Assembly: GCA_041309565.1 (NCBI GenBank)
Contig: JBFYZJ010000278.1
Coordinates: 1-24,404, forward strand
Length of the DNA stretch: 24,404 nt
Source: Candidatus Krumholzibacteriota bacterium
Lineage (GTDB): Bacteria > Krumholzibacteriota > Krumholzibacteriia > Krumholzibacteriales > Krumholzibacteriaceae
Direction: 5' to 3'
Part shown: positions 1 to 24,404 of the stretch, piece by piece
Layout: the number at the start of each line of letters is the position of its first letter
How positions within the stretch are numbered: position 1 is the stretch's first letter
The notes under the pieces: model-generated
Seen by the model: only the letters and a program-made list of their open reading frames with translations
What the model was told of the DNA's origin: nothing
The model's database searches: none
Program-made: the position numbers and the translations under genes

Positions 1-2
1 AG

Positions 3-1391
3 CTCCAGCGCATGTCATATCTTCTCTATTTGCGGTACCTCGGCAATCAGACCGAGTCGCTCCTCCTCAAGCAGATGATCGATATCGCCGCCGCCGTCGA
101 GAACCGCTTCACGATCTACCGTCCCGTCATTTTCGGGAAGGATATGACGACGAACGACGTCTACCGGATCCTCGGCGAGGAGCGCAACAGCGCCCGCCGT
201 CGCGAGGCGTGGGAGGCGAGCAAGGGGGTCGGGCCGATCGTGCTCGACAGCCTGCTCCAGCTCGTGAAGCTCCGCAACGAATCGGCGAAGAAGGTCGGAT
301 TCGACAATTTCTACACGATGTCGCTCACGCTCGCCGAGCAGGACGAGGACGCGCTCGTGAAGCTCTTCGCCGAGCTCGACGAGCTGACCCGCGAGCCGTT
401 CCTCCTCATGAAGAACAAGCTCGACGCGGAGCTGGCGAACAGCTACAAAATCAAGGCCGCCGATCTGCGCCCCTGGCACTACCACGATCCGTATTTCCAG
501 GAGCTTCCGCAGGTCGGCGAGATCGATCTCGACCGATACTACAAGAGGACCGATCCGGTCGAGATCGCGAAGGTCTTCTTCGCCGGGATCGGCATGCCGG
601 TCGACGACATCCTCGGGCGGAGCGACCTCTACGAGAAGCAGGGCAAGAATCCGCACGCCTTCTGCACCGACATCGACCGCGGGCAGGATATCAGGATTCT
701 CGCCAACATGAAGGACAACGGGTACTGGATGGAGACGATTCTCCACGAGCTCGGGCACGGCGTTTACGACAAGAATCTCGACATGAATCTTCCGTTCCTC
801 CTGCGGACGTACCCGCACCTCTGCGTGACGGAGGCATCGGCCGAGTATTTCGGGCGCCTGTCGCACGATCCCGCGTGGATGAAAGCGGCGCTCGGCCTCG
901 GCGACGAGGATCTCGAAAAGGTCGCCCCCGTTCTCGCCGAGTCGCTGCGGATGAAGCAGCTCATCTTCGCGCGCTGGTCCCAGGTGATGTTCCACTTCGA
1001 GCGGGCGCTGTACAAGAATCCCGATCAAGACCTCAACGCGCTCTGGTGGGATCTCGTCGAGCGCTACCAGTTCGTGAAGCGTCCCGAGGGGCGGAACGCG
1101 CCCGACTGGGCGACGAAGATCCATATCGTCATGAGCCCGGTGTACTATCATAACTATCTGCTCGGCGAGCTCATCGCCTCCCAGCTCAAGCACCATATCG
1201 AAGCGACGGTGCTCGGCGGCGCGGAGGCTCCCGCCGGCATCTACGGCAACGCGGCGGTCGGCGCGTTCCTCAGGGATGCGGTCTATTCGAAGGGGGACGT
1301 CATGCCGTGGAACGAGCTCGTCGAGTCGGCGACCGGTGAGCCGCTCACGGCGAAGTACTTCGCGGAGCAGTTCGTGAAGGCCGTCAATTGA
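3..1391 (+). CDS. Zinc metallopeptidase, gluzincin M3/M2-like (oligopeptidase/peptidyl-dipeptidase type); 5'-truncated by window edge
   Basis: TILHELGH (HEXXH), downstream third ligand in CVTEASAEYF, C-terminal HIVMSPVYYHNY. The frame is open back to base 3, so ATG 12 is probably internal. Confidence 0.85.
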   Translation, partial: LQRMSYLLYLRYLGNQTESLLLKQMIDIAAAVENRFTIYRPVIFGKDMTTNDVYRILGEERNSARRREAWEASKGVGPIVLDSLLQLVKLRNESAKKVGFDNFYTMSLTLAEQDEDALVKLFAELDELTREPFLLMKNKLDAELANSYKIKAADLRPWHYHDPYFQELPQVGEIDLDRYYKRTDPVEIAKVFFAGIGMPVDDILGRSDLYEKQGKNPHAFCTDIDRGQDIRILANMKDNGYWMETILHELGHGVYDKNLDMNLPFLLRTYPHLCVTEASAEYFGRLSHDPAWMKAALGLGDEDLEKVAPVLAESLRMKQLIFARWSQVMFHFERALYKNPDQDLNALWWDLVERYQFVKRPEGRNAPDWATKIHIVMSPVYYHNYLLGELIASQLKHHIEATVLGGAEAPAGIYGNAAVGAFLRDAVYSKGDVMPWNELVESATGEPLTAKYFAEQFVKAVN

Positions 1392-2233
1392 TCTGGCTTC
1401 TCCCGGCGGCGCTCTGTTCGATTACGATCGCCCTCATCCTCAAGGTGAATGAGGGGAGGGGGGGGAGCCGCATTTTGATCGCCGGGGCGAACTACCTGTC
1501 CGCCTCGGCGATCTCCTTTTTCATGCTCGGCGGCCGCGTCCCCCATCCGGGGCAGGCGACGGCGTCGCTCGGAATCGCGGCGGGGGTCGTTTTCGTCCTC
1601 GGTTTCCTGCTCCTCATGGCCGCCATCGCGCGGCTGCCGCTCGCCGTGCCGGTCACGATCGCGCGCCTGTCGGTCGCGCTGCCGGTCGCCGTCGCCCTCC
1701 TGTTCTGGGGGGAGCGGCCCGGAATCTTCCAGTGGATCGGCCTGTCGCTCGGCCTCGTGGCCGTCCTGATCTTCGCCCGGAGCTTCTCCGGCCCGGCGCG
1801 CCTGTCGGCGGGGGGCACCGGGGGGGCGCTGATCGTTCCGGCGCTCTTCGTCGTGCTCGGGCTCGGCGACGTCGCGCTCAAGGCGTTCCGCGAGACGGCG
1901 CCGGACCTCGACCGGCTCGCGTTCACCTGGATCCTCTTTACCTCGGCTGCCGCCATCACGTGGATGCTCGTCGCGGTGCGCCGCGTGCGCATCGACGCGC
2001 GGACCCTCGCGCTCGGACTCGCCCTCGGCGTTCCCAACCTCTTCAGCACCGTCTTTACGCTGCTCGCGCTGCGCGACGTCCCCGCGTCGATCGCGTTCCC
2101 CTTCATCAATCTCACCGTCATCGTGGGATCCACCCTCGCCGGCCTCCTGCTCTGGAAGGAGCGGCTGCGCGGGGCGGGCGTAGCCGGGCTCGCCGTCGCC
2201 GCCGCGGCGATCGTGCTGCTCGCGATCCGCTGA
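1388..2233 (+). CDS. EamA/DMT family transporter
   Basis: 281 aa, about 10 hydrophobic helices in two repeats, each ending in a W(G/K)ER motif (LLFWGER, LLLWKERL). TTG start overlaps the peptidase TGA (TTGA). Confidence 0.8.
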   Translation: MIWLLPAALCSITIALILKVNEGRGGSRILIAGANYLSASAISFFMLGGRVPHPGQATASLGIAAGVVFVLGFLLLMAAIARLPLAVPVTIARLSVALPVAVALLFWGERPGIFQWIGLSLGLVAVLIFARSFSGPARLSAGGTGGALIVPALFVVLGLGDVALKAFRETAPDLDRLAFTWILFTSAAAITWMLVAVRRVRIDARTLALGLALGVPNLFSTVFTLLALRDVPASIAFPFINLTVIVGSTLAGLLLWKERLRGAGVAGLAVAAAAIVLLAIR

Positions 2234-2271
2234 CCGCGCCGGGCGGCCGTCCCGTTTCTTCGAAAAAAACC

Positions 2272-2301
2272 TTGCACTCCGGTCTCGTCCTCCGCTACGC
2301 T
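2272..2301 (+). promoter_or_regulatory. sigma70-type promoter of the pyr operon
   Basis: TTGCAC (2272-2277) - 18 nt - TACGCT (2296-2301), with an A/T-rich UP-like tract at 2255-2269. Predicted start near A2308, just upstream of the PyrR loop. Confidence 0.65.
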
Positions 2302-2316
2302 TCCGCCATCGAACGG

Positions 2317-3107
<791 letters not shown>

Positions 3108-3126
3108 CGGTCCGTTCTTCCGGGAG

Positions 3127-3167
3127 GCGGGGGAGCGGGGCGCCTTCGGCGGTCCCGTTTTCCCCGC
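3127..3167 (+). other. Long GC-rich intergenic stem-loop between pyrR and pyrB
   Basis: GCGGGGGA-GCGGGG-CGCC-TTC-GGCG-G-TCCCGT-T-TTCCCCGC, about 18 bp including G-U pairs; no downstream U tract. Confidence 0.5.
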
Positions 3168-3206
3168 GCCCGGCGGGCGCCGGTCACCGAAAGGGGGAGG
3201 CCCACC

Positions 3207-4157
3207 GTGCCGTTTAACAGAAAGCACCTTCTTGCCCTCGAGGAGCTCGCCGCCGAGGAAATCACGACGATCCTCGATACGGCCGACACGTTCAAGGAGA
3301 TCTCCGAGCGGCCGATCAAGAAGGTACCCGCCCTCAGGGGCAAAACGATCGCAAACCTCTTCTACGAGCCGAGCACGCGGACACGCATCAGCTTCGAGCT
3401 CGCCGAGAAGCGCCTGAGCGCCGACACGGTGAGCTTCTCGAAGGCGGGCTCGTCGGTGTCGAAGGGGGAGACGCTCCGCGACACCGTCGAGAACATCCGC
3501 GCGATGAAGGTCGACATGGTCGTCATGCGGCACGGCTCGTCGGGGGCGCACCGGTTCCTCGCGAATTTTCTCGACGCCTCGATCGTCAACGCGGGGGACG
3601 GGCAGCACGAGCATCCGACGCAGGGGCTCCTCGACATGATGACGATGCGCCAGCATCTCGGCGCGCTCGCCGGCAAGCGCGTGACGATCATCGGGGACAT
3701 CATGCACAGCCGCGTGGCGCGCTCGAACATCTGGGGGCTCACGAAGCTCGGCGCCGCGGTCACCGTGTGCGGGCCGTCGACGATGATGCCGGCCGAGATC
3801 GAGCGGCTCGGCGAGGGGGGCGTGACGGTCGAGTACGACATCCGCAAGGCGGTCGCCGAGGCGGACGCGATCAACATCCTCCGAATCCAGCTCGAGCGCC
3901 AGAAGGCCCGGCTCTTCCCGAGCATGCGGGAATATTTCGAAGTGTTCGGCGTGACGCCTGAAGTGCTCGAATCGGCCCCGGAGCACTGCATCGTCATGCA
4001 TCCCGGCCCGATGAACCGGGGAGTCGAAATCGCCCAGGAGATCGCGGACGGCGACCGCGCGGTCATTCTCGAACAGGTCACGAACGGCGTCGCGGTGCGC
4101 ATGGCGGTGCTCTTCCTCGTCGCGGGGGGCAGCTTCGACTCGGGGCCGCTCGAATAG
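3207..4157 (+). CDS. pyrB: Aspartate carbamoyltransferase catalytic subunit
   Basis: FYEPSTRTRISFE, DGQHEHPTQGLLD, HPGPMNRG; GGAGG RBS 3196-3200 before GTG. Confidence 0.97.
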   Translation: MPFNRKHLLALEELAAEEITTILDTADTFKEISERPIKKVPALRGKTIANLFYEPSTRTRISFELAEKRLSADTVSFSKAGSSVSKGETLRDTVENIRAMKVDMVVMRHGSSGAHRFLANFLDASIVNAGDGQHEHPTQGLLDMMTMRQHLGALAGKRVTIIGDIMHSRVARSNIWGLTKLGAAVTVCGPSTMMPAEIERLGEGGVTVEYDIRKAVAEADAINILRIQLERQKARLFPSMREYFEVFGVTPEVLESAPEHCIVMHPGPMNRGVEIAQEIADGDRAVILEQVTNGVAVRMAVLFLVAGGSFDSGPLE

Positions 4158-4185
4158 CGGCAGGCTTTTGCATAGAGGAGATTCA

Positions 4186-5484
4186 ATGATCGACTGGAAG
4201 GACAAACGGGAATTCTGGATCGCGGGCGGGAAGATCGCCGATCCCGAGACGGAGCGGCTCCGCGTCGGCTCCGTATGCGTGCAGAAGGGGAAGATCACCG
4301 ATATCGTCTGGCAGAAGAGCGTCGAAACGGACCTCCCCGTGCTCGACGCCGAGCGCTGCGTGCTGGCGCCCGGCTTCGTCGATCTCCACACGCATCTCCG
4401 GGAGCCCGGCTTCGAGGAGAAGGAGACGATCGAGACCGGATCGGCCGCCGCGGCGGCGGGCGGGTACACGAGCGTCGTCTGCATGGCGAACACGAATCCC
4501 GCCGTCGACGATCCGAGCGTCGTCGAGTACATCGCCTGCCGCGCCCGGGAAACGGGGCGCTGCCGCGTGTTCGTCGCGGGCGCGCTCACGAAGGGTCGCC
4601 TCGGGGAAATCATCAACGAGTACTATCACCTCAAGCGCGCGGGAGTCGTCGCGCTGAGCGACGACGGCGCCTGGGTGACGAACAGCCAGGTGATGCGCAG
4701 CGGGCTCGAGTACGCGGATCTCCACGCGCTCCCCGTCATTTCCCACTGCGAGGATTCGTTCCTCGCGCAGGCGTCGCAGATGAACGAGGGCTACACCTCG
4801 ACGCGCCTCGGGCTCAAAGGCTCGCCCGCCGCCGCCGAGGAGATCGCCGTCTCGCGCGATCTCGCGCTCGCCCAGCTCACCGGCGCGCGGCTCCATGTCG
4901 CGCACGTGTCGACGGCCGGCGCCGTCGAGCTCGTGCGGCGGGCCAAGAAGAAGGGCGTCCGCGTCACCGCCGAAGCGACGCCGCACCACCTCACGTTCGA
5001 CGACCGTCTCCTCGACGGCTACGATCCGAATTTCAAGGTGAATCCCCCGCTCCGGAGCGCGAAGGATGTCGAGGCGCTCCGCGCGGGGCTCCTCGACGGC
5101 ACCATCGACTGCGTCGCCACCGATCACGCCCCCCACAGCGAGATCGAGAAGGACGTCGAGTTCGACGAGGCGCCCGCCGGCATGATCGGGCTCGAGACGG
5201 CGTTCGCCCATCTTTACACGGAGCTCGTCGTGAAGGGCGTTCTCGACCTGCTCGATCTCGTGAAGCTCCTGACGATCAAGCCCGCGGCCGCGCTGGGGCT
5301 CCCCGGGGGCCGCATCGCGCGGGAAGGCCCGGCCGATCTCGTGCTCATCGATCCGGCCGAGGAATGGACCTTCGAAAAGCGGCTCATCCGCTCGAGATCG
5401 AAGAACACGCCGCTCATCGGCGCCCGCTTCACCGGGCGCGTGCAGGGTGTGTTCCTCGAGGGGAGATGGCAGAGCGCCGTCTGA
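4186..5484 (+). CDS. pyrC: Dihydroorotase (type I, multifunctional-complex type)
   Basis: DLHTHLREPG, LSDDG, SHCED, HVAHVST, ATDHAPH: metal ligands and catalytic Asp intact. RBS GAGGAG 4175-4180 favours ATG 4186 (432 aa). Confidence 0.96.
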   Translation: MIDWKDKREFWIAGGKIADPETERLRVGSVCVQKGKITDIVWQKSVETDLPVLDAERCVLAPGFVDLHTHLREPGFEEKETIETGSAAAAAGGYTSVVCMANTNPAVDDPSVVEYIACRARETGRCRVFVAGALTKGRLGEIINEYYHLKRAGVVALSDDGAWVTNSQVMRSGLEYADLHALPVISHCEDSFLAQASQMNEGYTSTRLGLKGSPAAAEEIAVSRDLALAQLTGARLHVAHVSTAGAVELVRRAKKKGVRVTAEATPHHLTFDDRLLDGYDPNFKVNPPLRSAKDVEALRAGLLDGTIDCVATDHAPHSEIEKDVEFDEAPAGMIGLETAFAHLYTELVVKGVLDLLDLVKLLTIKPAAALGLPGGRIAREGPADLVLIDPAEEWTFEKRLIRSRSKNTPLIGARFTGRVQGVFLEGRWQSAV

Positions 5485-5497
5485 GAGGACAATCGCC

Positions 5498-7117
5498 ATG
5501 CGCCTGCACGCGACTCGCATCACCCGCGCCCTCGCCGTCTCCGCGCTCGTCGCCGCGGCGTCGATGCCGTCGTGCGCCTATTTCAACACGCTCTACAACG
5601 CGCGCCGAATCTACGGGGAGGCGGAGAAGACGACGACGGCCGACACCGGCGCCCGCGAGCAGCGCGACAAGTATAAACAGGTCGTGCAGAAATGCGCACA
5701 GATGATCCAGGACCATCCGAAGAGCCGCTGGGTGGACGACGCGATGTTCCTCATGGGGAAAGCGCTCGTCAGGCAGGAGGAGTACGACAAGGCGATACGG
5801 ACGTTCCAGGAGATCCAGACGAATTTCCCGCAGAGCGATTACGTTCCTCATTCGATCTACTGGCTCGCGCTCGCCTATCATCTGAAGGGGGACGACGCGC
5901 AGGCGCTCGCGGCGGTCGATCGGTTTCTCGCTGAGTATCCCCGGCACGAGCTGCGTTTCGACGCCCTGTTCCTCGGCGGCGACGGCAAGCGCGCCCTCGA
6001 GGATTACGACGGAGCGCTCGAATACTACGGGATCGTCGCTTCCGAAGCGAGCAAGAAGGAGATCGTGGACGAGTCGCGGCTCAAGAGCGCCGAGCTCTTC
6101 CGCAGCCGCGGGGAATGGGACAAAGCGGCGGAGAGTTACCGCTTGGTATTGCGCAAGGGCCTCCCGTGGGAGCGGCGATACGAGATATCGCTCGCGCTCG
6201 GTGAATGCCTCACGATGACCGGCGCGTGCGCCGAGGCGCTCGCCATCTTCGACGAGCTCATTCCGAAGACGACCGTGACGCTCGAGATGCCGCCGCTTCT
6301 GCTCGGGAGGGCCGCGAGCTACGAATGCATGGATTCCATCCCCCGGGCGCTCGATGAGTACCGGGTCATCGGGACGAAGTACCCGAAGTCGGCTTTTTCC
6401 GCCGAAGCGAACTATCGCATGGGAATCATCTACCAGGAGCGGCTCGATTCGCTGCGGCTCGCCGCCGACGCGTTCGCCAAAGTGGGGGGGGAGTACGCGA
6501 ACTCGGAGTTCGCCGCCGTTTCCCTCGAGCGGAGCAGCAGCATCAAGCGTCTCCTCGAGCTGCAGCAAGCGGGGGGCGCGGGGGAGAGCGCCGAGCAGGC
6601 CGCGAACAAACGCTTCATGGCCGCCGAGATCCAGCTGACCCGGCTCGGGGATATTCCGACGGCCCTCGTCGGCTACCAGGCCGTGCTCGACAGCTTTCCC
6701 GGAACGTCCGCCGCGCCCAAGGCGGCGTACGCGATCGCGTGGATCCGCGGGAACGAGCTCGACGAGGGGGACGCGGCGATCGAGAGCTGGCGTCTCCTCG
6801 TCGAGCGCTATCCGCGCTCGTATCAGGCGAAGGGAGCGCTCGGCCAGCTCAGGAGCGCCGGCGCCGATTCCCTCGCGGCGCGCCTCGAGGCGTACCGGGA
6901 TTCGGCGCTCGCCGATACGGCGCACGCGGAACCGCCGCTTGCCGGCGCGGCGAGCGCAGACACCGCGCGTGCCGATACGCTCCGTGCGGGTCCGGCGCCG
7001 GCGGACACGGTGCGGGCCGATGCGCCTCGGGCGGGCCCGGCGCTCGCGGACACGACGCGCGTCGACACGATGCGCGTGGACACGCTGCGCGCACCGGGGG
7101 AGAGGGGTGTGCGATGA
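5498..7117 (+). CDS. Tetratricopeptide-repeat lipoprotein (SprE/PorW- or BamD-like)
   Basis: Basic N-region plus hydrophobic stretch then Cys26 (atypical lipobox MPSC), followed by CAYFNTLYNA, HPKSRWVDDAMFLMGKA and many TPR helix pairs ending in YP/FP motifs. RBS GAGGA 5485-5489; 539 aa. Confidence 0.8.
   Translation: MRLHATRITRALAVSALVAAASMPSCAYFNTLYNARRIYGEAEKTTTADTGAREQRDKYKQVVQKCAQMIQDHPKSRWVDDAMFLMGKALVRQEEYDKAIRTFQEIQTNFPQSDYVPHSIYWLALAYHLKGDDAQALAAVDRFLAEYPRHELRFDALFLGGDGKRALEDYDGALEYYGIVASEASKKEIVDESRLKSAELFRSRGEWDKAAESYRLVLRKGLPWERRYEISLALGECLTMTGACAEALAIFDELIPKTTVTLEMPPLLLGRAASYECMDSIPRALDEYRVIGTKYPKSAFSAEANYRMGIIYQERLDSLRLAADAFAKVGGEYANSEFAAVSLERSSSIKRLLELQQAGGAGESAEQAANKRFMAAEIQLTRLGDIPTALVGYQAVLDSFPGTSAAPKAAYAIAWIRGNELDEGDAAIESWRLLVERYPRSYQAKGALGQLRSAGADSLAARLEAYRDSALADTAHAEPPLAGAASADTARADTLRAGPAPADTVRADAPRAGPALADTTRVDTMRVDTLRAPGERGVR
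6911..7090 (+). repeat. Degenerate pentapeptide repeats (A/V)D(T/A)x(R/H) in the TPR protein C-terminal tail
   Basis: ADTAH, ADTAR, ADTLR, ADTVR, ADAPR, ADTTR, VDTMR, VDTLR in an Ala/Pro/Gly-rich low-complexity tail. Confidence 0.8.
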
Positions 7118-7932
7118 AGCGGGATCGCAGAGGCTGTTTCAGCGCCGCGCTGAAAAGAAACACGCGCGTATCCCCGTCCTGTTCCCTGCTCGTGCTCGAG
7201 CGGCCGGACGGTTTTCCCGACGCGCGGCCCGGTCAGTTCGTCTCGATACGGGTCGCCGATTCGCCGGTGCCGCTTCTGCGGCGGCCGTACAGCATCATGG
7301 ATTGCTCGCCGAGAACGATCTCGCTCCTCGTCAAGGCGGTCGGACGCGGCTCGTCGTCGATCGCCGCGCGGAAGCCGGGGGACGCGCTCGACATCATGGG
7401 CCCGCTCGGCGGATCGTCGTTTCCCGAGCCCGACGGGGCGCCGGCGATATTCGTCGCCGGGGGAACGGGACTCGCGCCGCTCCTCTTCGCCGCCCGCGCG
7501 TGGCGTCGGAGGCGCGTCGCGGGGAAGATCGTCATGCTCTACGGAGCGGGGAGCCGCGGCGAGCTGCTCCGCGATCTGGTGAAGGGGGAATTCTCCTCTC
7601 GCGCGTTCGCCACGCTCGACGGCTCATCGGGTTTTCACGGTGACGTCGTGGCGCTGTGCCGCTCGCTCGTCCGCGACAGGCGGCTTCCCGCCGGCGGAAC
7701 GCTCTACTCGTGCGGGCCCCGCGGCATGGTCCGCGCGCTCGAAGAGGAGGTTCGCGGCGCGTTCCGCGCCCATTACACGTCGCTCGAATCGGTCATGGCG
7801 TGCGGCGTCGGCGCGTGCCGCGGCTGCGTGGTGCCCGTCGGGAAAAAGGGAGCGACCGTGCTCAGGACCGTGTGCAACGACGGCACGGTCTTCGACGCGG
7901 CCGATATCGCCTGGGAGGAGTGGGAGGAATGA
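7114..7932 (+). CDS. pyrK: Dihydroorotate dehydrogenase electron transfer subunit (FAD, 2Fe-2S)
   Basis: PGQFV, LRRPYSI, AGGTGLAP, CGPRGM, MACGVGACRGC...VC (four Cys). ATGA overlaps on both sides; 272 aa. Confidence 0.93.
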   Translation: MKRDRRGCFSAALKRNTRVSPSCSLLVLERPDGFPDARPGQFVSIRVADSPVPLLRRPYSIMDCSPRTISLLVKAVGRGSSSIAARKPGDALDIMGPLGGSSFPEPDGAPAIFVAGGTGLAPLLFAARAWRRRRVAGKIVMLYGAGSRGELLRDLVKGEFSSRAFATLDGSSGFHGDVVALCRSLVRDRRLPAGGTLYSCGPRGMVRALEEEVRGAFRAHYTSLESVMACGVGACRGCVVPVGKKGATVLRTVCNDGTVFDAADIAWEEWEE

Positions 7933-8840
7933 AGCAGCGCGCGGCGCGATTCTCGATCGGTCCCGTCGCATTCAGGAACCGCGTGTTTCTCGCCTCCGGT
8001 CCGGCGGGCTACGGCGTCGAGTACGCCGATTTCATCAGGCTCGACCGGCTCGGGGGCGTCGTCACGAAAACGATCACACTCCGTCCGCGGGCCGGCAATC
8101 CCGGCCGGCGCCTTTGGGAGACGAGCGCGGGGCTCCTCAACAGCATCGGGCTCGAGAACGTGGGGGCGGTCGTCTTCTTCGCCGAGAAGCTCCCGGCGCT
8201 CGCCGCCGCCGGCGCGAAGCCCGTCGTGAGCCTCGGCGCCGAGGATTGGGACGATTACCGCCGGCTCCTCGACGCCGCAGCCGGCTGCGGCGGCGCCGAC
8301 GCGTTCGAGATCAACCTCTCGTGCCCGAACGTCGAGCGGGGGGGCATGGCGGTGGGGAGCGATCCCGAGCTGTTGGCGAAATACGTGCGCCGCGCCGTCG
8401 AAACGCTCGAGGGGCGTGCCGTCATCGCGAAGCTCACGCCGAACGTGAGCGACGTCGCCGTTCTCGCCAAAGCGGCGGCCTCCGCGGGGGCGCACGCGCT
8501 CACCGCGATCAACACGGTCGTCGGCGCCGATCTGTGCCCCGATCTCCGCGCGCCCGTGTTCCGGCGCGTGAGGGCGGGCCTGTCCGGGCCGGCGATCCTC
8601 CCGGTGGCGCTCGATGCCGTCTGGAAGATCGCGCGCGCCGTCGATATCCCCGTCATCGGCTCGGGCGGCGTGTCGAGCGTGGATGACGCCGGGAAATTCT
8701 TCGCGGCGGGAGCCGCGGCCGTGCAGGTCGGCACGGCGATCTTCGCCGATCCGGGTCTGCCCGAGCGCATCGCCGCCTCGCTCGCGAGGCGGGGGATCCC
8801 GCGGGCCATCGGCGCGAAACCGTCATCGAAGGAGTGCTGA
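7929..8840 (+). CDS. pyrD: Dihydroorotate dehydrogenase family 1B catalytic subunit
   Basis: KTIT, NSIGLEN, EINLSCPNV (catalytic Cys), KLTPN, GLSGPAI, GSGG, QVGTA. ATG 7929 overlaps the pyrK stop; 303 aa. Confidence 0.95.
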   Translation: MKQRAARFSIGPVAFRNRVFLASGPAGYGVEYADFIRLDRLGGVVTKTITLRPRAGNPGRRLWETSAGLLNSIGLENVGAVVFFAEKLPALAAAGAKPVVSLGAEDWDDYRRLLDAAAGCGGADAFEINLSCPNVERGGMAVGSDPELLAKYVRRAVETLEGRAVIAKLTPNVSDVAVLAKAAASAGAHALTAINTVVGADLCPDLRAPVFRRVRAGLSGPAILPVALDAVWKIARAVDIPVIGSGGVSSVDDAGKFFAAGAAAVQVGTAIFADPGLPERIAASLARRGIPRAIGAKPSSKEC

Positions 8841-9569
8841 ATGAACGCCCCGTCGAACAGCCCCGCCGTCATCGTCGCGCTCGACGTCGAGGAGCGCTCG
8901 AAGGCGCGCGATCTCGTCGCCGCGTGCGGGGACGCGATCCGCTGGTACAAGATCGGAAGCCGTCTCTTCACCGCCGAGGGTCCCGGAATCGTCGGAGAGA
9001 TCAGGGCGCTCGGCGCCTCCGTGTTTCTCGATCTCAAGTTCCACGACATTCCGGCGACCGTCGAGGGGGCCGTGCGCGCCGCGACGGCGCTCGGCGCGTC
9101 GATGATGACGATCCACACCTCGGGAGGCGTCGAGATGATGCGCGCGGCGTCGCGGGCCGCGGCGGCCGAATCGCAGCGCCTCGGCGTCGCGCGGCCGCTC
9201 GTCGTCGGCGTCACCGTGCTGACGAGCCTCTCCGGGGACGATCTTTCGCGCACCTTCGGCACGACGGGAGCGGTGCGCGATCTGGTCATGCGTCTCGCGG
9301 CTCAAGCGCGCGAGGCGGGGCTCGACGGCATCGTCGCCTCGGTCGAGGAAGCGCGCGCGGTCAAGGAGTCGCTCGGCGCCGGATTCAAGGTCGTCACGCC
9401 GGGCATCCGGCCGGCCGGCGCAGGGGCGGGGGATCAGAAGCGCGTGGCGACGCCGCGCGCGGCCCGCGACGCGGGAAGCGATTTCCTCGTCGTCGGCCGT
9501 CCGATCATCGAGGCGGACTCGCCGCGCGAGGCGGCGGAGCGCATTCTCGATGAATTGAAAGCGAGGTAA
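8841..9569 (+). CDS. pyrF: Orotidine-5'-phosphate decarboxylase
   Basis: VALD, FLDLKFHDIP (DxKxxD), GVTVLTS, VTPGIRP, DQKRVATP, VVGRPI. Confidence 0.96.
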   Translation: MNAPSNSPAVIVALDVEERSKARDLVAACGDAIRWYKIGSRLFTAEGPGIVGEIRALGASVFLDLKFHDIPATVEGAVRAATALGASMMTIHTSGGVEMMRAASRAAAAESQRLGVARPLVVGVTVLTSLSGDDLSRTFGTTGAVRDLVMRLAAQAREAGLDGIVASVEEARAVKESLGAGFKVVTPGIRPAGAGAGDQKRVATPRAARDAGSDFLVVGRPIIEADSPREAAERILDELKAR

Positions 9570-9576
9570 CGAGGCG

Positions 9577-10857
9577 GTGCTTCTCGCAATCGTCATATTC
9601 TGTGTCGTGTACGTCGGGCTCGTCGTATTCCGGCATCACCGAGCCCATGTCACGTGGGCCGGCATCGCGCTTGCCCTTGCCCTCGGCGTCCTCAAGTTCG
9701 GCGAGATCGTTCCGAGCATCAACTGGAACGTGCTCGGCATCTTCGCCGGCACGCTCGTGCTCGCCGAGCTCTTCATCATCTCGAAGGTGCCCGAAACGAT
9801 CGCGGACGTCCTCATCAACCGCAGCAAGAATCTCGGCATGGCGTTTCTCGTGATCGTCTCGTTCACGTCCGTGCTTTCGATGTTCGTCGAAAACGTGGCC
9901 GCCGTGCTGATCGTGGCGCCGATCGCCCTCCAGCTCGCCCGGAAGGCGGGCGTCTCTCCGGTGCCGGTGATCATCGGTATCGCCATATCGTCGAATCTGC
10001 AGGGCACGGCGACGCTCATCGGCGATCCGCCGAGCATGATCCTCGGCGCCGCGATGAAGATGAACTTCATGGAGTTCATCGTGTATCCGATGCGGAACGG
10101 CTCCGGCGCGGTGAAGCCGGGGATCTTCTGGTTCGTGCAGATCGGCGCGATCGTGAGCATCGGCGTTCTCTTCTTTTTCTTCAAGGGCATGAAGCGGAAG
10201 CTCGAGCCGATTCCCGTGACGAAGGTCTTCAGCGTCGTTCCGACCCTCTTGCTGATCCTCACGATCCTGCTCCTCGCCAGCGCGACCTTCGTCGATCCGG
10301 GCTTCGTGTGGTTCGGCGGCACCGTCTGCATGGCGACGGCGCTCGCCGGATGCGTCTGGTACAGCTTTCACGACCACCGGCGCGTCCGGAGGATCGTGCG
10401 GGAGTTCGACTGGGGGACCGCCGCGTTCCTCACCGGGGTTTTCGTGCTCGTCGGCATGCTCGATAACCGCGGCGTCATCGAGGCGGTGGTCGACCGGCTC
10501 GGCGCCCTCAGGGGAGCGCACCCGTTCGTGCTCTACTCAGTCGTTGTCTGGGCCTCCGTGCTCCTTTCGGGCTTCATCGACAACGTGCCGTACGTTACCG
10601 CGATGCTCCCCGTCGTGATCCGGTTCGCGACCGAGGCGGCCCTGCCGGTCGAGCTCTTCGCCTTCGGACTCCTCATCGGCGCCTGTCTCGGCGGGAACAT
10701 CACCCCGATCGGCGCCTCCGCGAACGTCGTCGCGGTCGGGCTGCTCCACCGGGACAAGCACCCGATATCCTTCGGCGGATTCATGAAGATGGGGCTGCCC
10801 TTCACCGTCGCCGCGGTGGTCGCCTCCTACATCGTCCTGTGGTTCGTTTATCGCTGA
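9577..10857 (+). CDS. Ion-transporter superfamily permease (ArsB/NhaD/CitM/SLC13-like)
   Basis: About 11-12 TM helices; FVENVAAV, SNLQGTATLIGDPPSMI, FIDNVPY, GGNITPIGASANVV; GAGG RBS before GTG. Confidence 0.85.
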   Translation: MLLAIVIFCVVYVGLVVFRHHRAHVTWAGIALALALGVLKFGEIVPSINWNVLGIFAGTLVLAELFIISKVPETIADVLINRSKNLGMAFLVIVSFTSVLSMFVENVAAVLIVAPIALQLARKAGVSPVPVIIGIAISSNLQGTATLIGDPPSMILGAAMKMNFMEFIVYPMRNGSGAVKPGIFWFVQIGAIVSIGVLFFFFKGMKRKLEPIPVTKVFSVVPTLLLILTILLLASATFVDPGFVWFGGTVCMATALAGCVWYSFHDHRRVRRIVREFDWGTAAFLTGVFVLVGMLDNRGVIEAVVDRLGALRGAHPFVLYSVVVWASVLLSGFIDNVPYVTAMLPVVIRFATEAALPVELFAFGLLIGACLGGNITPIGASANVVAVGLLHRDKHPISFGGFMKMGLPFTVAAVVASYIVLWFVYR

Positions 10858-10886
10858 CGCCCGCGTGCAGCTTGCGAGCACGGGCG
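10858..10886 (+). terminator. Hairpin immediately after the permease stop; possible 3' end of the pyr transcript
   Basis: CGCCCG(C)GTGC pairs with GCACGGGCG. No U tract, so not a canonical intrinsic terminator. Confidence 0.3.
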
Positions 10887-10930
10887 GGGTGCAGTCGGCG
10901 GCAGGACCCGCGTATCGGACTCGATTCACG

Positions 10931-10960
10931 TTGACGGGCCCCTCGTAATTTCATTACAAT
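10931..10960 (+). promoter_or_regulatory. Strong sigma70-type promoter of the sugar-nucleotide cluster
   Basis: TTGACG (10931-10936) - 18 nt - TACAAT (10955-10960) in the most AT-rich patch of the intergenic region. Confidence 0.75.
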
Positions 10961-11057
10961 TGGAAAGTTAAGCTCCGCGCCGGGACGTTCCGCGGGCCGC
11001 AGGAACGGATGCGCCCCGTGCGCCGTCCTCGCATACCATTTGCAGAAGGGGAACGAG

Positions 11058-12020
11058 ATGAGAGTCCTCATTACCGGAATCACGGGTTTCGCCGGAAGCC
11101 ATCTCGCCGATCTCTGCCTCGCGAAGAAGGGCGTCGAGCTCTTCGGGATCGTGCGGTGGCGGAGCAGGACCGAAAACATCGAGCATGTATGGGACCGGTT
11201 GAAGCTCATCGAATGCGATCTCCGCGACGCGACGTCCACCCGCGACGCGATCGAGGAGATCCGCCCCGACTGGATCTTCCACCTCGCCGCACAGAGCTTC
11301 GTCCCGACCTCGTGGAACGCGCCGACGGAATCGCTCGTCACCAACATCGTCGGGCAGCTCAACGTGTTCGAGGCCGTGCGCAAGATCAACCTCGCGTGCC
11401 GCATCCAGATCGCGTGCTCGAGCGAGGAGTACGGCATGGTCTACCCGGACGAGGTCCCGATCAGGGAGACGAATCCCCTGCGGCCCCTGAGCCCCTACGC
11501 GGTGAGCAAGGTGGGGCAGGACATGCTCGCGTACCAGTACTTCATGAGCTATCGCACGGACGTCGTGCGGACGCGCGGATTCAACCACACGGGCCCCCGC
11601 CGCCCCGCGATTTTCGTCTGCTCCGATTTCGCCAAGCAGATCATCGATATCGAGCGCGGCGCCCGGAAGCCGGTCATCCGGGTCGGGAACCTCGACGCGC
11701 GCCGCGATTTCACCGACGTGCGCGACATCGTGCGCGGATACTGGCTCGCGCTGGAGAAGGGGAAGAGCGGCGAGGTGTACAACCTCTGCTCGGGAACGAG
11801 CTACCGCATCAGCGAAATCCTGGACATGCTCCTGTCGCTCGCGGGGGTGAAGGCCGAGGTCAAACAGGACGCCGCGCGGCTCAGGCCGAGCGACGTGCCG
11901 CACCTCGAGGGCTCCAACGAGAAATTCCGGGCGGATACGGGCTGGAAGCCCGAGATCCCGTTCGAACAGACGCTCAGGGATCTCCTCGATTTCTGGCGGA
12001 ACAATCCCGGCAGGAGATAG
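11058..12020 (+). CDS. GDP-mannose 4,6-dehydratase / GDP-6-deoxy-4-keto-mannose reductase (RMD)-like extended SDR, copy 1
   Basis: LITGITGFAG, FHLAAQSFV, SSEEYG, PYAVSK (YxxxK), FNHTGPRR, RRDFTDVRD; RBS AAGGGG before ATG 11058; 320 aa. Confidence 0.85.
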   Translation: MRVLITGITGFAGSHLADLCLAKKGVELFGIVRWRSRTENIEHVWDRLKLIECDLRDATSTRDAIEEIRPDWIFHLAAQSFVPTSWNAPTESLVTNIVGQLNVFEAVRKINLACRIQIACSSEEYGMVYPDEVPIRETNPLRPLSPYAVSKVGQDMLAYQYFMSYRTDVVRTRGFNHTGPRRPAIFVCSDFAKQIIDIERGARKPVIRVGNLDARRDFTDVRDIVRGYWLALEKGKSGEVYNLCSGTSYRISEILDMLLSLAGVKAEVKQDAARLRPSDVPHLEGSNEKFRADTGWKPEIPFEQTLRDLLDFWRNNPGRR

Positions 12021-12042
12021 CGCCCGCCGGGCTGGAGTGGTC

Positions 12043-13017
12043 ATGCGTTCACTGGTCACCGGGGCCGGCGGCTTCGTCGGCGGCTATCTCGTGCGCGAGC
12101 TCGCGGCCGCGGGGCACGAGGTCATCGCGACCGACGTCGTCGAGCCGTCGGGGCTGCCGGGCGACATCGCGCGGCGCCGCTGCGATCTCCTCGACGGCGC
12201 CGCCGTGAAGGCGCTCGTTGCGGAGGTCCGACCCGATTACGTGTTTCATCTCGCCGCGCAGAGCTCGGCGGCGCGTTCGTTCGACGAGCCGCGCTCGACG
12301 CTCGAAACGAACGTGTTCGGCACGCTCAACCTGCTCGAGGGCGTCCGATTCCTGCCGTACGAGTGCCCGGGCGCGAAGACGCGATCGGGGAAAGTCCGCG
12401 TCCTCTCCGTCGGCTCGAGCGAGGAGTACGGGCGGAGGCCGCGCGGCGCGATGCCGCTCGGCGAGGAGAGCCCGATCGAGCCGGTGAGCCCGTACGCGGT
12501 GAGCAAGGCGGCGCAGACGATGCTCGCGCTCCAGTACGAGCTCGCGTTCGGCATGGACGTCGTCGCCGCGCGGAGCTTCGGGCACACGGGGCCCGGGCAG
12601 ACCGTGCGTTTCGTGCTTCCCGCGTTCGCGCGCCAGTGCGCGGAGATACGGGCCGGGAAGCGCGAGCCGGTCGTGAAGGTCGGCAACCTCGACGTCGTCC
12701 GCGATTATCTCGACGTCCGCGACGTCGTCAGGGCGTACCGGATGCTCGCCGAGGACGCGAGCGAGCCGGGCGTGTACAACGTGTGCTCGGGGGAGGGGGT
12801 GCCGCTGCGCGACGCGCTCGATTTCCTCGTCCGCGCGTGCGGCGTCCCGGTGCGGATCGAGGAAGATCCGGGGCTCGTCCGCCCCGCGGATATACCGGCG
12901 CTCGTCGGCGACAACGCGCGTCTGCGGCGCGCCTGCGGGTGGCGGCGGGAGCATTCGACCGAGGATATGCTCGGAACGCTGTTCGAATACTGGGAACGCA
13001 TCGCAAGGGAGACATGA
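12043..13017 (+). CDS. GDP-mannose 4,6-dehydratase / RMD-like extended SDR, copy 2
   Basis: LVTGAGGFVG, FHLAAQSS, GSSEEYG, PYAVSK, HTGPGQ, VRDYLDVRD; GGAG RBS 12034-12037; 324 aa. Confidence 0.85.
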   Translation: MRSLVTGAGGFVGGYLVRELAAAGHEVIATDVVEPSGLPGDIARRRCDLLDGAAVKALVAEVRPDYVFHLAAQSSAARSFDEPRSTLETNVFGTLNLLEGVRFLPYECPGAKTRSGKVRVLSVGSSEEYGRRPRGAMPLGEESPIEPVSPYAVSKAAQTMLALQYELAFGMDVVAARSFGHTGPGQTVRFVLPAFARQCAEIRAGKREPVVKVGNLDVVRDYLDVRDVVRAYRMLAEDASEPGVYNVCSGEGVPLRDALDFLVRACGVPVRIEEDPGLVRPADIPALVGDNARLRRACGWRREHSTEDMLGTLFEYWERIARET

Positions 13018-14331
13018 ATGTTCAAAGTTTGCATGGTCGGAACCGGTTACGTGGGGCTCGTGAGCGGCGCGTGTCTCGCCGATTTCGGCAATCGCGTGAT
13101 CTGCGTCGATATCGACGAGGCGCGGCTCGACTCGATCCGCAACGGGGTCATGCCGATATACGAGCCGGGGCTCAAGGACCTCGTCGCGCGCAACTACTCG
13201 GCGGGGCGGCTCGTGTTCTCGTCCGATCTCAAATCGGCAGTCGAGGATTCGACGGTCATCTTCTCGGCGGTCGGGACGCCCGAGCGCGAGGACGGCTCGG
13301 CCGATCTCTCGTCGGTGTTCACGGTCGCGAAGGATATCGCCTCCCATATGCGCGAGTACCGCGTCTTCGTTCAGAAGAGCACGGTGCCCGTCGGAACGTC
13401 GGAGCGGGTCGGGGACATCATCCGGGAGAACCTCCGGGTCCCGGTCGAATTCGACCGCGTGTCGAATCCCGAGTTTCTCCGGGAAGGCTCGGCGATCGAG
13501 GATTTCATGCGCCCGAACCGCGTCGTCATCGGCGTCGAAAACGAGCGCGCGCGGGAGATCATGCGGGAGATCTACCGGCCGCTCTACCTCCTCGAGACGC
13601 CGATCGTCTTCACGTCCATCCGGACGGCCGAGCTCATCAAGTACGCGAGCAACGCGTTCCTGGCGACGAAGATCTCGTTCATCAACGAGATCGCCGAGCT
13701 CTGCGAGAAGGCGGGAGCGGACGTGGACGAGGTCGCGCGGGCGATGGGCCTCGACCGCCGGATCGGGCCGAAGTTCCTGCACGCGGGCATCGGATACGGC
13801 GGATCGTGCCTGCCGAAGGACGTGGCGGCGATCATCCACACGGCCGACGAAGCGGGCGTGCCCCTTCGTGTCATCAAGGCGGCCTCGGAGGTGAACCGGG
13901 CGCTCATCGACCGGCTCATGGAGAAGATCGGGAGCGAGCTGCCGGACCTCGCGGGGAAGACGATCGCCGTGCTCGGGCTCTCGTTCAAGCCGAACACGGA
14001 CGACGTGCGTGAATCGCCGGCGCTCCGTCTCGTCGAGCGCCTGCTCGACGCCGGCGCGCGCGTCAACGCGTACGACCCCGCGGCGATGGACAACGTGCGC
14101 CGGATCCACGGGGGCCGGATTTCGTACTGCGAGGACTCGTACGGCGCCGTCCGGGGCGCCGACGCGCTCGTCATCATGACCGAGTGGAACGAGTTTCGCG
14201 TGCTCGATCTCGACACGGCGAAGAAGCTTCTCCGAAACCCCGTCGTGTTCGATTGCCGGAACATCTACCAGCCGGAAGCGATGGAGAAGATGGGATTCAC
14301 GTATCATTCCTTCGGGAGGGTGACGCGGTAG
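13018..14331 (+). CDS. ugd: UDP-glucose 6-dehydrogenase (UDP-glucose/GDP-mannose dehydrogenase family)
   Basis: GTGYVG, KSTVPVG, NPEFLREG, AELIKYASNAFLATKISFINE, GYGGSCLPKD (catalytic Cys). Confidence 0.93.
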   Translation: MFKVCMVGTGYVGLVSGACLADFGNRVICVDIDEARLDSIRNGVMPIYEPGLKDLVARNYSAGRLVFSSDLKSAVEDSTVIFSAVGTPEREDGSADLSSVFTVAKDIASHMREYRVFVQKSTVPVGTSERVGDIIRENLRVPVEFDRVSNPEFLREGSAIEDFMRPNRVVIGVENERAREIMREIYRPLYLLETPIVFTSIRTAELIKYASNAFLATKISFINEIAELCEKAGADVDEVARAMGLDRRIGPKFLHAGIGYGGSCLPKDVAAIIHTADEAGVPLRVIKAASEVNRALIDRLMEKIGSELPDLAGKTIAVLGLSFKPNTDDVRESPALRLVERLLDAGARVNAYDPAAMDNVRRIHGGRISYCEDSYGAVRGADALVIMTEWNEFRVLDLDTAKKLLRNPVVFDCRNIYQPEAMEKMGFTYHSFGRVTR

Positions 14332-14375
14332 CGGACCGCGCGCGGCTCCCGCAACCGGGCCGCAAGGAGGCGCCG

Positions 14376-15410
14376 ATGCGGAAGATCCTCGTCACGGGGG
14401 GAGCGGGATTCATCGGGTCGAATTTCGTCCGACTCCTCCGCCGGGAGGGGCGGAAGGTCGAGATCACCGTTCTCGACAAGCTCACGTACGCCGGCAATCT
14501 GGACAACGTGCGCGAATTCATGAAGCGGAGGGATTTCCGGTTCGTCCGCGGGGACATCGGCGACGCCCGCCTGCTCGACGAGCTGCTTCCCGGCGTCGAC
14601 ATCGTCTACAACTTCGCCGCGGAAACGCACGTCGACCGTTCGATTCTCGAGGCGGGAAGCTTCGTGAAGACGGACGTGCTCGGCACGTACGTGCTCCTGC
14701 AGCGCGCGCTCAAGGCGCGCGTGCCCCGCTTCGTCCAGGTGTCGACCGACGAGGTGTACGGCAGCACCGCGCGCGGGAGCTTCCGGGAGAGCGATCCCGT
14801 GCAGCCGAACAGCCCCTACTCGGCGAGCAAATCGGGCGCCGACCTCCTCGTGCGCGCGTTTCACAAGACGTACGGCTTTCCCGCCGTGATCACGCGGAGC
14901 TCGAACAACTACGGGCCGTACCAGCACCCCGAGAAATTCATCCCGCTCTTCATCACGAACGCGATCGAGGGCAAACCGCTGCCGATCTACGGCGACGGCT
15001 CGAACGTGCGCGACTGGATCTACGTCGAGGACAACTGCCGGGCGATCGAGCTCGTCGGACGGCGGGGGATCGTCGGGGAGGCGTACAACATCGGCGCCGA
15101 CGAGGAGCATCCGAACATCGAGATCGCACGGAAGATCATCGAGCTCACCGGCGCGGACCGGGAGCTGCTCACGTTCGTTTCCGATCGGCCCGGGCACGAC
15201 TGGCGCTACTCGCTCGACGCGCGGAAGATCCGCGCCCTCGGATGGCGGCCGCGCGTCGAATTCGACGAAGGCATCGAGCACACCGTGCGCTGGTACGAGC
15301 GCAACGCGATCTGGTGGAAGCCCGTCAAGGAGGGCAGCTTCAAGCGCTACTACGCGAAGCTCTACCGTTCGCGGATCGGGGAATCGACGCGGCGAAAGGA
15401 GAAACGGTGA
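14376..15410 (+). CDS. rfbB: dTDP-glucose 4,6-dehydratase
   Basis: VTGGAGFIGSNF, DKLTYAGN, AAETHVDRS, STDEVYG, PYSASK, NNYGP, RDWIYVED, DRPGHD; RBS AAGGAGG 14364-14370; 344 aa. Confidence 0.95.
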   Translation: MRKILVTGGAGFIGSNFVRLLRREGRKVEITVLDKLTYAGNLDNVREFMKRRDFRFVRGDIGDARLLDELLPGVDIVYNFAAETHVDRSILEAGSFVKTDVLGTYVLLQRALKARVPRFVQVSTDEVYGSTARGSFRESDPVQPNSPYSASKSGADLLVRAFHKTYGFPAVITRSSNNYGPYQHPEKFIPLFITNAIEGKPLPIYGDGSNVRDWIYVEDNCRAIELVGRRGIVGEAYNIGADEEHPNIEIARKIIELTGADRELLTFVSDRPGHDWRYSLDARKIRALGWRPRVEFDEGIEHTVRWYERNAIWWKPVKEGSFKRYYAKLYRSRIGESTRRKEKR

Positions 15411-16498
15411 AGACGGCGGTCATCGTCGGAGCCCGGCCGAATTTCATGAAAGCGGCGCCGCTCATCCGCGAGTTCAGGAAGCGCCGCCGTTTCGAGTGCA
15501 TGTTGATCCACACGGGGCAGCATTACGACGAGAACATGTCGCGCGTGTTTTTCGAAGACCTCGAGCTCCCGGAGCCCGATATCCATCTCGGCGTCGGATC
15601 GGGATCCCACGCGGAGCAGACGGCGCGGATCATGACCGCGTTCGAGGACGTCGTCGCGCGGGAGCGCCTCGATCTCGTCATCGTCGTCGGGGATGTGAAC
15701 TCGACGCTGGCCTGCTCGCTCGTCGCGGCGAAAGCGCTCGTTCCGGTCGCCCACGTCGAGGCGGGGCTCCGGAGCTTCGATCTCGCGATGCCCGAGGAGA
15801 TCAACCGCATGGTAACCGACATCCTCTCGCGCTACTGCTTCACGACCTCCCCCGAGGCGGAGACGAATCTGCTGCGCGAGGGGGTGGGGCCCGAGCGAAT
15901 CTTCTTCGTCGGCAACATCATGATCGATTCGCTCCTCTTCTACCTCGAGAAAGCGGAGCGCTCCCGCGTGCTCGAGAATCTCGGCGCGGCGCCGGGAGGA
16001 TACGTGCTCGTCACGTTGCACCGGCCGTCCAACGTCGACGAGGGAGGGGTGTTCGCCCGCCTCATGGAGGCGCTCGCCGGTCTCTCGCGGTCGCTCCCCG
16101 TGATCTTTCCGGTCCATCCGCGGACGCGGAAAACGATCGAATCGTCGCGCGGCGCCGTCGAGATCCCCGACGGACTGAAGCTCATCGAGCCGCTCGGCTA
16201 TCTCGATTTCGTCAAGGCGATGCGCCACGCGCGCATCGTCGTCACCGATTCGGGCGGCATCCAGGAGGAGACCACGGTGCTCGGTGTTCCGTGCATCACG
16301 GTGCGCGAGAACACGGAGCGGCCGATCACGGTCGAGATTGGTACGAACGTGCTCGTCGGATCCGATCCCGGCAAAATCCGTGACGAGGCCGCGCGGATTC
16401 TCGCCGGTCCCGCGCGTCCCCACCGCGTGCCGCCTCTTTGGGACGGGAAGGCCGCGGAGCGGATCGCCGACGTTCTCGAACGACGGTTCCCGGCCTGA
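15407..16498 (+). CDS. wecB: UDP-N-acetylglucosamine 2-epimerase (non-hydrolysing)
   Basis: GARPNFMK, HTGQHYD, GDVNST, HVEAGLRS, PEEINR, TDSGGIQEE, RENTERP; GTGA overlap with rfbB, RBS AAAGGAG 15395-15401. Confidence 0.93.
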   Translation: MKTAVIVGARPNFMKAAPLIREFRKRRRFECMLIHTGQHYDENMSRVFFEDLELPEPDIHLGVGSGSHAEQTARIMTAFEDVVARERLDLVIVVGDVNSTLACSLVAAKALVPVAHVEAGLRSFDLAMPEEINRMVTDILSRYCFTTSPEAETNLLREGVGPERIFFVGNIMIDSLLFYLEKAERSRVLENLGAAPGGYVLVTLHRPSNVDEGGVFARLMEALAGLSRSLPVIFPVHPRTRKTIESSRGAVEIPDGLKLIEPLGYLDFVKAMRHARIVVTDSGGIQEETTVLGVPCITVRENTERPITVEIGTNVLVGSDPGKIRDEAARILAGPARPHRVPPLWDGKAAERIADVLERRFPA

Positions 16499-16533
16499 TC
16501 GTGCCATGGCTCGGCCCATCCCCGGCGGGAAAC

Positions 16534-18000
16534 ATGCGTGAGAAGATCAAGGAACTGACCAAGGACACGGCGATCTACGGCATCTCCACCATCATCGGCC
16601 GTTTCCTCGGCTTTCTGCTCGTTCCCTTCTACACCCATTTCATATCGCGCGGCGACATGGGCATCTACGCCAACATCTACGCGTATATGGCGTTCCTGAA
16701 CATCGTCTGCATCTACGGCATGGACGCCGCGTTCATGAAGTACAGCTCGCTGGCCGCGCCGGAGCGCAAGAAGCAGACCTTCTCGACCGCCTACCTGTTC
16801 GTCGTCCTGTCGACCCTGTTCCTCGCCGCGCTGCTGTTTGCGCTGCGCGGGCCGTTCGCCGCTTTGATGGAAGTCCCCGGCCTCTATCGCAGACTGGTCT
16901 CGTACGTCGTTTTCATCCTGTTCTTCGATACCCTGGCCCTGATTCCCTTCGCCAACCTGCGCCTCGAGCGGAAGGCGAAGAAATTCGCCGCGATCAAGCT
17001 CGTCAACATCCTGCTCAACCTCGGATTGAATCTCCTGTTTTTCATCACCTTCCGCCTCGGCATCGAGTCCATATTCGTCGCGAACCTCATCGCGTCCGCC
17101 GTGACGTTCCTGGCGCTCCTGCCGGAGATCCGGCCGAGGCTGCGTTTCCGGATCGAGGGCGCTCAGCTGCGGCAGATGCTGCGCTTCGGCCTGCCCTATC
17201 TTCCGGCAAGTCTGGCATCGATGATGGTCCAGGTCATCGATCGGCCCATCGTCCTGGCCCTGACCGACGCCGATACGCTCGGGCTGTATCAGACCGGCCA
17301 CAAGCTCGGCGTTTTCATGATGCTGGTGGTTTCCATGTTCCAATACGCCTGGCAGCCGTTTTTCCTGAACAACGCCCGGGAGAAAAACGCAAAGCAGATG
17401 TTCGCCGCGATCATGACCTTGTTCGTCCTGGCAGCCAGCCTGCTCTGGGTGATCGTTTCCCTGTTCATCGACAACGTCGCCGGCCTGGAATTCGCCCCCG
17501 GACGAACGCTCATCGAGGGGAGCTTCCTTCCCGGGCTGGTCGTGGTGCCGGTCATCCTGCTCGCGTACCTTTTCAACGGCATCTACGTCAACCTGCAGGC
17601 CGGGATATACATCGAGGAAAAGACGAAGTATTTCCCGCTCGTGACCGTGGCGGGCGCCGCGGTCAACGTGGCGGCCAACCTGTTCCTGATACCGCCGCTG
17701 GGCATCATGGGGGCTGCGTTGGCCGTGCTCGCGAGCTACGTCGTGATGGCGCTCTCGCTCTTCCTCGTCACGCGCCGGATCTATCCGGTCGCGTACGAGT
17801 TCGGGAAGCTGGCGAAGATCTTGGCGACGGTCATCGTCACCGGGCTCGCCTACTACTACCTGTATTACCGCGTCGGCCTGGAGCTCTGGCACAGATTCAT
17901 CCTCCTCGGGGCATTCGTCGCGATGCTCGCCCTCCTGCGCGTCGTCGGGAAAGAGGATCTGCGGCGCCTGCGCCGGCGGCTCCCTGAAAGTCCCGCTTGA
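16534..18000 (+). CDS. wzx: Oligosaccharide flippase (Wzx/MOP superfamily)
   Basis: 488 aa, about 13-14 TM helices; KDTAIYGISTIIGRFLGFLLVPFYT N-terminus, GLYQTGHKL, FQYAWQP. Confidence 0.85.
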   Translation: MREKIKELTKDTAIYGISTIIGRFLGFLLVPFYTHFISRGDMGIYANIYAYMAFLNIVCIYGMDAAFMKYSSLAAPERKKQTFSTAYLFVVLSTLFLAALLFALRGPFAALMEVPGLYRRLVSYVVFILFFDTLALIPFANLRLERKAKKFAAIKLVNILLNLGLNLLFFITFRLGIESIFVANLIASAVTFLALLPEIRPRLRFRIEGAQLRQMLRFGLPYLPASLASMMVQVIDRPIVLALTDADTLGLYQTGHKLGVFMMLVVSMFQYAWQPFFLNNAREKNAKQMFAAIMTLFVLAASLLWVIVSLFIDNVAGLEFAPGRTLIEGSFLPGLVVVPVILLAYLFNGIYVNLQAGIYIEEKTKYFPLVTVAGAAVNVAANLFLIPPLGIMGAALAVLASYVVMALSLFLVTRRIYPVAYEFGKLAKILATVIVTGLAYYYLYYRVGLELWHRFILLGAFVAMLALLRVVGKEDLRRLRRRLPESPA

Positions 18001-18025
18001 CACGTCAGTCCGGATATTCAATGCT
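17997..18025 (+). promoter_or_regulatory. Possible internal promoter for the WecA-like gene
   Basis: Perfect TTGACA (17997-18002, overlapping the wzx stop) - 17 nt - weak -10 AATGCT. Confidence 0.35.
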
Positions 18026-18059
18026 TTGAGGAGAAGCACGGATACCAAGGAGATGAACC

Positions 18060-19166
18060 GTGACGAGAATCGGGCTCTTGACGGCGGTCGTTCTATCCTT
18101 CGCGCTCGGGTTGCTCTTCACGCCGCTCGTCCGGGGCATGGCGACGCGCCTGCGAATCTGCGAGAAGCCGAACGGGCGCACGAGCAGGGATATCGTGCAT
18201 ATCGGCGGCGTCGGCATCATCGGTGCGATCCTCTTCACGCTCCTGCCGACGTTCCTGTTCTTCCTGCCCGGCGGACCGGTCGTGCAGGCGTTCACCCCGG
18301 TGCTGATCGCGAGCGGCTTTCTCATCTTTCTCCTCGGCATCATCGACGACCTGCGGAGCCTGCACTACATCTACAAGCTCATTCTGCAGATCGCCGTCTC
18401 GGTTTTCGTCGCCGCCGTGGGACTCGCGCTCCTCATGCATTTCGGCGCGTCCCACATCGCCGTGTATCTCATCGTGCCGCTGGTCTTCGCGATCGCCGGT
18501 TGGATGCTCGTCGTCACGACGTCGTTCAACCTGATCGACGGGCTCGACGGGCTCGCGTCGGGGCTCGCGTTCATCGCGGCGGCGGCGTTCGCCGTCGCCG
18601 GCCAGCTTTTCGGCCAGCCGCTCGTCGTCGCGGTCGCGCTCGTCGTATGCGGCGCGACGCTCTCGTTTCTCAGATATAACTTTCCTCCGGCGACGATCTT
18701 CATGGGCGATTCGGGCAGCCTCTTCCTCGGCCTGCTGTTCGGGCTCGTTTCGCTGCTGCTCCTCGTACCGGGGGACCGCGTCTTCTACCGGATCGCAGGG
18801 GATATCATGATCCTCGCCGTGCCGATCCTCGACACGGCGCTCGCATTCACGCGGCGGATGCTCACGCGCCGCCCCGTGTTCGAGGCCGATCACCGGCATA
18901 TCCACCACATGCTCCTCTACCGGTGCCGGTCGGCGCGGAGCGTCGATCTCACGCTCTGGGGAGTGTCCGCCGTCTTCGGCGCGCTCGGCGTTCTCACGAT
19001 GCGGGGAAGCATCGTCGCGCTCGCCGCGGGATCGGCGCTCGCGCTGTTCGTATTCGTGATCGCGCTCCGCTCGATGGTGCGCTTCAAAATGCCCGTCACG
19101 GCCGAGGAGGAGATTCTCGGCGTGTGCGGCATCACCTCCGCCCGGGGCGTCGCGCGCCAGCGATAG
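18060..19166 (+). CDS. Undecaprenyl-phosphate N-acetylhexosamine-1-phosphate transferase (WecA/TagO, MraY-like family)
   Basis: GIIDDL, FNLIDGLDGLA, YNFPPATIFMGDSGS, PILDT, DHRHIHH; RBS AAGGAG 18047-18052 before GTG. Confidence 0.9.
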   Translation: MTRIGLLTAVVLSFALGLLFTPLVRGMATRLRICEKPNGRTSRDIVHIGGVGIIGAILFTLLPTFLFFLPGGPVVQAFTPVLIASGFLIFLLGIIDDLRSLHYIYKLILQIAVSVFVAAVGLALLMHFGASHIAVYLIVPLVFAIAGWMLVVTTSFNLIDGLDGLASGLAFIAAAAFAVAGQLFGQPLVVAVALVVCGATLSFLRYNFPPATIFMGDSGSLFLGLLFGLVSLLLLVPGDRVFYRIAGDIMILAVPILDTALAFTRRMLTRRPVFEADHRHIHHMLLYRCRSARSVDLTLWGVSAVFGALGVLTMRGSIVALAAGSALALFVFVIALRSMVRFKMPVTAEEEILGVCGITSARGVARQR

Positions 19167-19198
19167 TCCGCCCGCGCTCCGCGTCGCCGTCTTTCCAA

Positions 19199-19227
19199 TT
19201 GCGTTTTCAGGAGTGCTGTGATAGCTT
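19199..19227 (+). promoter_or_regulatory. sigma70-type promoter with extended -10 upstream of the HemC-like gene
   Basis: TTGCGT (19199-19204) - 17 nt - TAGCTT (19222-19227), preceded by TG-n (19219-19221). Confidence 0.6.
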
Positions 19228-19273
19228 CGTCCCCGGGATTACGTCAATGACGCACGCGCGAAGAGGAGACGCA

Positions 19274-20209
19274 ATGGGCCGCGCGAAACATATCATCATC
19301 GGCAGCCGCCGGGACGAGCTCTCGATGCTCTGTCGCGCGCATGTGCGCGCCGCACTCCTCGAGGCGCATCCGAACGCGGAATTCATGGACGCGCCCGACG
19401 GGCCGGGGCGGGACGATCGAGGACCGGCGGACCGGAAGATCGGCGCGCGCCGGGCGGCGACCCTGCTCCAGCGTCTGGTGAAAGGGGAGCTCGACGTCGT
19501 CGTGCTGGACGCGTGCCTGATCCCGCTCCAGATCGCCGGCACGCTCGAGATCGCGGCCGTATTGCCGAGGACGAATCCGTTCGATGCGCTCGTTTCGGTC
19601 GAGAGCCTCATTCTCGACGAGCAGCCCGAGAACGCGAGCGTCGCCGTGAGCGATCCGGTGAAGCGCGGGCAGCTTCTCTATTACCGGAGCGATCTCAAGC
19701 TCGTGAGCGGCGACGGCGATTTCAACGGTCTCTTCGAGGCGATGAATCGCGGGGCGGTCGACGCGTTCGTCTATCCGGCCGCCGACGTCGAGATGCTGAA
19801 TCAGCAGGAGCACGTCGCCGAGGTCTTCACGACGTCGATCTGCACGCCCGTCGCGGGACAGGGCGCGATCGCGCTCGTCGGCCGCCGCGACAGGAAGGAG
19901 ATCGCTTCGATGCTGCGGGATATCGGCGATCGGTCGGCGGCGGCGGAGGTCGAGATCGAGCGGATGTTCCTCGAGCGCGTCGCGAAGGACGGACGGGCTC
20001 CGGTCGGTGTCCTCGCCAACGTCGAGGAGAGCGAGTTCGAAATCGAAGCGGCGATCGTCGCCGTCGACGGCTCCGAGAAGATCACCGGCATCATGAGCGG
20101 CGCGCTCGCCGACCGCGCGCGGATCGTCGAAAAGCTCGCGGGAGAGATCCTCTCGTCGGGCGGGGAAGAAATCGTCGCATCGTTCAGAAAGCAGAAGGCG
20201 AACGGCTGA
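19274..20209 (+). CDS. Hydroxymethylbilane synthase (porphobilinogen deaminase, HemC)-fold protein, predicted catalytically inactive
   Basis: Colinear by eye with HemC over its full 311 aa (IGSR, PRTNPFDALVS, GQL, PVAGQGAIA, IER..L, VDGS, LAGEILSSGG), but lacks catalytic Asp84, cofactor Cys242 and most active-site Arg (E. coli numbering). RBS AGAGGAG 19262-19268. Confidence 0.8.
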   Translation: MGRAKHIIIGSRRDELSMLCRAHVRAALLEAHPNAEFMDAPDGPGRDDRGPADRKIGARRAATLLQRLVKGELDVVVLDACLIPLQIAGTLEIAAVLPRTNPFDALVSVESLILDEQPENASVAVSDPVKRGQLLYYRSDLKLVSGDGDFNGLFEAMNRGAVDAFVYPAADVEMLNQQEHVAEVFTTSICTPVAGQGAIALVGRRDRKEIASMLRDIGDRSAAAEVEIERMFLERVAKDGRAPVGVLANVEESEFEIEAAIVAVDGSEKITGIMSGALADRARIVEKLAGEILSSGGEEIVASFRKQKANG

Positions 20210-20213
20210 CGCG

Positions 20214-21485
20214 ATGCTCGACCGGAAACTCATACGGAAAGATCCCGAACGGGTGCGGGAAGGGCTGCGTCGCAAGGGATCGACGTTCGATCTCGACGCG
20301 TTCCTCGCGCTCGACGAGAAGCAGCGCGCGCTCATCCAGGAGACGGAGAATCTCAAGCACGAGCGGAACGAGGCCTCCCAGGAGATTTCGCGCCTCAAGA
20401 AGGAGAACCTCGACGCGACGGCGATTCTCGAGCGGATGAAGCGCTCCTCCGAGCGGATCAAGGAAATCGACGCCGAGCTCAAGGAGCTCGGCGCGCGGAT
20501 CGACGAGCAGGCGCTTCTCATTCCGAATCTCCCGCACGAGTCGGCGCCGTACGGCACGTGCCCGGAGCACAACGTGGTGCAGCGGTCCTGGGGTTCGGTT
20601 CCCGATCCGTTCGACGGGATGCTCCCGCACTGGGATATCGGCGAGAAGCTCGGAATCATCGATATCGGCGCCGGCAGCTGCCTGAGCGGCCGGGGATTCG
20701 TGGTGCTCCGCGGGGAGGGAGCGCGCCTGTCGCGGGCGCTCGTCAATTTCATGATCGATCTGCATCGCGAGCAGGGCTACGAGGAAATCTCGGTTCCGTA
20801 TCTCGTGAGTCGCGAATGCATGATCGGCACGGGACAGCTTCCGAAGCTCGCTGAGGACATGTACCACAGCGAAAAGGACGATCTCTTCCTCATCCCCACG
20901 GCCGAAGTGCCGCTCACCAACATGTACCGCGGGGCGGTGCTCGACGGGGCGCGCCTCCCGGTCAAGCTCACCGCGTTCAGCCCGTGCTTCCGCCGCGAGG
21001 CGGGGAGCTACGGACAGGACACCAAAGGGCTCGTTCGCGTGCATCAGTTCGACAAGGTCGAGATGGTGAAGCTCGTGGCTCCCGAGTCGTCGTACGAGGA
21101 GCTCGAAGCGCTCACGCGCGACGCGACCGCTGTCCTCGAGGCGCTCGAAATCCCCTACCGCGTCATCGAGCTCTGCACGATGGACATGAGCTTCGGCGCC
21201 GCGAAGTGTTACGATCTCGAAACCTACGCGCCGGCGATGGGACGCTGGCTCGAGGTATCGTCGTGCAGCAGCTTCGAGGATTTCCAGGCGCGCCGCGCGA
21301 ATATCCGTTTCAAACGGCAACCGAACGAGAAGCCCGAGTTCGTGCACACGCTGAACGGCTCGGGGCTCGCGCTTCCGCGGGTCATCGCGACGATCCTCGA
21401 GCTCAACCAGACGCCGACCGGCAAGGTCCGCATTCCCCGTGCCCTCGTCCCCTACCTGGGGGGCAGGGAATACCTCGAGGCCTGA
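20214..21485 (+). CDS. serS: Serine--tRNA ligase
   Basis: N-terminal coiled coil MLDRKLIR..., LIPTAEVP, CFRREAGSYGQDTKGLVRVHQFDKVE (motif 2), EVSSCS, HTLNGSGLA (motif 3). Confidence 0.97.
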   Translation: MLDRKLIRKDPERVREGLRRKGSTFDLDAFLALDEKQRALIQETENLKHERNEASQEISRLKKENLDATAILERMKRSSERIKEIDAELKELGARIDEQALLIPNLPHESAPYGTCPEHNVVQRSWGSVPDPFDGMLPHWDIGEKLGIIDIGAGSCLSGRGFVVLRGEGARLSRALVNFMIDLHREQGYEEISVPYLVSRECMIGTGQLPKLAEDMYHSEKDDLFLIPTAEVPLTNMYRGAVLDGARLPVKLTAFSPCFRREAGSYGQDTKGLVRVHQFDKVEMVKLVAPESSYEELEALTRDATAVLEALEIPYRVIELCTMDMSFGAAKCYDLETYAPAMGRWLEVSSCSSFEDFQARRANIRFKRQPNEKPEFVHTLNGSGLALPRVIATILELNQTPTGKVRIPRALVPYLGGREYLEA

Positions 21486-21492
21486 TCGAACC

Positions 21493-22734
21493 ATGAGGGC
21501 GCCACGCAATTTTCCGTTTCTCCTCAAGGTGTATGTCATCGCGGGCAGCGTCGTCGTCGTCGCATTCGCCCTCATGTACAACAACGGCATCATCAAGAAA
21601 ATGAGCGTGCAGTCGGCGCGGACGACGAACCAGTACGCGCGCTTCATCGGGCTGCAGATCGACCAGCTCGACGACCGGGGCAGCTCCGAATTCATTCGGG
21701 AGACGCTCCGCGATCTGAACGCGCCGTGCATCATCACGGACGCCGCCGGACGACCGATGATCTGGAATCAGCAGACCGGGATTCCGCCGCTCGGTCCGGA
21801 CGAGTACGGCCGGATGATCAAATACGATCCCGCCGCCCCGAACGATCCGCTGCTCGAGAAGGTCCAGCGGAGGGCGCTCGCCTACGACCGGGTGAACGAG
21901 CCGGTTCTCATCGAGTCGGAGAAGCTGCGGGCGGTGCTCCACTACGGCCCGTCGTCGCTCTCGCGGGAGCTCGCCGTCGCGCAGTACGTGCAGATCGGCG
22001 TCTTCGTGGTTTTCGTCCTGTTCGGGTTCCTCGGGTTCCGGGTGGTGAAGAGCGGCGAGCAGCGGTCGATCTGGGTCGGTATGGCGAAGGAGACCGCCCA
22101 TCAGCTCGGCACGCCCCTCTCGTCGATCATGGGGTGGATCGCCATGATCCGCGAGGAGCTCGCGGCGGCGCGCGGCTCGGAGAAGCTCTCGATGGCGATC
22201 GACGAGGTCGAGACGGACGTCGAACGGTTGAGCAAGATCTCCGCTCGGTTCAGCAAGATCGGTTCGGCGCCGAAGCTCGACCTCCAGGAGCTCGTCCCGA
22301 TCGTCGACGAGACGGTGCGCTACTTCGAACGGAGACGCCCGACGCTCAAAATCAACTCGACGATCACGACCGAATCGGACGAGCTCCCCCTCATCCGGTG
22401 CAGCAAGGAGCTCATCGGGTGGGTCATCGAGAACATGATCAAGAATTCGCTCGACGCGATCGCGGGGGACGAGGGGAAGATCCATATTCAGTGCCGGATG
22501 AACGAGCGCGAGCGGCGCGTCGAGATCCTCTTCGGCGATAACGGCAAGGGAATGAGCCCGGGGGTGCGCAAGCGCGTCTTCTCTCCCGGATTCACCACGA
22601 AGAGCCGCGGCTGGGGGCTCGGGCTGTCGCTCGTGAAGCGCATCGTCGAGGATATTCACGGCGGATCGATCAAGGTTCTCGAGTCGCAGCCGGGAAAAGG
22701 GACGACGTTTCTCATCACCTTTCCGGTCGATTGA
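21493..22734 (+). CDS. porY: Membrane sensor histidine kinase, PorY-like
   Basis: Two TM helices flanking a ~140-aa sensor domain; H box WVGMAKETAHQLGTPLSS, N box VIENMIKNSLDA, DNGKG, FSPGFTTK, GWGLGL. PorY assignment rests on recalled motif similarity plus adjacency to porX; 413 aa. Confidence 0.75.
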   Translation: MRAPRNFPFLLKVYVIAGSVVVVAFALMYNNGIIKKMSVQSARTTNQYARFIGLQIDQLDDRGSSEFIRETLRDLNAPCIITDAAGRPMIWNQQTGIPPLGPDEYGRMIKYDPAAPNDPLLEKVQRRALAYDRVNEPVLIESEKLRAVLHYGPSSLSRELAVAQYVQIGVFVVFVLFGFLGFRVVKSGEQRSIWVGMAKETAHQLGTPLSSIMGWIAMIREELAAARGSEKLSMAIDEVETDVERLSKISARFSKIGSAPKLDLQELVPIVDETVRYFERRRPTLKINSTITTESDELPLIRCSKELIGWVIENMIKNSLDAIAGDEGKIHIQCRMNERERRVEILFGDNGKGMSPGVRKRVFSPGFTTKSRGWGLGLSLVKRIVEDIHGGSIKVLESQPGKGTTFLITFPVD

Positions 22735-22756
22735 CCGGGGGAGCGGATCGGAGCGT

Positions 22757-24310
22757 ATGGCGAAGGAAAAGCGTATTCTCTGGGTGGACGACGAGATCGA
22801 TCTCCTGAGCTCCCATATCATGTTTCTCGGAACAAAAGGGTACGCGGTGACGTCCGCCTCGAGCGGGGACGAAGGGGTTGCCGCGCTCAAGACGGGGCGG
22901 TTCGATCTTGTCCTCCTCGACGAGACGATGCCGGGCAAGAGCGGGCTCGAGACGCTGCAGGAGATCAAGGAGATCGATTCGAACCTGCCCGTCATCATGA
23001 TCACGAAGAACGAGGCGGAAGGCCTCGTCGACCAGGCCATCGGCATGAAGATCGACGACTATCTCCTCAAGCCCGTGAATCCGCTCCAGATCTACTCGGC
23101 GGCGAAGCGCATCCTCGACGCGCATCGCATCCAGGAGACCGTGCTCAGCAAGGATTACCTCCAGGCGTACCAGCGGATCGACGGGAATCTGCACGCGAGC
23201 CCGGACTGGCGCGGCTGGATCGACATTCATCAGGAGCTTTCCCTGTGGGACGTCGAGTTCGACCGTTTCAGCGCGACGGGGCTCGAGCAGACCCAGCAGG
23301 ATCTCAAGAAGAAATCGAACTCCGATTTCGCGCGCTATATCGAGCGCGTCTACCCGGGCTGGATGCGCGACTCGGAGCGACCCCCGCTGAGCGTCGACGT
23401 GATGAAGCGCTGGGTGTTTCCGCGCCTCAAGGACGGGAAGAAGGTCTACTTCGTGCTCATCGACTGCATGCGGTACGACCAGTGGCTCAAGATCGAGGAT
23501 CTGCTGGCTCCTTTCTATAATATAGAACGGGAGTGCTACTACTCCATTCTGCCAACGGCGACGCCGTACGCGCGGAACGCGATATTCGCCGGCGCCTTTC
23601 CGTCCGAGATCCAGAAACGAACCCCGGAGCAATGGCTCGAGCGATCGAAGGACGAGTTCAGCAAGAACCGCTTCGAGCACGCCTTTCTGCAGGAGCAGCT
23701 CGCGCGGGCGGGCCTCGCCGGCGTGACGACGAAATACATCAAAATTTACGAGATCGAGGAGGCGAACGAGATCCGCAAGCAGGTCGACAGCTACCGCGGC
23801 ATCGATCTCGTGTCCATGGTGTTCAACTTTCTCGATATCCTCGCGCACGGCCGCAGCCAGAGCGAGATCCTGCAGGAGATCGCGCCCGACGAGAGCGCTT
23901 TCCGGTCGCTCATGCGCTCGTGGTTCGTCCATTCGGCGCTCTTCGATATCCTCCAGCGGATATCGAAGCACGGCTCCACCGTGGTCATCACGACCGATCA
24001 CGGCTCGATCCTCGGCGCGCGGGCGAGCCTCGTGCACGGGAACCGCGACACCTCGACGAATCTCAGGTACAAGTTCGGCGAGAACATCAACGGCGACCCG
24101 CGGCAGACGCTCCTGATCCGCAAACCGGGCGAGTACAACCTGCCCGCGGAGGGTCCTTCCAAGAACTACATTCTCGCGAAGGAGAATTTCTACTTCGTCT
24201 ATCCGACGAAATTCCACGAGTACGAACGGCAATACATGGGGACGTTCCAGCACGGCGGAATCTCGCTCGACGAAATGGTCGTGCCGTGCGTCACCCTGAC
24301 CCCGAGGTAA
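22757..24310 (+). CDS. porX: PorX-type response regulator: receiver domain fused to a PglZ/alkaline-phosphatase-superfamily domain
   Basis: REC: ILWVDDE, LLDETMPG (phospho-Asp), MITK, LLKPVNP. PglZ: LIDCMRYDQW, SILPTATPYARNAIF, NFLDILAH, TTDHG, FQHGGISL. Confidence 0.92.
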   Translation: MAKEKRILWVDDEIDLLSSHIMFLGTKGYAVTSASSGDEGVAALKTGRFDLVLLDETMPGKSGLETLQEIKEIDSNLPVIMITKNEAEGLVDQAIGMKIDDYLLKPVNPLQIYSAAKRILDAHRIQETVLSKDYLQAYQRIDGNLHASPDWRGWIDIHQELSLWDVEFDRFSATGLEQTQQDLKKKSNSDFARYIERVYPGWMRDSERPPLSVDVMKRWVFPRLKDGKKVYFVLIDCMRYDQWLKIEDLLAPFYNIERECYYSILPTATPYARNAIFAGAFPSEIQKRTPEQWLERSKDEFSKNRFEHAFLQEQLARAGLAGVTTKYIKIYEIEEANEIRKQVDSYRGIDLVSMVFNFLDILAHGRSQSEILQEIAPDESAFRSLMRSWFVHSALFDILQRISKHGSTVVITTDHGSILGARASLVHGNRDTSTNLRYKFGENINGDPRQTLLIRKPGEYNLPAEGPSKNYILAKENFYFVYPTKFHEYERQYMGTFQHGGISLDEMVVPCVTLTPR

Positions 24311-24313
24311 GTC

Positions 24314-24404
24314 ATGTCTCCGCATCGCGGCCGTCGCGGACCGGAACGGGAAGCGGGGGGGGCGTGGGAGCGCCTCGATCGCTTCGAGGGGGAGCGTGCT
24401 CGCG
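24314..24404 (+). CDS. Possible start of the next gene, truncated by window edge; product unknown
   Basis: ATG 3 nt after the porX stop, open to the end (MSPHRGRRGPEREAGGAWERLDRFEGERAR). An alternative GTG at 24396 after GAGGGGGAG is also possible. Confidence 0.3.
   Translation, partial: MSPHRGRRGPEREAGGAWERLDRFEGERAR

Follow-up and report, generated by a model that had tools for sequence, protein, structure and literature searches.

A conserved D-(S/T)-hydrophobic tripeptide array in the tail of a TPR lipoprotein of Candidatus Krumholzibacteriota: candidate acceptor sites for O-glycosylation of the Bacteroidota type

Does a TPR lipoprotein encoded in a pyrimidine operon of Candidatus Krumholzibacteriota carry acceptor sites of the kind that direct general protein O-glycosylation in Bacteroidota? 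The question is raised by the 24,404-nt stretch of DNA analysed here (the window; contig JBFYZJ010000278.1 of assembly GCA_041309565.1), in which nine D-(S/T)-X tripeptides are crowded near the end of one gene. The acceptor sequon of the Bacteroidota general system is D-(S/T)-(A/I/L/V/M/T), with S added later. L, I, V, T, A and S make up ~90% of the published third residues, and M, F, C and G ~2% each; the acceptor sites lie in soluble regions of non-cytoplasmic proteins, and in B. fragilis the Asp of the sequon is strictly required (PMC12871550). In a GTDB-wide scan the motif was enriched 'mainly in Bacteroidota', and sequon-directed O-glycosylation has been described for this phylum only, its transferase, core flippase and ligase being still undiscovered (PMC12871550). 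A literature search turned up no case of sequon-type glycosylation beyond Bacteroidota, no transferase that had been identified and no work on glycosylation in Krumholzibacteriota. The host belongs to the FCB superphylum and lies outside the phylum Bacteroidota, the sole taxon with a documented system.

The lipoprotein gene and its product

The gene occupies positions 5498-7117 of the forward strand in the ORF list, and the codon-usage gene call also begins at 5498; a GTG upstream, at 5447, is an alternative but less likely start. Its product is 100% identical to a database protein of 539 aa (P0001). The gene is situated in a pyrimidine operon between pyrC, from which 13 nt separate it, and pyrK, the start of which is overlapped by its stop (ATGA, 7114-7117). 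Genes were called with the codon-usage version that recovered 21 of the 21 genes of the window. Two other codon-usage versions, which missed genes with long 5' extensions, were dropped, as was a GC-frame heuristic that called false ORFs on the antisense strand and mistook parts of Rossmann folds for signal peptides. An Rfam scan of the entire window gave no match.

The protein is predicted to be exported and lipidated. It begins with a signal peptide (5498-5575, forward strand) with a lipobox-like end, MRLHATRITRALAVSALVAAASMPS before Cys26, which is the predicted lipidated residue and is invariant in an alignment of 29 sequences. A basic n-region, a hydrophobic h-region and the motif [L/M/A]-x-S-C, followed by AYFNTLYNAR, were found in 89 of 97 orthologues. 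The body of the protein (aa ~30-475; 5585-6922, forward strand) was modelled by AlphaFold2 on alignment A1 as an all-helical TPR solenoid of 23 helices, forming 12 repeats over ~445 residues, with a mean pLDDT of 85.6 for the model and values above 90 across most of aa 30-470. Domain searches matched Pfam TPR_6/YfiO and the NCBIfam YbgF-type TPR.

Sequon array in the C-terminal region

Read in frame with the ORF 5498-7117 (forward strand), positions 6866-7090 translate as DSLAARLEAYRDSALADTAHAEPPLAGAASADTARADTLRAGPAPADTVRADAPRAGPALADTTRVDTMRVDTLR, with the nine D-(S/T)-[AILVMT] tripeptides DSL, DSA, DTA, DTA, DTL, DTV, DTT, DTM and DTL. An earlier sequence-only reading of this DNA had listed the same nine, in exact agreement with the translation, and its claim that the third residue stays inside the allowed set is borne out at all nine sites. 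Six of the nine have the form (A/V)DTxR. Nine of the ten Asp residues of the 91-aa C-terminal region are within sequons, the tenth belonging to a degenerate unit, ADAPR (7016-7030).

The first three sequons, DSL (6866-6874), DSA (6899-6907) and DTA (6914-6922), begin at aa 457, 468 and 473 and lie on the last confidently predicted helix, placed by the model at aa 457-475 (6866-6922, forward strand). The pair DSA-x-x-DT(T/A) of this helix is kept throughout the family as Y(V/I)DSA(L/M/V)ADT(T/A); in the alignment D468 and S469 are invariant and D473 is at least 90% conserved. Two further conserved D-S pairs occur in the TPR body at helix N-termini (aa 279-280 and 317-318, the helices starting at 281 and 319), and thus D-(S/T) may also be retained for structure. 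The other six sequons, DTA (6959-6967), DTL (6974-6982), DTV (7004-7012), DTT (7049-7057), DTM (7064-7072) and DTL (7079-7087), all on the forward strand, are located together with ADAPR in a C-terminal tail of 64 residues (aa 476-539; 6923-7114, forward strand) that is predicted to be disordered, as the model gives it pLDDT values below 50 and no secondary structure.

The composition of the tail differs from the Ala/Pro/Gly-rich one first described: it is rich in Ala, Arg and Asp (A 26%, R 13%, D 11%, P 8%, G 8%). The description 'mucin-like' was also an overstatement. Mucin-like (PTS) regions have Ser and Thr at about a quarter or more of residues, and these two make up 13% of the window tail, which has about one sequon per 10-15 residues, and 18.5% of the orthologue tails.

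The DNA under the array is made of diverged tandem units (6944-7091, forward strand), detected by Tandem Repeats Finder as a period of 45 nt at 6944-7059 (2.6 copies, 74% matches) and a period of 15 nt at 7048-7091 (2.9 copies, 86% matches). The nine sequons, being located in these units, are not independent. Such an arrangement would suit a neutral origin, in which the array is a by-product of tandem repeat expansion and high-GC composition and the tripeptide is unselected; the genome has 66% GC, and Ala, Thr, Leu and Val are frequent. Against this, the units vary synonymously (GCA/GCC/GCG, GAC/GAT, ACC/ACG, CGT/CGG/CGC) and direct repeats exact over at least 12 nt were not found in the tail DNA, so the array is not a recent duplication artefact. 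In addition, composition-preserving shuffles gave a mean of 0.65-0.78 sequons and a maximum of 5-6, and none of 200,000 reached nine.

Conservation of the tripeptide among orthologues

Orthologues 74-75% identical to the window protein, and many more distant ones, are labelled Candidatus Krumholzibacteriota or Krumholzibacteriia in their source records; the closest have 84% identity. The gene also occurs in CP070727.1 (4.1 Mb), CAWBAN010000001.1 (a contig of 1.59 Mb), OY970173.1 (Latescibacteria, 3.2 Mb) and CAWIIQ010000001.1 (2.3 Mb). The comparison covered 94 orthologue tails of 14-173 aa, very variable in sequence and mostly unalignable. In these tails Asp is followed by S or T in 560 of 727 cases (77%), and the third residue is T, L, A, S, V, I or M in 552 of the 560 (98.6%; T147 L142 A113 S65 V38 I35 M12, others 8). 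P, G and R, which account for 12%, 8% and 8% of the residues of the same tails, are almost absent from the third position. The second position is nearly evenly divided between S and T (262 vs 298), and the flanks of the sequon beyond -1 are not conserved. The sequon density is about 6.5 per 100 aa. Many tails keep a conserved last copy near the C-terminus, for example PADT(L/A)..AK(K/R/Q)GG(A/T)G.

The motif D[ST][AILVMT] occurs 487 times in the 94 tails vs 56.6 +/- 7.4 times in shuffles, an 8.6x excess, and 53 vs 7.0 +/- 2.4 times in 13 non-redundant tail clusters. Control motifs of the same composition were not enriched in the 94 tails: E[ST][AILVMT] was found 28 times vs 32.6 expected (0.86x), N[ST].. 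reached 1.2x and the reversed motif 0.52x. Taken singly, 86 of the 94 tails are significant (p<0.01), in unrelated sequences and with GC contents of 44-69%. The enrichment across orthologue tails and these per-tail tests refute the neutral reading at the level of sequence and leave it highly improbable.

Selection on the D-(S/T)-hydrophobic tripeptide in this family is thus supported, since the tripeptide is retained across 94 variable orthologue tails at 8.6x the frequency in shuffles. Retention of the sequon in homologous tails had been set beforehand as a check, and it was clearly passed, as the tails have not drifted outside the allowed residues. Of the reading made from the window alone, selection on the tripeptide and a specificity matching that of Bacteroidota have stood, and the mucin-like character has not. 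Orthologues belonging to Latescibacteria, Zixibacteria, Eisenbacteria and another subfamily of Krumholzibacteriia have the same arrays, and in the loci of these four groups the observed/expected ratio (O/E) of the family is 3.9; unrelated remote TPR matches had no arrays.

Comparison with the Bacteroidota O-glycosylation system

Judged by residue patterns, the tripeptide agrees with the Bacteroidota O-glycosylation sequon at each of the three positions, both at the nine sites of the window and at the 552 compliant orthologue sites. As in Bacteroidota, Asp is strictly kept, and Pro, Gly and charged residues are excluded from +1. The lack of E-(S/T)-x enrichment in orthologue tails fits the strict Asp requirement of B. 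fragilis, for which Glu is no substitute; what it appears to reflect here is selection on Asp, not enzyme specificity. The carrier, as in Bacteroidota, is predicted to be a non-cytoplasmic lipoprotein (signal peptide, lipobox) with exposed soluble sites, six of the nine falling in the tail segment for which disorder is predicted. The host belongs to the same superphylum and has T9SS regulatory genes: a PorX equivalog is encoded in the window (638 bits, cutoff 300), on the basis of which the lineage appears to share envelope machinery with Bacteroidota.

There are also differences. The glycoproteomic evidence comes from Bacteroidota only, whereas the host is a member of Krumholzibacteriota. In Bacteroidota roughly half of the exported proteins carry sites, from one to a few each, in contrast to the dense repeat array of one family described here. 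No LFG-type locus of Bacteroidota (metG-wzx-series of glycosyltransferases, with two conserved terminal ones) is recognisable within the window, where nucleotide-sugar enzymes, a Wzx-type flippase and a WecA-type initiating transferase are present and the glycosyltransferase series and metG are absent.

Exported proteins of related loci

The sequon was also counted in 81 loci (1.18 Mb) with ~100 exported proteins (47 and 52), as selected by a crude signal-peptide predictor. In Krumholzibacteriota-type loci, with orthologue redundancy kept and many of the proteins being mutual orthologues, O/E was 0.97-0.99 in exported vs 0.65-0.67 in cytoplasmic proteins. The exported/cytoplasmic ratio, confounded by the same redundancy and underpowered at this sample size, was 1.52 (CI 1.08-2.02) in these loci and 1.04 in other FCB loci. 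None of the ~100 other exported proteins of these loci had at least four sequons per 60 aa, and their disordered-like segments had no D-(S/T) bias, 10% of Asp being followed by S or T vs 69% in the family. The array is therefore a trait of a single protein family.

An array confined to one family would also suit a family-specific binding motif. In such a case [A/P/V]-D-(S/T)-hydrophobic would be a multivalent short linear motif for a periplasmic partner, the protein's own TPR groove, peptidoglycan or a metal, or a site of another modification such as phosphorylation, and its resemblance to the Bacteroidota sequon would be coincidental. TPR domains are peptide-binding modules, the copy number and spacing of the tripeptide vary as in multivalent arrays, and the conserved last copy near the C-terminus of many tails points in the same direction. 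However, the match to the sequon spans three positions and extends to the exclusions, of E at -1 and of P, G and charged residues at +1. The interchangeability of S and T and the use of seven third residues fit an enzyme acceptor better than a structured interface, the flanks past -1 are unconserved, and the lineage is sister to the only phylum known for the sequon. A linear motif is thus rather unlikely.

Downstream glycan-precursor cluster

A candidate glycan-precursor cluster, recognised by Pfam and NCBIfam, is located downstream at 11040-19166 (forward strand). It encodes two 4,6-dehydratase/epimerase-type enzymes, UDP-glucose 6-dehydrogenase, RmlB, WecB, a Wzx-type flippase and a WecA/MraY-type initiating transferase. 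Most Krumholzibacteriota-type loci have retained the cluster, again downstream of the pyr operon. UDP-glucose dehydrogenase together with the 4,6-dehydratases could provide the hexuronic acid and deoxyhexose found in the core glycan of Bacteroidota. The cluster was nevertheless rejected as evidence for tail glycosylation because such genes also serve the synthesis of LPS and exopolysaccharide; moreover, the fetched sequence of some array-positive loci lacks such a cluster, and the array-negative locus L040 has one.

The Wzx flippase and WecA-type transferase, 9-11 kb downstream of the lipoprotein gene, would also be compatible with O-glycosylation of the tail by an unrelated enzyme, a PglL/PilO-type or dedicated O-oligosaccharyltransferase targeting Ser/Thr in Ala/Pro-rich low-complexity regions, the preference for D-(S/T)-x having arisen independently. 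The known example is AniA of Neisseria, a lipoprotein whose C-terminal AASAP repeats are glycosylated by PglL/PglO. Its architecture, a lipoprotein with a disordered, low-complexity, Ala/Pro-rich tandem-repeat tail carrying multiple periplasmic O-glycans, resembles that of the window protein, and the restriction of the array to one family suits a dedicated system. AniA differs in having no Asp-containing sequon, in coming from another phylum and in being modified by a transferase of known family. The window showed no gene of the O-antigen-ligase type, and we regard an unrelated transferase of this kind as improbable.

Relation to known envelope proteins

The best natural full-length Foldseek match of the model was SprE of the T9SS extended translocon (8gl8_I; E 3.7e-9), with TM 0.49/0.44 and an rmsd of 10.5 over 500 columns; TPR proteins match one another generically in such comparisons. 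The protein is similar to PorW/SprE in being an N-terminal lipoprotein with a long TPR solenoid, and the NCBIfam PorW/SprE model was matched by all 29 family members tested. The score for NF052312 is, however, 78 bits vs a cutoff of 250, covering profile positions 70-277 of 716. The protein further differs from PorW/SprE in its length, 539 aa vs the much longer protein implied by a model of 716 positions, and in its location in a pyrimidine operon. Counted by O-glycosylation sites, identified or predicted, PorW, itself a TPR lipoprotein, ranks among the richest outer-membrane-associated proteins of P. gingivalis (PMC8729774).

The TPR_6-type repeats are shared with the envelope scaffolds CpoB (YbgF) and BamD (YfiO), and CpoB (6g5s) and BamD were the nearest natural PDB sequence matches; a PDB search with the family profile gave only generic TPR proteins, CpoB and BamD, and SprE was not matched by sequence. 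Scores of 120 bits for TIGR02795 (cutoff 90) and 62 bits for Pfam YfiO (cutoff 25) derive from several repeats of one small domain. The window protein is 2-4x longer than CpoB and BamD and has no tol-pal or bam context. Its TIGR02795 score passes the cutoff, but as a 539-aa lipoprotein with multiple copies of the domain, encoded between pyrC and pyrK, it does not belong to CpoB/YbgF. We know of no C-terminal sequon array in CpoB or BamD.

Proposed function and evolution of the array

The reading that we prefer, and hold to be fairly probable, is that the protein is an envelope lipoprotein whose tail tripeptides are acceptors for periplasmic O-glycosylation with the specificity found in Bacteroidota, probably by a homologous system. 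The TPR solenoid would probably be a protein-protein scaffold similar to CpoB, BamD or PorW. The nine D-(S/T)-hydrophobic sites on the tail and the preceding helix would serve as acceptors for periplasmic en-bloc O-glycosylation by a system that shares its acceptor specificity with the general one of Bacteroidota and is probably homologous to it. The glycosylated tail might then form a hydrated, protease-resistant, extended spacer, with the short conserved basic/Gly C-terminus at its end. Glycan attachment, the enzyme and the role of the decorated tail are what we infer from these patterns.

A tentative extension, which we consider possible but somewhat doubtful, is that machinery acting on D-(S/T)-hydrophobic sites is older than Bacteroidota, that in Krumholzibacteriota, Latescibacteria, Zixibacteria and Eisenbacteria it serves, perhaps mainly, one TPR lipoprotein, and that Bacteroidota generalised it later. 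If so, the presence and absence of the array over FCB phyla would be a phylogenetic profile that could identify the O-oligosaccharyltransferase. The array is the first sequence-level hint found that the system, or its acceptor specificity, extends over part of the FCB superphylum. Confirmation would reduce the search for the enzyme to genes common to Bacteroidota and the array-positive phyla and absent from array-negative phyla, among them Cloacimonadota and Marinimicrobia, would offer a natural reporter substrate of very high sensitivity, with 6-15 sites per ~100 residues, and would make the origin of the system datable. Should glycosylation be refuted, an unusually clean three-residue motif kept in a fast-evolving disordered tail would still stand.

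As the array evolves, units of 15 nt and 45 nt are gained and lost in frame and point mutations occur, while selection keeps D-(S/T)-hydrophobic sites numerous. Compared with the window gene, the closest orthologue (L001) differs by an in-frame indel of 30 nt, and in-frame unit indels are found among close relatives, in which many sequon sites are nonetheless retained.

Sequon array in the lipoprotein tail

Nine D-(S/T)-[AILVMT] tripeptides, the acceptor pattern (sequon) of O-glycosylation in Bacteroidota, are located at 6866-7090 on the forward strand, near the 3' end of ORF 5447/5498-7117, which encodes a predicted TPR lipoprotein. The start at 5498 is supported by an identical 539-aa product in the database (P0001) and by a codon-usage gene caller. 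Translated in the ORF frame, the segment reads DSLAARLEAYRDSALADTAHAEPPLAGAASADTARADTLRAGPAPADTVRADAPRAGPALADTTRVDTMRVDTLR and contains all the sites listed in the sequence-only reading (DSL, DSA, DTA, DTA, DTL, DTV, DTT, DTM and DTL). The last 91 residues contain ten Asp, of which nine belong to sequons and one to the degenerate unit ADAPR. When the tail was shuffled with its composition preserved, it had 0.65-0.78 sequons on average, and none of 200,000 shuffles reached nine. The tail had been described as Ala/Pro/Gly-rich and mucin-like, but its composition is Ala/Arg/Asp-rich, and the second term is too strong, as Ser and Thr together make up only 13% of it.

Tandem periodicities of 15 nt and 45 nt were found under the array by Tandem Repeats Finder, so the nine sites are not independent events. 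No exact direct repeat was detected in the array DNA, and the codons for A, D, T and R vary synonymously from unit to unit, so that the amino-acid pattern was kept during drift of the DNA. The C-terminus of the protein (7079-7114) reads VDTLRAPGERGVR.

Conservation of the array among orthologues

About 100 metagenome-derived orthologues (41-85% identity) were found, the named ones belonging to Candidatus Krumholzibacteriota. Among species-representative genomes, family members occur in Krumholzibacteriota, Latescibacteria, Zixibacteria, Eisenbacteria and Gemmatimonadota, as well as in Cloacimonadota, Marinimicrobia, TA06, KSB1 and WOR-3, a range that spans a large part of the FCB superphylum beyond Bacteroidota.

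When the conserved TPR-body end was used to anchor 97 orthologues, a double sequon, Y(V/I)DSA(L/M/V)ADT(T/A), was common to all of them, followed by largely unalignable tails of 14-173 residues. In the 94 variable tails used for statistics (8,655 residues), 560 of 727 Asp (77%) precede Ser (262) or Thr (298). The third position is occupied by T (147), L (142), A (113), S (65), V (38), I (35), M (12) and others (8), and is nearly devoid of Pro, Gly and Arg despite their shares of 12%, 8% and 8% of tail residues. The sequon is thus kept in homologous tails, a point on which the sequence-only reading depended: T, L, A, S, V, I or M stands third in 552 of the 560 D-(S/T)-x, and D[ST][AILVMT] was observed 487 times against 56.6 +/- 7.4 after shuffling. 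Control motifs were not enriched in these tails (E[ST][AILVMT] 0.86x, N[ST][AILVMT] 1.2x, reversed motif 0.52x). The excess is significant in 86 of the 94 tails taken singly and persists among 13 tail clusters with less than 45% identity (53 sequons against 7.0 +/- 2.4). These values, together with the shuffles of the window tail, effectively exclude the array as a neutral outcome of repeats and composition.

The nearest orthologue (84% identical) has six sites instead of nine and differs by an in-frame 30-nt indel; sites turn over fast while their number stays high. Orthologues of Latescibacteria, Zixibacteria and Eisenbacteria carry similar arrays, as do those of a second Krumholzibacteriia subfamily. 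Arrays are poor or absent in Cloacimonadota, Marinimicrobia, TA06, WOR-3 and one Q/P-tailed family member, and the lowest-ranking hits, unrelated TPR proteins, carry none. One orthologue, P0014 (79% identical), was left out of the tail statistics; after ADSL its tail turns Arg/Pro-rich (RRISRPTGIRRSPIRPRHPG...), which looks like an assembly frameshift.

In many orthologues (P0002-P0030 and others) a conserved last sequon stands behind the variable tail, near a short basic or Gly-containing terminus such as PADTLNPAK(R/Q)GGAG, PDTVKKGGTP or PADTAGARTD. This terminal segment might serve for docking at the far end of a spacer.

Predicted structure of the lipoprotein

The N-terminal signal peptide has a lipobox-like end, M-P-S-C, with a Cys that is invariant in the family, and [L/M/A]-x-S-C-AYFNTLYNAR is present in 89 of 97 orthologues. 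Pfam and NCBIfam models identify TPR repeats of the YbgF/CpoB type (TPR_6; TIGR02795, 120 bits), and also BamD-like and PorW/SprE-like similarity under the curated cutoffs. An AlphaFold2 model built on an alignment of 29 sequences (mean pLDDT 85.6) predicts an all-helical solenoid over residues ~30-475, while residues 476-539 have pLDDT <50 and no secondary structure. Three of the sequons (457, 468 and 473) would be borne by the last predicted helix and six by the predicted disordered tail. In a structural comparison, SprE from the type IX secretion translocon of Flavobacterium ranked first among natural proteins matched over the full length (8gl8_I; E 3.7e-9, TM 0.49/0.44). The identification as PorW was rejected, since the PorW/SprE sequence model gives 78 against 250 bits and TPR solenoids resemble one another generically.

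D-S pairs in the TPR body, DSI, ERLDSL and DSFP (aa 279-280, 317-319 and 398-401; nt 6332-6340, 6446-6454 and 6689-6700), are invariant or nearly so in the family. DSI and ERLDSL directly precede predicted helices and are probably helix N-caps; this structural role probably explains part of the 2.6-fold sequon excess of the folded body.

Sequon use in other proteins

Exported and cytoplasmic proteins, the former set by a crude signal-peptide rule, were compared in the window and 80 related loci (1.18 Mb, 1,040 self-called genes), with the TPR lipoprotein family excluded. In Krumholzibacteriota-type loci the ratio of observed to expected sequons was 0.97-0.99 for 47 exported and 0.65-0.67 for 332 cytoplasmic proteins, an exported/cytoplasmic ratio of 1.52 with a bootstrap interval (1.08-2.02) that is too narrow because orthologous groups account for most of the proteins. 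In other FCB loci the values were 0.90 (52 exported proteins) and 1.00-1.02 (273 cytoplasmic proteins); 16 array-positive loci among them gave a ratio of 1.04 from 29 exported and 120 cytoplasmic proteins, again mostly mutual orthologues. No other exported protein of the 81 loci reached at least four sequons per 60 residues, and disordered-like segments of these proteins had no D-(S/T) bias (Asp followed by Ser or Thr in 10%, against 69% in the family), indicating that the array is a family trait, not a general property of exported disordered regions.

In the Krumholzibacteriota-type loci (the window and L001-L039), cytoplasmic D-(S/T) is depleted whatever the third residue (observed/expected 0.65 for allowed, 0.64 for other residues); in exported proteins only non-sequon D-(S/T) is depleted (0.60 against 0.99). 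This pattern may be an effect of composition or orthologue redundancy. In some exported orthologue groups upstream of pyrR (L017, L022, L026, L027, L035, L036 and others), the position of D-(S/T)-x is fixed and the third residue changes only among the allowed ones: DSA/DSS/DSM at ~aa 143, DTT/DTA at ~aa 245 and DSL/DSV/DSI at ~aa 51. These sites are anecdotal, although consistent with wider sequon use.

Comparison with O-glycosylation in Bacteroidota

In the AniA protein of Neisseria, an AASAP tail is glycosylated by a PglL-type transferase. Modification of the lipoprotein tail by such an unrelated transferase, or by a dedicated one, seems rather improbable.

In Bacteroidota glycoproteomics, Asp nearly always precedes the modified Ser or Thr, Glu is not tolerated in its place in B. 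fragilis, and the following residue is L/I/V/T/A/S in ~90% and M/F/C/G in ~2% each (2025 review, PMC12871550). Modification is confined to soluble regions of non-cytoplasmic proteins, and the transferase, core flippase and ligase are still unknown (PMC12871550). The motif of the orthologue tails agrees at all three positions, exclusions included, and the predicted carrier type and site context of the window protein fit as well. The tripeptides are thus probably acceptor sites of periplasmic O-glycosylation with Bacteroidota-type specificity, a reading of the whole array that is drawn from sequence. If glycosylated, the tail would become a hydrated and extended spacer that resists proteases, borne by a lipoprotein TPR scaffold. 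The restriction to one family and the conserved copy near the C-terminus might instead mean that the motif serves multivalent binding specific to this family or is the target of a different modification, but this is unlikely given the match to the Bacteroidota sequon at three positions, the free exchange of Ser and Thr and the unconserved flanks.

The sequon and its chemistry are already known, and a genus-level scan placed motif enrichment "mainly in Bacteroidota" (PMC12871550). In the literature we found no report of Bacteroidota-type modification outside Bacteroidota, and nothing on glycosylation in Krumholzibacteriota. Two features would be new: that the sequon is maintained as a dense array on a single conserved family of lipoproteins, and that it occurs beyond Bacteroidota in several candidate phyla of the FCB superphylum. 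If the sites are acceptors of Bacteroidota-type O-glycosylation, the arrays suggest a system older than Bacteroidota; the tail might then serve as a natural multi-site reporter, and the pattern of array presence and absence could help to find the missing transferase.

Gene neighbourhood

The window has a GC content of 66%, all 21 genes on the forward strand and no Rfam families. The lipoprotein gene belongs to a pyrimidine operon (2385-9569, forward strand; pyrR-pyrB-pyrC-[TPR]-pyrK-pyrD-pyrF), its stop overlapping the start of pyrK. This order is kept in the related loci L001-L063, L065, L068, L075, L077 and L079, across most phyla with the family (Krumholzibacteriota, Latescibacteria, Eisenbacteria, Gemmatimonadota and others). 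The association of an envelope lipoprotein with pyrimidine synthesis is odd.

Further downstream are a transporter gene and a nucleotide-sugar/lipid-carrier cluster (11040-19166, forward strand), the latter retained in most Krumholzibacteriota-type loci, 3' of the pyr operon. It encodes two enzymes of the 4,6-dehydratase/epimerase type, UDP-glucose 6-dehydrogenase, RmlB (443 bits, cutoff 365), WecB (345 bits, cutoff 210), a Wzx-type flippase and a WecA/MraY-type initiating transferase; neither a polymerase nor a series of glycosyltransferases was found near it. As a candidate, and as context of the tail only, the cluster could be a source of hexuronic acid and deoxyhexose. A histidine kinase gene and then one for a PglZ-domain response regulator follow at 21439-24310 on the same strand. 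With 638 bits against a cutoff of 300, the regulator is clearly a PorX equivalog, indicating that the host, as in Bacteroidota, probably has a type IX secretion system.

Follow-up and report, generated by a model that had tools for sequence, protein, structure and literature searches.

A HemC-like putative pseudoenzyme, probably the relic of a haem operon, precedes serS and a PorY/PorX-type system in Candidatus Krumholzibacteriota

Introduction

Hydroxymethylbilane synthase (HMBS, or porphobilinogen deaminase; HemC, EC 2.5.1.61) is among the most rigidly conserved enzymes. In E. coli, Cys242 carries the dipyrromethane cofactor of the enzyme and Asp84 is catalytic, while six arginines (R11, R131, R132, R149, R155 and R176) bind the carboxylates of cofactor and substrate. 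An almost invariant 21-residue signature is common to about 146 canonical HemCs from many phyla: R11, S13, S81, K83, D84, T127, S129, R131, R132, R149, G150, N151, R155, A170, G173, R176, Q198, G199, R232 and C242. Cys242 is present in essentially all of the canonical sequences that we tabulated.

Here we describe a HemC-like protein, HemCL, in which nearly all of this signature has been replaced. It is encoded in a stretch of 24,404 nucleotides from a Candidatus Krumholzibacteriota bacterium (contig JBFYZJ010000278.1), which we call the window. An initial annotation, made from the letters of the window, had proposed that the protein is a HemC pseudoenzyme with a charge-reversed cleft, and that it belongs to no described family. 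The full-text literature agrees with the latter claim. It contains no HMBS-derived pseudoenzyme that we could find, and the term “HemC-like” gave no match. The one protist study that was retrieved under HMBS and pseudoenzyme is unrelated, going by its title and abstract. In a 2026 review on haem biosynthesis we found no passage on an HMBS paralogue or pseudoenzyme.

Results

A HemC homologue with a rewritten active site

The HemCL gene lies at positions 19274 to 20209 of the plus strand. It runs from an ATG at 19274 to a TGA at 20207–20209 and encodes 311 amino acids. As proposed earlier, the open reading frame is full length and uninterrupted, and its codon usage is that of the host (GC3 is 0.87, compared to 0.86–0.89 in neighbouring genes). 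Judged by its sequence, the protein is a homologue of HemC. It matches the Pfam profiles PF01379 (73 bits) and PF03900 (26.4 bits, cutoff 26), and in a HMMER search its top relative of solved structure is E. coli HMBS (E=1e-19). On the hemC equivalog profile TIGR00212 it reaches 124.1 bits, below the cutoff of 164; canonical relatives reach 349–355 bits. A scan of the entire window against Rfam at gathering thresholds gave no match.

The substitutions that the initial annotation had listed by eye are all present in the HMMER alignment and in a MAFFT alignment. HSMKD84VP of E. coli HemC has become LDACLIP, with Leu82 (codon 19517–19519) at the position of Asp84, and EGGC242QVP has become AKDGRAP, with Gly240 (codon 19991–19993) at the position of the cofactor cysteine. 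TSSLR131R132 reads VSDPVK (R131 is Val and R132 is Lys), LR149GNVGTR155 reads GDGDFNGL (R149 is Asp and R155 is Leu), and AGLKR176L reads ADVEML (R176 is Met). The positions of Ser13 and Ser81 are both Asp. Among the six carboxylate-binding arginines HemCL keeps only the equivalent of R11; four are gone, and R132 is a lysine. The lid motifs TRGD and GGKGLF (T-x-G-D ... G-G-K-G-L/V-F) are absent, and what remains is a degenerate lid loop at residues 41–58, which varies in length among relatives. The equivalents of R11, R101, D106, Q198/G199 and R232 are kept.

Nearly all of the signature is likewise replaced in a family of homologues comprising 76 intact clusters. Across the family the signature reads R/K-D-D-R-W/E-...-V-K-D/E-D-D-L-P-D-A/M/T-Q-G-R-G, and all 46 members compared have Gly at the position of Cys242. 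The Asp84 position holds Trp, Glu, Arg, Leu or Met. Cys81 and Leu82, at the positions of K83 and D84, are peculiar to the subclade of the window; in most of the family these positions are Arg-Trp or Arg-Glu. One residue past the lost arginine pair, the family has an invariant arginine of its own, Arg131. We also considered Cys190 (SICTP) as a novel conserved cysteine and dropped it, as canonical HemCs commonly have it too (ICLP). With the cofactor attachment site, the catalytic aspartate and the lid gone, HemCL is very probably unable to carry out the HMBS reaction as it is known, and is very probably not an HMBS.

HemCL is under purifying selection

The 76 clusters share 43–100% identity and are found across Candidatus Krumholzibacteriota; there are wider relatives besides. 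At the level of genomes, 31 loci carry HemCL, most of them in named Krumholzibacteriota. None of the 76 clusters has an interrupted reading frame, nor does any genome locus that contains the entire gene, and 48 columns of the family alignment are invariant. A dN/dS value near 1 would be expected if the gene were decaying. We find 0.21–0.32, which indicates purifying selection; the neighbouring genes have 0.19–0.25 (GT4, see below) and 0.07–0.17 (SerS).

One could argue that HemCL is a decaying pseudogene, or that its frame is kept merely as a promoter and translational coupling device for the essential serS. It is indeed the fastest-evolving gene of its block (37–47% identity, compared to 67–74% for SerS), and its neighbours are a conserved promoter-like element on one side and, only 4 nt away, serS on the other. 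However, neither version fits well with the intact frames, the low dN/dS, the invariant residues, the host-like codon usage and a confidently predicted fold, and we regard this explanation as very improbable. The preserved three-domain fold together with purifying selection implies that HemCL does something. We are highly confident that it is a functional protein and not a pseudogene in decay.

The fold is that of HMBS

An AlphaFold2 model of HemCL (pLDDT 91.1, pTM 0.89) retains the three-domain fold. The model falls below a pLDDT of 50 at residues 44–53, inside the lid loop. In Foldseek comparisons the E. coli structures 1pda and 1ah5 align with TM-scores of 0.88–0.92 (rmsd about 2.2 Å, E 1e-31, 24–25% identity). 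The top 32 PDB matches are HMBS structures without exception, with TM-scores of 0.84–0.95 and an rmsd of about 2 Å; the next class consists of solute-binding proteins, with TM-scores below 0.5. The hinge motifs are intact and conserved. Relative to canonical HemC, the hinge regions and domain 3 have gained conservation and the cleft loops have lost some. The new constraint is strongest at residues 101–140 and 181–200 and in domain 3, and not at the mouth of the cleft.

By sequence, the cleft has changed from basic to acidic

The charge reversal claimed by the initial annotation is borne out at the sequence level. Over 19 cleft positions the formal charge is +6.5±0.6 in canonical HemCs and −2.5±1.0 in the HemCL family; it is −3 in the HemCL of the window and +6 in E. 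coli. The entire protein carries a net charge of −2 in canonical sequences and −10 in the HemCL family. The cleft swing of about 9 units makes up nearly all of the change in whole-protein charge.

What could an acidic cleft be for? The first possibility is a sensor: the cleft between domains 1 and 2, which resemble periplasmic binding proteins (PBPs), would bind a cationic small molecule or a metal ion, and ligand-induced closure would be relayed to a co-expressed partner, for example the histidine kinase or PorX. The size and the confinement of the charge swing speak for such a sensor, and so do five acidic residues (D14, D79, D149, D171 and E173), each of which is conserved to 90% or more in the core family of 46 sequences. 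The aromatic residues W82, F150 and Y136/Y137 lie beside acidic ones, an arrangement found in the polyamine-binding proteins PotD and PotF. The intact hinge motifs, and the co-orientation and tight spacing of the gene with a two-component system, fit as well.

The pattern of conservation argues against a sensor. In the core family, conservation reaches 90% or more at seven of the 19 cleft positions, a fraction similar to that in the rest of the protein (75 of 292). Positions 82, 125–127, 147–148, 151–153 and 174 vary, and in the wider family the acidic trend of the cleft is general while individual acidic positions drift further. The lid loop is disordered and differs in length by up to about 30 residues, and the strongest new constraint lies away from the cleft mouth. 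We consider a sensor for a cation or a metal unlikely.

The second possibility is that the cleft holds no ligand at all, and that the protein acts as a scaffold through contacts of its surface, for example of domain 3. Once the polyanionic dipyrromethane cofactor had been lost, the cluster of arginines would have become a liability. The acidic replacements could then compensate for the missing cofactor, with acidic and neutral residues pairing with the remaining basic ones and with the former Cys loop, which is basic (K238-D-G-R241). This loop has kept its length and is conserved as K/R-D/N-G-R/K-G/A-P, with a mean charge of +1.5 compared to 0.0 in canonical HemCs. In one intermediate from Eisenbacteria, the cleft is still basic and the loop is acidic instead (DHEDF). 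The gain of conservation in domain 3 and the hinges, together with its loss in the cleft loops, is also what a scaffold would lead us to expect. However, across independent lineages loop charge and cleft charge show no significant correlation (rho −0.20, p 0.31, n=28). A self-neutralised scaffold is a possibility that we put forward tentatively.

HemCL heads a conserved gene string

HemCL was previously described as the head of an operon with a strong ribosome-binding site and a predicted promoter of its own. The ribosome-binding site is there: a Shine-Dalgarno sequence GAGGAG at 19263–19268 (plus strand), 5 nt upstream of the ATG, the GGAG core of which is invariant in eight relatives. For the promoter the picture is mixed. 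A sigma-70 promoter scan of 18800–21700 returned no sites, and a terminator scan of the same interval gave matches at background level only. Comparing relatives, however, exposes a conserved two-block element in the intergenic region at 19188–19235 (plus strand), with TTGCGT at 19199–19204, a 15-nt spacer and TGT-GATAGC at 19217–19225. The block is invariant in the same number of relatives (eight, at synonymous divergences of 0.35–0.68 from the window), whereas the intergenic sequence on either side of it is variable. In loci of the Eisenbacteria type and throughout the phylum, the homologue is preceded by TTGCC, TTTACA or TTGACT, then N15–17, then TGTGATAGC. The motif TGTGATAGC occurs once in the window, where 0 occurrences are expected by chance. 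On this comparative evidence the element is likely to be the promoter of the unit that HemCL heads.

Downstream, all on the plus strand, follow serS at 20214–21485 (seryl-tRNA synthetase; TIGR00414, 491 bits, cutoff 302), a sensor histidine kinase at the position of PorY (21493–22734, HisKA and HATPase_c domains), and PorX at 22757–24310, the response regulator of the type IX secretion system (T9SS) with Response_reg and PglZ domains. The kinase reaches no specific NCBIfam equivalog. Its longest frame opens with a GTG at 21439, and the ATG at 21493 is the better fit to homologues, which start 8–10 nt past serS. PorX is a true equivalog (NF052313 T9SS_RR_PorX, 638 bits, cutoff 300). The genes are tightly packed, and their order is HemCL-serS-HK-PorX in all loci long enough to reveal it. 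In two Eisenbacteria loci (L040 and L041) one TPR gene stands between the HemC homologue and serS. It should be kept in mind that gene order is conserved throughout the phylum over about 20 kb. Adjacency by itself therefore says little about a functional tie to SerS and PorXY, and it may be inherited rather than functional.

Upstream of HemCL lies a gene for a polyprenyl-phosphate sugar-phosphate transferase of the WecA/MraY family (GT4; 18060–19166, plus strand, PF00953; 88 bits on TIGR02380 wecA, under the cutoff). It is the last gene of a sugar-nucleotide/glycan cluster, which we treat as context and not as part of the unit. The neighbourhood raises the question of whether the HMBS fold has been re-tooled into a new enzyme that acts on an amino sugar or a cationic compound and may be linked to this cluster. 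In all Krumholzibacteriota loci HemCL lies directly downstream of the conserved sugar-nucleotide/flippase/GT4 cluster, and the conserved residues in the cleft or close to it include several Asp/Glu, Arg131 and Gln133. Yet the promoter-like element separates GT4 from HemCL, and the positions of the former catalytic dyad (81 and 82) vary freely in the family. Moreover, the genes upstream of the Eisenbacteria homologue are ffh-rpsP, GT4 being absent at L040, and still the homologue stays with serS. A new enzyme seems quite improbable to us.

A probable relic of a hem operon

That the gene could be the remnant of a hem operon is a point that the initial annotation had missed. It had remarked that no other hem genes lie nearby, and this holds well beyond the window: there is none in its 24 kb, and none in 44 related loci over a distance of 10 kb from the homologue. 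In a related lineage, a canonical hemC (P0283) is part of a cysG_N-hemC-cobA/hemD-hemB-hemL operon that lies directly upstream of serS and the histidine kinase. The SerS of this locus is 57% identical to that of the window, a level similar to the 52–53% of the Eisenbacteria SerS. In Krumholzibacteriota and Eisenbacteria the descendant of hemC is all that stands of the hem operon before serS, kinase and PorX.

Homologues that lack Cys242 lie just upstream of serS-HK in six of the six contigs that we examined, with PorX and tsaE next in line where the contig is long enough. At a seventh, Eisenbacteria locus (L037) the homologue is just upstream of serS, and then the contig ends. The position before serS is kept even where the genes upstream are different, as with ffh-rpsP in Eisenbacteria. 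TIGR00212 scores descend stepwise, from 355 through 224/215 and 130 to 90–124. A neighbour-joining tree recovers the fully remodelled clade of the window as monophyletic with 99% bootstrap. The deep nodes, which concern a single origin of the Cys-less forms and P0137/P0283 as sister, have bootstrap values of 26–52%, and long-branch attraction among the degraded sequences is likely. Drawing on synteny in one canonical lineage with three loci, we think it quite likely that HemCL is the relic, still in place, of a hem operon.

Haem supply

If HemCL makes no hydroxymethylbilane, one would look for a second hemC. With P0137, the closest canonical HemC, as query, none of the best 120 matches listed has a HemCL-bearing contig as its longest contig, although such a listing could miss a divergent copy; the same is true of the best 120 matches to HemB of the canonical lineage. 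Krumholzibacteria genomes assembled from metagenomes encode many haem proteins, and the papers on Krumholzibacteriota that we consulted, with their supplements, do not mention hem genes.

Could HemCL still be a hydroxymethylbilane synthase, one without the canonical cysteine-linked cofactor? Its fold is fully preserved, Krumholzibacteria need haem, and no canonical HemC or HemB turned up on its contigs, which is a weak test. Against this stand the losses described above, an acidic charge in a cleft that should bind carboxylates, the deletion of hemD, hemB and hemL from the locus, and the score under the TIGR00212 cutoff. We consider continued HMBS activity highly implausible.

Discussion

Our results suggest the following history. 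The ancestor of Krumholzibacteriota and Eisenbacteria would have carried cysG_N-hemC-cobA/hemD-hemB-hemL directly before serS and the histidine kinase. The other hem genes were presumably deleted from this site and the hemC copy remained. The product of this copy would then have been stripped of the lid, of the cysteine that carries the cofactor, of the catalytic aspartate and of the arginines that bind carboxylates, and the cleft between its domains would have turned from strongly basic to acidic. Today the promoter-like element, itself conserved, probably drives transcription of a unit that opens with HemCL and continues with serS and the histidine kinase/PorX pair. We infer that the protein now has a non-catalytic role in binding or as a scaffold: either the remodelled Venus-flytrap cleft would hold a cationic ligand, or the cleft is neutralised and the protein would act through contacts with partners. 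HemCL is thus probably a catalytically dead descendant of HMBS, a pseudoenzyme kept from a deleted hem operon. Any particular ligand or partner that one might name for it is doubtful.

One could go further and propose that HemCL is a third, ligand-sensing component of PorY/PorX, or that it senses haem or tetrapyrrole status. We think that this is rather improbable. If it were true, a cytochrome-rich phylum would have deleted its local haem operon and retained the HMBS fold for use as a receptor in the cytoplasm, and this receptor would tune secretion or envelope functions (T9SS) or serS expression to a metabolite. Bolder still would be the proposal that HemCL is the sole HemC homologue of the lineage and makes hydroxymethylbilane by a cysteine-independent route.

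An appealing aspect of this family is that it offers a clean natural case of the conversion of an enzyme to a pseudoenzyme. The family spans a phylum, the fold is kept and the active site is almost wholly rewritten; sister lineages still have the stages in between, and one further lineage retains the presumed ancestral operon. HemCL also raises the question of how haem is obtained in a phylum with abundant multi-haem cytochromes and haem-copper oxidases. From its fixed position at the head of serS-PorY-PorX, HemCL may be considered a candidate accessory factor of T9SS regulation in a branch of the FCB group that has received little study.

There is also a practical consequence for annotation. 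JGI labels HemCL proteins “hydroxymethylbilane synthase”, NCBI does the same above the TIGR00212 cutoff, and one member of the HemCL family is called hypothetical by NCBI. As a result, automated metabolic reconstructions may assign to Krumholzibacteriota and Eisenbacteria a step of the haem pathway that the proteins probably cannot perform.

Comparison with known systems

The closest described system is HMBS itself (PF01379 and PF03900, TIGR00212; 1PDA, 1AH5). HemCL has the same three-domain architecture and length, and the two share the hinge and structural motifs ER.NP.D, LD..P, GQGA, ER and DG. Unlike HMBS, HemCL is without Cys242, Asp84, R131, R149, R155, R176 and the lid, its cleft is acidic and not basic, no hem genes lie nearby, and it falls under the equivalog cutoff.

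A second group is formed by the partly degraded Cys-less homologues of Eisenbacteria and related uncultured lineages (for example P0134, which is HET9325247.1, P0138, P0139 and P0141). Like HemCL they occupy the site before serS-HK-PorX-tsaE and have no cysteine at position 242. Unlike HemCL, P0141 keeps K83, D84, R131, R132 and R155, and P0134 keeps D84, R132, R149 and R176. Some of them also pass the TIGR00212 cutoff (215–224 bits), and hence are named hydroxymethylbilane synthase in databases. The clade of the window is the fully remodelled end of this series from canonical to Cys-less forms.

Domains 1 and 2 of HemCL also have the two-lobe, two-hinge Venus-flytrap layout of binders with a type II PBP fold, such as TauA, SsuA, the VFT2 domain of BvgS and ArgBP. 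Foldseek E-values are 1e-8 to 1e-9, with TM-scores of just 0.33–0.46. This likeness of the model could support the idea that the cleft binds a small ligand. In contrast to these binders, HemCL lacks a signal peptide and has neither a transporter nor a receptor as partner, and it carries an additional HMBS-type third domain, a loop of which reaches into the cleft. With pseudoenzymes in general, finally, HemCL shares descent from an enzyme family, the loss of catalytic residues and long-term purifying selection.

The HemC-like gene and its family

The HemC-like pseudoenzyme (HemCL) runs from an ATG at 19274 to a TGA at 20207–20209 on the plus strand and encodes 311 residues, the boundaries that the initial annotation described. 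It contains the porphobilinogen deaminase Pfam domains (PF01379, 73 bits; PF03900, 26.4 bits against a cutoff of 26), and among solved structures E. coli hydroxymethylbilane synthase is nearest to it in sequence (HMBS; 1ah5/1pda, E ~1e-19). With TIGR00212, the NCBIfam hemC equivalog, it scores 124 bits, below the cutoff of 164. The host-like codon usage (GC3 of 0.87, equal to that of neighbouring genes), the ribosome-binding site (GAGGAG, 5 nt ahead of the ATG) and the absence of other hem genes in the window all agree with the earlier description.

The active-site substitutions listed earlier were all reproduced in a HMMER alignment and in a MAFFT alignment with 46 relatives. The catalytic Asp84 (E. 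coli numbering) is Leu82, its neighbour Lys83 is Cys81, and the cofactor cysteine Cys242 is Gly240 (codon 19991). Arg131/Arg132 have become Val129/Lys130, Arg149 Asp147, Arg155 Leu153 and Arg176 Met174, and the active-site lid (TRGD...GGKGLF) is absent. Equivalents of Arg11, Arg101, Asp106, Gln198-Gly199 and Arg232 are kept. Two details need correction. The pair Cys81-Leu82 is present in the window protein but is specific to its subclade, most family members having Arg-Trp or Arg-Glu, and an invariant Arg131 (window numbering) directly follows the lost arginine pair. The segment replacing the lid (residues 41–58, 19394–19447; family alignment columns 95–130) is modelled with low confidence, differs in length by up to ~30 residues across the family and carries Arg/Ala/Gly-rich inserts in four homologues (P0039, P0050, P0054, P0062).

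A search of 5.8 billion proteins yielded 76 HemCL clusters (43–100% identity, at least 236 bits); after a steep fall, the next matches in the same search are at 117 bits, where ordinary HemCs start. Scanning the GTDB species genomes gave 31 HemCL loci, the named ones mostly from Candidatus Krumholzibacteriota and one labelled Eisenbacteria, with one record each under Latescibacteria and Patescibacteria group. A decaying pseudogene, for which one would expect a dN/dS near 1 and no conserved homologues, is ruled out because the window gene, compared to seven relatives, gives a dN/dS of 0.21–0.32 (Nei-Gojobori, dS 0.40–0.68) and because 48 columns of a 46-sequence alignment are invariant and 34 more at least 90% conserved. 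The adjacent WecA/MraY-type transferase gene (GT4) gives 0.19–0.25 and SerS 0.07–0.17. An AlphaFold2 model built from the family alignment (pLDDT 91.1, pTM 0.89) superimposes on E. coli HMBS with a TM-score of 0.88–0.92 and an rmsd of 2.2–2.4 Å in Foldseek, where the best 32 PDB matches are all HMBS. We would say, because of the purifying selection and the confident predicted fold, that HemCL is a working protein.

Cleft charge and function

We tabulated 21 functional positions in ~250 sequences. Canonical HemCs from many lineages are near-invariant (R S S K D T S/G S R R R G N R A G R Q G R C). In the Krumholzibacteriota family these positions are R/K D D R W/E/L V/A x D/E V K D/E D D L P D A/M/T Q G R G, with Gly at the Cys242 position in 46 of 46 sequences. 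The charge-reversed cleft proposed earlier is real at the sequence level: over 19 cleft positions the formal charge falls from +6.5 ± 0.6 in canonical HemCs (n = 146) to −2.5 ± 1.0 in the family (n = 87). The net charge of the whole protein is −2 in canonical HemCs and −10 in the family. This gap is about the same as that of the cleft; hence, acidification is concentrated in the cleft.

HMBS activity seems very unlikely, because HemCL has no Cys242 to anchor dipyrromethane, no catalytic Asp and an acidic cleft where carboxylates used to bind. What the acidic cleft does instead can be read in two competing ways. The initial annotation proposed a cation or metal binding site, and D14, D79, D149, D171 and E173 indeed reach 90% conservation or more in the core family, with the hinges still intact. 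However, only 7 of the 19 cleft positions are conserved to at least 90%, which is not above the protein average, the lid is disordered and its length varies, and, compared to canonical HemC, conservation has shifted from the cleft loops to 101–140, 181–200 and domain 3. We consider such a site rather unlikely. Alternatively, the charges could compensate structurally for the lost polyanionic cofactor, with the arginine cluster replaced and the former cysteine loop (K/R-D-G-R/K in the family, mean charge +1.5) pairing with acidic residues. An Eisenbacteria intermediate whose cleft is still basic has an acidic loop, as such pairing would suggest, but the correlation between loop and cleft charge is not significant across independent lineages, and compensation, although the likelier of the two, is at present a tentative idea. 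A new enzymatic activity would be a considerable surprise.

Gene neighbourhood

All 20 genes of the window lie on the plus strand: a peptidase, an EamA transporter, a pyrimidine cluster (2385–9569; PyrR-like PRTase, pyrB, pyrC, pyrK, pyrD, pyrF), a CitMHS transporter, five sugar-nucleotide enzymes, a flippase, GT4, HemCL, serS, a histidine kinase in the PorY position and PorX (NF052313, 638 bits, cutoff 300). The pyrimidine cluster includes a TPR/YfiO-like gene (5447–7117, 556 aa) between pyrC and pyrK. The spacer ahead of the PRTase gene (2234–2384) holds a promoter-like pair, TTGCAC-N17-GCTACGCT, and a GC-rich hairpin-like stretch; Rfam gave no match there. A near-consensus sigma-70 pair (TTGACG, 18 nt, TACAAT) in the spacer before the sugar-nucleotide cluster (10858–11039) suggests that this FCB-group host uses classical −35/−10 rather than Bacteroidota-type promoters.

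HemCL and serS are 4 nt apart. The 108-nt spacer 5' of HemCL holds a block (19188–19235; TTGCGT, N15, TGT-GATAGC) that is invariant in eight relatives while the surrounding spacer has diverged. Recognisable counterparts occur upstream of the homologue phylum-wide and in intermediate lineages, and a 9-mer of the block is unique within the window. A generic sigma-70 scan flagged neither this block nor the promoter predicted earlier for HemCL, and it is conservation that makes the block look promoter-like.

The gene order is kept over ~20 kb across the phylum: pyrK-pyrD-pyrF, the CitMHS transporter, sugar-nucleotide genes, GT4, HemCL, serS, histidine kinase and PorX, with tsaE, tsaB and rimI extending the string in relatives, followed by a PF01048 PNP/UDP phosphorylase-family gene, a Mur ligase, ROK and LptD (44 loci, L001–L044). 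It persists even at HemCL identities of 37–44%, which is unusually stable for a phylum-level comparison. Two long-read MAG contigs have serS as a truncated 307-aa gene call or as a partial match, with an over-long kinase after it (L002/L016, 10918–11937; L023, 11313–12173); these are probably assembly frameshift errors rather than real gene loss.

With synteny this extensive, the position of HemCL beside serS and PorXY only weakly suggests that they are functionally linked. The evidence is somewhat stronger because HemCL-serS-kinase-PorX survives a replaced upstream context in the Eisenbacteria locus L040, where ffh and rpsP stand in place of the glycan cluster. A specific link to PorXY or SerS is improbable at best, and HemCL can be regarded as a candidate for an accessory role in the PorXY unit.

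A putative hem-operon origin

In an HMM search of 1.84 billion representatives, the fall in score between the family and the plateau of canonical HemCs is gradual. It is filled by HemC homologues that have no Cys242 and keep part of the active site. For example, P0141 retains K83, D84, R131, R132 and R155, and P0134 (HET9325247.1, Candidatus Eisenbacteria) retains D84, R132, R149 and R176. A further intermediate, P0139 (L043, 2776–3762), carries a cysteine at the position preceding that of Cys242 (RLEGCAGES vs RLEGGCQVP), which might conceivably still hold a cofactor, and is without Lys83, Asp84, Arg131 and Arg155. In all six contigs examined, serS and a histidine kinase directly follow the Cys242-less homologue, with PorX and tsaE next as far as the contigs reach; in another Eisenbacteria locus (L037) it precedes serS and the contig then ends. 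A small TPR gene (119–120 aa), overlapping the stop codon of the HemC-like gene, lies between it and serS in two Eisenbacteria loci (L040, 8823–9182; L041, 1069–1431), and its product is possibly a partner specific to this lineage.

Among canonical HemCs, P0137 has the best score on the family profile, and it sits in a hem cluster. A relative with 70% identity to it, P0283, is found in the order sugar-nucleotide genes, cysG_N, hemC, cobA/hemD, hemB, hemL, serS, histidine kinase, with gene identities that pass NCBIfam cutoffs. SerS of that organism is 57% identical to the window's, about the same distance as in Eisenbacteria (52–53%). The simplest reading of this synteny, and our main new result, is that a common ancestor carried a hem operon directly before serS, that the remaining hem genes were deleted from the site, and that the hemC copy was retained there but degenerated as an enzyme. 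Scores on TIGR00212 step down accordingly, from 355/349 (canonical) to 224/215, 132/129 and 89–124 bits (Krumholzibacteriota), most simply read as a trace of that decay. A neighbour-joining tree makes the fully remodelled clade monophyletic (99% support) and does not resolve deeper branching; hence, the scenario rests on synteny.

Krumholzibacteria need haem, since cox, cbb3, cyd and cyo oxidases, OmcS and Cyc2 are reported in their MAGs (PMC7914226) and they belong to the taxa rich in multi-haem proteins (PMC11495043). In 44 loci no hem gene turned up within 10 kb of HemCL, and the nearest canonical HemC and HemB as queries gave no match on a HemCL-bearing contig among the best 120 matches listed.

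Comparison with HMBS

Full-text literature searches turned up no account of a pseudoenzyme derived from HMBS, in line with the initial view that no such HemC family had been described. HemCL offers an unusually clear conversion of enzyme to pseudoenzyme with its stages still visible. It is also a trap for automated metabolic reconstruction. At JGI most Cys242-less HemC homologues are named hydroxymethylbilane synthase, as are those passing the TIGR00212 cutoff at NCBI (215–224 bits; P0134, P0141), where one HemCL family member is a hypothetical protein. Because of this name, pathway reconstructions of Eisenbacteria and Krumholzibacteriota may wrongly credit the hemC step. Compared to the HMBS equivalog, HemCL lacks five defining features: a score above the cutoff, Cys242, Asp84, the arginine set and the lid. 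It would work like a pseudoenzyme on the HMBS fold, outside the equivalog.

Follow-up and report, generated by a model that had tools for sequence, protein, structure and literature searches.

A kinase gene assigned to the PorY family lies directly upstream of a porX orthologue in a Candidatus Krumholzibacteriota genome

The closest described relatives of the gene pair presented here are porX and porY of Porphyromonas gingivalis. PorX is essential in that organism for secretion of the gingipains and other virulence factors, and PorY has been reported to pass a phosphoryl group to PorX and to bind, in the periplasm, the C-terminal domain of the T9SS cargo protein PorA (PMC4800418, PMC12152298). 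A Zn-dependent phosphodiesterase activity has been shown for PorX of P. gingivalis (PMC9757075) and of F. johnsoniae; the F. johnsoniae protein also binds the cytoplasmic domain of GldL/PorL, and two-component control of the T9SS in that species has not yet been reported. The P. gingivalis porX and porY genes lie far apart and have been described as orphans, and their status as a cognate pair is disputed (PMC4800418, PMC9757075, PMC11320123), in line with a previous sequence-only reading of the present locus. The kinase that activates PorX is still argued over: the genes are unlinked, porX and porY mutants differ in phenotype, and structural papers on PorX have proposed that the phosphoryl group comes instead from acetyl phosphate or from a different kinase. 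In the PorX/PorY literature that was searched, the linkage pattern of kinase and porX genes is not reported and conserved gene neighbourhood has not been used as evidence.

The window analysed here, a stretch of 24,404 nucleotides with 65% GC, carries a porY-like gene immediately followed by porX (Table 1). Its nearest named relatives, at 81–85% identity, are Candidatus Krumholzibacteria/-aceae, members of a phylum that a published multilocus analysis places in the FCB superphylum but outside the Bacteroidota; the host is therefore not a member of the Bacteroidetes, as had been suspected from the DNA alone. The two genes form part of a long housekeeping string on one strand, in the order hemC-serS-porY-porX-tsaE-tsaB-rimI, and both frames exhibit the GC3 signal of real genes (0.88 for the kinase and 0.86 for porX). 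The kinase open reading frame opens at a GTG at position 21439; its start was set at the ATG at 21493 because the homologues are 411–418 aa long and cover 96% of the frame. From the serS stop to this ATG is 7 nt. The kinase stop, a TGA ending at 22734, and the porX ATG at 22757 are separated by exactly the 22 nt originally noted, with the GGAG motif of the spacer 4 nt ahead of the porX ATG, and only 3 nt separate the porX stop from the tsaE ATG. A consensus scan of positions 18800–24404 detected no + strand terminator and no sigma-70-like site; the scan was uninformative, its counts equalling those expected from shuffled sequence, and its promoter consensus may not fit Krumholzibacteriota. Co-transcription of the kinase gene and porX is predicted on the strength of this spacing and of the absence of consensus signals. 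In a relative with 94% PorX identity (L201), tsaE likewise begins 3 nt past porX and is followed by tsaB and rimI, and the same gene string is present in relatives with PorX identities as low as 57%.

Table 1. Features of the porY-porX locus and their positions in the window.
Feature	Coordinates	Strand	Basis
serS (seryl-tRNA synthetase), upstream neighbour	20214..21485	+	Pfam Seryl_tRNA_N and tRNA-synt_2b; sequence read
porY-like sensor histidine kinase, 413 aa	21493..22734	+	Pfam HisKA and HATPase_c; hydropathy; BLASTP/phmmer against P. gingivalis PorY
Periplasmic sensor module, ~aa 32-159	21586..21969	+	Sensor-region HMM; AF2 model; Foldseek
His203 codon, predicted autophosphorylation site, in family signature KETAHQLGTPLSS	22099..22101	+	Motif position and family conservation
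Kinase-porX spacer, 22 nt, with GGAG ribosome-binding-like motif	22735..22756	+	Sequence read
porX (ATG to TAA), 517 aa: REC (aa 6-120), helical bundle, PglZ/alkaline-phosphatase-superfamily phosphodiesterase domain	22757..24310	+	NCBIfam, PDB, Pfam
Asp55 codon, predicted phospho-acceptor (P. gingivalis PorX Asp58)	22919..22921	+	Invariant in alignment A1; role from PMC9757075
Thr269 codon, predicted catalytic nucleophile of PglZ domain (P. gingivalis PorX Thr272)	23561..23563	+	Invariant in alignment A1; role from PMC9757075
tsaE start, truncated by window end	24314..24404	+	Sequence read; synteny with relative L201

By sequence, the regulator is clearly a PorX orthologue. It scores 638.4 bits against the NCBIfam model NF052313 (T9SS_RR_PorX; cutoff 300), with aa 6–517 aligned to model positions 2–513 of 513, and it matches the solved PorX structures of P. 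gingivalis and F. johnsoniae over aa 5–517 (PDB 7pv7, E 3e-129; 8ted, E 8e-129). Pfam assigns a Response_reg domain to aa 7–115 (E 6e-24) and a PglZ domain to aa 228–419, and identifies no DNA-binding domain. Alignment A1 has P. gingivalis PorX among its sequences; in it the REC residues D11, D12, D55, T83 and K105 are invariant, as are D236 (of the IDC motif), T269 (PTAT), D360 and H364 (D-x3-H), D414 and H415 (TDHG) and H499 (QHGG) of the PglZ domain; the P. gingivalis counterparts are D14, D15, D58, T86, K108, D239, T272, D361, H365, D415, H416 and H500 (PMC9757075). Residues of the phosphate-binding site (R273, N357) and the dimer interface (S384, S388) are also kept. This is in good agreement with the sequence-only reading, in which the protein was said to retain the phospho-acceptor Asp and the full bimetal set and to be free of a DNA-binding domain. 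These conserved residues suggest nucleotide hydrolysis as the probable output of the protein.

The kinase consists of a first transmembrane segment (~aa 8–31 by hydropathy), a periplasmic sensor (~aa 32–159), a second transmembrane segment (~aa 160–186), a DHp domain with His203 positioned 17 aa past TM2, and a catalytic ATPase domain. This is the architecture of PorY, in which a ~110–130-aa periplasmic sensor is enclosed by two membrane segments, found at aa 13–40 and 146–176 in the P. gingivalis protein, the second of which runs straight into the DHp; Pfam detects HisKA and HATPase_c in the window kinase and no cytoplasmic HAMP or PAS domain. Among 135 family members, which include P. gingivalis PorY, conservation of the H-box/DHp signature is 90% or higher. 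The sensor module is predicted to adopt a small alpha/beta PAS/PDC-like fold, based on secondary structure taken from an AF2 model with pLDDT values of 77–92 across aa 71–160. Foldseek searches with the full kinase model returned generic PAS-DHp-CA kinases as best matches, which provide no clue to the ligand.

For comparison, P. gingivalis porY was recovered by means of three published primers, with primer sites at nt 26 and nt 526 of the coding sequence, exactly as in the paper. A metagenome scan with the 18-mer porY primer produced more than 120 matches, most of them due to chance, and only the four loci carrying all three primers were accepted. With PorY as the one P. gingivalis kinase compared, BLASTP aligned it collinearly with the window kinase over 407 aa, from TM1 to the C terminus (205 bits, 33% identity), and phmmer gave an end-to-end match of 204 bits, which is just under that of the 150th best (210 bits) among 1.84 billion representative proteins; 553 of 548,257 kinase-like representatives reach an E value of 1e-30. 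Those 150 best listed matches, the nearest relatives of the kinase, include PorY-clade proteins that are 38–47% identical to P. gingivalis PorY, one of which clusters with a Muribaculaceae protein. The homology extends to the variable periplasmic sensor: a sensor-only HMM built without PorY matches P. gingivalis PorY at aa 7–172 (E 4.7e-20, model positions 7–190 of 195) and has no other match among ~950 background ORFs. Curated kinase families and kinases in the PDB, in contrast, score at best 80–123 bits, and over the kinase core alone; the PDB contains no PorY, and the generic cores matched there score at most 80 bits. NCBIfam has no curated PorY model, and the window sensor region matches none of its families. 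The labels "KinB/NtrC family", "HAMP domain-containing" and AtoS were set aside as uninformative, the last because P. gingivalis PorY itself scores best on AtoS in the absence of a PorY model. Taken over its whole length, the kinase is, as judged by homology, a member of the PorY family and does not fall outside it, and the original designation as PorY-like is upheld.

The distribution of the pairing was surveyed in the 80 best of at least 584 PorX matches, from FCB species, ranked by similarity to the window PorX. Names follow the deposited MAG labels, of which some (e.g., "Limnocylindria" and "Poribacteria") are doubtful; "Chitinophagaceae" is a further such label, grouping inside the Ignavibacteria PorX clade. 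In these 80 best matches, a PorY-like kinase gene is found directly upstream of porX at 17 loci and nearby at a further 4, in Fibrobacterota, Gemmatimonadota, Latescibacterota, Eisenbacteria, Zixibacteria and some Ignavibacteriales. Of the 25 loci labelled Bacteroidota among the 80 best, not one has the kinase beside or near porX, and no kinase was located within 8 kb of porX in the Flavobacteriia and Sphingobacteriia loci sampled; the host is not an ordinary member of the Bacteroidetes in which such linkage is common. The pairing also occurs in four Krumholzibacteriota relatives, and its recurrence there and at 17 of the 80 best loci argues against chance adjacency. The gap between the two genes ranges from −29 to +178 nt across the linked loci. 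In addition, the lengths of the longest contigs are identical for at least 29 kinase matches and PorX matches. The surrounding genes are conserved as well, with serS upstream of the PorY-like kinase at 7 of the 80 best survey loci and in all four Krumholzibacteriota relatives, and tsaE downstream of porX at 48 of the 80.

In a midpoint-rooted neighbor-joining tree of PorX, the linked and unlinked states fall into two blocks. Because the split in linkage follows the PorX tree, it suggests an operon that was ancestral in the FCB group and was later broken, although a midpoint-rooted NJ tree does not prove whether the operon was lost or gained. The divergences of kinase and PorX are correlated (r 0.95). 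P. gingivalis PorY, at 32.5% identity to the window kinase, falls within the range of the porX-linked kinases of distant phyla (31.6–44%), a comparison made by range alone, as close relatives dominate a regression of kinase on PorX identity and the long range is under-predicted. The proposal that this is a cognate, possibly ancestral pair is strengthened by linkage in at least six phylum-level FCB lineages, its absence from the Bacteroidota-labelled loci of the survey, and its agreement with the PorX tree.

It is likely that the two window genes are orthologous to porY and porX of P. gingivalis and form one transcription unit in a member of Candidatus Krumholzibacteriota. By homology to the P. 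gingivalis and F. johnsoniae proteins, a periplasmic signal, which in P. gingivalis is the C-terminal sorting domain of PorA, would trigger autophosphorylation of the kinase on His203, and the phosphoryl group would then pass to Asp55 of PorX. Phosphorylated PorX would dimerise, switching on a Zn-dependent phosphodiesterase whose substrates may be short linear or cyclic oligonucleotides such as pGpG; dimerisation may also allow it to act on protein partners, namely the PorL/GldL motor and an ECF sigma factor. In evolutionary terms, the operon would represent the ancestral FCB state, and its break-up would belong to the branch that gave rise to Cloacimonadota, Marinimicrobia, Calditrichota, Ignavibacteria/Chlorobi and Bacteroidota. 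Such an origin would support the view that PorX has PorY as its cognate kinase.

It is possible, though doubtful, that the linkage is instead derived, either by a single move of porY to a position beside porX in some FCB phyla or by horizontal spread of a porYX cassette, in which case it would have less bearing on the P. gingivalis pair. The unset polarity of the midpoint-rooted tree leaves room for such a history; in addition, both states occur within the Gemmatimonadota (linked at L160, unlinked at L188 and L200) and three "Ignavibacteriales"-labelled loci (L131, L138, unlabelled, and L141) group with Zixibacteria and not with other Ignavibacteria. The PorX tree otherwise tracks taxonomy, however, and linked and unlinked lineages have in common serS upstream and tsaE-tsaB-rimI-accD-folC downstream, a shared housekeeping string that points to vertical inheritance of the locus. 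Two-component pairs are operons by default, and the correlated divergence of the two proteins likewise speaks for a long-standing operon. That the kinase is an unrelated NtrB/AtoS-type neighbour serving some other regulator, with PorX phosphorylated by other means such as acetyl phosphate, appears very improbable. The JGI label "NtrC family sensor histidine kinase KinB" on the relatives, the best NCBIfam match, AtoS, and the donors proposed in the PorX structural papers could be read in this way, but that AtoS match is shared by P. gingivalis PorY, the sensor domain shows specific homology to that of PorY, the adjacency is kept across phyla at operon spacing, and no other regulator genes are located nearby. 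There is next to no likelihood that the REC-PglZ protein is a BREX/Pgl-type phage-defence component and not PorX, a reading that the data contradict: its PglZ domain does match BREX_PglZ_3 at 89 bits, but the cutoff of that model is 250, the PorX model is matched far more strongly, a REC domain is present, and the housekeeping neighbourhood contains no BREX partner genes.

The sequence-only reading saw a possible role for the pair in the control of a T9SS or another envelope function. A true PorY-PorX pair whose output in Krumholzibacteriota is something other than the T9SS, whether turnover of a nucleotide signal alone or envelope and surface-polysaccharide functions, is considered unlikely. 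Neither the window nor the 20-kb flanks of the four relatives were found to contain a T9SS component or a Por_Secre_tail cargo domain, and the literature search yielded no link between Krumholzibacteriota and the T9SS. A TPR lipoprotein encoded at 5447–7117 reaches just 78 bits on the PorW/SprE model, whose cutoff is 250, and was rejected as a candidate. The conserved neighbours comprise nucleotide-sugar, Wzx and WecA genes and LptD. Against this, genes of the T9SS usually lie dispersed, and not finding them within 20 kb therefore carries little weight; PorX is reported to co-occur with the T9SS even in species having core components only (PMC9757075); T9SS signals have been reported in Fibrobacter, a linked-operon lineage (PMC6851124); and sprA directly adjoins porX at 9 Ignavibacteria/Chlorobi-like loci among the 80 best of at least 584 matches. 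A bolder version, distinctly unlikely, holds that the lineages with the linked operon (Krumholzibacteriota and perhaps others) lack a canonical T9SS, porY-porX being an older envelope or nucleotide-signalling module with a conserved place next to genes for surface polysaccharide, LptD and tRNA modification; only in the Bacteroidota-Ignavibacteria branch would it have been drawn into T9SS control and split.

The preferred reading, an orthologous porY-porX transcription unit, refines a known system and does not define a new one, because neither the proteins nor the mechanism is new. It extends the PorXY system well beyond the Bacteroidota: at least six other FCB phyla carry a PorY-family kinase gene immediately before porX at operon spacing, and this conserved neighbourhood provides independent, genomic support for the PorY-PorX partnership. 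Such naturally paired, co-evolved PorY and PorX sequences could be used in phosphotransfer assays and in analyses of interface covariation, and the conserved (serS)-porY-porX-tsaE-tsaB frame offers a handle for tracing the evolution of T9SS regulation.

Compared with the described systems, the window pair most closely resembles that of P. gingivalis. PorX of that species (PGN_1019) shares with the window regulator the order of REC domain, three-helix bundle and PglZ domain, at ~40% identity and with the functional residues kept. In PorY (PGN_2001) the TM1-sensor-TM2-DHp-CA layout is the same as in the window kinase, the sensor is homologous and the H-box nearly identical. Identity between the two periplasmic sensors is only ~17%, and they may therefore respond to different ligands. 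The P. gingivalis genes are unlinked, and their products have PorA, SigP and the T9SS as known partners, whereas the window genes lie 22 nt apart in a co-directional string in a 65% GC Krumholzibacteriota host. PorX of F. johnsoniae (Fjoh_2906; PDB 8ted, 8p6f) matches the window PorX over its full length (E ~8e-129). The PglZ proteins of BREX/Pgl systems share its alkaline-phosphatase-superfamily fold and metal-site residues, but they are at least 600 aa long, lack a REC domain and occur with BREX partners, unlike the 517-aa protein described here. At the Ignavibacteria/Chlorobi-like loci, an orthologous porX is followed by tsaE-tsaB-(rimI)-accD as it is at the window locus, but the slot upstream of porX is occupied by sprA/sov (TIGR04189, 1077 bits) and not by a PorY-like kinase gene.

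The order of the genes in the window (24.4 kb, ~65% GC, nearly all genes on the plus strand) was assigned with Pfam and NCBIfam and is given in the table below. Reading of the sequence placed the kinase start codon, an ATG, 7 nt past the serS stop and the tsaE ATG 3 nt past the porX stop; from the start and stop positions of the kinase and porX, the coordinates of the pair and their spacing of 22 nt in the sequence-only reading are therefore exact.

Features of the window in gene order (gene assignments by Pfam and NCBIfam; tsaE by reading of the sequence)
Feature	Position	Strand	Remarks
M3-type peptidase			first in gene order
EamA transporter			
Pyrimidine genes			PyrR-like PRTase, pyrB, pyrC, TPR lipoprotein, pyrK, pyrD, pyrF
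TPR lipoprotein	5447-7117		556 aa; between pyrC and pyrK/pyrD
CitMHS transporter			
Nucleotide-sugar, Wzx and WecA cluster	11040-19166		three epimerase/dehydratases, UDP-sugar 6-dehydrogenase, UDP-GlcNAc 2-epimerase, Wzx flippase, WecA-like transferase
hemC (mechanical ORF)	18923-20209		428 aa, GTG start; overlaps end of WecA-like gene
serS			
PorY-like kinase	21493-22734	+	413 aa
porX	22757-24310	+	517 aa
tsaE, 5' part	24314-24404	+	truncated by window end

The hemC ORF is ~115 aa longer than the hemC genes called in relatives (304-311 aa), and its true start is probably near 19270.

The window regulator scored 638 bits on the NCBIfam equivalog T9SS_RR_PorX (cutoff 300), and matched the crystallised PorX proteins of Porphyromonas gingivalis (7pv7) and Flavobacterium johnsoniae (8ted and 8p6f) over aa 5-517 with E ~1e-129. 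A BREX-3 PglZ identity was rejected, the score of 89 bits being below the cutoff of 250. When the protein was aligned with seven relatives and P. gingivalis PorX, all functional residues named in PMC9757075 were invariant; these comprise (P. gingivalis numbering) D14, D15, D58, T86 and K108 of the REC domain, the zinc ligands and nucleophile D239, T272, D361, H365, D415, H416 and H500, the phosphate-binding R276 and N358, and S385 and S389 of the dimer interface. Pfam detected no third domain. Judged by its sequence, the regulator is a PorX orthologue, intact and lacking a DNA-binding domain as first described.

Neither a curated PorY model (NCBIfam) nor a PorY structure (PDB) exists, so P. 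gingivalis PorY itself was retrieved using the three porY primers in Table 2 of PMC8050853, the first of which was scanned against metagenome contigs. All three primers were present in four metagenome loci; in one of them, L044, the primers fall at nt 26 and 526 of the coding sequence of a 395-aa ORF (1201-2388), matching the published description. The window kinase aligns with this protein from TM1 to the C-terminus (205 bits, 33% identity, 407 aa), versus 80-123 bits at most, across the core only, for curated kinase families and PDB kinases. The two proteins are alike in topology, with two TM segments flanking a periplasmic module of ~110-130 aa and TM2 running straight into the DHp helix; in the AF2 model of the window kinase (pLDDT 74.6) this module is small, alpha/beta and PAS/PDC-like. 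When 18 porX-adjacent kinases, PorY not among them, were used to build an HMM spanning TM1, the sensor and TM2, the model matched P. gingivalis PorY at aa 7-172 (E 4.7e-20) and nothing else among ~950 background ORFs. A search of 1.84 billion representative proteins with the window kinase returned 548,257 kinase-like proteins, of which only 553 reach E 1e-30; P. gingivalis PorY, at 204 bits, ranks just under the 150th match (210 bits), and the top 150 include proteins 38-47% identical to it, one of which clusters with a Muribaculaceae protein. With 32.5% identity to the window kinase, P. gingivalis PorY lies as close to it as do porX-linked kinases of distant phyla (31.6-44%). Across 135 family members, P. 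gingivalis PorY among them, conservation of the H-box/DHp signature (W.G..KETAHQLGTP.SS..W ... RL..I..RF...GS.PK) is 90% or higher, which fits a constant regulator partner. The end-to-end alignment and the sensor match uphold the earlier call of a PorY-like kinase and assign the protein, at the sequence level, to the PorY family.

Three porX-adjacent kinases of this family, from two Latescibacterota and one Gemmatimonadetes genome (L130:6112-7971, L145:6130-7926 and L160:6151-7986), are ~600 aa each; the sensor HMM matches their periplasmic module two to three times, suggesting that the sensors are tandem-duplicated.

The survey of linkage called for by the sequence-only reading was made with a PorX alignment, run against a single genome from each GTDB species, taking the best 80 of at least 584 matches with 8-kb flanks; kinases were located by tblastn with the window kinase and with P. 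gingivalis PorY, and gaps were measured. A PorY-family kinase lies directly upstream of porX on the same strand, at a gap of -29 to +178 nt, in 17 of the 80 loci: by labels as deposited, Latescibacterota (3), Eisenbacteria (3), Zixibacteria (2), Fibrobacteraceae (2), Ignavibacteriales (2), Gemmatimonadetes (1), "Poribacteria" (1) and three without a lineage label. Four further loci, from Eisenbacteria and allies, have the kinase 0.9-5.4 kb upstream. The flanks of the other 59, seven with upstream sequence too short to judge, hold no PorY-family kinase; these include all 25 Bacteroidota-labelled loci (Sphingobacteriia, Flavobacteriia, Bacteroidales, Cytophagia, Balneolaceae and Rhodothermales), Cloacimonadota, Calditrichota, Marinimicrobia, most Ignavibacteria/Chlorobi and three Gemmatimonadota. 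The labels "Limnocylindria" (L122), "Poribacteria" (L135) and "Chitinophagaceae" (L139) look doubtful. Against P. gingivalis PorY, the porX-adjacent kinases score 174-229 bits and unrelated kinases of the same loci 49-67 bits.

In a midpoint-rooted NJ tree of PorX from the survey loci, the linked and unlinked states form two large blocks, which otherwise track taxonomy. The downstream string tsaE-tsaB-(rimI)-accD-folC is common to both blocks, and the porX locus therefore looks, from its gene content, vertically inherited. The parsimonious reading is an ancestral FCB porY-porX operon that was later broken in the branch containing Bacteroidota; our confidence in this is moderate because the tree is midpoint-rooted, the MAG labels are as deposited and the sample is non-exhaustive. 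Among the same best 80 of at least 584 matches, tsaE follows porX in 48, Bacteroidota included, usually with tsaB, rimI, accD and folC next. This synteny of porX with t6A genes is deeply conserved and is unmentioned in the PorX/PorY literature examined.

The nearest named relatives of the window kinase and PorX (81-85% identity, among the matches listed) are Candidatus Krumholzibacteria, Krumholzibacteriaceae or Krumholzibacteriota, a phylum assigned to the FCB superphylum, but not to Bacteroidota, by a multilocus analysis in the literature, in agreement with the non-Bacteroidetes host first suggested. Four relatives, with PorX identities of 94%, 72%, 58% and 57%, all have one gene string: nucleotide-sugar genes, WecA, (hemC), serS, kinase, porX, tsaE, tsaB, rimI, PNP, accD, folC, ROK, LptD and HU. 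The nucleotide-sugar/surface-polysaccharide cluster is syntenic with serS-porY-porX in all four, with the LptD-like gene kept downstream. Since T9SS cargo in P. gingivalis is anchored to a special LPS, this synteny may be relevant.

In L201, the relative with 94% PorX identity, UDP-GlcNAc 2-epimerase and Wzx are called as fragments of 132, 165 and 323 aa (2540-4210), whereas in the window (15242-18000) the two ORFs are intact at 418 and 520 aa; frameshifts or errors of assembly in the long-read contig of L201 are the likely cause. Another PorX with 94% identity to that of the window (P0121) is encoded on a 2.5-kb contig that NCBI labels "Methanoregulaceae archaeon"; this contig is almost certainly bacterial and mis-binned.

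Neither T9SS genes nor cargo domains were found in the window or in the 20-kb neighbourhoods of the four relatives, and the searched literature made no mention of a T9SS in Krumholzibacteriota. The TPR lipoprotein was ruled out as PorW/SprE (78 bits, cutoff 250); its score on the YbgF/CpoB TPR model is 120 bits. PorX is reported to occur with even minimal T9SS sets (PMC9757075), and T9SS signals have been reported from Fibrobacter (PMC6851124). In nine Ignavibacteria/Chlorobi-like loci among the best 80 of at least 584 matches (L139, L143, L147, L150, L151, L155, L159, L169 and L180), sprA/sov (~2330 aa, at about 900-7950; TIGR04189 at 1077 bits in L143) lies directly upstream of porX (at 8001), filling the slot that the PorY-like kinase holds in the window. 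This adjacency gives a genomic link of porX with T9SS outside Bacteroidia. By analogy, the co-occurrence of PorX with T9SS, the Fibrobacter signals and the nine sprA-porX loci would lend indirect backing to a T9SS in the window lineage.

Our comparisons establish the orthology of the kinase and PorX, their intact catalytic residues and a conserved operon-type linkage. If the pair works as in P. gingivalis and F. johnsoniae, a periplasmic cue, which the cargo PorA provides in P. gingivalis with its C-terminal sorting domain (PMC12152298), would lead to autophosphorylation of kinase His203, from which the phosphoryl group would move to PorX Asp55. Phospho-PorX would then dimerise; this would turn on its Zn-dependent phosphodiesterase, for which short or cyclic oligonucleotides are the substrates, and let it interact with PorL/GldL as well as with an ECF sigma factor.

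PorX has been reported as confined to the FCB group (PMC9757075). The porX and porY genes have been called orphan genes (PMC4800418, PMC9757075, PMC11320123), and two structural papers doubted PorY as the cognate kinase of PorX (PMC9757075, PMC11320123), in line with the sequence-only reading, which described the genes as unlinked and their partnership as debated. Full-text searching on both names turned up no description of porX and porY in one operon. Since the PorXY proteins and their mechanism are already known, the window pair adds a further member to an established system. Set within the wider phylogenetic pattern, the arrangement of its genes is useful as independent evidence that PorY and PorX are partners, and the porX-linked loci provide a set of natural PorY/PorX pairs in which that partnership can be tested.
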